Below are positions 1 through 64,000 of a stretch of DNA of 64,000 nt, in pieces. Both the position numbers and the translations under genes were made by a program. Location: the NCBI RefSeq assembly GCF_964204645.1, contig NC_134030.1, positions 1,285,355 through 1,349,354 on the forward strand, written 5' to 3'. Within the stretch, counting starts at the first letter, position 1; each line of letters starts with the position of its first letter. The notes below the pieces were generated by a model. That model was not told the origin of the DNA, did not search any database, and was given only the letters and a program-made list of their open reading frames with translations. This DNA comes from Tubulanus polymorphus (Eukaryota > Animalia > Nemertea).

Positions 1-140
1 AAGAATTTAGGATGGAGATGTTTGATTTTCATTTTGTCTAAAATGCCGACTTAAAAATTAATTCAATTGAATCAAATTAATGAATTCATCATTTCACGAT
101 ATTATAGATAATCAAAATGTGAATATGAAATCACCTTTTC

Positions 141-1930
141 AATCGCTGTTTTTGGGTAAGATCGCAGTTTTTAGGTAAGATCGCAGTTTTTAGGTTAGAT
201 CGCTGTTTTGAGGTTAGATCACCGTTTTTGGTTAGATTGCTGTTTTGTGTTAGATCACTTTTTGTGTTAGATCACAGTTTTTGTGTTAGATCGCTGTTTT
301 TGGGTTAGATCGCTGTTTTGTGTTAGATCGCTGTTTTAGGTTAGATCGCAGTTTTTAGGTTACATTGCAGTATTTTGGTTAGACCGCAGTTTTTTGTTAG
401 ATCGCAGTTTTTAAGTTAGATCGCTGTTTTGGGTTAGATCACAGTTTTCTGTTAGATCGCTGTTTTAGGTTAGATCGCAGTTTTTAAGTTAGATCGCTGT
501 TTTGGGTTAGATCACAGTTTTTGTGTTAGATCGCTGTTTTAGGTTAGATCGCAGTTTTTAAGTTAGATCGCAGTTTTTGTGTTAGATCGCTGTTTTAGGT
601 TAGATCGCAGTTTTTAAGTTAGATCGCTGTTTTGGGTTAGATCACAGTTTTTGTGTTAGATCGCTGTTTTTAGGTTAGATCGCAGTTTTTTAGGTTACAT
701 TGCAGTATTTGGGTTAGACCGCAGTTTTTTGTTAGATCGCAGTTTTTAAGTTAGATTGCTGTTTTGGGTTAGATCACAGCTTTTGTGTTAGATCACAGTT
801 TTTGGGTTAGACCACAGTTTTTTTGTTAGATCGCAGTTTTTAAGTTAGATCGCTGTTTTAGGTTAGATCGCAGTTTTTAAGTTAGATCGCAGTTTTTGTG
901 TTAGATCGCTGTTTTGGGTTAGATCACAGTTTTTGGGTTAGATCGCTGTTTTTGGGTTAGATCGCTGTTTTGGGTTAGATCACAGTTTTTGGGTTAGATC
1001 GCTGTTTTTGGGTTAGATCGCTGTTTTTGGGTTAAATTGCTGTTTTTGTGTTGGATCATTGTTTTTGGGTTAGATCGATGTTTTTGTGTTAGATCGCATT
1101 TTTGTGTTAGATCACTGGTTTTTTGTTAGATTGCAGTTTTTAGGTTAGATCGCTGTTTTTGAGTTAGATCGCTGTTTTGTGTTAGATCGCCGTTTTGTGT
1201 TAGATCGCCGTTTTTAGGTTAGATTGCTGTTTTTAGGTTAGATCGCTGTTTTTGAGTTAGATCGCTGTTTTGTGTTAGATCGCCGTTTTGTGTTAGATCA
1301 CAGCTTTTAGGTTAGATCGCCGTTTTTAGGTTAGATTGCTGTTTTTAGGTTAGATAGCTGTTTTTAGGTTAGATCGCTGTTTTTAGGTTATATCGCAGTT
1401 TTTGTGTTAGATCACTGTTATTGTGTTAGATAGCAGTTTTTAGGTTAGATCGCTGTTTTTGAGTTAAATCGCCTTTTTGGGTTAGATCACAGTTTTTGTG
1501 TTAGATCACAGCTTTTAGGTTAGATTGCTGTTTTTAGGTTAGATCCCTTTTTTTTCTTAGATCGCAGTATTTAGGTTAGATCGCTTTTTTTGGATTAGAT
1601 CGCTGTTTTTGGGTTAGATCGCAGTTATTGTGTTAGATCGCAGTTTTTTGTTAGATCGCTGTTTTTGGGTTAGACCGCAGTGTTTAGGTTAGATTGCAGT
1701 TTTTGGGTTAGAACACTGTTTTTCTGTTAGATCGCATTTTTTTGTTAGATCGCTGTTTTAGGTTGGATCGCTGTTTTAGGTTAGATCGCAGTTTTTTGTT
1801 AGGTCGCTGTTTTTGGGTTAGAAAGCTGTTTTTGTGTTAGATTGGTGTTTTTAGGTTAGATCGCTATTTTTGTGTAAGATCGCTGTTTTTGGGTTAGATC
1901 GCTGTTTTTGGGTTAGATCGCTGTCTTTGT
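141..1930 (+). repeat. ~20-21-bp degenerate tandem satellite (GTTAGATCGCTGTTTTTGG-like)
   Basis: Continuous TTAGATCGC(T/A)GTTTTT(G/A)GG units with higher-order sub-blocks. Confidence 0.97.
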
Positions 1931-1982
1931 GTTTTTGTCAATCATCATATCAAGATTTGCAATCCCAGTTGCCTTCAAGTTT

Positions 1983-4900
1983 CATATAGAGAATTAGTGG
2001 ATGTGGTGTCCCTGGACCCCTACATGCACCATATAGAGAATTAGTGGATGTGGTGTCCCTGGACCCCTACATGCACCATATAGAGAATTAGTGGATGTGG
2101 TGTCCCTGGACCCCTACATGTACCATATAGAGAATTAATGGATGTGGTGTCCCTGGACCCCTACACGCACCATATAGAGAATTAGTGGATGTGGTGTCCC
2201 TGGACCCCTACATGCACCATATAGAGAATTAGTGGATGTGGTGTCCCTGGACCCCTACATGCACCATATAGAGAATTAGTGGATGTGGTGTCCCTGGACC
2301 CCTACGTGCATCATATAGAGAATTAGTGGATGTGGTGCCCCTGGACCCCTACATGCACCATATAGAGAATTAGTGGATGTGGTGTCCCTGGACCCCTACA
2401 TGCACCATATAGAGAATTAGTGGATGTGGTGTCCCTGGACCCCTACATGCACCATATAGAGAATTAGTGGATGTGGTGTCCCTGGACCCCTACATGCACC
2501 ATATAGAGAATTAGTGGATGTGGTGTCCCTGGACCCCTACATGCACCATATAGAGAATTAGTGGATGTGGTGTCCCTGGACCCCTACATGCATCATATAG
2601 AGAATTAGTGGATGTGGTGTCCCTGGACCCCTACATGCACCATATAGAGAATTAGTGGTTGTGGTGTCCCTGGACCCCTACATGCATCATATAGAGAATT
2701 AGTGGATGTGGTGTCCCTGGACCCCTACATGCACCATATAGAGAATTAGTGGATGTGGTGTCCCTGGACCCCTACATGCACCATATAGAGAATTAGTGGA
2801 TGTGGTGTCCCTGGACCCCTACATGCACCATATAGAGAATTAGTGGATGTGGTGTCCCTGGACCCCTACATGCACCATATAGAGAATTAGTGGATGTGGT
2901 GTCCCTGGACCCCTACATGCACCATATAGAGAATTAGTGGATGTGGTGTCCCTGGATCCCTACATGTACCATATAGAGAATTAGTGGATGTGGTGTCCCT
3001 GGACCCCTACATGCACCATATAGAGAATTAGTGGATGTGGTGTCCCTGGACCCCTACATGCACCATATAGAGAATTAGTGGATGTGGTGTCCCTGGACCC
3101 CTACATGTACCATATAGAGAATTAGTGGATGTGGTGTCCCTGGACCCCTACATGCACCATATAGAGAATTAGTGGATGTGGTGTCCCTGGACCCCTACAT
3201 GCACCATATAGAGAATTAGTGGATGTGGTGTCCCTGGACCCCTACATGTACCATATAGAGAATTAGTGGATGTGGTGTCCCTGGACCCCTACATGCACCA
3301 TATAGAGAATTAGTGGATGTGGTGTCCCTGGACCCCTACATGCACCATATAGAGAATTAGTGGATGTGGTGTCCCTGGACCCCTACATGCACCATATAGA
3401 GAATTAGTGGATGTGGTGTCCCTGGACCCCTACATGCACCATATAGAGAATTAGTGGATGTGGTGTCCCTGGACCCCTACATGCACCATATAGAGAATTA
3501 GTGGATGTGGTGTCCCTGGACCCCTACATGCACCATATAGAGAATTAGTGGATGTGGTGTCCCTGGACCCCTACATGCACCATATAGAGAATTAGTGGAT
3601 GTGGTGTCCCTGGACCCCTACATGCACCATATAGAGAATTAGTGGATGTGGTGTCCCTGGATCCCTACATGTACCATATAGAGAATTAGTGGATGTGGTG
3701 TCCCTGGACCCCTACATGCACCATATAGAGAATTAGTGGATGTGGTGTCCCTGGACCCCTACATGCACCATATAGAGAATTAGTGGATGTGGTGTCCCTG
3801 GACCCCTACATGTACCATATAGAGAATTAGTGGATGTGGTGTCCCTGGACCCCTACATGCACCATATAGAGAATTAGTGGATGTGGTGTCCCTGGACCCC
3901 TACATGCACCATATAGAGAATTAGTGGATGTGGTGTCCCTGGACCCCTACATGTACCATATAGAGAATTAGTGGATGTGGTGTCCCTGGACCCCTACATG
4001 CACCATATAGAGAATTAGTGGATGTGGTGTCCCTGGACCCCTACATGCACCATATAGAGAATTAGTGGATGTGGTGTCCCTGGACCCCTACATGCACCAT
4101 ATAGAGAATTAGTGGATGTGGTGTCCCTGGACCCCTACATGCACCATATAGAGAATTAGTGGATGTGGTGTCCCTGGACCCCTACATGCACCATATAGAG
4201 AATTAGTGGATGTGGTGTCCCTGGACCCCTACATGCACCATATAGAGAATTAGTGGATGTGGTGTCCCTGGACCCCTACATGCACCATATAGAGAATTAG
4301 TGGATGTGGTGTCCCTGGATCCCTACATGTACCATATAGAGAATTAGTGGATGTGGTGTCCCTGGACCCCTACATGCACCATATAGAGAATTAGTGGATG
4401 TGGTGTCCCTGGACCCCTACATGCACCATATAGAGAATTAGTGGATGTGGTGTCCCTGGACCCCTACATGTACCATATAGAGAATTAGTGGATGTGGTGT
4501 CCCTGGACCCCTACATGCACCATATAGAGAATTAGTGGATGTGGTGTCCCTGGACCCCTACATGCACCATATAGAGAATTAGTGGATGTGGTGTCCCTGG
4601 ACCCCTACATGTACCATATAGAGAATTAGTGGATGTGGTGTCCCTGGACCCCTACATGCACCATATAGAGAATTAGTGGATGTGGTGTCCCTGGACCCCT
4701 ACATGCACCATATAGAGAATTAGTGGATGTGGTGTCCCTGGACCCCTACATGCACCATATAGAGAATTAGTGGATGTGGTGTCCCTGGACCCCTACATGC
4801 ACCATATAGAGAATTAGTGGATGTGGTGTCCCTGGACCCCTACATGCACCATATAGAGAATTAGTGGATGTGGTGTCCCTGGACCCCTACATGCACCATA

Positions 4901-5006
4901 TAGAGAATTAGTGGATGTGGTGTCCCTGGACCCCTACATGCACCATATAGAGAATTAGTGGATGTGGTGTCCCTGGACCCCTACATGCACCATATAGAGA
5001 ATTAGT
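1983..5006 (+). repeat. 47-bp highly homogeneous tandem satellite, ~64 copies
   Basis: CATATAGAGAATTAGTGGATGTGGTGTCCCTGGACCCCTACATGCAC, starts at 1983, 2030, 2077 (period 47). Confidence 0.98.
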
Positions 5007-5077
5007 TCACTGAACCAGAATAAGACTGACTGATATATTTTCAAATGATTTAATATTTTTACTTGTTTTTCTAGATA

Positions 5078-8000
5078 ATGCCAAAAGCAATGAAGAAAAC
5101 CCGGGGCGCGGGGCCCTCAACATCTAGCCCCTATAATAAAGTAAGTACAAATTTACTGCTTCCATGCTTATTTATTCATCCCATACTTAGTATTTTGTAC
5201 CCCTGGGTCCAGTTTCACAAAAAGGATAAACGCCTTAATCGATTTAAGATAAACTGAATTAATGAAGAAATTAAATCGATTTAAGAGTTAAACCTGTTTG
5301 TGAAACTAGGCCCTGAATTGCATCTAGAATGAAAAAAAAGAAAAAAAAATATTGAAAATAACGTTGGTGAAATATTTCTGGATCTCTCTGGATTTCTGCT
5401 CAATGCATCGTTTAGTAAAATATCGATATTCTCTAAAAGTAAAGATATAAGAATAAAAATATTGTATTGAATCGTGATTAGTTACTGTATGCGCTGCTAG
5501 TTGTTGCCCAACCCATAGCCTCATTTCTCTCCATTCTAAATTTGCATTGTTTAACATTGTCTGGTCGCTATGGAAACTATTTATTTAAGTTTCTTTGTGG
5601 TATCCATGGCAACAGTAACGTTTAGGTAGTGGCACCAATTATGGGTCCCAACGTTCCCATGGCGATACATGAGAACATTTATCCTATTTTTGACCTTCAT
5701 GACGTAAGATGGTAGTGAGTCGATGACGTCATTTTCGTCTCACCACTAATGAAAAAAAAAATGAAATGAAAAAAAAGGAAAAAATCGTTAGAATTACGTT
5801 TATGAAATTTTTCTGGATCGGCTAAATGTATTGTTCCATTAAATATCGACATTCTCTAAAATTATAGGCATCAATATCAAAATGATGATACAGCAGACTC
5901 CGCTTAACTCTGTTCTATTTGGACCATTAATTAACCGAATACCAACTTTTTAAAATTTTAGGATTTTTACTTTAAGGATCAGAAAATGTGTATGCAATTT
6001 CAACCGGGTACCGAGTAGGGTGGCCGAGTCTACTGTAGTCTGCTGCCCCCTCGAATCCATTACCTTATTATCTCTCAATTTGCATTGTTTGACCTCGTCT
6101 GGTTGCTATGGAAACTATTTAGTTATATCAGGAACGGTTTTTTCGAGGTAACCAGTGGCAACAGTTAACAGACGTGTCCATCCTAGAGATAAACTGTCTG
6201 ATTTCACAGCCACATCCGTCCTGGAGATAAACTGTTAGATAAACTCTGATTTCGCGTCTGTCCTATTTCTTGTCATTGTATGAATATGTTTTCTCTTTTA
6301 TAGGGTACAGCGCAGCAACAACAACAACAACAACAACAACAGCAACAACAACAACAAAAATTTGATATTTCTATGTCCGGAATAGACGTAAGTTATCGTA
6401 AACGCCTGTTTGAAGTCATCATTCTTGAGCTTGAAACCGAAATTTATATATATAGAATATTAAACCCTGCTTCTGCTACTGACAGGTAATGTCCGTCATA
6501 CATTACTGCATCGTCAAATCTATACCAGGGTGCACCCAGGCAGATCGTTTGCATCATCACATGCAAAGGGCTGATTATTTTGGAACCCAGTTTTTATCAG
6601 CTGGAACATTCTGCACTTTCGACCATATTGATTGATAGCCCGTTATAGACGAGTGGAGAAAAACTGAAAAACCAGTTCGGACAAACTTCGATTGATTTCA
6701 CTCACATTTACAGAAATTTGGTCCGACCCCAAAACCATTTACTTACACTATACAAATCAGATCAGGTTTTTAACATTGTCTTTGATTGTATTTTCAGTTT
6801 TTGCCGACAACGCCGCCCAGCGGTACCTCGACACCGGTAAGTGATAACTATTTTCTAATAAATCACGCTTATTTCAATTTGTAATTTGAAAATAGAGGGT
6901 AGTAGCTGTTATGTATAAATTATGCTAATTAGGAATAAATTCAAATTCGATTAAGTCTCATCATCGTAGAAGTCATATATTAATGATGCTATCTCTAAAG
7001 TTGTCATTTAAATTAAGTGTTATATTTACTACTTCATTTGCTACATGACCCAAAAACCTCTACTATATAACTACTGGTTTTGTTCTAATCTTGGAAAATT
7101 TGCTGCAAAATTTACTTATCATTTGTTAAACAGTTTTTATTGAAAACCTGAATCAGTGATACATGCATTCATGAATATCCATCTAATATTTTGTTTTATT
7201 TTATCTTTACAGGATTTATCACCGATACAGCACGTGGACGTAAGAGATTAAACATTGATCTTGAATTTTAAGTTCAAACTAATTTATTTTTTTATCTCAC
7301 TCGGGACTATAGTTATTGCGTTCACTTTGCGTCCAGTTGTCTCGGGTAGTTTTTGATTTATCGTGTTGATAATTGGTTTATATACTCAAACTCAAAATAT
7401 CGGCGCAATTGGAATTAAGATGGCGCACTTGTATGTCCATTTTTTTCCCCGGCAAAATTAGCACTTTAGCAGATTTTAAGGATCAATTCTGTTGTTATAT
7501 TACATTGAAATCAGAGTTTAATATGTATCAGTATAGAGCAGGTTTTTGCTCTAGTTATAAATAAAGTTATAAATAATCTCATGAGATGTTCTGTATATGT
7601 GTAGTGAGTTTCAATGTCTTTGGTTCCTTTTAAACCAGGGGGAGTTAAATTTGAAAATGTCAGATCGTCGAGCATTTCAGACCGCTTCCAAAGTGGGTCC
7701 CTGCACCCCTAGTTATACCGTTAATATTTTAATAATATATTGATATACCATACATTGATATCGGTCTTGTAATTGGATCAACAACCATGAGATCAAAACA
7801 CAGCAAATATGAACCTGCTGTGAATCAATAGATTTGTGATAAATGTAATGAAATTGTTATTTTTCATATTGACTTTTTGAGTTAAGGGTCTGTTGTATAA
7901 GAGTATTTGGTCTCGCGTGTCAATGTATGATATCAATCTGTTGTATTTCCTCGTTCCAATGTTTAAAAGGTGTTCGTCACCTTATATTAATAAACTACTT

Positions 8001-9357
8001 TAACCGTTAGATGGCGCCATAAGTGTGATATTTGATTTATGGGATACCCGCAAAACCAGCTATTCCACAAGATGGCGCAACGAGTAGTAGGTCGTTCGTT
8101 GTCAAAATTAGTTCATTTTCGATGAACTTTGAACTGGTTTGAAGAAATACTTTCATTCTTCTACTCTGACATCGGTTTAGTTTTCATTAATAATTGATTC
8201 ATTTAAGAGAACAATTCATTCAGATTTAATTGAAATGTACAAGAAAATCGAACGCAGACGACCAACTATTTACTAGCGACACCTGGTGGATCCTCGCCTG
8301 CCATAAGTGGAATCCTCGATTGCCACAGTAAGACTGCGGGTATCCCATTGTTTGGCGTGTGAAGTAAAGTAAAGTTAGAAAACGGATGTTTAACTTTGTT
8401 GTGAAACGAAAGCGTTTTGGAGATTTTTAAACCAATCAAATCAATATTTTGATATTACGCTTGAAACCCTTCCCACTCATATTCTACGTACTAAGTATAT
8501 ATTCTTGTTTCCGTGGAAATCATGGTGAGTGGCGCCATCTATACAGTGGAGTTAGCTTTATAAATCGAGCATGATTCGACAAGTGGCTCCATCTATTCCC
8601 TAATACTGAAGCGAGGTAACCAGCAGCGCCCTCATATACAGGAAATGAACGCCTATCAAGTTTAACAATGCACGGTGTATTGACCACAGCGACCGGTGAT
8701 AATTATATCAATGTTGATTAGCTATTGCCATAGACAGGTCCGTAGCGTTTGACTGGACCAGAACGGGGCCCCCTAACCAAAACAAATTTTGAAAACGTGC
8801 CCAGATAAATTGCCTCTGGGAGATTGATTTAACGAGGTTTTGATTAAATGAACAAATTTTAATATTTGTAAGTTTAACATTTCTGTTTTTAATTTTTCTT
8901 TGCGAGGAACTGAATTTTCGAACCCCCCTGAACCGCCTCAAGCTACGTTCCTGATATAGTGCTAGCTATACCTGAATACTTTTCTCTTGAAATTGTCTAA
9001 AAAACCAGCACCTTGAACTAATGAACGTCATAATGAAAATGTTTAAAAATTCAACCGTTAATGAATTTGACTAATATATTTTTTTTATTTTCATTTCTAG
9101 CGTCAGTTTGCCTCACAGGCAAGGTCGCCGTCGCTTAATGTAAGTATCAGTGACGCCCTCAATCTCACATGCCTCACTTCCCTCCTAATGTAACCATTTT
9201 TATGAAATTCCTCAAGAAAATATATACTAGTAATCTTAGAATACACGTTTTTGTACCCAGACCCCTTCATTCTACTGAACTACCGTGTAATAAGTGCCTG
9301 TTGTGTTCATTTTCTGTTGCATTGATTTATATATTATTTCTATTTACAGTTGTCAAA

Positions 9358-9392
<35 letters not shown>

Positions 9393-12300
9393 CACCCCTC
9401 CCGCCGGAGACGCCTCCCGACTTGCAAGCAAGAAGTAAGTTCAGTCTTCAAATACAATTTCAATGCATTCAATTTTGTGTATGGCATTAAAACGGTTAAA
9501 GTTGTGACTAGTTTTCATAACTCCGTGACGTCATATTTCCATCGAGTACCGGACCCTTTCCTATGTTTTTTGCCAATTTGGATTGAATGATCGCCAGCGG
9601 TTTTTCTATACGACCCGGCTCTGCTGTATTGCATTTAGCCATCCTTTTTCTTGGCGTTTTTTATAAGAAGGTGTTTGATTTTGTCTCTAAGGGATTTAGG
9701 AATTTAAGAGACACTTGTACTCTCTATACAGTGAGTTTGTTCTGTTTTTGTTCCCTCGTGAATTTTATTTTTGTTTGGTATAATTTGATTTATCATAATC
9801 AAATCAAATCAGTGCATATTTCTTGAATTGCGTGTAAGTTATAATGTTATCAAATATCTGTTATATTTAAACCGAATATTTAATTGTTGTATTTTGAATG
9901 CGATAATGCCGCTCCCTGCTAAAGTCCAGCGTCGTCATCGTGAGGGATGCGGTCATCTGTTCGGGCCCTGATTACGTTCTGTGTTCATCCTGTTGGGCTA
10001 CATCGGGCGTTATATGAGTTAATCCTTCCTCGACTTGCGGATTGTGGTTGGAAGATCTATGGGTTCGGGCCGATAAGTCCCGGAAATAGAAAGTACAGTT
10101 TCTGCCGATGTGCCCATTGATGTCTCTATTTCAGAACATCACAGCGGTCGCCGGCTGTACAAGCACGGTCGGCTTCCCAACTCCATTCTCTGAGGAGGAT
10201 CGCTTGTTCTCTAGTAACGGTCAGTCACCAGTCAATCAACGGTTCAGCTGGTTCAGTTTCCCAGGTATCGGCGCGCGACAGTTGGGATACCTGCACAGGA
10301 ACTCAGGTCAGGTCCGTGCTACTCCGAGCACCGGTCCGGTCCAGGCATCACCGGATACTGAACATCCTGTCCGGTAGCTTCGAGAACTGGTCCGGTCCAG
10401 GCATCACAGGGTACTGAACATCTGGTCTGGTCAGCTTCGAGAACCGGTCCAGGCATCACCGGATACTGAACATCTGGTCCGGTCAGCTTCGAGAACTGGT
10501 CCGGTCCAGGCATCACCGGGTAATAAACATCCGGTCCGGTCCGGGTGGCTTCGAGCACCGGTCTGGTCCAGGCATCACCGGGTACTGAACATCTGGTCCG
10601 GGAGCTTCGAGAACTGGTCCGGTCCAGGCATCACTGGGTACTGAACATAGAGTCCGGTCCGGTCCAGGCATCACTGGGTACTGAACATCCAGTCTGGTCC
10701 GGTCCAGGCATCACCGGGTACTGAACATCCAGTCTGGTCCGGTCCAGGCATCACCGGGTACTGAACATCCAGTCCGGTCCGGTCCAGGCATCACCGGATA
10801 CTGAACATCCGGTCCGGTAGCTTCGACAACTGGTCCGGTCCAGGCATCACCGGGTACTGAACATCCAGTCCGGTCCGGTCCAGGCATCACCGGGTACTGA
10901 ACATCCAGTCTGGTCCGGTCCAGGCATCAGTGGATACTGAACATCTGGTCCGGTAGCTTCGAGAACTGGTCCGGTCCAGGCATCACTGGGTACTGAACAT
11001 CCAGTCCGGTCCGGTCCAGGCATCACTGGGTACTGAACATCCAGTCCGGTCCGGTCCAGGCATCACCGGGTACTGAACATCCAGTCTGGTCCGGTCCAGG
11101 CATCAGTGGATACTGAACATCCTGTCCGGTCAGCTCCGTGCACCGGTCCGGTCCAGGCATCACTGGGTACTGAACATCCACTCTGGTCCGGTCCAGGCAT
11201 CACCGGGTACTGAACAGGGTTCGTCGCGGTGCTTGAAAAGCTTGAAATGGCTTGAATTTGAAAAATACTACTCAAGCGCTTGAAAACAGCTTGAAAATAG
11301 ATCGAAAGCTTGAAATAATTATTTTTGACTTGAAATAAAAAGATATGGCTTGAAATGCTTGATTATCACAAATTTTCTTCTTCGCGAATTTTTTTCGATG
11401 AAATCGCAGACAGAATATGTTCTTGAGTTGTTTCTACGCGTGCGTCATGTTTTAGGCATCAATAAAGAAATTAATTGAATTGTATTGAATCGCTATGAGG
11501 CTCTTGTGGTGAAACTCTACGGTGTCTGGAGACATGAACATACGGGGAAATTTCAGTCATGCATGTTATCGAGCATTGATGTAAAATGGCATTGAAATCC
11601 CACACCAGGAGTGAGAGCCATGTTGAAGGCACAGCGACCTAGTCAAAGTCATTGAACATTACAAATTTCGTATTAGGCCATCCAAAAATCAAGGTCTGTT
11701 TGCCGTCATCCGACCGACCCGACTTCAAAGGTACCCAGTGGAAACTTTTTTCTTGGATTCATTGAAATAAATTGTATTTTTGATACAAATGGCCGACCCA
11801 CTGCCGATGTATGAGCTATGTATGTTTGAAGTTAAGTGTGCATCATGTGAAAACATGCCTCGACTATTTACTTGAAGTTTTCCAGGAAACTGGCAGTGTT
11901 CCAATAAGCTGCCATTCATTCTAAAGCTGGTAATGTTATAGCGTGCATATATTCAATCTACTGTTTCATTTTGAACGCAGATTTCGGATGTTGTTTCCGC
12001 TAAAAGTGGTGATGATAAATTTGTTGTTTTTTTTTGCCCCAAAATTTTGCAAAAAAAATGATGCTACCTTCCTACTGACTTATCCCAAAAATTTTAGTAG
12101 GTGTAACGGCAAAACAGACAATTAATTTGGGATGGCCAAATATCCAAATCTTGATTGATATGAATATTTAAGCTAGGAAATGCTGAAAATCATTGTGATG
12201 AACAGGTTTCATCTCTAACAGAATCGTATCAACTCGGAGGTTCCACTGGAATCAAAATTTTACCTCTTTTTTAACATTTTTATACGAACCTGTTCAAAAT

Positions 12301-15300
12301 AGGCAAATTGGCTGCGACTAACGAAAATTGCTTCCAACGTGCCTTAAAAAATAGCTTGAAAATGGTATAAATCTAGCTTGAAATGGCTTGAATTTCACCT
12401 GAGCTTGAGACAATGAACCCTGCTGAACATCTGGTCCGGTCAGCTTCCAGCACCGGTCCGGTCCAGGCATCACCGGTTACTGAACATCCGGTCCGGTCAG
12501 CTTCCAGCACCGGTCCGGTCCAAGCATCACCGGTTACTGGTCCGGTCCGGGCAGCTTTGAGCACCGGTCCGGTCCAAGCATCACTGAGTACTGAACATCC
12601 AGTCCGGTCCGGTCAGCTCCGAGCACCGGTCCAGGCATCACCAGGTACTGAACATCTGGTCTGGTCCGGGCGGCCTGGCATCAATGTTTCGAATTTAAAA
12701 CATAGTTATCATGGTTCTAGGTTTGGTAGAGGGCGCTCTTCTACCAGATGCAGGAGCGAGGTCACCTTCACGGAGATCGAGATCGAGGGATTATGATTGA
12801 TTCTGTAGGAACCATCATCATTCATCAGTTCAGGTCGAGGGACCGTTTAGGAAGTTCACGTCTTTCACGTCGAGGGACCGTTTAGGAAGTTCACATCTTT
12901 CACGTCGAGGGACCGTTTAGGAAGTTCACGTCTTTCACGTCGAGGGACCGTTTAGGAAGTTCACGTCTTTCACGTCGAGGGACCGTTTAGGAAGTTCACG
13001 TCTTTCACAACGAGGGACCGTTAAGGAAGTCGTCACAATAATCAGGATTTCCGCGATTTCGAAAGTCAGATTTTAAACTTGTTATTGTCATTGTAAGCTA
13101 CCGCAGTTACAGGTAAGCCTATTCTTGATTGCCCGAGACAGGCGTGCAGATATTGTTCCCGACTTAAGTTTTTGGTTGATTTTCTTGTGACTTGTTTGTT
13201 TTAGGGGTGAGATGGATGAGCCTTATTGTTTTTTGACATATATAGGTCATCCAAGATGGCCGCCACAGCCATTACAATGTGTAAAATAGCCATGCTTGTG
13301 ACAACTCTACAATCTACAGTTTCAAACCAATTTGCCAATTACTTATTCTGTGGTTTCATAATGGTAGGAGAATGAGCCTTATTGTTTTTGACATATATAG
13401 GTCATCCAAGATGGCCGCCACAGCCATTACAATGTGTGAAATAGCCATTTTGAAGCTTGTGACAACTCTACAATCTACAGTTTCAGACCAATTTACCAAT
13501 TACTTATTCTGTGGTTTCATAATGGTAAGAGGATGAGCCTTATTGTTTTTGACATATATAGGTCATCCAAGATGGCCGCCACAGCCATTTCAATGTGTGA
13601 AATAGCCATTTTGAAGCTTGTTACCGCTCTACGGACTTAAGTTTTAAGCTTAAGACTTAAGATGGCCACCACAGTTATATCAATGTGTTAAATCTTATCC
13701 GATTTGGAGCTTGTTACTGCTCTAAGATGTAGAGGTTTAGAGGTTTATAATTTCATTCATACTTGTACTGTGGTTTATTTATGGTGGTCAGAGGATGAGA
13801 CCTATTACAATTTGCATTCTCTACTTGACTCACTGGTCAAGGGTTAATATCTAGTTTGATAAATGTGATAAGCATGTCGGTGAATCACCCCCCCCCCCCG
13901 GACTCTGATCTCAATGTCTGATGTCAATCGTCAGCAGTTTCAATGGAATGGGCTCGATTAGGTGTGGAACAAGTGGAATCCTCGATTGCCACAGTCGAAC
14001 CTAGAGTATTAAGAGCTCAATTAGGTTCTTCTTTGCGTCTCTTCTCCGGTTGGAGTGCTCCAGTTTCCACCGAATGGAGGAAGATTCGAGATGTGCAGAT
14101 TCAAGTCCACCATGCGGACTCCGGCTCCGGCTCCGGCAGCTCAAGGTTCAGCCCGAACTCACACAATGCCATCTCAAGCATCCGTACTTTCTCAAGCGGC
14201 TACTAATGCTGTTTGGAGAACAAGTGCACAGCTCCAACATTCTCGTGCCCCTTCTGGTCAGAATAATTCTAGTTCATATCGGGGAATGCTCCGAAAAGGA
14301 GCTCTTCCTCTCGGAGAAACTCAAAATGAATGCTCGGGGCCAGTGAGAGGTTGTCTATAACGAGCAGCCACCTACTGATCCGGCGTTCCCGGGTCGTATC
14401 ACGGCGGCTACTGTCTTCAATTCTGAACACCTCCCGACATGCGCCCGAAAGCAGGTCACGAGACACTAATCTCGTCAGCTCTCAAAGATCTGGCCAAAAA
14501 GAGAGCAATAGAACCAGTACGGGACGAAGCCACATCCGGCTGGTTTTCATGAATATTTATGCTCCTGAAGACCACAGGGCGTCGATGGACTGTCATTCCT
14601 CGAGCGGCACCTGGATATCCCGAGGCTTCCGATGACTAAAACAGGGAGGTAATTCAAGGTCTCCGCCGAGGTTAATGGGCGGCTTCATTGGACCTGAAAG
14701 ATGTCAGGTTCCTATTCACCCGAAATCTCATCAATTTCACAGAATGAAGTGGAAACGCCGCCAGTTCCAGTTCAGGTCTCTTCCAGTCGGCCTCAGTACA
14801 GCCCACGCCCTGGGTATTTACCAGCTTGGGTCAAGTCCAGAAGGTACACTACACTCCAGGGCTGGGTTTCATAGATATGGAAGAAAAATTATTCCAGGGA
14901 ACATTTTGAAATTTGTCAGTTATAACCATGGTTTCTCATTGTTAGTATGGTGGTTGAGGATTTATCCCTTTGGATAACTTTGATACTCAGTCTATGAAAC
15001 CGGGTCCTGGAGTATTTGTCTGTTGGTTTACCTCGACGACTGGTTACTAGTACCAAACTCGACTATAGAATGTCAGGAGGCGGTGACCGCTGTCGACCGC
15101 TGTCGTAGACTTAGTTCACCAGTTCCGCGTAAACTAAGTAAAATCTCACTTGATGCCGTCCCAACAGTTCACATCTCCGGATCAGCACGGTCTTTCCGTC
15201 CATGGCTCGAGTAGCCAAACTTCAAGAAGCGTAGTTACCACAAACGAGAGGACAGCTAGTTATCGGTGACGCCTGTGGCTAAATGCAATACCGCAGTGCC

Positions 15301-18300
15301 AGGGGTCGTATCTCTGGCTATCTACACATTCAGAGAATATTAACTAAAACCATAGGAAAGGGTCAAGCACTACTCCGAAAAAAAACTAATTTTATTTCCA
15401 AAAAATTATGATATTATATGGATTGCATGCTGTGTGGAAGAAGTTTTCAAAATTATTTAGGAGCTTATTATAATTTGAATGCATGAATTGAGAGCAATTT
15501 GAAATGTGTTGATATCCGAAAGTGTTTCCATTGACTTCACTCATTCACCTGATGAAGCTTCTATACATTAGTACCCAAAGCTTGTGTGTCAAATAAACTA
15601 GTTACACGTCCTATAAAGTACTACTTGTCTCGTTATATATTCTAAACCCCAGTTAACAATTCCAGTAAGTCAGGTTTAGGGAATAGATATTTAAACCTTG
15701 AGATGAAACCGATGTGATACAATTCCAGTAAGTCAGGTTTAGGGAATAGATATTTAAACCTTGAGATGATACCGATGTGATACAATTCCAGTAAGTCAGG
15801 TTTAGGGAATAGATATTTAAACCTTGAGATGAAACCGATGTGATACAATTCCAGTAAGTCAGGTTTAGGGAATAGATATTTAAACCTTGAGATGATACCG
15901 ATGTGATACAATTCCAGTAAGTCAGGTTTAGGGAATAGATATTTAAACCTTGAGATGAAACCGATGTGATACAATTCCAGTAAGTCAGGTTTAGGGAATA
16001 GATATTTAAACCTTGAGATGAAACCGATGTGATACAATTCCAGTAAGTCAGGTTTAGGGAATAGATATTTAAACCTTGAGATGATACCGATGTGATACAA
16101 TTCAAGTAAGTCAAGTTTAGGGAATAGATATTTAAACCTTGAGATGAAACCGATGTGATACAATTCCAGTAAGTCAGGTTTAGGGAATAGATATTTAAAC
16201 CTTGAGATGAAACCGATGTGATACAATCCCAGTAAGTCAGGTTTAGGGAATAGATATTTAAACCTTGAGATGAAACCGATGTGATACAATTCCAGTAAGT
16301 CAGGTTTAGGGAATAGATATTTAAACCTTGAGATGAAACCGATGTGATACAATTCCAGTAAGTCAGGTTTAGGGAATAGATATTTAAACCTTGAGATGAT
16401 ACCGATGTTATACAATTCCAGTAAGTCAGGTTTAGGGAATAGATATTTAAACCTTGAGATGAAACCGATGTGATACAATTCCAGTAAGTCAGGTTTAGGG
16501 AATAGATATTTAAACCTTCAGATGAAACCAATGTGATACAATTCCAGTAAGTCAAGTTTAGGGAATAGATATTTAAACCTTGAGATGAAACCGATGTGAT
16601 ACAATTCCAGTAAGTCAGGTTTAGGGAATAGATATTTAAACCTTGAGATTAAACCGATGTAATACAATTCCAGTAAGTCAGGTTTAGGGAATAGATATTT
16701 AAACCTTGAGATGAAACCGATGTGATACAATTCCAGTAAGTCAGGTTTAGGGAATAGATATTTAAACCTTGAGATGAAACCGATGTGATACAATTCCAGT
16801 AAGTCAGGTTTAGGGAATAGATATTTAAACCTTGAGATGAAACCGATGTGATACAATTCCAGTAAGTCAGGTTTAGGGAATAGATATTTAAACCTTCAGA
16901 TGAAACCGATGTGATACAATTCCAGTAAGTCAGGTTTAGGGAATAGATATTTAAACCTTGAGATGAAACCGATGTGATACAATTCCAGTAAGTCAGGTTT
17001 AGGGAATAGATATTTAAACCTTGAGATGAAACCGATGTGATACAATTCCAGTAAGTCAGGTTTAGGGAATAGATATTTAAACCTTTAGATGATACCGATG
17101 TGATACAATTCCAGTAAGTCAGGTTTAGGGAATAGATATTTAAACCTTCAGATGAAACCGATGTAATACAATTCCAGTAAGTCAGGTTTAGGGAATAGAT
17201 ATTTAAACCTTGAGGAATTTAGCAATTTTGAATGAATTAAACCAATATGAGATTTCGATCCTAAGAATATTGGAAGCTTGTGTTTAACGTTACTAAATAT
17301 TAATATTATATAAAGCTAGAAGGACACGAGGGTATCCATTTTTTTGCCCGATCGCGACGATTAAATTCGCTGGTGAATTTATACGCCCGATACGAGCGGG
17401 TACCGATCTATCTATAAATCGGCCGTCACGGTGATTTCGTCGCCCGCCGACATTAAACATGTTCGATATTTACGCCGGTGTTCGGGTCACTTGTTAATTC
17501 GCCCGTCTTGTCGGCAAGCTTAAAAAGATTTAGAAAAAACTAGAAATTCTCATTCCTGAATGAACTGGATTCATCTGGGTTCAGTTTCATGAGACACAGT
17601 TCAAACTGCTCTTGAATTTGAGTTTGTAATTAATGTATGTGATTATAATGAATTGTATTTTTGTTTTACAGCTTTGGCATTTCGGTTAAGTCGTGCGTTC
17701 CGGCGGGAGGAGTTCGTCAGAATATTTCTACCGGAGTGTAAGTAGTTTAACTATTTTCATACAATATCATTTAGTGTGACGTGTGTTACTGATTCAGGCA
17801 CGGATCCAGGAATGTTTCCAAGACGGGGTTCATAAAAATGCTGACTAAAATCTCTAATAATAGCCGGGGCCTATACGGCATATTTTTTGGCCAAACATAA
17901 GGCCTTTTTTTAATAGCATGGTTTGGTTGCTCCCAAAATTTGAAGAAACATAAAATAAAAAAGAATTAGAAAAAAAATTTTTTATTCCTGTCTGTGAAAC
18001 AAATTCAGTGAAAAACCGAGCAAAAAAGATTTTTCACCTCGGCCGAATGAGAATCCTGGATTGAACGATGAAACAATTGAAAAACGCGAGGTTCTTTTTT
18101 GATCGCAGTGTGCAGAATTCAAACTTTCCAAGAATCATTTGTTCGGACATATGTATATTGCCCTATTGACAGTTCCCTCTTCCTTCTAAAAGTGATTTTA
18201 TCTCACTGAGGGAATTTTTAAAAAATTTTCTCTGAAATGATATGGTAGCGTTTTTTTTTTTGCTTTAAAAATTTTTTGGTAGCCGATCAGCGGGGTCACG

Positions 18301-21274
18301 ACCCCTGAAACCCTCCCTGGATCCGCGCCTATGATATCTCCTCAAAATCTAATAAAAACTTTCAATGAATTAATGCTGTAATGACGATATGTAGCCATCT
18401 GTCTATTTGAATGCATTTGCAAAAAGACAAAAAGAAATAGTAGCAGAATTTTGGCTAAAAGTTTAGAATACCCAAATTCAACATTGCTTGCAGCAGACGG
18501 AATTTCCGCCATTTTGGTTAACAGGGGATTCCCCCCTCCGGTACTTCCCATGATCAATAGTGTCTATGACGCGTTGCGTACGGAATGCCATGGAATTCCC
18601 TCACATGATTTATGATAATAATGTTTACTTGCATTCTGATTGGTTAAAATCGCGTGTAGTTTGAACGTAGGCAATGTTTACATTTGTAACGTCACCGGCG
18701 AGTCGCTGACATTAACGTAGTCATTGAGTTAACATTATCTTGCACTGAATGGTGATATCAATCGCATTCATTTTATAAATATTTTGAATATGAATTTGTT
18801 TTTATATATCAACTGCGAGTAACAGTGTTACGCTATTGAGTCTTAAGAGACAGCCTTTATGGACCTTATTGGTTGTTATAACTCACAAGCTGACTGAGTT
18901 AGCATTCTGGATCCATCAGATTAGTTACTTCTAGAAAATATGTTAGTCACATTTTCTGACTATATTCTGGAAAACAGTGGAAGCTTGTATCCACCCTAGA
19001 TTAGAACCAATCAGAATAGAACCAATCAGAATACACTATTTTACAGAAAATATATTTATGACAATTGCGTAAGGTTTTAGTAAAATAGTGTTTTTTCTCG
19101 AGTAGTTGCCGAAGAAGCATAAAAATTTGATTCAATTTCATTCAGATTTAAACAAACAAATCGAATTTCATTTCATTCAGCGCAAACTTCAAATCTAATT
19201 AAAATTTTGTTCAGTATGAATAAGTTGCAAATCATTGAGAGGAAAAAATAATTAATTGTGTTACTTTACAATCACAATTGTACTGTGTTTATCAAAACAG
19301 GAGACCACAGGACCTTTGGTCCTCTAGTATTCTTTTCCTAGTTATTCCAAAAACACTAAAACAGTCCAATCAGCGATCGCTGCCAGACCAACACGATTAC
19401 ATTGAAATCAAATTTAAGTAACATCAGGCGCCCCCTGTTGGAATAATATTCATAGCCGTAGCATCGAAACCATTCGACTTGTTGTTTAATGTATTTCTCT
19501 CTATTTTTATTTTACAGTGATGAACATTTTACAAGACTGTCCGTTTGGGGACTTGGTGGGGGAATTCAAAAGAAACTTGGTTCCCGATAGGATACCACCA
19601 CCGGTTAATCCTATGTCGCCCGCTGCTGCCCCTCCCCCACGTCCATTAAATTCGCCTCAGCAGCGGCCTGTCAGACAGCCGCCCCCGGCCGCCACTCGTT
19701 CGTCAGACAGAGTCCGGGGACGGCTGTTTGAAGGAGATCTGACGGAGGTAAGAATCTTTATTTGTTTTCATATTTTATTCAGGATATCAGTTGAAGTTCA
19801 GCAAATAAATTACCAGACCTGTAAACAGAAGAGTAGTCATAAATTTCCATTTGCGGGTAAAACCCCATAGTCGAAAACCTTCGGTTATTGATCTATATCT
19901 GCTTAAGACCAATGGTTGTACACACGAGTGCGAAAACTTATCGCTCAAACTTTGATTGTATCCATGGTAACGCGTACAGTATACTATGCGTGACTTACCG
20001 TTTTCTATCACTGGAATACAATACTGTTTTTGACCATGAGTGCCATCTGCGGCGGTCATAACGGACTGACTGGTGATTGGCTGAAATGCTCGTCTACCGT
20101 GGTGACGATTATTCGGTGTTACACGTGCAGCAGACACGTCCCTGAATATCTAACATTTGATTGTTGTAACTCATCGGGAAAAATATGTTTATGAGTCGAT
20201 TTTTTGTCGAAATTTTGTTCGGCAGAAAATTGGCTGCGTACGTCAAGAAGGCGGCTGATATTTGTATCGTGTGACCCCTCGTCCCGGTAATATGCCGACC
20301 CACGTACACCTGAGACCAGTTGCATAGTCAGAGCTTAGAATTAAGACCGTTTTAAGACCAACTTAGTTCTATAGCCAATCTAATAACTTAAGACCAGTCT
20401 TTAGATTTAAGACCACTTTTGGACTTAAGTCTTGACCATGGAATCGGCCCCAGATGCTTATTCCGCTGTATTGGATGCTGACGTGCTCGTGTCTTCCAGC
20501 AATGTTGTTATTCACCAAAAATATCATGTTTTGTTCGAATAACACAATTCATCTGAGTCTGGGTTTAACGGATGACACGTTCAAACAGAACTACAAAATC
20601 AATATCAGAAGTCCTTTTATATTGAAACGGTCCCAGAAGTCCCTGTTATAATGGGTACTTTTTCAAAAAAAGTAACGAGAACTCCGATGGCTTTCCGTAT
20701 CGGTAAAAACTAACTATTTCTATGAGCGTCACTCGTAGATTTACCGAAACGCCACCTTGTGACACGATATCCTAACTACGTATAGGTGTTTTATTTGCTG
20801 AATCGCTGGTTTCTCATTCTCATTTTTTAAACTTGTGTTTAATTTTATACTAAACAAATTTTTCACTTTTTCTCTTTACAGACACGACCACCGCCAAAAA
20901 AAACTAGAACAAAAAGGAAAAGAAAAGTTGCGGTCGTCGTGGCTCCGCAGGGAGGAGGAGCAAGAGTGGTCCCGGCGGATGGTGCGGCTGACGAAGGTAA
21001 TCGGGAGGAAGGGGAGGGGATAAATAGGAAGCGGCCGAGGAGGGATGGTGGTGGGGCTGGGGATGGTGCGGGTCCTGCTCCTCCTGCTCCTCCATCCGTA
21101 TCTCGGGCGGTCACTCGTTCACTCGCCAAAAAGCTGGCGAGTGAACGAGTGGCCCGAGAGGTAGAGGTGGTGGCCCGACATACGGATGGAATGTGGGAGG
21201 AGCGGCTTCGTTCGGGGACAATTCCGGATTTGTTAACTGATTTAAAAAATATTCTTTCAGTGAAGGGATATTAG
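5078..21274 (+). CDS. Gene A: 9-exon orphan gene, 341 aa, mostly disordered, probably nuclear. Exons 5078-5140, 6304-6387, 6798-6836, 7213-7239, 9101-9139, 9350-9434, 17672-17737, 19518-19747, 20882-21274
   Basis: Every exon has a pyrimidine-rich YAG acceptor and every internal one a GTAAG(T/A) donor. Intron phases 0,0,0,0,0,1,1,0 join into a 1026-nt stop-free frame: MPKAMKKTRGAGPSTSSPYNK|GTAQ15KFDISMSGID|FLPTTPPSGTSTP|DLSPIQHVD|RQFASQARSPSLN|LSNNS10APLPPETPPDLQAR|TLAFRLSRAFRREEFVRIFLPE|LMNILQDCPFGDLVGEFKRNLVPDRIPPP...LFEGDLTE|TRPPPKKTRTKRKRK...LKNILSVKGY*. Paralogous minus-strand exons keep the same boundaries. Confidence 0.8.
5206..5312. mobile_element. PIF/Harbinger-type MITE
   Basis: TIRs GGTCCAGTTTCACAAA / TTTGTGAAACTAGGCC, flanked by CTG...CTG 3-bp TSD (5203-05, 5313-15). 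Confidence 0.7.
5891..6035. mobile_element. Tc1/mariner-type MITE
   Basis: TA|CAGCAGACTC ... GAGTCTACTG|TA: TIRs with TA TSD. Confidence 0.65.
8735..8953. mobile_element. hAT-like MITE in intron 4; partial inverted copy at ~50686-50885
   Basis: TIRs CAGGTCCGTAGC / GCTACGTTCCTG; TSD not clean. Confidence 0.55.
11215..12422. mobile_element. Non-autonomous DNA transposon, hAT5-like (5-bp TSD)
   Basis: Termini CAGGGTTC...GAACCCTG, exact TSD CTGAA at 11210-14 and 12423-27, subterminal GCTTGAAA repeats. Confidence 0.8.
11676..12137. mobile_element. MITE nested inside the hAT5-like element
   Basis: TIRs GGCCATCCAAAAAT..TCTGTTTGCCGT / ACGGCAAAACAGA..ATTTGGGATGGCC; left flank TTA. Confidence 0.65.
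12834..13031 (+). repeat. 35-bp tandem repeat, ~5.5 copies
   Basis: CGAGGGACCGTTTAGGAAGTTCACGTCTTTCACGT at 12871, 12906, 12941. Confidence 0.95.
13120..13857 (+). mobile_element. Non-autonomous Helentron/HINE-like element with ~156-160-bp internal tandem cores
   Basis: 3-4 copies of GATGAGCCTTATTGTTTTTGACATATATAGGTCATCCAAGATGGCCGCC; ends ...ATCTAGTT. Family call is by architecture only. Confidence 0.5.
14340..15330 (+). pseudogene. Decayed DIRS-type retrotransposon reverse transcriptase
   Basis: Motifs in order across frameshifts and stops: PVRGCL (cf. PVGGRL), LAKKRAIEPV..GWFS*IFMLLKTTG, G*WAASLDLKD, QVPIHP..QFQFRSLPVGLSTA, LVYLDDWL. Confidence 0.85.
14860..15006. mobile_element. Harbinger-type MITE inserted in the DIRS RT
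   Basis: CAG|GGCTGGGTTTCATAGA ... TCTATGAAACCGGGTC|CTG; separates the LPVGLS and YLDD motifs. Confidence 0.6.
15657..17213 (+). repeat. 63-bp tandem satellite, ~25 copies, in intron 6
   Basis: ACAATTCCAGTAAGTCAGGTTTAGGGAATAGATATTTAAACCTTGAGATGAAACCGATGTGAT, period 63 (15661, 15724). Confidence 0.97.
17795..18333. mobile_element. hAT-like MITE in intron 7
   Basis: TIRs CAGGCACGGATCCAGG / CCTGGATCCGCGCCT; absent from the paralogous intron near 46745. Confidence 0.7.
20313..20450. mobile_element. Harbinger-type MITE in intron 8
   Basis: Imperfect TIRs AGACCAGTTGCATAGTCA / TGACCATGGAATCGGCCC with CWG flanks. Confidence 0.5.
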
Positions 21275-21894
21275 GTGCCTTGAACGCATGAGTCGTTCAT
21301 GCGCGCCTAATATGCCTTCACTGAAAAAAAATCAACTATAACATGTACCACATATTTTTTGATTTAATATTAGTCCAATTCCACAATTATTTCGGCTTTC
21401 AATAGTGTCTTCAATTCTTTAAAGCCCAAAGCACCTTTTTGACTCAACATCCAGTATGAAGGTGGCCGGGAATCGGGCCTGTTTTCTTCCATTTTTGTAT
21501 CCCGCCCAGCATACTGGTTGTTGACTCGAAAAGGTGCTCGCTCTGGGAGCTTATCAAAGGCAGGTGATGGGAAAGGTGCCATCACACACTCTCCTTTGAT
21601 AAGTTTCCTAGAGTGTCACGGGCTTTAACGGGTTGAATTCACTATAATACCAATTTTCCAAAATCAATTTAATTTCTTTCAGGCCATTCTTTTTCCATGT
21701 TTTTCTGGTACATGTTATGGTTGATTTCCATTTTCGAAAATCCGGAATTGAAGCCGTTCGAAGTCGGGGGGATGGTGGTGGGGTTGGGTTAGTTTAGGGT
21801 TCCTCTCTGATTACCTTCTTTAGCTCATCATCCGTGCAGGTGGCGCTTGCTCTTCTAGCCGGTGTTCCCTGGGGTAAACATTTTAAATTTAAAA

Positions 21895-22380
21895 AATCAA
21901 AAATAAAAAAAAAATTATAAAATCTTTAAAAATCTCATCTCATTTCATCCAATTCATTTATTTGCGGGTGCGATCCCTATCGCACCCATTCATGTCATTC
22001 ATCCAAAAAAAATAAAAAACTAAAAACGAAAAAAAAATATTAAAATTAAAAAATCTCATCTCATTTCATCCAATTTATTTGCGGGTGCGATTCCTATCGC
22101 ACCCATTCATGTCATTCATCCAAAAAAAAATAAAAAACTAAAAACGAAAAAAAAATATAAAAATTAAAAAATCTCATCTCATTTCATCCAATTTATTTAT
22201 TTGCGGGTGCGATTCCTATCGCACCCATTCATGTCATTCATCAAAAAAAAATTAAAACTAAAAACGAAAAAAAATATAAAAATTAAAAAAATCTCATCTC
22301 ATTTCATCCAATTTATTTATTTGCGGGTGCGATTCCTATCGCACCCATTCATGTCATTCATCCAAAAAAAATTTAAAAAC
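21895..22380 (+). repeat. ~120-bp tandem repeat x4, each with a 9-bp-stem hairpin
   Basis: GGGTGCGAT-TCCT-ATCGCACCC between A-rich tracts. Confidence 0.9.
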
Positions 22381-22634
22381 TAGAAATTAAAGTTCTAAGT
22401 TTGTTGTTAGATTCTATTGAAAGAACGTTGTAAAGTTCTTAATTTGTCGTAAAAAACGTTAGAAAAAAAGAACTTCTTAAAGTTCTCAATCTGCCGTAAA
22501 ATGCAATTGAAAAGATTATAACTCACATGAAAATTAAAAAGATAAAATAATTGATAAATAATCATTAATAAAAATTGAACTTTGGTCTCGCAATGTTTCC
22601 CCGTTATGCATTTTTTACTCGTCGTCAAACATCG

Positions 22635-23230
22635 GCAGCTCATCGTCGATACTCGCAGCTCGATACACACCAGCAGCTTGTCGTCGATACACACCAGCAG
22701 CTCGATACACACCAGCAGCTTGTCGTCGATACTCACCAGCAGCTCGATACACACCAGCAGTTCGTCATCGATACACACCAGCAGTTCGTCGTCGATACAC
22801 ACCAGCAGCTCGATACACACCAGCAGTTCGTCATCTATACACACCAGCAGTTTGTCGTCGATACACACCAGCAGTTCGTCGTCGATACACACCAGCAGTT
22901 CGTCGTCGATACACACCAGCAGTTGGATACACACCAACAGCTCGATACTCAGCAGCAGTTTGATACACACCAGCAGCTCTTCGATACATACCAGCAGTTC
23001 GTCGTCGATACACACCAGAAGCTCGATACACACCAGCAGCTCGTCGTCGATACACACCAGCAGTTCGTCGTCGATACACACCAGCAGCTCGTCGTCGATA
23101 CACACCAGCCGCTCGATACTCACAGCTCGATACACACCAGCAGCTCGTCGATACACACCAGCAGCTCGATACTCACCAGCAGCTCGATACACACCAGCAG
23201 CTCGTCGTCGATACACACCAGCAGCTTGAT
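22635..23230 (+). repeat. 18/21/24-bp minisatellite (CAGCAGCTC[GTCGTC]GATACACAC)
   Basis: Direct reading; unit lengths divisible by 3 explain the overlapping ORFs. Confidence 0.95.
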
Positions 23231-24204
23231 ACCAAAACAGCTTTTAGCTGGTGAAAACCTACCCCCCATCGGGGTTAAACATGATCAAGCTATTATTCTA
23301 GGAATATAACTGTTGCAAGGGAAGTTAAGATTCATTATATCCTAAACTTGATACAAAGAGATTATTGCTAATTATGAATTTCAAGGGTTTAAAAACTGAT
23401 TTAAAAATCTTGAAAGACGCTCGGTCTCACTAGAGATTTTCATCTTAAAGATTTATTGTCCTCTTACTATTGTTTAGGTGATCTATAATTTGGTAAATGC
23501 TGCTGTTGGAAAGATGCCAGAAGAAAGTTGATTCGTGCACATCTTCACTTCACGTATTTATTGCACAAGGCGCCGACTTGCACCTGCACTACACCATTCA
23601 CACTTCACCACTTCTGCACCTTTATCAATTAATTCTGGCATCTATTTGAAAATTACTTTAAACATCAGATCTCAAACTGAAACATTGAGGTATTGAATTT
23701 CAAACTGAAATATCGAGCTATCGAATCTCGATCTCAAATGTTTACTGGAAGCCATATTTGATGTTGTATTATTCATCATAGATTGTTTAGTGTTTTCTGG
23801 CATATGCGGGCCATTTAAGATGGTCAGATAAATTCCCCGGTGGAAAATATATCTCGTGGAAGAGTCATGGAAATGAAAAATATCTTATGTAGATGTGAAG
23901 TTAGGAACCTTGCAACAGTTATTCCACCTGAGGATAATTTGATATAAGATGAATCAGTTATTGGATCATTTAACTGAAGCCAAATATAGTGAAAAATCTT
24001 AGTAAAAATTTGTCTCGAACTACAATTGAAAGGACTTATCACAGTTCTAATTCGACTCTAGGTGCGTTCAGAAGAACTTCTTAACAGTGAAAAAACTTGA
24101 CTAAAAATCAGGAATCGACCCTGTTCATTGATAAGATTTGATCTTTATTTGAAGATTAAGAATCAAACTCGCTAATTCACAATTTTTGGTAGTAAATACT
24201 GTTG

Positions 24205-24410
24205 ATCCATCATATTCGCAGCCCCCCGTGGGCTTACCAATCCATCATACGTGCAGCCACTTTGCGCTTACCAGTCTATCATACTCGCAGCCCCAGTGGG
24301 CTTTTCGATCCATCATACGTGCAGCCCCCGTGGGCTTACCAGTCCATCATACTCGCAGCCCCAGTGGGCTTATCAATCCATCATACGCGCAGCCCCCTTG
24401 GGCTTATCAA
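24205..24410 (+). repeat. ~34-bp degenerate tandem repeat, ~6 copies
   Basis: ATCCATCATAC(G/T)(T/C)GCAGCCCCCGTGGGCTTACCA. Confidence 0.85.
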
Positions 24411-25295
24411 TGAGAAACATTCAGACATAGTAACCGTTTTACTCGTGCTTTTCAACGACACCGTCTTATCACTCTGTAGAACGGCGATCGCAGCGTGAAA
24501 TTTGTAATCGTATTTCTCCGCTGAATTTGAATATTTGATACGCGACGCGCGTGATTGAAGCTTTGTTTATGTTCGTGCTTGCCGCGATGAATTGTCATAA
24601 ATATATCCTCCGTACAGGAGGACCATGAAAAGGTTTGAAGGGATCCCTAGTTAGCGCTTGTCCAGGTTTGGCTCTGGACCCGCTTGTTCGACTAGGCATC
24701 TTGTTGGAAATTTTGTCGACTGAAACTTCCGTAACTTTCGTTTTAGACCTCGCTGCTCGAAGAGCCGTTGCTGCGTCGGTTACTGTCATGCTTCGGCACA
24801 ATTTTGAACGATTGTTGGAAACCGCCTTGTTCTTCTGCTGCAGATGTTGACTGTGTCGTACCCACAGTAAAGTAGCCATCTTAAATTCAAATAGTTTCGG
24901 ACATTTGAGGTCCTCATCAACTCCGAGTCTTCATTCAACTGCAGTTACTGCCATTTGCCAGTGTCTGATGTAGAAGTTCTGACTTGACATTTTGATTTTC
25001 AGAATTAAGACCTTTTTTCTATTAAAGAAATTAGATATTGGTTAAAAAGAAATTAGATATTGGTTAAAAAACAAGTGAATAATTGTTTGTAAGAAAAAAG
25101 AAAATCATGTTAGAAAAAAATATAGATGTAAAAAAATATAGATGTAAGAAAAAAAAAGTATATTGTAAATCGACGAGACGACAGAACCAGCATCAGCAAC
25201 AACAACATCAGAGGAAGCAGTAACCAGTTATTTATCAGCTCCATAAATTACTGAAACGAAATCCACAACTCGGAAACCAACCACACTCAACTCTA

Positions 25296-27475
25296 GAATT
25301 GTTCATACAACTGTCAACATGGAGTTCATCTCACAAGCAAATTAGGTAATTATCTTATGAAATTGTATGAATTGCCAATTTAACATTTTTGCATTTCAAG
25401 TAGGTGTAATTGAATGTTTGTCAACCTTACTCTTATAAAACTGTGTTAACCGTTGAACAGGATTCTAAGACTGTGCAGAAAACCCGTTATCGCTGCTTTG
25501 CAGCTATAATTATCTGATAAATTAGTATGGAATGCCAATTTTACATTTTTGCATTTAAGTTTAAGTGAGTTTAAAATCACGTTTCATTTGTTGTTTATTT
25601 TGTCTTTTCAGTTTTCAATTTGCCGAGATCAGTCGTCAAAAACTGTTACAACGGAAACTTAGATAACAAAGACTTGATTTGGCAAAGATTGAAGAAATCC
25701 TGCGAAAAGATTATTCATGAATTGTTCATACAACTGTCAACACGGAGTTCATCTCACAAGCAAATTAGGTAATTATCTTATGATTTTGTATGAAATGCTA
25801 ATTTTTACTCGTTAATTTTTTACAAATAAGTTGACTTTGAAATCTTTATTAATTTCTTGTTTATTTTGTTTTTTCAGTTTTCAATTTGCCGAGATCAGTC
25901 ATCAAAAACTGTTACAACGGAAACTAAGATAACAAAGACTTGATTTGGCAAAGATTGAAGAAATCCTGCGAAAAGCTTATTCAAGAATTGTTCATACAAC
26001 TGTCAACATGGAGTTCATCTCACAAGCAAATTAGGTAGTTATCTTATGATTTTGTATGAAATGCTAATTTTTACTCGTTAATTTTTTACAAATAAGTTGA
26101 CTTTGAAATCTTTATTAATTTCTTGTTTATTTTGTTTTTTCAGTTTTCAATTTGCCGAGATCAGTCATCAAAAACTGTTACAACGGAAACTAAGATAACA
26201 AAGACTTGATTTTGCAAAGATTGAAGAAATCCTGCGAAAAGCTTATTCATGAACTGTTCATACAACTGTCAACATGGAGTTCATCTCACAAGCAAATTAG
26301 GTAGTTATCTTATGATTTTGTTTGAAATGCTAATTTTTACTCGTTAATTTTTTACAAATAAGTTGACTTTGAAATCTTTATTAATTTCTTGTTTATTTTG
26401 TTTTTTCAGTTTTCAATTTGCCGAAATCAGTCATAAAAAAACTGTTACAACGGAAACTAAGATAACAAAGACTTGATTTGGCAAAGATTGAAGAAATCCT
26501 GCGAAGAGATTATTCAAGAATTGTTCATACAACTGTCAACATGGAGTTCATCTCACAAACAAATTAGGTAATTATCTTATGGTTTTGTATGAAATGCTAA
26601 TTTTACATTTTTGCATTTAAGTTTAAATGAGTTTAAAATCACGTTTCATTTGCTGTTTATTTTGTCTTTTCAGTTTTCAATTTGCCGAGATCAATCGTCA
26701 GAAAACTGTTTCAACGGAAACTAAGATAACAAAGACTTGATTTGGCAAAGATTGAAGAAATCCTGCGAAGAGATTATTCAAGAATTGTTCATACAACTGT
26801 CAACATGGAGTTCATCTCACAAACAAATTAGGTAATTATCTTATGGTTTTGTATGAAATGCTAATTTTACATTTTTGCATTTAAGTTTAAATGAGTTTAA
26901 AATCACGTTTCATTTGCTGTTTATTTTGTCTTTTCAGTTTTCAATTTGCCGAGATCAATCGTCAGAAAACTGTTTCAACGGAAACTAAGATAACAAAGAC
27001 TTGATTTGGCAAAGATTGAAGAAATCCTGAGAAGAGATTATTCATGAATCATTTAACTGTCAACATGGAGTTCATCTCACGAGCAAATTAGGTAATTATC
27101 TTATGATTTGTATGAAATGCTAATTTTTACATTTAAGTTTAAATGAGTTTAAAATCACGTTTCATTTGTTGTTTATTTTGTCTTTTCAGTTTTCAATTTG
27201 CCGAGATCAGTCGTCAGAAAACTGTTACAATGGAAACTAAGATAACAAAGACTTGATTTCGGCAAAGATTGAAGAAATCCTGAGAAGAGATTATTCATGA
27301 ATTGTTCATACAACTGTCAACATGGAGTTCATCTCACAAGCAAATTAGGTAATTATCTTATGATTTTGTATGAAATGCTAAATTTTACTCGTTATTTTTT
27401 TACTAATAAGTTGACTTTGAAATCTTTATTTATTTCTTGTTTATTTTGTCTTTTCAGTTTTGAATTTGCCGAGAT
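25296..27475 (+). repeat. ~265-bp tandem repeat (~8 units), each with an acceptor-exon-donor structure; candidate repeat-exon lncRNA
   Basis: TTTTCAG|TTTTCAATTTGCCG...CAAATTAG|GTAATT; exon-like part ~157 nt (e.g. 25612-25768) with stops in all three frames. Confidence 0.85.
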
Positions 27476-27575
27476 TCACATGTAGCAGATATAATGGAAT
27501 TAAGTATTGAGAACCGCAACTTAACAATAAACCGGATCAACTTAATATAGTGCTGAGGACCAAAAATAAAGGATA

Positions 27576-27830
27576 AACCCGACCAGTGTAATTCAGTGTC
27601 GAGAACCGCAGTTAAACGATGAACCCGACCAGTGTAATTCAGTGTCGAGAACCGCAGTTAAACGATGAACCCGACCAGTGTAATTCAGTGTCGAGAACCG
27701 CAGTTAAACGATGAACCCGACCAGTGTAATTCAGTGTCGAGAACCGCAGTTAAACGATGAACCCGACCAGTGTAATTCAGTGTCGAGAACCGCAGTTAAA
27801 CGATGAACCGGACCAGTGTAATTCAGTTTC
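27576..27830 (+). repeat. 46-bp tandem repeat, ~5.5 copies
   Basis: AACCCGACCAGTGTAATTCAGTGTCGAGAACCGCAGTTAAACGATG (27601, 27647, 27693). Confidence 0.95.
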
Positions 27831-28019
27831 GCAATAACCGCAATAAAACGATAATCTGGAGTTGTAATAGTGTTGTGTATTTGCGTAGTGGATCAAGTGG
27901 AAGGATTTTAAGTGTATTTGGTGACTTTAATTCGTTCGCATCCAACAGAATCAACAAAGACATTACAAAAAACGACAAAAAATGATTGAATGTAAATGCA
28001 TTGAATTTAGGTTTGATGA

Positions 28020-28995
28020 TCAAGATAATCACTGATCAAGATTGACAGTTATAATCCATAATTGTTGAACTTGATCAGAGATTTTCAAGATCGATTTTAA
28101 GGTGATTCAGAAGTTTAAATCTGATGTTTTAATCTCTGGGACTCAGATATTAAATCAATAGATTTTTACTGCTGAATGATCTTCATGTACAGATGAGCTA
28201 CAATTGTTCCTAGTGTGTTCTGTTAAGACTGATTAAAGGGTGGAAAAATTTGACTCAAATTCAAATTGAGTCGAGTTTTTCCAAGATAATCTCTGATCAA
28301 GATCGGCAGTTACTGGTATAATCCACAATTGTTGAACTTGATTGGTGATTTTCAAGGTCTGTTTTAAGGTGATTCACAAGTTTAAATCTGATGTTTGAAT
28401 CTCTGGGTTCCAGATATTAAATCAATAGATTTTTACTGCTGAATGACCTTCGTGTTCAGATAAGCTACATTTGTTCCTAGTGTGCTGTTAAGAAAGGGTG
28501 GAAAAACTTGACCCAAATTCAAATTGAGTCGAGTTTTTCAAAGATAATCTCTGATCAAGATCGGCAGTTATAATCCATAATTGTTGAACTTGATTGGAGA
28601 TTTTCGAGAACTGTTTTTAAGGTGATTCAGAAGTGTGAATCTGATGTTTTAATCTCTGGGTTTCAGAGATTAAATCAATAGGTTTTAACTTCTGAATCAC
28701 TTTGGGTTTAGGTAAGTTAAAGTGTTTCCTATTGTAATCTGTTAAACTGATTAAAGGGTGGAAAAACTTGATTCAAATTAATAATCTGAATCAAGTTTTC
28801 CAATGATATTCCGCGATCAAGTTCGGCAGTTATAATTCATAACTGTTGAACTCAATTCACAATTAAATGAACTTTTTTAAGGTGATTCAGAAGTATAAAT
28901 CTGATGTTTTAATCTCTGGGTTTCAGAGATTAAATCAATAGGCTTTACTTCTGAATCACTGTTAGGTTTTGATAAGTTGTAAGTTGTTCCTATTG
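28020..28995 (+). repeat. ~260-bp diverged tandem repeat x4
   Basis: GATAATCTCTGATCAAGATCGGCAGTTATAATCC... at ~28025, 28285, 28543, 28806. Confidence 0.85.
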
Positions 28996-30831
28996 TTTAA
29001 TGAATTGGTAGAAATTCTATTTTTAGGTGACAGGTCAAATAGATTAGAACAGTAATTTATGCAGAGGTTGAATTAATTTAATGTTTGATATACCAAAGAA
29101 TGGTTTATTGTGAAGATTTAATTAAAATCTTAAATAAAGAGTTGTTCAATTTCATAAATGTTTTGTTTTCGATGAAGTTTTTTCATTTTCTGGATTTGAG
29201 GAATTTGACTTTAAACACATCGGTGGATTCAGCACAGTTCTGTGGACACAGTTTTTGGACCGAGACCTGGAGACACAGCTCAAGACCCAGTTACAAGTTC
29301 AACTGGACTCCATCCCAAAAAACCCTGGGCCCTTCAAACCTTTAAGTAAGATGCTCACTTACAGATTCATAAAATTGACCCTTATTATCTTGTCATCTGC
29401 AGAACCATCTCAAGAGGCTTAAACCAAGAATTTCTTGTAATGTTCAACAAATGTGAATTACATTAAGTAATTTTTGAGATCGACTTATTACCACCAGTAT
29501 TGAGTTTTTTCTAAATCACAGTCTACTTATTTTATATTCATCCACGATTTCATAGCTCTTTAACTATTCAACCCTTTCCCTGATGGGCCCTGGCCCCAAT
29601 TGCTGAACCCAGTTCTCCAAGTCTAACTTCTGGGTTTAATGGTTTATCAGAGAATTAATGGATTAATTGGAAATAATCTAACAATCAATAAAGTTTAAAA
29701 TTAATTATTTGACATATCGTAATTGATTTTGTTCGCCACAACGCCTTTCTCATCAGGATTATAGCATTTTACTTTCTATGGGTTTTTAAAGGTAAGTTTT
29801 CAAAGGAAAGACAGAATGTCCGAATATACGTCCGGATCCGCCTTTATATGCCTCATTCCGATTCTGCTCATTTGCATATATTTTCAGCAAGTGGAAATTC
29901 CCCGAATTCCAAGATGGCGGCGACCATGATATATTAAATAACAACTATTTTGGGCCAAATCAACGCTTTCTCAAGCTCAATATGAGATTTCCCGAGCGCA
30001 AATGTAACTTAAAAAGAAAATAATCCTGTTGGTTAGTTATATTTTTGATAATTAAATTTATTTGCAAAGTTAAAGTGAAGTTCCAATGACAGATAGAAAC
30101 GTTGAAAGACTGGGGTAGATTGAAACATGCCCTAGCCACTGGCCACTATGAACAGTCCTAAACGTTTTGATCCAACTGCACCAGTTGAGGTCACTAACTG
30201 TGTGGCCTTTATTTAACAATAGTGTGTACATATAAACACAAGGGCCCCCAAACTGCAGTTGCTCTGTTGGTTTTAAATCTGTATATAGTCATAGTCATTT
30301 TTGATCTTATCATCTGTTCTCCACCTTTTTGAGTTTGAGAGTTTTATGAACTGTTGTGAAGATTGAGGAAGTCGATAGAAAGAGATGAAAATTGTTTAAG
30401 TTGTTATCATGAAAATGACTGAGCTTACTATGTACGGTATATACGACCCAGAGGGACATGGCTTATTATGAGAAACATTGAGGTTTTCATGAAAGTTCAT
30501 GAATTTTGCATGAAAGTACAATGTTGGAAAATATATCCCCTATGTCACACTCCCTGATTCTTTTTCATTGCCCTCATTTCTCTGAAAGGCCCTTCAACTG
30601 AATCAGTCTCCAGTCGAAAAGGTTCCTCTTATAAGTTCAATTGTCTATAACTGATGATGGGAGCAGCATCATAGGAGTAGTGCAGGAGCAGTGAGAGCTT
30701 CATAGGAGCAGCAAGACCAGCATCATAGATAGGAACAGTAGCTGAAGAAATGAAACAAGATAAGTAGCATTTGAAATATAGAAAATAGAAAAGCTGTAGA
30801 ATGTTTTCTATTGTAAAAATATTTTCAAATT

Positions 30832-33800
30832 CAGTCTGATTTGTGCCAGATTGTAACTGTAGAAGTTTCACTCATTGTTTCAGTCTAATAGAGATGTGGC
30901 TGGTGTACATGTAACATTGACTGTGTAACACTGCAGTCATTTCTTCAATTATTCCTCCTCAGTTGGAAGAATGTTTGTTCTCTCATCTTCATTAGCGATA
31001 AGAATCAATCCCATCCATCTACCAACAACATCGTCAAATTTCCACTTATCTAATCCTAGAGGGAATGAGTAGTATGAGGTTTGGGTATGGAATTGGGCAG
31101 GGTATGGTGTAGTTGACAGTTAGGGTAGGATAGGGTAATGTGATGAGGTAAGGTCGGTCGGATGATGCAGGGTTATTTGATGTGGTTGGATTGGATGATG
31201 AGTTTGATATGGAACTGGTCGAGGTGGGTGTATGTGGTAGTGTACGGTGTGTATGTTCGGAGGGTGTATGATAACTGATTGAAAGGTTGCTGTTAGAGGT
31301 CAGTGCAGTAGTGATGCTGGTATAGTTTGTGTAAGGTAGGCGTCGGTGTACCGGGTTAAGTATAGGGTAAGGCATGGTCAGAGTAATGTTACCGTAGAGG
31401 AAAAGTTATGTGGGGAAGGGTGTTTTTGTTTTCAGCCCACTTGAGACTTAAGTCTCAGCGGGCCGTTGCATTTTCTTTTCATCCGTTGTCGTATCCGCAG
31501 ACGGAATACAGTTATTTTTGGAGGTTTTTAAGTTTTCCAACGCCACTGCACATGTTCTCCAGGGGGTGTTGAGTGTAGAATTTTCAGATTGTCAGGAATT
31601 TCACCAAGTGTGCATTGGTGTCCCTGGACTCCCCAATTTTGAAATTAGGGTGAATTCTGTAGAATTCTAATGATTGGTTAAATGGGCATCACTCTTTATT
31701 GGAATTCTGTGCTTAAAATATTGAATACGAAAGTAAGAACAGACGTCGAAGCTGTCACTGTGGACAGTGAATCTATTTCTGATTTGTCTGGATGTGACGG
31801 CGCAGGTGGTGGCCATAACTTCGAGGTCACCTCTTAATCATTACATGTCCTTAGATGGATAGGACACAAGGGTAAATGAAAACATTCTTTAGGTTACTGC
31901 CAGGTTTTAGGGTATCGTACCAAGCCTTACCTTCCCGACCTCCTTCCCGCGCTAGCTATTCCAAAATCTCTATATGAGATACATCGAGAACGATGCTATT
32001 GAAGATTGAATTCATCGATTCATTTTGGAATTGAAACTTGTTTCATGGAACAAATGGTGCTGCAAATAAACAATATCATCAAACAATGATTCTGATTGAC
32101 TATAGTGAACTGCTGCCCTACTACTGGTTTTAAAAGCAATTATTGAGATAGATTCCAATCCAGTTCAATTACTATATTTCCCATATAGACACTTACTGCC
32201 GGTTGGTACTGGTACATAGCCAGGAGAGACAGCCATAAGAAAAAGAAAGAATATGAAGAACATGAAGAGTGGGGGGTTTAGTCCACTGTCTGCCTAGCGG
32301 GTAGGCAGTGGTCTATTCCTACCTCGACTCAAAAAAAGAAAAAAGATATGAAGAGTGGGGTCCGAGAGCAATTCGAAGGTTCAGTCCCCTGTCCGCCTAG
32401 CGGGTAGGCAGTGGTCTATTCCTACCTCGACTCAAAAAAAGAAAAAAGATATGAAGAGTGGGGTCCGAGAGCAATTCGAAGGTTTAGTCCCCTGTCCGCC
32501 TAGCGGGTAGGTAGTGGTCTATACCTACCTCGACTCAAAAAAAAAGGTGAGCTTAAAGCCACCAAGCACAAAAGTGGGGTCCGAAGGGTAGTCCTCTGCT
32601 GGCTTAGAGGGCAGGCATTGGTCTATTCTTACCTCACGTGCTTAAAAATGTTCACAAAAATGGCTATTAAGAGAGAGAGTGAGAGAGAGGAGGTGCTAAG
32701 TTTCCTGTACTTGACTGGGTGTAAAGTGATCAATAATGGAAATCATTTACGGTAAACCTTGAGTTTACTAACAATGTATTTTGGGTTCAGAGTCTATTTC
32801 TCAACAGTTTGCTGTTAACAAGCTGGTAGTAGGGTAAAAACTACCGGTATTCAGAGATTTGTGAATCAGAAGTTTTGCCGTCATTTGCTTCATGAATCAT
32901 TCACTTGTTAAAATGAATGATGTGACACACATGTAAAATACTGTTACTGATTTGTCATTGTTTTGATGGTGTCTTAATGTTCAATATCTTGCAGGTATCA
33001 TCTCCTTGCATTTCACATAGAATTGAGGAGTAGTTTGAGCGAATGGGAGGCATGGAGAGATTTGGCTCAAGATATCTCACTCGTTCGTTTAGGTTTAGTT
33101 TGAGATCATCTAATCAGCTTAAGTGTATACATCCTCGACTACTTTTCAACTAGTAGTTCATCGTAGGTTTTAGACGTCACATCCATAGCTCCTTCCACTA
33201 CTCGTGAATTTACAATTCATTCCTATCCGATGATGTTATTTATGATGGAATGTGTTAAAGTAGATGTCTATGTGTTTTCATCTTTTGGTAAATCGTGAAA
33301 AAATCTGGCTAATTTGAATCGAAAGCCATTGATTATTATCTTGCGCGGTAATGATGGAAAAATTCAAAATGCGAATAGCTGTGTGGAATAAGAGAATGTC
33401 TGGAAAGGATTTGAGACATTGAGATGTGTAAAGGGAGACTGATTACACCTGTACTGTCCTAGCCCCTCCCCAGGCAGTCACCACCTCGCCCCAACCAATT
33501 CTACCAAATCACCCTCACCTCAACAACATCAAAATCCCTTTCACTTTTCCTCTACCATTATTTTTACCATGCCAGCTACCTTATCCCTAACCCTGCAAAC
33601 CACACTCTACTCTACACAAATCATATTAACATCACAACTGTACCGTCCTCCAGCACCAACCTTTCTTCATTGTCAGACACCTCTCTAACTATACATCGTA
33701 CACTACCACGTACACCCACCTCGACCGGTTCTATAACAAGCTGATCATCTAATCCAGCCATATCAAACAACCCTGCATCATCCAACCTGACCTTACCTTA

Positions 33801-34113
33801 CCACAATACCCTATCCTCCCCTAACATGTCAATCACACCATGCCCTGCCCCATTCCATACCCAAGCGCCATAACACTCATTCCCTCTATGATTGAATAAG
33901 ATAGAAATGTTACAATGTTGTAGTTAGACGGATGGGATTGATTTTCTTTGCTAATGAAGATGAGAGAACAAACATTCTTCTAACTGAGGAGGAATAAGTG
34001 AACAAACTACAGCGGTGTTACACATTCAATGTTACATGTACATCAGTTATATCTCAATTAGACTGAAACAATGAGTGAAACTTCTACAGTTACAATCTGA
34101 CACAAATCAGACT
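30832..34113. repeat. Pair of ~580-bp diverged inverted repeats (30832-31410 / 33540-34113) around a 2.1-kb spacer
   Basis: CAGTCTGATTTGTGCCAGATTGTAACTGTAGAAGTTTCACTCATTGTTTCAGTCTAAT is the reverse complement of 34057-34113; similarity continues along both arms. Confidence 0.85.
32262..32640 (+). repeat. ~102-bp GC-rich, A-tailed tandem repeat x3-4
   Basis: GAAGAGTGGGGTCCGAG...CTGTCCGCCTAGCGGGTAGGCAGTGGTCTATTCCTACCTCGACTCAAAAAAA. Confidence 0.85.
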
Positions 34114-34376
34114 GTGTCAGAAAACATTTTTTCATTTAGCCCCACGTGCTGAGTGGATGATAGACATCATGAGACTCATCAAATTTTGAGAAATTAGTTT
34201 AATTGAAAAATTAATTTAAGCAATGTCTGTTTTTGCATTTCAGAGGTTGATGTTACCTGAACATGCAGTTCTGAGCTGACTCCAGATCAGGTGAGCATAT
34301 TTGCAGTGAAATTGGATAAAATCATGACATTTTCCAAAAGCTCTTATTAGTGGAATTTTATCTCTATAGCCCTTGA

Positions 34377-34901
34377 TCCAAGTGCTGCCCAGTGAGACAC
34401 TGTCTGGTGAACTCAACATCCAAGTGCTACAGAATCTACCCCCAGTGAGACACTGTCTGGTGAACTCAACATCCAAGTGCTGCAGAATCTACCTCCAGTG
34501 AGACACTGTCTGGTGAACTCAACATCCAAGTGCTACAGAATCTACCTCCAGTGAGACACTGTCTGGTGAACTCAACATCCAAGTGCTACAGAATCTATCC
34601 CCAGTGAGACACTGTCTGGTGAACTCAACATCCAAGTGCTACAGAATCTACCCCCAGTGAGACACTGTCTGGTGAACTCAACATCCAAGTGCTACAGAAT
34701 CTACCCCCAGTGAGACACTGTCTGGTGAACTCAACATCCAAGTGCTACAGAATCTACCCCCAGTGAGACACTGTCTGGTGAACTCAACATCCAAGTGCTG
34801 CAGAATCTACCCCTAGTGAGACACTGTCTGGTGAACTCAACATCCAAGTGCTGCAGAATCTACCTCCAGTAAGACACTGTCTGGTGAACTCAACATCCAA
34901 G
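34377..34901 (+). repeat. 53-bp tandem repeat, ~10 copies
   Basis: CCAGTGAGACACTGTCTGGTGAACTCAACATCCAAGTGCTACAGAATCTACC(C/T), period 53. Confidence 0.95.
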
Positions 34902-37900
34902 GAGATGATCTGTTAATTACACTCATGGTTGTGCTGGCTACTGATATGGGAGGTATGTATCGTATCTGGAGCCAATTTCACTTTGATTCCAACAACTAAT
35001 TTCTTATGATTCTCCATTTCATTTTCCATTAGAAGGAACTGTGTTATTATGATTTGTCTGAGTGTCCGTTAATGTTAGTTGAACTGTAACTCAGAGAAGT
35101 GAACCGTGGATGTGACAACTCCACACAGATGTCATGTATGTATCTGGACAATTTTCATTATCAATGTCTTTCTGTTTTAGTTTTCCGCAGAAGAATCTGA
35201 TAAATATAATGTTATGGACTTTGTGTTTTTCTTTTGAGTGTCTATCATCATTAGCTTATTTCATCATTAACAATTTTATTAATTTTTTCCTTCAGTTTAA
35301 AGAATCTGTTTAAGGAGATGATCTGTTAATTACACTCATGGTTGTGCTAGCTACTGATGAGTGGTATGTATCGTATATGGAGCCAATTTCTATTTGATTT
35401 CAACAACTAATTTCTTATGATTTTATTCAGTTTGTTTTCCTTCAGAAGAAACTTTGTTATTATCAATTGACTGAGCCTCCATCATTATTAGTTAAACTGT
35501 AACTGAGAGACATGAACCACGAATATCCTAACTCTTTAGTCAATGTGTATGTATCAGGACAACTTTCTGATTATCGATATCTTACTGTATGATTTTCCTG
35601 CAGAAGAATCTGATGAATATAATGTTATGGACTGAATGTGTTTTTCATTTTAGTGTCCATCATCATTAGTTTAACTATAACTGAAGAGACCTGAACCAGG
35701 GATGTTATAATTCCAATGTTGATATGTATGTATCACGACAACTTTCGTTATCAATGATTTTCATTTTTCGAAATCTATGAAATACGGTAGATGTGTGATT
35801 GAATCTATATTGTTCTCATTTCAGAGTCTGCTACATACATGTGATACGTGCACAGAGAGACAAATTATATTAATTTTAAACACTTATCCCTTAGTTATCA
35901 ATGATTTTCCATATTGTTTTAATCTGTTAGGAGAACTGAACTCTGGTCCTGAACATGTTTCAACTCTTCTATCAATACGTGGTTTGTATGGAAACAGAAT
36001 TTCCTGCAATAGAATCTGATGAATAGATGTCATGATATTATGTTATTCTCATTTCAGTGTCCATCATCATAAGTTGAACTGTACAGAAACCAATAGCTGA
36101 ATTGAACTGATCTCCGCAGTCAATGGTTGCAGATGGCTACAGATACGAGTGGTATGTGTGTATGGACACATTTTCAACAACTGATTTTGTATTTTATATT
36201 CTGTAGAGGAATCTTTGAGAGATAGATGTTATAGAATCTGTTATTTTCAGTGTTGATCAATGTTAGTTGAACTGTAATGAGTAGAACCAGTAGTTACTCC
36301 ACAGTCAATGGTTTAGTCAGTTACAGACATACATACAAATAGTCAGCAATAATTCCCTCAAGTGCTGTTCTGTTAAGACAATTTGTTGTAAGTAAACCCA
36401 CAATGTACGTGATGTGGTTTGTGTGTATGGAGACAATTTCATTATTTTCATTAATTATTTGTTAGGCAATGACAAATTGTCCATGGGATGACCGATTACC
36501 AGTAGATGACCAGGGAACAGTCTACATGTATGTATCGAGACAATTTTCTGTTGTTTTGAGGAATCTATAAGAGATAAATGTTATAGAATCTGTTATTCTT
36601 ATTTCAGTGTCCGTCATCATGAGTTGAAACAAATATCTGATTTGAAGTGAACTCTGCAGTCATTCAACCCTTACACATATATAAGTTACGTATTAGTGAT
36701 ATTTACCACTGACAGACAATTAAAACAACTTGTATAATAATGATTCACTGTTTGTGAATGAACTTGTGAACAGTCGCTACTCCTTAATGCTATCAGTTAC
36801 AGCCACCTTTTGATAGAATCTCTGTCTAAACCTCTTGCATGATCATCTATATCTCAATTATAATATAATAAATACTAATCCTTCATTTTAACTCTCTTCT
36901 ATTCTAATACATTGTATGAGTCAAAAGATGGTTGTCATTGATAGAATTAGGGACGCTATACAGCTGGCTAATTGTCATAATCTAAACCCTTTTTGTGTTC
37001 ACTGCATACTCTGTGACCCTCCACTTCAATGCATTTTAATTGATTCAATTTCACCAACTTTTTATATTTTTTTTTCATGTCAGCGTCAATCATTTTTACC
37101 TGCTGCAGGTAGAAATGAATCCACTGCTTGAGTGGCTATAAAAGTCGTTGGTGAAGACAAGTACACTCAATTGGAGACAATAATTTCTTTTAGATCTGAC
37201 AGTGGTAGGAATTGTAACATTTTAATATATAAGGGGCACATCTAGAAAATTGGAAGACACGTTTTAATTGATATCTGTTATTTTACGTGTTTCAGCTTCA
37301 AAATTATCCGAGTTCTACCAAATGAGATTATTCACCCATGAAGACTCGACTGATTCATACCCACATAAGGTAGTTGTACTTTCATTTTTATTAAACATTT
37401 CAATAATTAAAATTGGCGATATTAAGAAGAAAAAAGAAATTCGTAAAAATTGCATTATTTAAAGTACTTAAAACCTATTCATAAATAACAATGCGGTACC
37501 GCTACATAACAGATGGCACCACTATACGGTCGTTGCTACTACTAGACTGGTTACCTGTATAATAAGTACAATACAATGAATTTTATTCGCACGGTGACGT
37601 ATGTATTGGCATTGAAGCGCTCACTTATAATTCTATTGTTTTGAATGGGGATACTATGTAGACCCAGAAAACAACGAAGGCTGCATTACGATTGCACCTT
37701 ACACACAGGGCCACCTTCGGTTATCGGAGTCAGTCGACTTATAATAGTCCCGAGTAACTCATGTCAAATGTCGGAACTATATTCCGGAAATAGTTCGAAA
37801 ATCAAGCGCATTCGGTTATTAGTTCCAACCACTGGTCGACTAGCTACCTATTACCGAATTTGGCCCAGCCTGTCTAACTCTGGATTCGCAACTGGCAACC

Positions 37901-37934
37901 GAGTTAAGTGCTTCTCGCTAGCCAGGTTGCCGCT

Positions 37935-38033
37935 AAGCGGCCACCAGTCTATAATATTAACCCAATCACACGTCTGTCACTCGCTGATTCGCTACGCATC
38001 TGATTGGCTAGATATATAGACTGGTGGCCGCTT
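37935..38033. repeat. Palindromic MITE-like element
   Basis: 19-bp perfect inverted repeat AAGCGGCCACCAGTCTATA / TATAGACTGGTGGCCGCTT. Confidence 0.7.
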
Positions 38034-38626
38034 GACCATTGAGGCAAGCGAGGATGGTTGCGTGACTTATCGAAATGTTCGCTTGCCACAGCAGGAATAC
38101 CGTCCAATGTAATAAGTGTTTATGTATTAATTGTAGGAATGCCTGGTGATGTAGATCAAGTTCACAGAAACTGAAAACAGAAAGAAACCTTGCGGAATCT
38201 ATTGTGTATAAATAAATATATTTATTATCGTGTTGTGTTGTTTATTCTGAGTGCGATCTGTGGTGATTCAACCACTTGGTCCTCTCAAGTTTTTTTCCCC
38301 ATCCAAATTTTTGAATCCGTTTGCGCCGTTTTGACTGAAGTGATCTTTAAATTTGTATTAGTTCTAAGACTTAGACAGGTCTTAAATTCTTTCAGTTGCG
38401 GCCACCTCTCGACAAAAATCTATTGTACTAATCCTTAATAACTTTTAATAACTTCTAATCGCATGCGTCGAAAGGTGGCTGTCATAGATGGAATTAGAGA
38501 TATGATCGATGTCTAAGATGAATACAATTGCGTTTAATTTGAAACTGCTAAACAGTTGCAGTAAGAGTTAAATAACGATCATCACTGTATCTATGCTTGT
38601 GATGATTGTTCCACTCTCAGTAATTA

Positions 38627-38814
38627 CAGAGCTGCCAACTGTTACTGATTTCCAGTATTAGTTAGTATTTTATAACGAGAAATACTGATCTGATTTGTGA
38701 AGGTCTTGCCGTTGATTACTGATTAATTGAACATTCTTTTCATATTTCAATGAAACGTTACTGAAAAAAATTCAATTTGCTACTGATAGGACTTTTCAAA
38801 GGTTGGCAGCCCTG
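38627..38814. mobile_element. hAT-like MITE
   Basis: TIRs CAGAGCTGCCAAC / GTTGGCAGCCCTG; flanks TAATTA / TAGTTA. Confidence 0.7.
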
Positions 38815-38900
38815 TAGTTATCTTGGTCTCGCAACTTTACCACCTCAGTACCGGCGACGCATCACTCGTAATCCTCGCCTTCCATGCCGCGCATTTAGCT

Positions 38901-38997
38901 ATCCTCGCTTGCCGGGGTTTAATTGGTTCTGCCCAATCAGATGCGTTGTTTTTCTACCAACAAGGGGCGCCAATTTAAACCCCGGCAAGCGAGGATT
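38901..38997. mobile_element. Palindromic MITE of a dispersed ATCCTCGCTTGCC-ended family
   Basis: ATCCTCGCTTGCCGGGGTTTAA / TTAAACCCCGGCAAGCGAGGAT; related ends near 8290, 8311, 13977, 42299 and 56655. Confidence 0.6.
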
Positions 38998-41900
38998 AAT
39001 TTGTCAGCGTTGCCACCGTTAGCTCCAGTACTGTGCCATTGTCAGTTAGACTGGGTCTGAAATGGTGGTGGCAAGCTGCAGGTCTGGACTGCGCGACCAA
39101 CATTTTCCGTTCCTACATCCGAAATCTACACGTTTTCTTGGCACGTGGTAATAAGAGTTTGGTTGGTTTTTGTTCGAACGCGCCTCTGGTAGTAGACTGG
39201 TTGCCAGTTTACATTAGACTGGTTGCCGGTCTCTTTCTGTAGACCGTTTACCGGTCTCTATCTTTTATTAGAGACCGGTTGTGCCCATCCTCCATTTTAC
39301 ATTTTCGATGCATGTCAAATAAGGTCAAACATGTAAAGTAGCAGGTTACTTCCTGGTTAAGATGGCGTCTCTTCGAATCTGCTTGGCTTCGAGCGATATT
39401 AAAATTGTCCTTTATAATGGACGGAAAGACATTAATTGCTGTAAGTATCAGATAAATCCGCTGATAATTTACCTGGTATTCGGAATACCGACTAACAAGG
39501 ATCGAAATCTAATGCGAGGTGAGCTCTGCCGCGACCGTCACTGAATACAGAACATTCTGAAGGAACAGAGGACATCCTTCCTATAACTACCGTTCGTGGG
39601 ATGTATTTAGTGAATTGATGTTTTAATACAGTGTTGTAAAATGACTATATTTAGTATCCGAATAAAGTTTACAATTGCTGAACTCCTTAGTGCTTTGTGA
39701 GATCAAATATTTGGATCCACCTCAGCCAACTGATTTCCTGATACAGACAGCAAGTTGGGACAGTCAAATTAAGAGATTTGGTCAAGACAAGTTACTCAGA
39801 TCACACTGGAAATTCGCAATATCCTCTCTCCTCATGGACCACACATTGTCAATGTTGACTTTGCTAGAAATCGATTATAAAATTCATCACGACCAATTCT
39901 TTTTCACTGAATTCAATATTTATTGTTCACTTCTGGTACAAAATCTTGTTCAGCCCCTGACAAGAGAATAAACAATGACACTACGTATTTCATGACATAG
40001 AACAGTAGTTTTTTTTTCATCGACAAATTGGGACGATCCTGATATCCCTGATTTGAATGATAGTGTCTTTAGAATCATAAAGACCATGTCTCGACCAGAC
40101 AGATAATCCAATCACAATTCAAATTGAAGGCTCGCTAGTGCAGTTATTCACAGAATCCAGCTCTTTAAACCTCATCAGTTTATCAGAATCGAGGAGTTTC
40201 ACCACCTGTTATTTGGAATCTCATTTCATGACAGCTAGTGCTGATTCTTTATTCTCTTTGATTACTGCATGATGTTATCATTCTGAAATTAAAATACATA
40301 TCACACTTATAATTAAACCTGGATTGACTTTACAAATTAATGGTTCAGAATCCATTTTTCAAACTTACCTTGATGTATTGCAATCTATTCTTTTTATGTT
40401 GAGCTAATTTGATACGCATTACTTCAATTTCTTAAAACATCCTACGAGTTGTGACTCACAAAATCATCACTAAAACGCCACAATAATCTACAATAGATAA
40501 TCAATATAGTTTTTGTGAAATAGCACTCATATTCAATGTTCACATCTTACGAAGTAAGTAAGTAGGTGAAGTTACCTCGTTGGTGTGATTATTTTCACTG
40601 GATCAACTGCTGATGTCCAATGTCGCATAAAGAACAATCAATCAATCGCCTCGAGTGAACAAATAAGTTGCCTCTGCTGCATGGTTCAGTATGTTAGTAG
40701 TGGTAGTAGTATTGTATGTATTGTTACCGATATTTTCGGTACCACACGCTAAACAAGTGCCTGCAGAAGCGTTACCCGGCAGTTTTAATGAAATTTCGTT
40801 CTTCATTGATATAAACAAGAAAATTAATTTTGATAAACTATTTGACGCCTGCGAAAAAATGTAGAATTTCTAGGATAAGCTAATGTGGATTTGCAAACTT
40901 GAAATCGAAGTTTTAAGAAATTTGAGGAATTATAACATTTGGCGATTGGGTAGATGATACTTCGACTGTAGGTATAGTGGTTTAATTTTTTTATTGAAGA
41001 TTGTCAATAATTGATAACTTGCGACCGACTTCATTCATTCATATTTGCCTCTAAGCTGGTCTGCAACTTCATTGCCTCCATAGTTGAAGAAAGAGCTCTT
41101 CTGATGTCTGCTTCATCATGACTTCGAGCATATCGTGTGGCTTAGAAGGCTGGCCCGGTCCCCGGGCCCGGGTTTGGCTGTCACTCGATATACTAAAAAT
41201 TTAGTCTTGAGTCTGGGTTGAAGTGGACATTGTCATTTAAAATAATTTGTTTATGTTATTCTCTATGAATTACTCGTGTGTCTTGTGGGTTGTATTTTCT
41301 TACTTTAAAATGTGTAACTTTATTGAATTTGGGAATTTAAATCCCGGAATTTCAATGTAATAACGATCATAAAGAATTGAATTGAATTGTCACCTAATAC
41401 ACTTGCCATCAGAGCACGCGGAGCCGTATGTAACAGCTAGGCTATTATAAATTGCTAATCTCATGAAACCTGCATATCCCCCTAATATCGAACATATTTT
41501 CTAAAAAATTTGAATATTGAAATTATATGTTTACACATTTGAATATTGACCGCTTGTAGCCGCTGATGAAATTCACACCGGCCCTACACAGATCGTAGAT
41601 AGCTTCGTCATTCCACCAACATCCCCATGTCAGGGTCTGACTTTAATATCAGACTTCCGCATCGTGTATACATCCGCCATTTACTTATCATTTCTATTTA
41701 TGCCTGCCGCTTCTGATATAATCATACATCCTTAACTATTACAATACGTCTTCTAATGATATTCAATGCAATATAACATTCCGACGTTCAAATAGAGGTC
41801 ATTACATAATCACAGGAAGCCTTTCTACATGTTTGTCAATAATATTTTGCCAAATAGCTTGTATGTGTACACATAGACCTGTGACGTTTTGCACATCGAT

Positions 41901-43734
41901 TTACGGTTGTCGTTTGTAAAATGACGCTGAATGGTTAACATTGTTCAGGTTTCATAATAGTAACGTTTTATAAGGCGTCAAAATGACTTTAAAGAGGTCC
42001 ATGCGGGAACGTAAATCGCGACTCTGTGTAGGCGGCCATGTTACATAGTTCACGTGATGAAATACTGAAATCTGATTGGATCCGTAGATTCCGCGGAAAA
42101 TGGCGGACGGGCAAAACCTGTCCCATATTGAATGGCACAGGCAACCAGTCTAGTTTTCTAAACGATGTATTTATTACTCGCGTACCACAATATTTATTAC
42201 TCGCGTACCACAGTCGGACAATCGACCTATGTACGATCTCCACCGTCGCGTGCTGCCTTTACAAAAACAATAAGCGGTAAATCTGTGAACTAATTTCTAA
42301 CCTCACTTGCCACAGTAAGACACCGATCGGCAGCCGACGAAGTTAATCCCAGTCCAGTGACTAAATCGCAAATTTAGCACCAGAGGCTGAAAGTTGTTGG
42401 GAATGCGTGGCTGTAAATCATAAATAAAATATATATTAAACTAAAAGTATGTGTTTATGTTGATGGTTGAGTTTTTGTCAAGGTGTGGAATGCGCGTTTG
42501 TGCCGATCATACAGCAACTTATGATTGTTTGTACATCAGCCAGAACCCAGGTCCACTCATTAGGATCCAGTTCCACAGATCAGGATCCAGCTCCTAGGAT
42601 CCAGTTCCACAGATCAGGATCCAGCTCACAGAATCCAGTTGCATATAGTTTGATCCAAGGTTAGACTTATAGTAATATGTTCATTTCCACAGTGTTAGTC
42701 TTGACTTTAATTTTGAGCATACAAAAACATCTCGATTCAACGGACGGCTAATTACGATTCAAGAGAGGCTTCTAGGTATAATGTGAACAAATGTTTTAAA
42801 TGAAGTTAAATGATTTAATGTAGATAGTTTAAAGTCGATGAGCCTCTGATTTTAATCTATACATGTTCACGGATTTGTCCCATTATAACCTATTTCTTAT
42901 AATCACAGGTCAGCGGTCGCCATTGTGTCCGGATTCAGGTTGAATTTTGATCGACTTTTTTCACAATGGAATCGGTGCGCATTCCTTTACCGGATATCGA
43001 TCGTATGGTATTGTTATAGATAATCGCTTGGATGGACCGCAACTCTTCCGATCCATTTTACCTGACCAGCACCTTCCTTTCGACCACTGGACACCAGACA
43101 GCTAGCACCTCCTGTGAAAATTCTCCCAGAACCCGAACGTGTTTGGTAAGTGTTAACATTTGACATAACCATTAGAAATTTATTCGTAAGAAACTTGTTT
43201 CATTTCCGCTTATGTTTTCCGCACCCAGTTGAACAGTTTAAGAATGATTTTGACTCTTTAAAAGTTAAATTTTTGACGATGAAATAAATTACTCTTACTA
43301 AACAATTCATTTCAAATGTGGCTGACTCTTGACTGGTTAAACTCAATTCGATTGACTTTAAGCCCGGGTTAATGTTGATACTGCTCTATTAAACCAGCCC
43401 CTGTTCTCAATTTTTTAGTTTTATTGCCAACAATTCGTACTTAACCGTTTTTAGCTTAATGTTCTCACAAACTCGCTAGGCCATGGTGTCAATTTTTAAT
43501 TTCATTGAAGTTTGTACTGTTTAATACATGTCATCTAAATTTTAATTTCAAAATCAAAATAATTTGAAGTGTTCAATGTGTTGTCCTCTTTTGTAGGATA
43601 GCGAAAACACACTGTTGGAAATAACTGAAGTCTGAACAAATCGTTGAGAAGCGCAATTCTTTTTGGTGAGTAAGTATATATCGCTTTCTTTCATCATTTT
43701 CATTCTTTTACAACTCCCAGTCTTAAATGTATCA

Positions 43735-43865
43735 ATCAGTTTCCCTCAGGCCAGGTACCCATCTTGGGTGGAGCAGGGAGGTCACCTCCCTGAGTGTCGT
43801 GCGGAATTCGAACACGCGAGTTGGCTTCCCAGATTCGAACGCGACAACCACGGCTCGCCCGCCGC
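43735..43865 (-). mobile_element. tRNA-derived SINE fragment
   Basis: Minus strand: B-box-like GTTCGAATTCC followed by CCACCCAAGATGGGTACC, resembling SINE core domains. Confidence 0.45.
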
Positions 43866-44384
43866 TGTTAAATCTTTCGTAATTTTTTAGGAGTCCTAAA
43901 ACCGTTTTTAGTCTGAAAAAATTCTGAAACTTCAAAACTTCTGAAAAAAACTATTTACTTATTGAGATAATACGCAAATTCATTTCTGAAATCCCTTTTG
44001 TCGAACCGGGTGATTTATCTCATCGCTATATCTGCGGCGAAAAAACCGATATGCGCGAGCAGTTCTGAACGGCGGGGAATCCCCGTAACGTTCTCCGCAG
44101 CAAAGCCACGTGACACGACTAACTTGTACGTGCGTGCTCCGTATTAGTGAAGACACTGTTACTGGGGTCATCATTCTAAAACAAGGTTATTCACGAGATG
44201 CTGGTTCAGAGATCGCCGCCAGTACTCTTAGACTAGTTGAGGTCACACTAGAGCAGCGAGATTTATAAAATAGATACCGCGCCCTTTGAATTGATGTCAG
44301 TATTCTTTAGATCTCTCAAACCGGCTGAGTAACTTTTGAATTTTATGTTTTCTAGCATTTGCTGGTGAGTCATCGATCCACATC

Positions 44385-44500
44385 GGGGACCGCACCTAGG
44401 AGCAGCAAGTAGGAGCAGCCACAGGGACCACACCTAGGAGCAGCCACAGGGACCACACCTAGGAGCAGCCACAGGGACCACACCTAGGAGCAGCCACAGG
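44385..44500 (+). repeat. 25-bp tandem repeat x4
   Basis: GGGACCACACCTAGGAGCAGCCACA. Confidence 0.9.
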
Positions 44501-45363
44501 AGGGACTGACCTGAATTGGGAATCACTGAATGGAAAAGATAAGTAGAGATATATTTATTATTAAACTACAATATTTTTGGAGTACAGGTCTTGAGATGTT
44601 TTCAAACTTCCCATCATCTCTTCAGGTGTTTCTGTTGTAGTATGTGGTTATTTTTCTGTTCAGGTGTCGCCCCCATATTTTTCTGATTGCTAGCAAAAAA
44701 CAGGGTTAAATTGCTGTATCAAGCATATTACGATGTTAGATAAATTTGTTCTTGTTGTTCAGGCGTTTCTGCAGTTTTTGAATGTTTTAATGTAAAGTCC
44801 ATCACCGATTTACACACCACATTCAGGTATTCTCTATCGTGATAAATTGTGAATCAAAAACTTACATATTTAGACTTAATTAGAAATTCATTGGTTCAAA
44901 AGGTTTTCATTTATAAAAAAATGTTAAAATTGATTGAAAATAATTACATTGTTGTAATGGGAGTGATTTTTCGACCCTAATTAACATCGAAAAAGTTAAA
45001 CAGAAAATTTAGAAAAAAAATAATTAAATAAATAATAAAATAGATAAGTAAATCTAGTCCTGCTTTCACAAAAAAGTTTTGTTCAGACTTTTTGGGAAAT
45101 TGGATATATATATATAACTTATATTTATTTTAATCATCAGGTATAATATAGCAATTGACTTGAAATGAATATCATACTAGTATTTATAAACATACAAATC
45201 TTCATTAACAAACTAGGGCAAAACATCCCAAAAACGTTAGTTAAAGATATATCATAATTCATTTACTCATTTCAAAATTAGATTTACCATATTTACATAT
45301 ATCATATCATATATCGTTATCTCAATTTTTATGGTTATTCAACTACCTCAATTCTGGGATTTA

Positions 45364-46089
45364 TTAAATAGCAACAATTGTGCAAAATCTTAGTATTTTC
45401 ACTGGTGTCACTTTCTTCTTTTTGCCGCTGCTTTTATTTAAAGAAAACACGTTGGCCTTCGTCAATTTGATAATAATAATTGTCTTATTTGGAAAGAAAT
45501 TCTTGGATTCAGAAAATATAGCACTTGTATCTGAATTCTTGGAAATATTCATTGAATCATCAATCGAAGTGACAAAAATTAGACAAAAAATACTTTTAGT
45601 GGATAAATGGTGGTTGTAAGCGGGATTGTTAGACGGAGAGGGGAGATAGAGGAACCACTCGTCTTTTCTTCTGATGCTGTCCTGTCTTGCATTCTGTGAC
45701 GCAGATTGTAGTTGGATAAACACAGCTGATATCTCATTATCATCGTAATTGAAATGTATGTTGTACCTCTGAATCTGCATTATTTTTGGCGGCCGAGGTC
45801 CACTTGTTCCCTCACTACAACTGCTGTCCGATCCTTTTCTCTTTCTCGAGGTTTTGGAATTAATATTAAAAGTTCCGTCCATCAGCTCTTAGCCGTTGAG
45901 AAGTACTGCGTGAAAATGAGCAAAACTAGTAATCATAGCTTGACCTGGTTTCTCAATGATGATGTCACTGGGAAAGCCTTTTGGAATAGTTGAAAGGCTT
46001 GATGTTAATACTTGATCTGGATGGGTCCGCGCCCCTTCTATAGTGTCAAAAATATATAAATTGTGAAATTTTCCAATTTGGATGCTGTT
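45364..46089 (-). pseudogene. ~240-codon frame with one in-frame TAA; unknown product
   Basis: After acceptor TTTCATTTCCCAG: NSIQIGKFHNLYIFDTIEG...VLLNG*EL runs in frame into the 172-aa ORF MDGTFNINSKTSRKRK... Confidence 0.3.
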
Positions 46090-46367
46090 CTGGGAAATGA
46101 AAGGATAATTTCACTCTGTTTTTATCATTTGGTTTTAACGGATAATTCTTGCTGGAAACTACCGTCTTGTGTCTGAACACTCGATATATCGATTTCACTT
46201 GTGTGTGTGTCATTAGCATGTGTTGCTTGAAATGTGACTTTTGCTCAAACTATTGACAGCATATTACAGTTTGATTCATTATTATCACCAGTAGTCATTG
46301 CACGCTTTAATCTAACATTGCTAAGGTAATTTTAGGTAATTGCCCTCCCATTCTATCTGGTGTGCAG

Positions 46368-49300
46368 CTATCTGATAGGCCGCTGCTGAGGCGTATTAAT
46401 CCGATTTTGGGGAGGGGCAGCAGCGGGCGACAAAGGTGGTGGTAATATCCTATCGGGAACCAAGTTTCTTTTAAATTCCTCCACCAATTCCCCAAACGGA
46501 CATTCGTCTAAAATGTTGATGACTGTAAAATAAAAATAGGGAGAAATACATGAAACAACAAGTCGAATGGTTTCGATGCTACGGTTAAGAATTCTGGTAC
46601 TCGGCGAGGTTAAACATTCATTTCTTAAACTTTACAATCGATTGTCACATTGATGGCGCCATCTATCCTTTCTAAAAACAACTATAGGATTTCAATTGCA
46701 CAATGTTAATACTAGGGAACAACAGTTATTATTAGATTTTGATTATCAGTGACACACGTCACACTAAATGATATTGTATGAAAATAGTTAAACTACTTAC
46801 ACTTCGGTAGAAATAAACGTACAAACTCCTCCCGCCGGAACGCACGACGAATTCTAAAAGCAAGTGTTCCTGCTTGACAAAACTAGTTTGAATAAGAGCT
46901 GTTTGTTTTAATGAGATGAACTGAATCAATAGAATTATGTAACTGAACCTAAGTGTGTCCAGTTCCCAAATAAGGATTTGTGTTTTTCTAACCCATTTAC
47001 GTAAGATATCAACAGACAGGGTTTATTCAGAGGTCAATCCTAAATGTCCCTCCCTTGAGAAGAATGACATTTCAGGTCATCAAAAGATAAAAATTCATTT
47101 AAAATCTGAATCTTTGGCTTTTCTATAAACAGATTGCAGATTGCATTGGCTTGAAACCTGCTTTTATTTTATAATCGAGTCCGTCAAACAGTTCAATACT
47201 TTCTTACACTTATTCTTAACAAAGTATGAATAAATTAGCATGAAAACAGTACATTTGTAATTGCAGCAGCTTAGCCGCTTGAAGTCGAAGGGTCTGCCCC
47301 CCCCCCCCGTGTTTTTCTCTGAGCTTTCGGCATCTAGTAAGATAACTATGATATAATGATATTAATAGAAAAATTTAAAGTAAAAGTATTGAATAAATTG
47401 AAGATACATCATATAATCGAGCCAGTCAAACAGTTCAGTACTTTCTTACAACTATTCTTAATCATGAATAAATTAGCATGGAAACAGTAAATGTGTACTT
47501 ACAGTAGCATACGGGCTGGAACTTGAGGGGCCCGCGCCCCAGGTTTTTCTAATTGCTTTAGGCATTGTTGTAATGCATGGTATGAATAATTAGTATGGAA
47601 GCAGTACATTTGTAATTGCAGCAGCTTATGGGCTGGAGGTCGGGCTGGAAGTCGAAGCTTCTGCGCCCCCTGTTTTTCTCTGAGCTTTCGGCATCTAGTA
47701 AAATAACTATGATATAATGATATTAATAGAAAAATTTAAAGTAAAAGTATTAAATAAATTGAAGATACATCATATAATCGAGGCAGTCAAACAGTTCAGT
47801 ACTTTCTTACAACTATTCTTAAGCATGGTATGAATGAATAAGCATGGAAGCAGTAAATTTGTACTTACTTTATTATAGGGGCTTGAATGTGAGGGGCCCG
47901 CGCCCCGGGTTTTTCGAGTAGCTTTTGGCATCTTCTAGAAAAACAAGTAAAAATATTAAATCATTTGAAAATATATCAGTCAGTCTTATTCTGGTTCAGT
48001 GAACTAATTCTTTATATGGTGCATGTAGGGGTCCAGGGACACCACATCCACTTATTCTCTATATGATGCATGTAGGGGTCCAGGGACACCACATCCACTA
48101 ATTCTCTATATGGTGCATGTAGGGGTCCAGGGACACCACATCCACTAATTCTCTATATGGTGCATGTAGGGGTCCAGGGACACCACATCCACTAATTCTC
48201 TATATGGTGCATGTAGGGGTCCAGGGACACCACATCCACTAATTCTCTATATGGTGCATGTAGGGGTCCAGGGACACCACATCCACTAATTCTCTATATG
48301 ATGCATGTAGGGGTCCAGGGACACCACATCCACTAATTCTCTATATGATGCATGTAGGGGTCCAGGGACACCACATCCACTAATTCTCTATATGATGCAT
48401 GTAGGGGTCCAGGGACACCACATCCACTAATTCTCTATATGGTGCATGTAGGGGTCCACTCTATATGGTGCATGTAGGGGTCCAGGGACACGTATTGTTA
48501 AAAAGAGGCAGTTTAACGTCATACCACAGGACAAACAGATAAAAATCACTGATAAAATGTATGGTTAAAACGTATTGTTAAAAAGAGGCAGTTTAACGTC
48601 ATACCACAGGACAAACAGATAAAAATCACTGATAAAATGTATGGATAAAACGTATTGTTAAAAAGAGGCAGTTTAACGTCGTACCACAGGACAAACAGAT
48701 AAAAATCACTGATAAAATGTATGGTTAAAACGTATTGTTAAAAAGAGGCAGTTTAACGTCGTACCACAGGACAAACAGAGTGCAATAATCAATGATTTTA
48801 ATCCAAATAAGATCTTTTTAGTTGTGACTGTTTGAATTGAGAGGCGGCGATCTCGCTAGTGAGCCAAAAGACAGACACTTGAAATGAAAATAATATAAAT
48901 AGTCAATTTCATTCGACATTTTTATTATGACGTTCATTAATTAAAAAATTAGCATGAAAGCAAAGAATTTATAATTACAGGAGCATATGGGCTTGATGTT
49001 GAGGGACGCCCTTGTCCGCTGGGTGCCTTTTTCATGGCTTATGATATCTAAAAAAATTAGTAATAATATTAAATAAATTGAAAATATATCATATATCGAG
49101 CCAGTCAAACAGTTCAGTACTTTCTAACAACTATTCTTAATCATGAATAAATTAGCATGGAAACAGTAAATTTGTACTAACAGTAGGATACGGGCTTGAT
49201 GTTGAGGGCCCGCACCCCACGTTTTTTTCACTGCTTTCGGCATTATCTAGAAAAATAAGTAAAACTATAAAATCATTTGAAAATACATAATATATCAGAT

Positions 49301-50052
49301 TGTGGTAATCATGGTAATCATGGTATGAATAAATTAGCACGGACGCAGTAAATTTGTTCTAGCATCATTTGTACTGGACGTGAGGGTGCCCTCGCCCGCT
49401 GGGCGTTTTTGCAGCTTTAGGCATATAGAAAAAGTAAAAATATTAAATCATTTGAAAATATATCTAGCCTCTCATACAGTTAAGTACTTTTACTTGCCTT
49501 ATTCTTAAGCATGATATAAATGAATTATGCTGGGCGTGAGACAGAAACGGAAAGAAAACAGGCCGGCCCAATTCCCGGCCACCTTCATACCGGATGTTGA
49601 GTCAAAAAGGTGCTTTGGGCTTTAAAGAATTGAAGACACTATTGTAAGCCGAAATAATTGTGGAATTGGACTAAAATTAAATCAAAAAATATGTGGTACA
49701 TGTTATAGTTGATTTTTTTTCAGTGAAGGCATATTAGGTGCACATGAACGACTCATGCGTTCAAGGCATATCCCTTCACTGAAAGAATATTTTTTAAATC
49801 GGTTAACAAATCCGGAATTGTCCCCGAACGAAGCCGCTCCTCCAATAGGAATCTCCCAGAGGCAATTTAATTGATGGGCACATTTTCAAAATTTGTTTTG
49901 GTTATCGGGCCCCCGACACAGAGTTATGAAAACTGGTCACAACTTTTAACTACATACAAAAAAATTGAATGCATTGAAATTGTATTTGGAGACTGAACTT
50001 ACTTGGTGCTTGAAAGTCGGGAGGCGTCTCTGGAGGGGTGCTACTGCTGCTG

Positions 50053-50113
<61 letters not shown>

Positions 50114-51285
50114 TGTTGTTGTTATTTGACAGATTAGAAACAGGCGTCTCCGGAGGGGTGGGCTGCTGCTGCTGCTGCTGCTGTTGCTGTTGTTGTTATT
50201 TGACAGATTAGAAACAAGCGTCTCCGGAGGGGTGCGCTGCTGCTGCTGCTGCTGTTGCTGCTGCTGTTGCTGTTGTTGTTATTTGACAGATTAGAAACAG
50301 GCGTCTCCGGAGGGGTGCGCTGCTGCTGCTGCTGCTGCTGTTGTGATTCACCGACTGTAAATGGAAATAATATAAAAATAAATGCAACAGAAAATGAACA
50401 CAACAGGCACTTATTACACGGTAGTTCAGTAGAATGAAGGGGTCTGGGTAGAAAAACGTGTATTCTAAGATTATCAGTATATATTTCCGTGAGGAATGTG
50501 AGATTGAGGGCGTCACTGATACTTACATTAAGCGACGGTGACCTTGCCTGCGAGGCAAACTGACGCTAGAAATGAAAATTAAAAAAATACATTAGTCAAA
50601 TTCATTAACGTTGCTAAGTTCAAGTTGCTGGTTTTTTAAACAATTTTAATAAGAAAAAAATATTCAGGTATAGCTAGCACTATGTCAGGAACGTAGCTTG
50701 AGGCGGTTCGGGGGGGGTTCGAAAATTCAGTTCCTCGCAAAGAAAAATTAAAAACAGAAATGTTAAACTTACAAATATTGAAATTTGTTCATTTAATCAA
50801 AACCTTCGTTATATCAATAGAAATCTCCCAGAGGCAATTTAATTGATGGGCACATTTTCAAAATTTGTTTTAGTTAGCGGCCCCCGACACAGAGTTATGA
50901 AAACTGGTCACAACTTTAACCGTTTTAGCTCCATACAAAAAATTGAATGCGTTGAAATTTTATTTGAAGACTGAACTTACTTCGCGCTTGGAAGTCGGGA
51001 GGCGTCTCTGGCGGAAGGGATGCGCTTCTGCAGCTGCTGTTGTTGTTATCCGAATTCAGAGGTAGCGATCGGCCTGGCGACCCAAAGTAGAGACGCTAGA
51101 AATTAAACAATAATATAAATATATTAGTCAATTTCATTAAAGTTTAAATTTTCAACATTTTTATTGTAACGTTCATTAGTTAATAAATTAGCATGAAGCG
51201 ATGAATTTGTACTCACAGGTGCATATGGACTTGATGTAGAGGGACCCCCTTGTCCGCTGGGTGCCTTTTTGGTGGCTTTTGACAT
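46368..51285 (-). CDS. Gene B: spliceable short paralogue of gene A, 135 aa (exons 51285-51217, 51095-50981, 46869-46801, 46522-46368); may be a pseudogene
   Basis: AG/GT borders, phases 0,1,1: MSKATKKAPSGQGGPSTSSPYAP|RLYFGSPGRSLPLNSDNNNSSCRSASLPPETPPDFQAR|RTLAFRIRRAFRREEFVRLFLPK|FINILDECPFGELVEEFKRNLVPDRILPPPLSPAAAPPQNRINTPQQRPIR*. The stop is CAG>TAG relative to gene A. Confidence 0.45.
48003..48490 (-). repeat. 47-bp satellite, inverted, ~10 copies
   Basis: Reverse complement of the 1983-5006 unit, joined to an exon-1 copy by the same ~70-bp linker as at 5006-5074. Confidence 0.97.
48491..48779 (+). repeat. 80-bp tandem repeat x3.6
   Basis: CGTATTGTTAAAAAGAGGCAG... at 48491, 48571, 48651, 48731. 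Confidence 0.95.
49555..49843 (-). pseudogene. Inverted copy of the end of exon 9 and 3' UTR of gene A
   Basis: Reverse complement of ~21197-21490. Confidence 0.85.
49925..50885 (-). pseudogene. Inverted copy of gene A intron 4-exon 5 (50565-50527)-exon 6 (50354-50003); exon 6 internally amplified and frameshifted
   Basis: Reverse complement of ~8765-9525; exon 5 still encodes RQFASQARSPSLN. Confidence 0.85.
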
Positions 51286-52559
51286 CTAAAAACATTAGTT
51301 ATAATATTAAATAATATGAAAATATATAATATATCGAGCCAGTCAAACAGTTCAGTACTTTCTTACAACTATTCTTAATCATGAATAAATTAGCATGGAA
51401 ACAGTAAATTTGTACTAACAGTAGGATACGGGCTTGATGTTGAGGGCCCGCAACCCACGTTTTTTTCACTGCTTTCGGCATTATCTAGAATAATAAGTAA
51501 AACTATAAAATCATTTGAAAATAAATTATATATCAGATTGTCAAACGGTTCAATACTTTCTTAATCATGGTATGAATAAATTAGCATGGACGCAGTAAAT
51601 TTGTACTAGCACCATCGTTTGTACTGGACGTGAGGGTGCCCTCGCTCATTGAAATTCCCTTTTGTTTACCATGAGGTAACATTTCAGATGGAGCCACTTT
51701 GACTATAATAAACGGTTGTAGTTCTACTGTTCACTGCTTCAGGTTTTCTATTGCAATATGTCACTATTGAACAAGAAACAAGAAATCAATCGAAGTTTGT
51801 CCGAACTGGTTTTTCAGTTTTTCTCCACTCGTCTTTAACGGGCTATCAATCAATATGGTCGAAAGTGCAGAATGTTCCAGCTGATAAAAACTGGGTTCCA
51901 AAATAATCAGCCCTTTGCATGTGATGATGCGAACGATCTGCCTGGGTGCACCCTGGTATAGATTTGACGATGCAGTAATGTATGACGGACATTACCTGTC
52001 AGTAGCAGAAGCAGGGTTTAATATTCTATATATATATATAAATTTCGGTTTCAAGCTCAAGAATGATGACTTCAAACAGGTGTTTACGATAACTTACGTC
52101 AATTCCGGACATAGAAATATCAAACCGCCGTTGATGTTGCTGTTGTTGTTGTTGTTGTGTTCTATTAGCGTAAGGGCTTGACGTTGAGGGGCCCGCGCCC
52201 GAGGTTTTTCTGATGGCTTTTGGCATAATTCGTAATGTGGATGGGCTGGCGTCCCATGTGTTTTGTTTGCTTTTAGCATACTTGAATGGTTAATGCTTAA
52301 CATCTCTCCCAGATTGTATTGGCTTGAAACCTGCCTTATTGGTATCTAGAAAAATATGTATAACTATTTAATCATTTGAATATACATTTTATAATTAGTC
52401 AGTCATACAGTTCAGTACTTTCTTACACTTATTCTTAAGCATAGTATGAATAAATTAGCATGAAAAGAGTAAATTTGTAGTTAGCAGCATACGGGCTGGG
52501 AGTAGAGGGGCCGGCGCCCCACATTTTTTCATGGCTTTTGGCATTGTTTTCTTTGTTTG

Positions 52560-52760
52560 TGGCAGCAACTATGGGTCGGTCTGTCTTGAGTTTGTTGGTT
52601 GTTGCAGCAGCTATGGGTCTCTCTTGAGTTTGTTGATTGTTGCAGCAGCTGGGTCAGTCTTGAGTTTGTTGGTTGTTTCAGCAGCTATGGGTCAGTCTTG
52701 AGTTTGTTGGTTGTTTCAGCAGCAGCAGCTATGGGTCAGTCTTGAGTTTGTTGGTTGTCT
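52560..52760 (+). repeat. ~38-bp tandem repeat x5
   Basis: GCAGCTATGGGTCAGTCTTGAGTTTGTTGGTTGTT. Confidence 0.85.
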
Positions 52761-53217
52761 TGATTTTTTTCTATAGGAATTCAAGAACAAAGTAGTTGCA
52801 TGTAGGTAGACACATTCATGAATCACTCAGTGTCTTCCTGTCCCACCATAACTTCCTTGATCCTCATTACTCGGATTTATTCTCTGAACCACTTTTCCAT
52901 GTTTGTTGTGGTTTGTTTGTTTTGATTTGCTGGTGGTTTAAGCATGCATGTAGAGGGAGCTCTATCAATCCAGGAACAGTCAGCTCACAAGCAGCCCCTG
53001 CCCCAAAAGGTTTAGACATATTTTCAAAAGCTCTTGTTCTGTAGAACCGAGAGCGGAGCTCTGACTTGATCCCCTCACTGCTGAGGTCTACTTTCTCTGA
53101 TTCGCTGATTGGCTTCTCTTTGGTACATTTTAGATGATCAAAAACTAGAAACTGTCATGCGTTTATTCATTTTGGTATATGTTAAAATTCTTTTACAGTA
53201 AAGGCATATTAGGCACA

Positions 53218-54268
53218 TCAAAACAAATCCGGAATTGTCCCCGAACGAAGTGGCTCCCTCCACTCTCCATCAGTATGCCGGGCCACCACCTCTACCTCTC
53301 GGGCCACTCGATCCCTCGCCAGCTTTTTGGGCGAGTGAACGAGTGACCGCCCGAGATACGGATGGAGGAGCAGGACCCGCACCTGCCCCAGCCCCACCAC
53401 CATCCCTCCTCGGCCTCTTCCTATTAATTCTTACCCCTTCCTCCTGATTGCCTTGATCAGCTGCGCCATCCGCAGTGGCAACTCTTGCCTCCCCTCCCTG
53501 AGGAGCCACGACGACCGCAACTTTTCTTTTCCTTTTCGTGCGAGTTTTTTTTGGCGGTGGTCGTGTCTGTAAAGAGAAAAAAATGAACAATAAGTATTTA
53601 GTATAATACACCTATGTGCGTATAATACACCTATGTGAGTCCTTCGCTATTAAACACATAGAACTGTGGAACTGGATCCCGAGGCTAATCTAAATGCGCG
53701 CAACTGAGTCCAAGTGCAACTAAAGCACACAACTGCGGATCAGATAAATCATTGGTAGATTCACTTGTAAAATATCTCGCTAAGAACAAACTGAAAACTG
53801 TAGAATGTTGTTGAAACTGTTGTGTGTTATTCATTTGGGTATATGTTATATTTAAATTTTTTTCAGTGAAGGCATATTAGGCGCACATGAACGTCTCATG
53901 CGTTCAAGGCATATCCCTTCACTGAAAGAATATTCTTTAGATCAGTTAACAAATCCGGAATTGGCCCCGAACGAAGTGGCACCCTCCACTCTCCATCAGT
54001 ATGCCGGGCCACCACCTCTACCTCTCGGGCCACTCGATCACTCGCCAGCTTTTTGACGAGTGACCGCCCAAGATACGGATGGAGGAGCAGGAGGAGCAGG
54101 ACCCGCACCATCTCCAGCCCCACCACCATCCCTCCTCGGCCGCTTCCTATTTATCACCTCCCCTTCCTCCCGATTACCTTCGTCAGCCGCACCATCCGCC
54201 GGGACCACTCTTGCTCCTCCTCCCTGCGGAGCCACGACGACCGCAACTGGTACTTTTCGGTTTCTCAT
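53218..54268 (-). pseudogene. Two tandem inverted copies of gene A exon 9 (53566-53218; 54268-53896), both frameshifted near VTRSLAKK
   Basis: ORF track shows TRPPPKKTRTKRKRK...VTRSLAQK and MRNRKVPVAVVVAPQGGG...; the C-terminal half continues in another frame. Confidence 0.88.
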
Positions 54269-55212
54269 GGTTTCCCACCATCTTTCAAAAGAGAACTATC
54301 GATATATCATTAGCTACAAGGAAACTTTTCAGAAACTTTTTCAGGTCATTCTTTCTTGTATTATTAGCATTTGATTCTCTATATATCGTCAGAACATGGA
54401 CTCAGAGTGTTTCTTTAATGGTTAAGAATGTCTCTTTCACCAACATCCCCCTTAGCCTGGTTCCTACATATCCCTTCCCTTTCCTCCTGATTACCTTTGA
54501 TCCCCACTGCCTAGCAGCTAACAGCTGCTGCTATTTTATCTGGTTTACATGTTTTGCAGATAGTGTCTGTTATGCTATAGTTGTTCTTTTAATCGTTTAA
54601 CTTCTTCATCTGAAATTTCATTATTCTAATTTCAGTTTCACGCAGGAAATGGTTCATGAAAATCTGCATTGAGACTGGGACGAAATGTGCATTGAGACGG
54701 ATGAAATCTGCATGAACAGAGATATACTTTAAGATCCCCATTTTATCCATCGGAGTGAATGTACATCCACTACTCACAGGTAGCAAACCTACAAACGCTA
54801 AACACTCATCCCTGGGCCCTGATTCAAAAATAAAAATAAAAGATTAAATTAAGAATTAACATTTTTATGAATCAGTGATCAGTTTCATAAAATAATTCCT
54901 AAATTAATTTTAGGGGTTTATTATTTCAGATTGAAATGAATTCTTCATGTTTATGCAATTCTCATTATCTTTCATTGCAGCATTTATATATTCAATTTTA
55001 ATCATACATGTGAAATATATAATGTATTTTCAGGGAAACGTAAACAAGAAAGGAAGGGAAGGGAAGAAAGAGAAAGGAAGGGAAGAAAGAGAAGGGAAGG
55101 GAAGAAAGAGAAGGGAAGAAAGAGTTGGATGATTAATGCGCACTTATTCTCCATTCCGAATTCCTGTATTCGACTCTAGGTGATCATCATACGAACGAGA
55201 TATAGAAAAAAA

Positions 55213-55615
55213 ACATTACTGAAGTCATCTCTATTTTTTAGTCTCAATTTGTATTTCTAATTCAATTTACTAAGTGTGTAAGTCATCATTTGGATAAGTC
55301 GTCACATTACTGAAGTCATCTCTATTTTTTAGTCTCAATTTGTATTTCTAATTCAATTTACTAAGTGTGTAAGTCATCATTTGGATAAGTCGTCACATTA
55401 CTGAAGTCATCTCTATTTTTTAGTCTCAATTTGTATTTCTAATTCAATTTACTAAGTGTGTAAGTCATCATTTGGATAAGTCGTCACATTACTGAAGTCA
55501 TCTCTATTTTTTAGTCTCAATTTGTATTTCTAATTCAATTCACTAAGTGTGTAAGTCATCATTTGGATAAGTCGTCACATTATTGAAGTCATCTCTATTT
55601 TGAAGTCTCAATTAG
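55213..55615 (+). repeat. 91-bp tandem repeat x4.4
   Basis: CATTACTGAAGTCATCTCTATTTTTTAGTCTC... at 55214, 55305. Confidence 0.95.
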
Positions 55616-57744
55616 TATTCAGTTTACTTCAGATAACGTAATTTGGTTTAATCACAAGTCGTCAACATTATAATCAATGTAACTACAGTGACTACATTAT
55701 TGTCCTTTTATTGAGAAATTTATGTTAAATTTTGATTTCTGGGATAAATCAAAATTCAAATGTTATCATTTTTTGTATCAAAAATTGTAAAAAATTGAAT
55801 AACTTGTGTGCTATTGAAACATTCAGTTATGGGGAGTTTTTTGCTCAGAAAACTTTGAGCCTGTTTATACAAGTGTTGTAACAAAAGTGTTGAACAATTC
55901 AAAGATCATGTTTTTTATACTTTGCCATGTTAGAAAAAATGTTTTCTAATATATTGATGTTTCTAAAAAAACATATGATTCAACTTCAAACGGCCAACAA
56001 GCCTTCTAATAAAACTAGTTTGTCATATATATATATATATATATTATTTGGTCATTGTCAAGTTTTTTTAAAAATATTTTGGTTTTCTCAGCTTTCTCTG
56101 GTGGAAATTTCTTCGTGGAATTCCTCTTCTATACAAGTTCCTCCTCAGACTGTTTTAATGCGAGAGTTTTTAACAACCGGATCCTCAGAAAATGGTCGGA
56201 GTGCCAAGTCTTCGATTTAAGATCACCAGTCTTATCTGAGACCATAAGTTCACTAGCGATTCCAACAGCTATAGGATGGAACAGTATTATTATATAGGTC
56301 ACCACTGTGCAATTGAGCCCAGATCATCAGAAAAAGATAAAAGTGAAGATATGTGATGGGATTCATTGAAAATTTTGCATATATAATTAATTCATTGAAA
56401 TACTTAATTTGTATGACTTATTTTTTGGGAATTTTCGAATTTGTCATCAATAACTAGTATATATTTCTTTTCAAGTTGTGAGCGATCTAGTTCTCTGTCG
56501 ACCCATTGAAAATGAATCGACTCTGAACTGTAGAACTGGACCCAGGGAGCTGAATCTCGCGTGCCACAGCAAGATACAGAGCTCTTCAATGTCTTAACCG
56601 TCAGGTGCTGCCCCTAAACAAATCAATAGCGGTAAATCTGTGAACTAACTTATAGCTCGCTTGCCAGAGTAGAATCATAGCGAGCTGTCTAAAATCTTGA
56701 ACCGTCTAGTGCTGCCCCTTAATCGATATGTATCGGAAAAGTGAATTTATTACTCGCATGCCACAGTAGTTGAGTAGTTGGAACATCACGATAGACTCGT
56801 TTTTCTGTGCAGCTATAACGGGAACTATTTCAGATCTGATAATGAATATAAACTCAGTCACAGTTCGATAACAAACGCCGCTGGGTGAAATTGATGTAAA
56901 CAAATAATCGTGTTGAAATTGAATTTAGTTTAAGATATATTTTCGTGGTAGTTTTTATTTTCAAGCTGTTTACGTTCACTTCAAATGATGAAACGATGAA
57001 ACCATATTAAATACATCCCTGTTTTAGTGGGGATTTTGAGTTTTGGTCCTTTCCGTATCTTCTAGAAACATCAAGTAGAAAGGCATTAACTGAACCCTAT
57101 GTCTTTAACTTCAGGAGTCTATGGAGTTTTCGGATGCCTCTTTTCCTCACTTCTTGCATTCGTCACTATTAGAAATCCGGACAAACTGAATTCAGTTCGA
57201 CGAGGCCGAAGAACAGAAGACCAAAGAGTGATCTGCACTAGCCGCAGGGTTCGTGTTGGCTTGGATCGGTGGGAGGCAATCAAACCCCGACACGTGAAGA
57301 TGTATCCTCAAAAATGGATACCGGAACGCTTCTCTGGTTTACGATGATTAATTAGTCTGCAGGGATAACTCTTTGGCGGGGCGTGATCGCGTGAATAGCC
57401 CAAACTAAACCTTCAGAGTTCACTGTACTACAGCATACAACATCTGATAACTTGCATAATAAAGCGCGGCGTGCATGAAAAGAATTGTATAAATGCGGGC
57501 AAGATTCCGTGCCCTGGCAATCGAACGCCGGAGTGGAGGTATTCCATACACTGGTAGGTGAGTCGGAGCATAGACTGGTTGCTTGTCCCATAGAGACCGG
57601 TAACCAGTCTAGCCACCTCACGATCAGTCTACATTGAAAAACCATTACTGAAATATGGTTGACGGAAATATTCATTTCATATCAGATTCTGAAATATTTT
57701 CTCATATTGACTACAAAATTTTTATTATCTTCATAAGATAAATC

Positions 57745-59719
57745 TATGGAAGACCTCAGACGACATACGAGATATGAGATATAACATACGAGATATGAGA
57801 TGCAACATACGAGATACGACATATGACATACGAGATACGACTTATTTACAGTACGGGTGTCCGTCCGCTAGCGCCACCGCAGTGTATATTTTTCAACATC
57901 TACTCGGCGTTGCGGCGTATACTACGACACGTGCGCAGGCAGTGACGTATACATTAACTATGAATATCAATATGCGAAAAACGTTTCATTTGAAACGAAA
58001 AATATTCGATCAACCACTCCCGGGGACCGGCTTCTCGCTGTGACGTCAGTGGGCCACTCTTAGTGTGAGACACCGATGGTCCGGTGATTCGAGTTGGCTC
58101 CAAATACGGGGCTACAGCCCCTAAATCCACCAAAAACGCCTCAAATTCCATTTTTGAGTGTACAAAAATCCCTCAAAAAGAGTTAGCCATGGCCCCTTCA
58201 AATTGGTGGTCACTAAGAATTGCGCCTAGTCAAGGGTTTAAACTTCGCGTTCGATCGAGGGTTTTCGATGAAGAATGAAAGATGTATGTATATTACGAAT
58301 GCCGATGACCAAAGAGTTTGAAAAAAATTCCGACACACGCGGAATCTGTTTAGTGTACTATGATTTCAACGAATGAATTGGAAACATGGACATGAATTAA
58401 AAATACTAAAGATAACATAAATTTATTGAATGAATTATTCATTAAATATCAGAATGGAGTTCCATTGTATCACTCTCAGCTCCTGGCCCTAGTCCAGCTG
58501 ATTTCGTTTATCACGACGTTTTTTGCGACGGGTGCAAACGCAACATGCAACGTTCCGGTGTTCCGCTAATTCCCTGTCTAAAGAAATGTTACTTGATATT
58601 TCCATGGATCTCTTATCTTTACAAATGTAAGAGCTGTTGTGTTTTGCTGAAGACTTATGTATGTGGTTCATGTACTTTTGTCAATAACAGTTTTAAAACT
58701 GGCCATGATAATTGATAAGAATGATCTTAAATTGGATTCTCCGATTATGAAAGTTATTCAGATTCAGCCATTGGCCCTTTTCATGAAAGATGTCAGAAAA
58801 GAAAGATAGCCAAAAAGCCCTCAGAATACACAAGTACCTAAATTGAACAAATTTTCAGGGGAGGACCCCAGACTATGGCTTCAGAAAGACAGTGCCGCAT
58901 ACTGCCCTGACGGTTAGCGAAAACTGGCCAGTCTCGACTCTCAACGGCTGGTCTAGTGGACTCACCAGTCTGCCCCGGTAGCTCGATAGGGATGGAATTT
59001 AGTTGGGGATTTCACACCTTGAGAGAAAGCACGGGAGTTCTTAATCTGGATACCAGGGCGATGTACGGGTTCCCGGGTTGTTTGGGATTCAAGAACTCAG
59101 GCAGGGGTGTCAAACAGCGGAGGAGGGGTACAAGGGAGCCGGGATTTCCGGCTGCGGATTTAGAATTTTGATTTCTGATGCAGAAAAGCCGGCGGTTACG
59201 GTGGGCGGTGAACAGTAGTTATTTTTTCTGCAGGCAGTGAGTAACCGGAACCCCGGCTCCTGAACACCAGGCCGTTTTCAGACCAAAGGAAGACAAGAAA
59301 TAGCATAATATTATGAACTTGAACAGTTTGATATCTTTTTAGTTTTGTGATTTGAAAAACCTTTCGTCGCCCGCGGGAGAGGAACGGCCGGCGCGCCTAG
59401 TCCAGGGTGTTCACAGTATGGCCTAATCGTTGTGTCCGGTCCAGGTGTCCATTATCCAAAAGAAATCTATTTCTGGTTTGAATAAAAATGTTGACTATGT
59501 TGGTTTTCATATAATTGACGATGACTGTACGCGTCACCATGTTAAACGATTTATATGCAGTAAATATTGAAAAAACATACACTGCGGTGGCGCTAGCGGA
59601 CGGACGCCCGTACTGTAAATAAGTCGTACCTCGTATGTAATATGTCGTATCTCGTATGTATCATCTCATATCTCGTATGTTATATCTCATATCTCGTATG
59701 TCGTCTGAGGTCTTCCATA
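57745..59719. mobile_element. Non-autonomous IS3EU-type DNA transposon (1975 bp)
   Basis: TATGG...CCATA termini, long TIRs (>150 bp) with ACATACGAGAT sub-repeats, perfect 6-bp TSD TAAATC (57739-44, 59720-25); no transposase ORF. Confidence 0.8.
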
Positions 59720-60059
59720 TAAATCTGCCAAAGCTCAACAATTTGAATTAGTGAAAACCGATGTGCGAAGTCGTCAATTCAGTAGCCCGATAGAGCCCGG
59801 TAACCAGTCTAACTGACAATGTTCATTGCGCGGGAATGAACAGGCAACCAATCTACGATGAAAAATCATTTCTGAAAAATTATGAACGGAGATATTCATT
59901 TTACTTTGAATTTTGAATTATCTTATAAAACTGACAGCCATATTAACCAAAATATTAATAGTAAATCTGATAAAATCTAATACCGGTTTTAGAATAGGTG
60001 AAAACTGATTTATGTGATGCCGTCGGTTCAGAAGACTGATCCGTAGAATCGTTCGCCAC

Positions 60060-60225
60060 TTTCTTCCGGTCCACTTACTTCCGCGTTTGTGATTTGCATA
60101 CAAGTAGTTTGAATGTTAAATGTATTAAGCCGCGTGTTGATTGGTTGAGGTCAGTGCGGTTTACTGAACGATGACCAGCTGTCAGCTGATCGAATCATTC
60201 GTTTCACAGACATTACGACGTAAGT
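60060..60225 (+). promoter_or_regulatory. Candidate promoter and 5' non-coding exon of gene A (next unit)
   Basis: CTTCCGG (ETS-like, 60063), ATTTGCAT (octamer, 60092), ATTGG (60140), Inr-like TCATTC (60195) and donor GTAAGT (60220). Gene A's ATG exon has an acceptor, so it needs an upstream exon. Confidence 0.45.
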
Positions 60226-60840
60226 ATATTTTACATCTTTGATCAAAAATTGTAGTGTAAAAAAACTCAAAACTAAGGCCTCTATAAATGATCGATTGAC
60301 TTTAAATGATTACTTTAGCACAGCTCTTGTAGACAATGATTAGGTGTCAAAGTAGTTTAGCTCGAAAGTGCACATATAAGGTTAATTTTCATCCCTTATT
60401 TAGAGACCGAGGTATTGAGCGTCCATTTCAGCCCTTCAAACATCATCAACCTACCTCAAACTGACTGTTTTTAAATCCAGCAATAGTTACCTAACTATTG
60501 ACTCATCATGGATTCGATTCAAAAACAATTTTTGATGATCATAGTGATTCGAAACGTTTGAATTTTTGAAAAACACGAATGCTAAACGACGGATCCGGAC
60601 TTCGATTGCGGCCCAATGGCAGAGTTGATTTTCTTATTTGGAATTTGAAGATATAAATCACTGAAATCAATTGGTTTTCTCAACCAAAATTAAAATTAAG
60701 AAGAATTTAGGATGGAGATGTTTGATTTTCATTTTGTCTAAAATGCCGACTTAAAAATTAATTCAATTGAATCAAATTAATGAATTCATCATTTCACGAT
60801 ATTATAGATAATCAAAATGTGAATATGAAATCACCTTTTC

Positions 60841-62853
60841 AATCGCTGTTTTTGGGTAAGATCGCAGTTTTTAGGTAAGATCGCAGTTTTTAGGTTAGAT
60901 CGCTGTTTTGAGGTTAGATCACCGTTTTTGGTTAGATTGCTGTTTTGTGTTAGATCACTTTTTGTGTTAGATCACAGTTTTTGTGTTAGATCGCTGTTTT
61001 TGGGTTAGATCGCTGTTTTGTGTTAGATCGCTGTTTTAGGTTAGATCGCAGTTTTTAGGTTACATTGCAGTATTTTGGTTAGACCGCAGTTTTTTGTTAG
61101 ATCGCAGTTTTTAAGTTAGATCGCTGTTTTGGGTTAGATCACAGTTTTTGTGTTAGATCGCTGTTTTAGGTTAGATCGCAGTTTTTAAGTTAGATCGCTG
61201 TTTTGGGTTAGATCACAGTTTTTGTGTTAGATCGCTGTTTTAGGTTAGATCGCAGTTTTTAAGTTAGATCGCAGTTTTTGTGTTAGATCGCTGTTTTAGG
61301 TTAGATCGCAGTTTTTAAGTTAGATCGCTGTTTTGGGTTAGATCACAGTTTTTGTGTTAGATCGCTGTTTTTAGGTTAGATCGCAGTTTTTAGGTTACAT
61401 TGCAGTATTTGGGTTAGACCGCAGTTTTTTTGTTAGATCGCAGTTTTTAAGTTAGATTGCTGTTTTGGGTTAGATCACAGTTTTTGTGTTAGATCGCTGT
61501 TTTTAGGTTAGATCGCAGTTTTTAAGTTAGATCGCTGTTTTGGGTTAGATCACAGTTTTTGTGTTAGATCGCTGTTTTTAGGTTAGATCGCAGTTTTTAG
61601 GTTACATTGCAGTATTTAGGTTAGACCGCAGTTTTTTTGTTAGATCGCAGTTTTTAAGTTAGATCGCTGTTTTGGGTTAGATCACAGTTTTTGTGTTAGA
61701 TCGCTGTTTTGGGTTAGATCACAGTTTTTGTGTTAGATAGCTTTTTTAGGTTAGATTGCTGTTTTTGGGTTAGATCGCTGTTTTAGGTTAGATCACAGTT
61801 TTTGGGTTAGATCGCTGTTTTGGGTTAGATCACGGTTTTTGTGTTAGATCGCTGTTTTTGTGTTAGATCGCTGTTTTGGGTTAGATCACAGTTTTTGGGT
61901 TAGATCGCTGTTTTTGGGTTAGATCGCTGTTTTGGGTTAGATCACAGTTTTTGGGTTAGATCGCTGTTTTTGGGTTAGATCGCTGTTTTGGGTTAGATCA
62001 CAGTTTTTGGGTTAGATCGCTGTTTTTGGGTTAGATCGCTGTTTTTGGGTTAAATTGCTGTTTTTGTGTTGGATCATTGTTTTTTGTGTTAGATCATTGT
62101 TTTTGGGTTAGATCGATGTTTTTGTGTTAGATCGCATTTTTGTGTTAGATCACTGGTTTTTTGTTAGATTGCAGTTTTTAGGTTAGATCGCTGTTTTTGA
62201 GTTAGATCGCTGTTTTGTGTTAGATCGCCGTTTTGTGTTAGATCGCCGTTTTTAGGTTAGATTGCTGTTTTTAGGTTAGATCGCTGTTTTTAGGTTAGAT
62301 CGCTGTTTTTAGGTTATATCGCAGTTTTTGTGTTAGATCACTGTTTTTGTGTTAGATAGCAGTTTTTAGGTTAGATCGCTGTTTTTGAGTTAAATCGCCT
62401 TTTTGGGTTAGATCACAGTTTGTGTTAGATCACAGCTTTTAGGTTAGATTGCTGTTTTTAGGTTAGATCCCTTTTTTTCTTAGATCGCAGTATTTAGGTT
62501 AGATCGCTTTTTTTGGATTAGATCGCTGTTTTTGGGTTAGATCGCAGTTATTGTGTTAGATCGCAGTTTTTTGTTAGATCGCTGTTTTTGGGTTAGACTG
62601 CAGTGTTTAGGTTAGATTGCAGTTTTTGGGTTAGAACACTGTTTTTCTGTTAGATCGCAGTTTTTTGTTAGATCGCTGTTTTAGGTTGGATCGCTGTTTT
62701 AGGTTAGATCGCAGTTTTTTGTTAGGTCGCTGTTTTTGGGTTAGAAAGCTGTTTTTGTGTTAGATTGGTGTTTTTAGGTTAGATCGCTATTTTTGTGTAA
62801 GATCGCTGTTTTTGGGTTAGATCGCTGTTTTTGGGTTAGATCGCTGTCTTTGT
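60841..62853 (+). repeat. 20-21-bp satellite, second copy (net 223 bp longer than the first)
   Basis: Offset between copies is 60700 before the array and 60923 after it. Confidence 0.97.
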
Positions 62854-62905
62854 GTTTTTGTCAATCATCATATCAAGATTTGCAATCCCAGTTGCCTTCA
62901 AGTTT

Positions 62906-64000
62906 CATATAGAGAATTAGTGGATGTGGTGTCCCTGGACCCCTACATGCACCATATAGAGAATTAGTGGATGTGGTGTCCCTGGACCCCTACATGCACC
63001 ATATAGAGAATTAGTGGATGTGGTGTCCCTGGACCCCTACATGCATCATATAGAGAATTAGTGGATGTGGTGTCCCTGGACCCCTACATGCACCATATAG
63101 AGAATTAGTGGATGTGGTGTCCCTGGACCCCTACATGCACCATATAGAGAATTAGTGGATGTGGTGTCCCTGGACCCCTACATGCACCATATAGAGAATT
63201 AGTGGATGTGGTGTCCCTGGACCCCTACATGCACCATATAGAGAATTAGTGGATGTGGTGTCCCTGGACCCCTACATGCACCATATAGAGAATTAGTGGA
63301 TGTGGTGTCCCTGGACCCCTACATGCACCATATAGAGAATTAGTGGATGTGGTGTCCCTGGACCCCTACATGCACCATATAGAGAATTAGTGGATGTGGT
63401 GTCCCTGGACCCCTACATGCACCATATAGAGAATTAGTGGATGTGGTGTCCCTGGACCCCTACATGCACCATATAGAGAATTAGTGGATGTGGTGTCCCT
63501 GGACCCCTACATGCACCATATAGAGAATTAGTGGATGTGGTGTCCCTGGACCCCTACATGCATCATATAGAGAATTAGTGGATGTGGTGTCCCTGGACCC
63601 CTACATGCACCATATAGAGAATTAGTGGATGTGGTGTCCCTGGACCCCTACATGCACCATATAGAGAATTAGTGGATGTGGTGTCCCTGGACCCCTACAT
63701 GCACCATATAGAGAATTAGTGGATGTGGTGTCCCTGGACCCCTACATGCACCATATAGAGAATTAGTGGATGTGGTGTCCCTGGACCCCTACATGCACCA
63801 TATAGAGAATTAGTGGATGTGGTGTCCCTGGACCCCTACATGCACCATATAGAGAATTAGTGGATGTGGTGTCCCTGGACCCCTACATGCACCATATAGA
63901 GAATTAGTGGATGTGGTGTCCCTGGACCCCTACATGCACCATATAGAGAATAAGTGGATGTGGTGTCCCTGGACCCCTACATGCACCATATAGAGAATTA
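62906..64000 (+). repeat. 47-bp satellite, second copy (runs off the window end)
   Basis: Same 47-bp unit. Confidence 0.98.

Follow-up and report, generated by a model that had tools for sequence, protein, structure and literature searches.

An amplified gene of the nemertean Tubulanus polymorphus with patchwork exons, homogeneous introns and spliced joins in genomic DNA

Amplified orphan genes are nothing new in themselves, but the locus described here raises a question of its own: how can the exons of such a gene differ sharply between copies up to their splice sites when the introns between them do not? The locus lies in a stretch of 64,000 nucleotides of Tubulanus polymorphus DNA, analysed as a whole and hereafter referred to as the window, on a 23-Mb contig of the 268-Mb genome. 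What is unusual in it is the sharp, splice-site-bounded mosaicism of the exons, together with spliced joins that are found in DNA.

A first-pass annotation had described an intact gene of nine exons that join into a frame of 341 amino acids. All nine coding exons, including the seven short ones of 27 to 85 nt (exons 1 to 7), were found with their splice borders (Table 1), and the joined exons make 1026 nt, an open frame of 341 amino acids and a stop codon. The count of nine holds for the coding exons, while the gene in total probably has at least ten exons, with a non-coding one upstream. The internal acceptors all consist of a T-rich tract ending in AG, and the donors are all GTAAG. A blind splice-site scan over positions 5141-20881 yielded 8 donors in 11 acceptor-donor pairs; it recovered all 7 predicted internal exons and, besides, one unrelated candidate. 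Three sister copies, of 340 to 348 codons including the stop, have open frames and identical phases, and so does an older paralog, which has 10 exons; all length changes among these copies are multiples of three. In exons 1-6, without the Gln and Ser tracts, pS is 0.12-0.48 and pN is 0.03-0.15, and for the core in exons 7-8, compared with the older paralog, dS is 1.6 and dN is 0.2. The gene is under purifying selection. Because frame and phases are kept in the paralogs and dN/dS against them is low (0.12-0.3), the earlier claim of an intact coding gene stands, and the nine coding exons very probably form a genuine intron-containing gene. The patchwork of the exons, the hairpins of exon 9, the non-coding exon upstream and the broken copies in head-to-head orientation, all described below, are absent from that annotation.

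A splice pattern due to chance, or a dead one, in repeat-rich DNA is a very improbable basis for the model, one that the selection tests largely exclude. Such a pattern would suit the low complexity, the absence of homologs and the lack of junction-spanning RNA: over positions 5040-9700, which hold exons 1-6, no exon joints were seen in the public runs X4 and X6. Run X4, from 2014, is sparse and is the sole RNA-like run, its library kind not being on record; over exons 1-6 it yielded nothing but repeat fragments and a single unspliced contig, and it contains 52% of the exon-9 words. Runs X2 and X3 have intron coverage and are DNA. However, five of the five full copies examined are open in conserved phases, dN/dS is well below 1, exon 9 is open in 34 copies and intron-less joins are present in DNA. 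The exon 1|2, 2|3 and 5|6 joins found in the genome are indirect proof of three of the eight predicted junctions.

Table 1 Positions of the features of the gene and its surroundings in the window.
Feature	Position	Strand	Remarks
19-bp then 47-bp satellite arrays	142-5006	+	Directly before coding exon 1; probably within first intron
Coding exon 1	5078-5140, 63 nt	+	MPKAMKK...; splice acceptor 0-3 nt before ATG
Coding exon 2	6304-6387, 84 nt	+	Poly-Gln
Coding exon 3	6798-6836, 39 nt	+	Length in sister copies 39 or 45 nt
Coding exon 4	7213-7239, 27 nt	+
Coding exon 5	9101-9139, 39 nt	+
Coding exon 6	9350-9434, 85 nt	+	Poly-Ser and PPETPP
MITE-like insert, intron 6	11215-12422, 1208 bp		8-bp terminal inverted repeat; 5-bp flanking duplication
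63-bp satellite, intron 6	15656-17214
Coding exon 7	17672-17737, 66 nt	+	First half of hydrophobic core
Coding exon 8	19518-19747, 230 nt	+	Variable first 56 nt, then Pro-rich part
Coding exon 9	20882-21274, 393 nt	+	Two NLS-like clusters and C-terminal region
RNA hairpin in exon 9 coding sequence	21101-21159	+	25-bp stem; encodes VTRS stretch
W-x-x-R-L-R-S-G motif	21194-21217	+	Only a lead: similar to the acidic-patch anchors of LANA and SSX
Second long RNA hairpin	21255-21326	+	Across stop codon
Inverted, scrambled, broken module	46364-54270	-	Exon cassettes with short intron flanks; head-to-head with next copy
Cassette with exons 5 and 6 fused exactly	50981-51095, join 51054	-	Intron 5 missing
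Cassette with exons 1 and 2 fused exactly	52080-52226, join 52164	-	Intron 1 missing
Probable non-coding first exon of next copy	60108-60219, donor at 60220	+	87% identity in older paralog

Coding exon 1 is preceded by an acceptor, and upstream of the satellites there is a donor-ended block, conserved in the sister copies and, at 87%, in the older paralog, which makes a non-coding first exon probable. For the gene studied here, its probable place is outside the window, about 480 nt upstream of the first position. The stretch 60050-60220, before the corresponding exon of the next copy, is promoter-like and has CCAAT-box, octamer-like and ETS-like words; further promoter-like copies are found near inverted modules at 15.154 Mb on C8 and 1.051 Mb on C6. 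The order of 19-bp and 47-bp satellites recurs at 60842-64000. Intron 6 had been described as 8.2 kb long and filled with transposable elements. Its length is 8237 nt, as claimed, but it consists mostly of tandem-repeat arrays and one MITE-like insert of 1.2 kb, and the segments of it that were tested revealed no TE-coding domain. The site of the insert corresponds to an alignment gap in two sister copies. Other repeats of the window include a DNA-transposon-like insert of about 2 kb (57745-59719), with terminal inverted repeats of 161 bp, which lies upstream of the next gene copy and is polymorphic, two other unit copies lacking it. Two tandem arrays of units of about 266 bp occupy 25292-27475 and 28021-28997; the first resembles repeated exon-intron cassettes, with an acceptor and a donor in each unit, and has no Rfam match. 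There is also a 600-bp inverted repeat pair (30812-31406 and 33543-34134), 82% identical and separated by about 2.1 kb, and, just past the inverted module, an ORF of 172 amino acids on the reverse strand (45364-45882) with no Pfam match.

The protein contains the Q15 and S10 tracts and the PKKTRTKRKRK and RKRPRR clusters in the form first described, and its many S/T-P sites were counted as eight. Pro, Arg and Ser are abundant in it, Lys and Arg number 51 against 33 Asp and Glu, and hydrophobic stretches occur only at residues 113-160 and 283-341. The product would be mostly disordered and basic, with a small helical core encoded by exons 7-8, and would be nuclear, as its motifs by themselves suggest. 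A single-sequence model of the C-terminal 72 residues has four helices, at a low confidence (pLDDT 59). Homology searches were performed exon by exon, the core being queried as two separate exons, 7 and 8. At this level there was nothing in Pfam at curated cut-offs, and no relatives were found in two large protein collections or in the ESM Atlas, PDB sequences, Foldseek and viral contigs. Weak Pfam matches to DUF6508 (E 0.003) and LisH (E 0.14), below the curated cut-off, were rejected, as were two representative matches in the exon-wise searches that consist of repetitive Pro-rich sequence. Exons 8 and 9 thereby had no acceptable match in any of these collections. Provisionally, the gene appears to be lineage-specific, with relatives only within this genome by these exon-wise searches.

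A lead to function comes from the motif W-x-x-R-L-R-S-G near the C-terminus. The pentapeptide RLRSG is common to this protein and to residues 1-23 of KSHV LANA (PMC5426901). In SSX, a Trp lies three residues before RLR (W164, R167), a spacing that is matched here and that SSX needs for acidic-patch binding (PMC7714695). Unlike in LANA and SSX, acidic residues precede the motif in our protein, and it is not conserved outside this family. The RLR(S) arginine-anchor motif gave a shuffle P of about 0.0005-0.001, for a motif chosen post hoc, and W-x-x-RLRSG falls in nucleotide-constrained sequence. Pfam returned no SSXRD match at E up to 10. We consider it reasonably likely that the protein is a chromatin binder, perhaps tethered to the nucleosome by its C-terminal region; that the C-terminal motif uses the acidic patch is doubtful. 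A chromatin-associated role in the germline or embryo may be proposed from the NLS-like clusters and the amplification.

The gene had also been taken to be carried in an amplified unit. This is borne out by about 29 copies with identities of 97-100%, in arrays of about 33 kb per unit, besides which there are older paralogs and a distant subfamily. Exon 9 is open at 34 places, 18 on C6, 10 on C3 and 6 on C8. The C6 copies are mostly 30-36 kb apart and 97-100% identical, and the amplified copies sit near chromosome ends. The unit in the window, delimited by an exact 141-nt repeat at 1-141 and 60701-60841, is longer than most, 60.7 kb vs about 33 kb; long units carry a large scrambled module every 2-4 copies. 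The distant subfamily comprises nine copies on C8, C9 and C11, which have kept exon 8 and also, at 44-45% identity, the C-terminal half of exon 9; the whole subfamily, like most copies, was compared by position and identity alone. Most of its members (on C9, on C11 and at 13.96 Mb on C8) have an inverted partial match to exon 8 about 7 kb downstream. TSPY and the cancer-testis arrays are ampliconic germline families. Primate X-linked ampliconic genes are an example of the same type (PMC13616518). Like them, this family has many tandem copies of at least 97% identity, each unit measuring tens of kb, is apparently lineage-specific and encodes a protein that is predicted to be disordered and basic. 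It has no sequence relation to them, however, and the splice-site-bounded exon patchwork is peculiar to it.

In exons 1-8, short variant patches that end at the splice sites form a mosaic, while the introns are homogeneous; between copies, the difference is 5-40 times higher in these exons than in introns, and the patches are largely synonymous. Compared with the copy at 0.66 Mb on C6, the window differs at 12 of 63 positions in exon 1 and at 6 of 39 in exon 3, but at only 12 of 2396 in the flanking introns. Compared with the copy at 15.61 Mb on C8, 15 of the 39 positions of exon 5 differ between near-identical flanks, and the edges of the divergent exons are sharp (72/216 inside the exons vs 6/480 in the first 40 intron nucleotides). 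Eleven copies with near-identical flanks have ten haplotypes of exon 1, in which at least four recombination points fall within 63 nt and the third-position diversity is 0.24, vs 0.011-0.015 in the flanks. In exon 8, 12 haplotypes of the first 56 nt were distinguished among 20 copies. In DNA of a second sample, three of the seven differences of a 1048-nt contig fall in the 39-nt exon 5. Silent exon differences were found at 44 of 249 sites located within 40 nt of an amino-acid change and at none of 255 sites beyond, from which it follows that the variation consists of short patches.

Exon 9, which is nearly invariant between copies and the least variable exon, is exempt from the patchwork, probably because its RNA hairpins are constrained. 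The hairpin region of this exon has a z of -9 and no Rfam matches, and RNA structure may partly explain the invariance of the protein that exon 9 encodes.

Most array units contain an inverted broken piece of the gene, and in the window this is a scrambled module (Table 1). Exact exon-exon joins are present in such genomic DNA: beyond those listed for the window, the 1|2 join was found six more times and the 5|6 join two more times. In one C6 module, the first 17 nt of exon 3 overwrite the donor of exon 2, and the sequence returns to intron 2 through a 7-nt microhomology. This patch was seen at 1 of 40 scored places, and sister modules retain the normal donor. A DNA-level template switch is possible in this case because the last codon of exon 2 is GAG, vs GAC in the other copies read, and because the exon 3 present in the same module, at a distance of 400 nt, matches the patch. 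Two other loci (L012 and L019) consist of compact 2.7-kb tandem units, which are separated by the 47-bp satellite and comprise exon 1, fused exons 1-2, a doubled exon 3, a broken exon 4 and exon 8.

We tentatively propose, at a likelihood somewhat short of even, that the exon patchwork is produced by micro-conversion templated by RNA or cDNA. Ordinary array turnover would homogenise whole units, and short patches, of less than about 40 nt, would then enter the exons from spliced RNA or from cDNA made of it, the templates being other family members or the head-to-head broken modules. The patches would then be filtered by selection on the protein, so that those retained would be largely synonymous or conservative, and a tract that crosses a junction would delete an intron or a donor, as is seen in the broken modules. 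The exact 1|2 and 5|6 joins and the 2|3 patch over a donor count for such templating, and the shortness of the silent patches argues against a blanket silent recoding. Two reports on mRNA-mediated (reverse-transcriptase) intron loss (PMC3652778, PMC4683709) describe the same exact intron-less joins beside retained introns; the short-patch rewriting of exon interiors in intact genes is, relative to these, our proposal. Several points count against it: no spliced read was found, the 2|3 patch may be due to a template switch in DNA, the clustering of silent differences at amino-acid changes also fits selection of protein variants, and the differences at the first and last bases of the 27-nt exon are hard to obtain by homologous recombination with cDNA. 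No donor gene was found, and the window ORFs and the tested segments of the unit yielded no reverse transcriptase. A stronger form of the proposal, a heritable, RNA-templated cassette-conversion system in which intact genes are routinely diversified by short patches of spliced RNA and the module transcripts serve as a variant library, is unlikely.

The short-patch pattern fits RNA-templated patching and also islands preserved by selection. In the latter case, which is possible but less probable, DNA conversion with very short tracts would erase intron differences again and again, and old amino-acid variants would be maintained by selection; silent differences would hitch-hike beside these variants, and the exact intron losses would be a separate, ordinary process. 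This has a precedent in the L/M opsins of the gibbon, and in primate L/M opsins the exons, silent sites included, diverge more than introns between paralogs (PMC3213168). The same excess of exon divergence is seen here, and the confinement of silent differences to 40 nt around an amino-acid change is as this explanation would have it. An array copy (L008:1140-1540) is compatible with it as well: its intron 7 is short and of the module type, its exon 7 is a variant also present in a copy on another chromosome, and either DNA exchange or a retained old state would account for this. However, linked intron sites are not retained as linked silent sites are: within 40 nt of an amino-acid change, intron sites differ at 5 of 301 positions vs about 34 expected, where the expectation assumes that linkage preserves intron sites like silent exon sites and takes its baseline from one older paralog, and in another comparison at 2 of 90 vs 12. 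This deficit favours a spliced template over homogenisation of the opsin type. Moreover, 9 of the 12 variable codons of exon 1 are purely silent, and the roughly 30 copies show many mosaic haplotypes, unlike the two selected classes of the opsins. The opsins differ also in that here the adjacent intron has no residual divergence and spliced joins occur in DNA.

An arms race with silencing RNA, of the Dox/hpRNA or Stellate-like type, is unlikely. According to it, inverted copies and hairpins would make small RNAs against the mRNA, nucleotide changes in the exons would be selected for escape from them, and the gene would be a selfish germline factor. Selection at the mRNA level would end precisely at splice sites. 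Most array copies are followed, about 10 kb downstream, by an inverted broken copy of exon 9, and inverted partial copies likewise accompany the distant subfamily. The Drosophila Dox/hpRNA system likewise involves recent amplification beside satellites, a basic chromatin-like protein and partner loci built of inverted gene pieces (10.1101/2021.08.05.454923), although here these loci lie in cis in each unit. No protamine-derived domain, as known for Dox, was found by Pfam in exons 1, 2 and 6-9. Against the arms race, silent sites distant from amino-acid changes never differ, exon 9, the commonest in the inverted copies, is the least variable one, and the promoter/exon-0-like copy in the modules is oriented in the sense of the exons. 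A diversity-generating retroelement was rejected, as no RT-like ORF is present among the window ORFs and tested segments and the changes, predominantly silent, include all types.

If RNA-templated patching is true, this family would be an instance in nature of germline genes being routinely rewritten by RNA. If homogenisation of introns or escape from small RNA accounts for the pattern, it would still clearly exemplify strong selection on a nuclear protein in a little-studied phylum.

What the first reader, a model, noticed from the sequence alone, without database searches (positions are those of the whole stretch)
46368..54270. Gene plus scrambled antisense copy of itself in one unit: possible gene/small-RNA suppressor pair
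Seen: 8 kb on the minus strand is a mosaic of gene A pieces in non-colinear order (E9,E9,E1,E1+2,E1,E1,E1,E5+6,E5,E6,E9-3',E1,E1,E1,E5+6 start,satellite,E1x4,E7,E8) with differing divergences. Plus-strand transcription through it would give RNA antisense to gene A and to several variants. Established: amplified genes paired with fragment-derived piRNA/hpRNA suppressors occur in genetic-conflict systems (Stellate/Su(Ste), Dox/Nmy-Tmy). Inference: this may be such a system, or an archive of past gene A variants; it could also be a neutral rearrangement graveyard.
Basis: partly seen in the sequence, partly recalled or inferred. Interest (0 to 1): 0.8.

Follow-up and report, generated by a model that had tools for sequence, protein, structure and literature searches.

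The report
Inverted gene-fragment cluster in tandem array
An 8-kb stretch beside a roughly 30-copy orphan gene of a ribbon worm consists of backward-facing broken pieces of that gene, apparently the worn remains of about four inverted copies that still swap short patches with the working copies; it could supply antisense small RNAs or store exon variants, but no RNA data show that it does either.

Summary
Window 46364-54497 holds 28 segments homologous to gene A (5078-21274). All are inverted, and they cover about 5.0 of 7.9 kb.

The scrambling is only apparent. Read on the minus strand, the region parses into four blocks, each in gene order. These look like the remains of about four truncated inverted gene copies, plus local tandem duplications that are 84-87% alike.

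Fragments carry introns and flanks, so they are DNA-level copies. The one exception is an intron-1-less E1+E2 junction.

The cluster belongs to the long (60-kb) repeat unit. Seven copies on contig C6 are 97-100% alike, and at least two more lie on C3. The 32-kb units keep a mini version.

The cluster has no internal hairpin. Its + strand would be near-perfectly antisense to E9 and the 3'UTR, but not to E1 of most gene copies.

Exon parts are far more diverged than their flanks (E8: 82% against 98%), and they carry hybrid patches. This shows ongoing short-tract exchange with the genes.

No RNA data could be reached, so the suppressor idea is untested. First readers flagged the same structure in two other units of this array (s1-518724, s1-518667).

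My reading is a recombining pseudogene relic with a plausible but unproven small-RNA or variant-store role.

The parts
5078..21274 (+). Gene A, the intact copy in this unit. Nine GT-AG exons (E1 5078-5140, E2 6304-6387, E3 6798-6836, E4 7213-7239, E5 9101-9139, E6 9350-9434, E7 17672-17737, E8 19518-19747, E9 20882-21274); 1026 nt.
   Evidence: Exon-by-exon frame and splice-site check. No Pfam family for E8 or E9. No word-search relatives for E9.
1983..5006 (+). 47-bp satellite array ending 72 nt upstream of the E1 ATG; the source of the inverted sat47 in the cluster.
   Evidence: TRF; blastn.
53222..54258 (-). Block 1: two inverted E9 pseudogene copies (54258-53838 matches gene 20917-21349; 53606-53222 matches gene 20845-21234). 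Both are frameshifted.
   Evidence: They are 84% alike to each other, 87% to C6/C3 genes and 88-89% to C8 paralogues.
49526..52545 (-). Block 2, in gene order: E1', the E1+E2 fusion with intron 2, E1' x2, E5', E6' and E5-E6 tandem duplicates with CAG runs, then the E9 3' end plus 3'UTR.
   Evidence: internal duplicates.
51782..52229 (-). E1 fused in frame to E2, with intron 1 (1163 nt) missing. The 5' flank (interrupted by a 113-nt insert) and 312 nt of intron 2 (99% identical to the gene) are retained. It is a recombinant relative to the copy-a cluster.
48836..49464 (-). Block 3: E1' x3 then E5'. This is an old duplicate (86%) of part of block 2.
46364..48491 (-). Block 4, in gene order: sat47 (48491-48003), E1' with an intact ORF and donor (47978-47820), two decayed E1' copies, then a contiguous E7'-short intron 7-E8' piece (46848-46364).
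48490..48796 (.). 80-bp tandem repeat (3.6 copies) between blocks 3 and 4. It has no gene A homology.
52546..53221 (.). Non-genic spacer inside the cluster with a 38-bp tandem repeat. Its part 52921-53221 is also kept in every 32-kb unit sampled.
29696..46363 (.). Long-unit-specific spacer between gene A and the cluster. It is absent from the 32-kb units of C6 and present in most C3 units. It contains a dispersed ~1.5-kb repeat at about 39.2-40.8 kb.

Best explanation
The region is a non-coding relic. A stretch of the gene-A tandem array, about four gene copies with their sat47 leader, became inverted. It was then whittled down by deletions and re-expanded by local tandem duplication, especially of the E1 unit beside the satellite. 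It is now carried along as part of the long (~60 kb) repeat unit.

The relic is not inert DNA. It stays in recombinational contact with the ~30 active copies through short-tract gene conversion and unequal crossing-over. This explains the mixture of very young flanks (98-99%), old exon versions (67-88%) and hybrid patches.

Shown here: the anatomy, the co-amplification, the pseudogene state and the exchange. Inferred: that it has no selected function of its own. If its + strand is transcribed, antisense pairing with E9 and the 3'UTR would follow automatically.
For: All 28 segments are inverted, and they parse into four blocks in gene order.

Fragments include introns, the 5' flank and sat47, and have no poly(A) at the E9 3' boundary. 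They are therefore DNA-level copies.

The fragments are pseudogenes. The E9' copies are frameshifted. Most E1' copies have lost the ATG, the frame or the donor. E8' has an in-frame stop.

Internal duplicates are 84-87% alike, whereas whole clusters in seven C6 units are 97-100% alike. The cluster was therefore built once, long ago, and then co-amplified.

The 32-kb units are deletion derivatives that keep only E1'-sat47 and one E9'. Most gene copies therefore do without a full cluster next to them.

The copy-a cluster carries 3.5 extra tandem 2.68-kb blocks [sat47-E1-E1+2-E3/E4-E8]. The window's E1+2 is a recombinant across them.

E8' copies are hybrids of gene-type and cluster-type patches.

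There is no inverted repeat inside the cluster.
Against: The cluster is old: its E9' is as far from gene A as the C8 paralogues are. Yet it survives in two arrays, on C6 and C3, that otherwise turn over fast.

Exon-derived parts differ more between two cluster copies than flanks do: 3.45% against 1.6-1.9%, Fisher p = 2e-5. The excess persists outside CpG sites at 2.8% against 1.5%.

Exon/intron divergence jumps within 2 nt of a splice site. Simple neutral decay does not predict this.

E1 is both the most variable exon among gene copies and the most amplified fragment in the cluster. This may not be a coincidence.
Confidence: 0.55

Rival explanations
1. Antisense small-RNA source (piRNA or endo-siRNA) that restrains the amplified gene. 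+ strand transcription through the cluster gives RNA complementary to gene A mRNAs. Gene copies then recode their exons to escape, and the cluster keeps up by taking in gene sequence.
For: The fragments have a uniform antisense orientation.

Perfect 21-mers cover 347/393 nt of E9 and 174/239 nt of the 3'UTR in all six gene copies. With a second cluster added they also cover 210-230/230 nt of E8.

Flanks are refreshed to 98-99%.

Among gene copies, synonymous divergence is 0.17-0.29 in E1+E3+E4+E5, against ~1% in introns. This fits selection on RNA sequence rather than on protein.

E1 of 4 of 6 gene copies shares no 21-mer with any of the 11 E1' copies, which has the look of escape.

Amplified young genes paired with homologous small-RNA loci are known in Drosophila (bioRxiv 10.1101/2021.08.05.454923; PMC10292708; PMC10317233, found).
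Against: No RNA evidence of any kind was reachable.

The uniform orientation follows from one inversion plus local duplication, so it is not 28 independent events.

There is no hairpin in the cluster.

E9, the best-matched target, is not diverging among gene copies (0-2 differences in 393 nt). This is the opposite of escape.

Most units carry only the mini cassette.
Confidence: 0.25
2. Reservoir of exon variants. The cluster stores diverged exon cassettes between near-identical flanks. It donates and receives short patches by gene conversion, and this generates the patchwork exons seen among the ~30 gene copies. It would be a germline analogue of pseudo-V or silent-cassette systems.
For: Diverged exons sit inside 98-99% identical flanks. 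That is the geometry a conversion donor needs.

E8' copies are hybrids of two sequence types, with patches of 10-40 nt.

At 13 of 17 variable E1 sites, every allele seen in genes is also present in cluster copies.

The youngest cluster E1' shows the same exon-confined variation between clusters as the genes do.

An intron-less E1+E2 junction shows that at least one RNA-templated event occurred.
Against: Only gene-to-cluster transfer is actually demonstrated, by the refreshed flanks and by a gene-type patch in a cluster-type E8'.

Genic E8 carries no cluster-type patches (0-3 differences in 230 nt).

Allele sharing at E1 is also expected if young cluster copies are simply recent copies of gene variants.

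Only six gene copies could be examined.
Confidence: 0.12
3. Working truncated paralogue on the minus strand. The inverted sat47-E1 drives a shorter, spliced gene product from block 4 (E1...E7-E8).
For: Block 4 keeps sat47. E1' has an intact ATG, a 21-codon ORF and a GT donor (47978-47820). E7' and E8' follow in gene order with their intron.
Against: E1 ends in phase 0 but E7 is entered in phase 1, so an E1-E7 splice is out of frame.

E8' has an in-frame stop.

There is no E9 or other recognisable terminal exon.

The neighbouring E1' copies are decayed.
Confidence: 0.03

Closest known systems
Stellate / Su(Ste) of Drosophila melanogaster (own knowledge; reviewed in PMC12224907)
   Same: An amplified, lineage-restricted tandem gene is accompanied by repeated, degenerate homologous copies that could give antisense RNA. 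Similarity between gene and fragments is about 87-95% over the last exon.
   Different: Su(Ste) repeats cover most of the gene, lie on another chromosome (Y), and have proven antisense transcription and piRNAs. Here the fragments sit inside the same repeat unit, are heavily truncated, and have no RNA evidence.
Dox-family drivers and the Nmy/Tmy hpRNA suppressors of D. simulans (bioRxiv 10.1101/2021.08.05.454923; PMC10292708; PMC10317233)
   Same: A young amplified gene family flanked by satellite DNA, with suppressor loci built from pieces of the target. Both partners turn over rapidly.
   Different: hpRNAs are inverted repeats that fold on themselves. This cluster has no internal inverted repeat, so a hairpin would need a read-through transcript of more than 25 kb that includes gene A.
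Uni-strand piRNA clusters such as flamenco (own knowledge)
   Same: Fragments of the target lie in one uniform orientation, antisense to the target.
   Different: Those clusters collect many transposon families by independent insertions. Here there is one cellular gene, and the orientation is explained by a single inversion plus local duplication.
Pseudogene donor arrays for gene conversion (chicken pseudo-V, trypanosome VSG, Borrelia vls silent cassettes; own knowledge)
   Same: Truncated gene segments without promoters lie next to expressed copies. Diverged cores sit within homologous flanks, and there are short hybrid patches.
   Different: Those systems act somatically or clonally on one expressed copy, and donor-to-acceptor transfer is proven. 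Here only germline sequence is seen, and only gene-to-cluster transfer is demonstrable.
Ordinary inverted or truncated pseudogene debris inside tandem (possibly subtelomeric) gene arrays
   Same: Frameshifts, lost start codons, deletions, local duplication and co-amplification with the unit.
   Different: Divergence is confined to exons with sharp splice-site boundaries, and there is continuing patch exchange.

Membership tests
hpRNA (endo-siRNA hairpin locus) | Long inverted-repeat arms within one transcription unit that fold into a hairpin | tested here: not met
   The repeat finder (inverted) on 46000-54700 found only one 44-nt pair at 70% complementarity. All intra-cluster blastn hits are direct repeats.
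hpRNA (endo-siRNA hairpin locus) | Homology to a protein-coding target gene | tested here: met
hpRNA (endo-siRNA hairpin locus) | Dicer-dependent ~21-nt siRNAs from the arms | not testable with these tools
   No read-level RNA data are available.
Su(Ste)-type piRNA suppressor repeats | Repeated copies homologous to the amplified target | tested here: met
   28 fragments; E9' is 90-95% identical; the cluster recurs in 7 units on C6.
Su(Ste)-type piRNA suppressor repeats | Antisense transcription and piRNAs (24-31 nt, 1U, ping-pong signature) | not testable with these tools
   No RNA data. The E9 word search found no transcript-derived proteins.
Uni-strand piRNA cluster | Many independently inserted fragments in one orientation | tested here: inconclusive
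   The orientation is uniform (28 of 28). However, the fragments derive from one inverted segment plus tandem duplication, so they are not independent insertions.
Pseudogene fragment cluster (non-functional relic) | Disabled reading frames and truncation | tested here: met
Pseudogene fragment cluster (non-functional relic) | Evolution indistinguishable from that of neighbouring non-genic DNA | tested here: not met
   Exon-derived parts differ by 3.45% against 1.6-1.9% between two clusters, p = 2e-5. CpG sites explain only part of this. Hybrid patches are present.
Gene-conversion donor array | Patches in expressed copies traceable to a silent donor | tested here: inconclusive
   At 13 of 17 variable genic E1 sites all alleles are shared with cluster copies. 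The direction is unresolved, and genic E8 has no cluster-type patches.
Processed (retro) pseudogene | Loss of all introns, poly(A) tail, no flanking gene sequence | tested here: not met
   Introns 2, 5 and 7 and the 5' flank are retained. There is no poly(A). Only intron 1 is missing, in one fragment type.

The most novel reading that the evidence does not exclude
The cluster and the ~30 gene copies form one germline diversification-and-control system. The cluster would be a store of old exon versions that trades 10-40-nt patches with the active genes, partly through spliced RNA as the intron-less E1+E2 junction hints. At the same time it would supply antisense small RNAs. This would explain why exons, but not introns, differ by 17-29% at synonymous sites between copies.
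Probability: 0.1. Interest if true: 0.85.

Novelty: new member of a known kind. Interest (0 to 1): 0.45.

Why it matters
If the cluster is transcribed, this would be a candidate gene/suppressor pair outside arthropods and vertebrates, in a spiralian with no genetic-conflict system described. Target and putative suppressor would sit in the same repeat unit.

Independently of function, the locus shows an unusual pattern that can be measured precisely. Exon sequence diverges several-fold faster than the adjoining intron, in genes and in dead fragments alike, and the boundary lies at the splice site. That pattern asks for a mechanism, whether RNA-level selection, RNA-templated conversion, or conversion blocked by heterology. 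The fragments give a built-in set of controls for working out which one applies.

If the cluster is not transcribed, it is ordinary array debris. The main value of this follow-up is then that the 'scrambled' order has a simple explanation.

Tried and rejected
Tried without result:
- Rfam scan of the window at gathering threshold found nothing.
- Word-index protein search with E9 found no hit, so there is no transcript-derived evidence.
- Pfam scan of E8, E9, the E9' ORF and the 172-aa ORF at 45364-45882 found nothing above threshold.
- Folding of the 266-nt tandem units downstream of gene A gave nothing better than shuffles.
- A search for an upstream 5'UTR exon matching the sequence before the E1+2 copy found nothing in the window. 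That sequence is a 113-nt insert between the E1 5' flank and the ATG.
- A literature search for the species' genome paper found none in the library.

Limits on the data:
- Fetching the whole array was cut short. I did not try to obtain more DNA by another route. Only six gene copies, two long clusters and four mini cassettes were therefore studied at base level; the rest is known from coordinates and identities only.
- The joined spliced protein of gene A was not built or searched. Exons were checked and searched one by one, by reference.

Rejected readings:
- Assembly artefact. The structure recurs with variation in 7 units.
- Processed retrocopy. Introns and flanks are present and there is no poly(A).
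- Self-hairpin.
- Single inversion with clock-like decay.
- CpG decay alone as the cause of the exon excess.
Full report
SETTING

The window is eukaryotic. It is satellite-rich, has GT-AG introns and gives no Rfam hits. It lies at G000:C6:1285355-1349354 in a 268-Mb, 77-contig assembly. Earlier notes of this scan call the organism the ribbon worm Tubulanus polymorphus. I did not verify that.

Positions 1-331 repeat at 60701-61049, and the same two satellites (19-mer and 47-mer) stand at both ends. The window is therefore one ~60.7-kb period of a tandem array.

Gene A lies on the + strand. I re-derived a nine-exon GT-AG model that is stop-free exon by exon (1026 nt):
- E1 5078-5140
- E2 6304-6387
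- E3 6798-6836
- E4 7213-7239
- E5 9101-9139
- E6 9350-9434
- E7 17672-17737
- E8 19518-19747
- E9 20882-21274

I did not build or search the joined protein. E8 and E9 searched separately have no Pfam family, and E9 has no word-search relatives.

E9 occurs about 29 times at 98-100% identity: 18 on C6 and 10 on C3, plus one on C8. There are also five diverged copies (89-95%) on C8.

THE OBSERVATION

Self-comparison and a best-hit tiling show 28 segments between 46364 and 54497 that match the gene unit. All are inverted. They account for 4993 of 7907 nt: 2098 nt CDS-derived, 311 nt 3'UTR, 489 nt sat47 and 2095 nt intron or flank.

Two refinements apply. The 'E5+6' pieces still contain intron 5. 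'E1+2' is a true in-frame exon-exon junction: intron 1 (1163 nt) is gone, while the E1 5' flank and 312 nt of intron 2 are kept.

WHY THE ORDER LOOKS SCRAMBLED

Read 5' to 3' on the minus strand, the segments fall into four blocks, each in gene order:
- Block 1: [E9', E9']
- Block 2: [E1', E1+2-intron 2, E1', E1', E5', E6' / E5-E6 duplicates, E9 3' end + 3'UTR]
- Block 3: [E1', E1', E1', E5']
- Block 4: [sat47, E1', E1', E1', E7'-intron 7-E8']

Block 3 is an 86% duplicate of part of block 2. The E5-E6 segment, the E1 unit and the E9' pair are likewise tandem duplicates at 84-87%.

The E7'-E8' piece is a contiguous 491-nt copy of a gene version with a short intron 7. That version still exists in the gene copy at C6:1194244.

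The E9 3' fragment ends in E1-unit sequence, not in poly(A).

The simplest history is an inverted piece of the array holding about four gene copies. It was cut down by deletions and locally re-duplicated, above all around E1 next to the satellite.

The fragments are pseudogenes. The E9' copies are frameshifted. Most E1' copies have lost the ATG, the frame or the donor. E8' has an in-frame stop.

THE CLUSTER IS PART OF THE REPEAT UNIT

Cluster-specific probes find seven copies on C6, at about 1036-1053, 1232-1244, 1331-1339 (this window), 1489-1498, 1616-1627 and 1717-1728 kb, plus an inverted one at 673-687 kb. They are 97-100% alike. At least two more diverged loci lie on C3.

I fetched C6:1030001-1230000.

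The cluster there ('copy a') is colinear with the window's at 95-99%. It also carries 3.5 extra tandem 2.68-kb blocks of [sat47 - E1 - E1+2 - intron 2 - E3/E4 region - E8]. The window's E1+2 copy is a recombinant that spans this deletion.

The common 32-kb units of C6 are deletion derivatives. After window-equivalent 29695 they keep only an inverted E1'-sat47 and one E9'.

The long-unit spacer (about 30-46 kb) is present in most C3 units, so the long form is probably ancestral.

The cluster's E9' is 87% identical to C6/C3 genes and 88-89% to the C8 paralogues. The cluster is therefore old relative to the recent amplification.

EXCHANGE WITH THE GENES

Flank identities to gene A fall into classes:
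- 98-99% (sat47-E1, E2-intron 2, E7 flank)
- 96% (the E9 3'-end fragment)
- 89-94%
- 83-87%

A single inversion followed by clock-like decay is therefore rejected.

Within fragments the exon part is much more diverged than its flank:
- E1: 67-83% against 83-98%
- E2: 90% against 99%
- E7: 88% against 98%
- E8: 86% against 94%

E6 and E9 do not show this pattern.

In the contiguous E7'-E8' piece, intron 7 is 98% identical to the gene and E8 about 82%. The change occurs within 2 nt of the acceptor.

E8' copies in different clusters are hybrids of a 'gene-type' and a 'cluster-type' sequence, with patches of 10-40 nt. They differ by up to 12% from each other, while the surrounding DNA differs by about 2%.

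Between the window's cluster and copy a, exon-derived sites differ by 3.45%, against 1.6-1.9% elsewhere (Fisher p = 2e-5). CpG sites are hypermutable in both classes (8-9%). Outside CpG the excess remains: 2.8% against 1.5%.

Among six gene copies:
- E1 differs by 8-17% and E3 by 10-18%.
- Introns differ by ~1% and E8/E9 by under 1.5%.
- In E1+E3+E4+E5, pS is 0.17-0.29 and pN is 0.04-0.07.

This partly confirms earlier notes on exon-only variation (s1-516446, s1-516447).

At 13 of 17 variable genic E1 sites, all alleles are also found in cluster copies. Genes and fragments thus share a pool of exon variants. Only gene-to-cluster transfer is directly demonstrable.

COULD IT WORK AS AN ANTISENSE SOURCE?

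There is no inverted repeat inside the cluster. It is therefore not a self-folding hairpin locus. A hairpin would require a read-through transcript of more than 25 kb from gene A.

RNA from the + strand would carry perfect 21-mers against 345-347 of 393 nt of E9 and 164-175 of the ~239 nt of the 3'UTR in all six gene copies. It would also match parts of E2, E6, E7 and E8. It would match none of E3-E5, and none of E1 in four of six copies, despite 11 E1' copies.

So the potential is real for the last exon. However, E9 is exactly the exon that is not diverging between copies, which argues against an escape race there. The E1 pattern could be read as escape.

No transcript or small-RNA data could be reached with these tools.

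VERDICT

The best-supported reading is an old inverted pseudogene relic that is co-amplified with the long unit and still recombines with the genes (confidence about 0.55). A small-RNA suppressor role (0.25) or a variant-reservoir role (0.12) is compatible with the data but unproven.

First readers flagged the same structure at two other units of this array (s1-518724, s1-518667). I know of no follow-up to either.

Comparators are from my own knowledge and from papers found (bioRxiv 10.1101/2021.08.05.454923; PMC10292708; PMC10317233; PMC12224907). The locus fails the defining hairpin feature of hpRNAs. The defining RNA features of Su(Ste)-type or piRNA-cluster loci could not be tested.

Noticed in passing
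window 142-5006 and 60842-64000: Each gene copy is preceded by about 1.8-2.0 kb of a 19-bp satellite (ATCGCTGTTTTTGGGTTAG, with a telomere-like GGGTTAG core) and then a 47-bp satellite (3 kb in the one array that lies whole in the window), which here ends 72 nt before the E1 ATG. The arrays lie 0.4-1.8 Mb from the starts of contigs C3 and C6, which may be subtelomeric.
   Followed up: partly
window 17794-19447 versus L018 (C6:1206094-1206245): Intron 7 is 1780 nt in the window's gene but 278 nt in the copy at C6:1194244: 1654 nt replace 152 nt. The cluster's E7'-E8' piece carries the short version at 98%, so the short form is probably ancestral.
   Followed up: partly
window 5078-5140, 6798-6836 and the five gene copies in L004-L018: Among six gene copies, synonymous differences in the small 5' exons reach 17-29% while adjoining introns differ by ~1%. 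The protein is conserved (pN 0.04-0.07). One copy (C6:1060600) has a 3-nt deletion just before the ATG and a 6-nt insertion in E3.
   Followed up: partly
window 5031-5077: The sequence just upstream of the E1 ATG (TTTTTCTAG|ATAATG) looks like a 3' splice acceptor. E1 may therefore not be the first exon; there could be an upstream non-coding exon or trans-splicing. No candidate upstream exon was found in the window.
   Followed up: partly
window 14000-15250: Frame-shifted reverse-transcriptase-like ORF fragments (a YLDD motif) lie in intron 6 of gene A, between satellite blocks.
   Followed up: no
window 39240-40820: A ~1.5-kb dispersed repeat is present at 88-97% identity on many contigs (C1, C2, C3, C4, C7, C8, C9, C12, C15). 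It is embedded in the long-unit spacer.
   Followed up: no
window 25586-28997: Two arrays of ~266-nt tandem units lie downstream of gene A. Earlier first-reader notes (s1-518725, s1-518791), on what I take to be the equivalent stretch of a neighbouring unit, called such units hairpin-bearing. Two units folded here gave z-scores of +0.07 (+ strand) and -1.9 (- strand), so they are not clearly structured.
   Followed up: partly
window 54259-54700: The stretch just right of the cluster is 98.6-99.1% identical in all units sampled, slightly more conserved than its surroundings. It overlaps a 173-aa + strand ORF (54079-54600) that starts antisense to E9'.
   Followed up: no
L002-L003 (C6:1041401-1050692): The copy-a cluster contains 3.5 tandem 2.68-kb 'mini-genes' [sat47-E1-E1+2-intron 2-E3/E4-E8] in gene order. 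One has an E8 that is 98% identical to the gene. This cluster type supplies perfect matches to nearly all of E8, and to E3 of one gene copy.
   Followed up: partly
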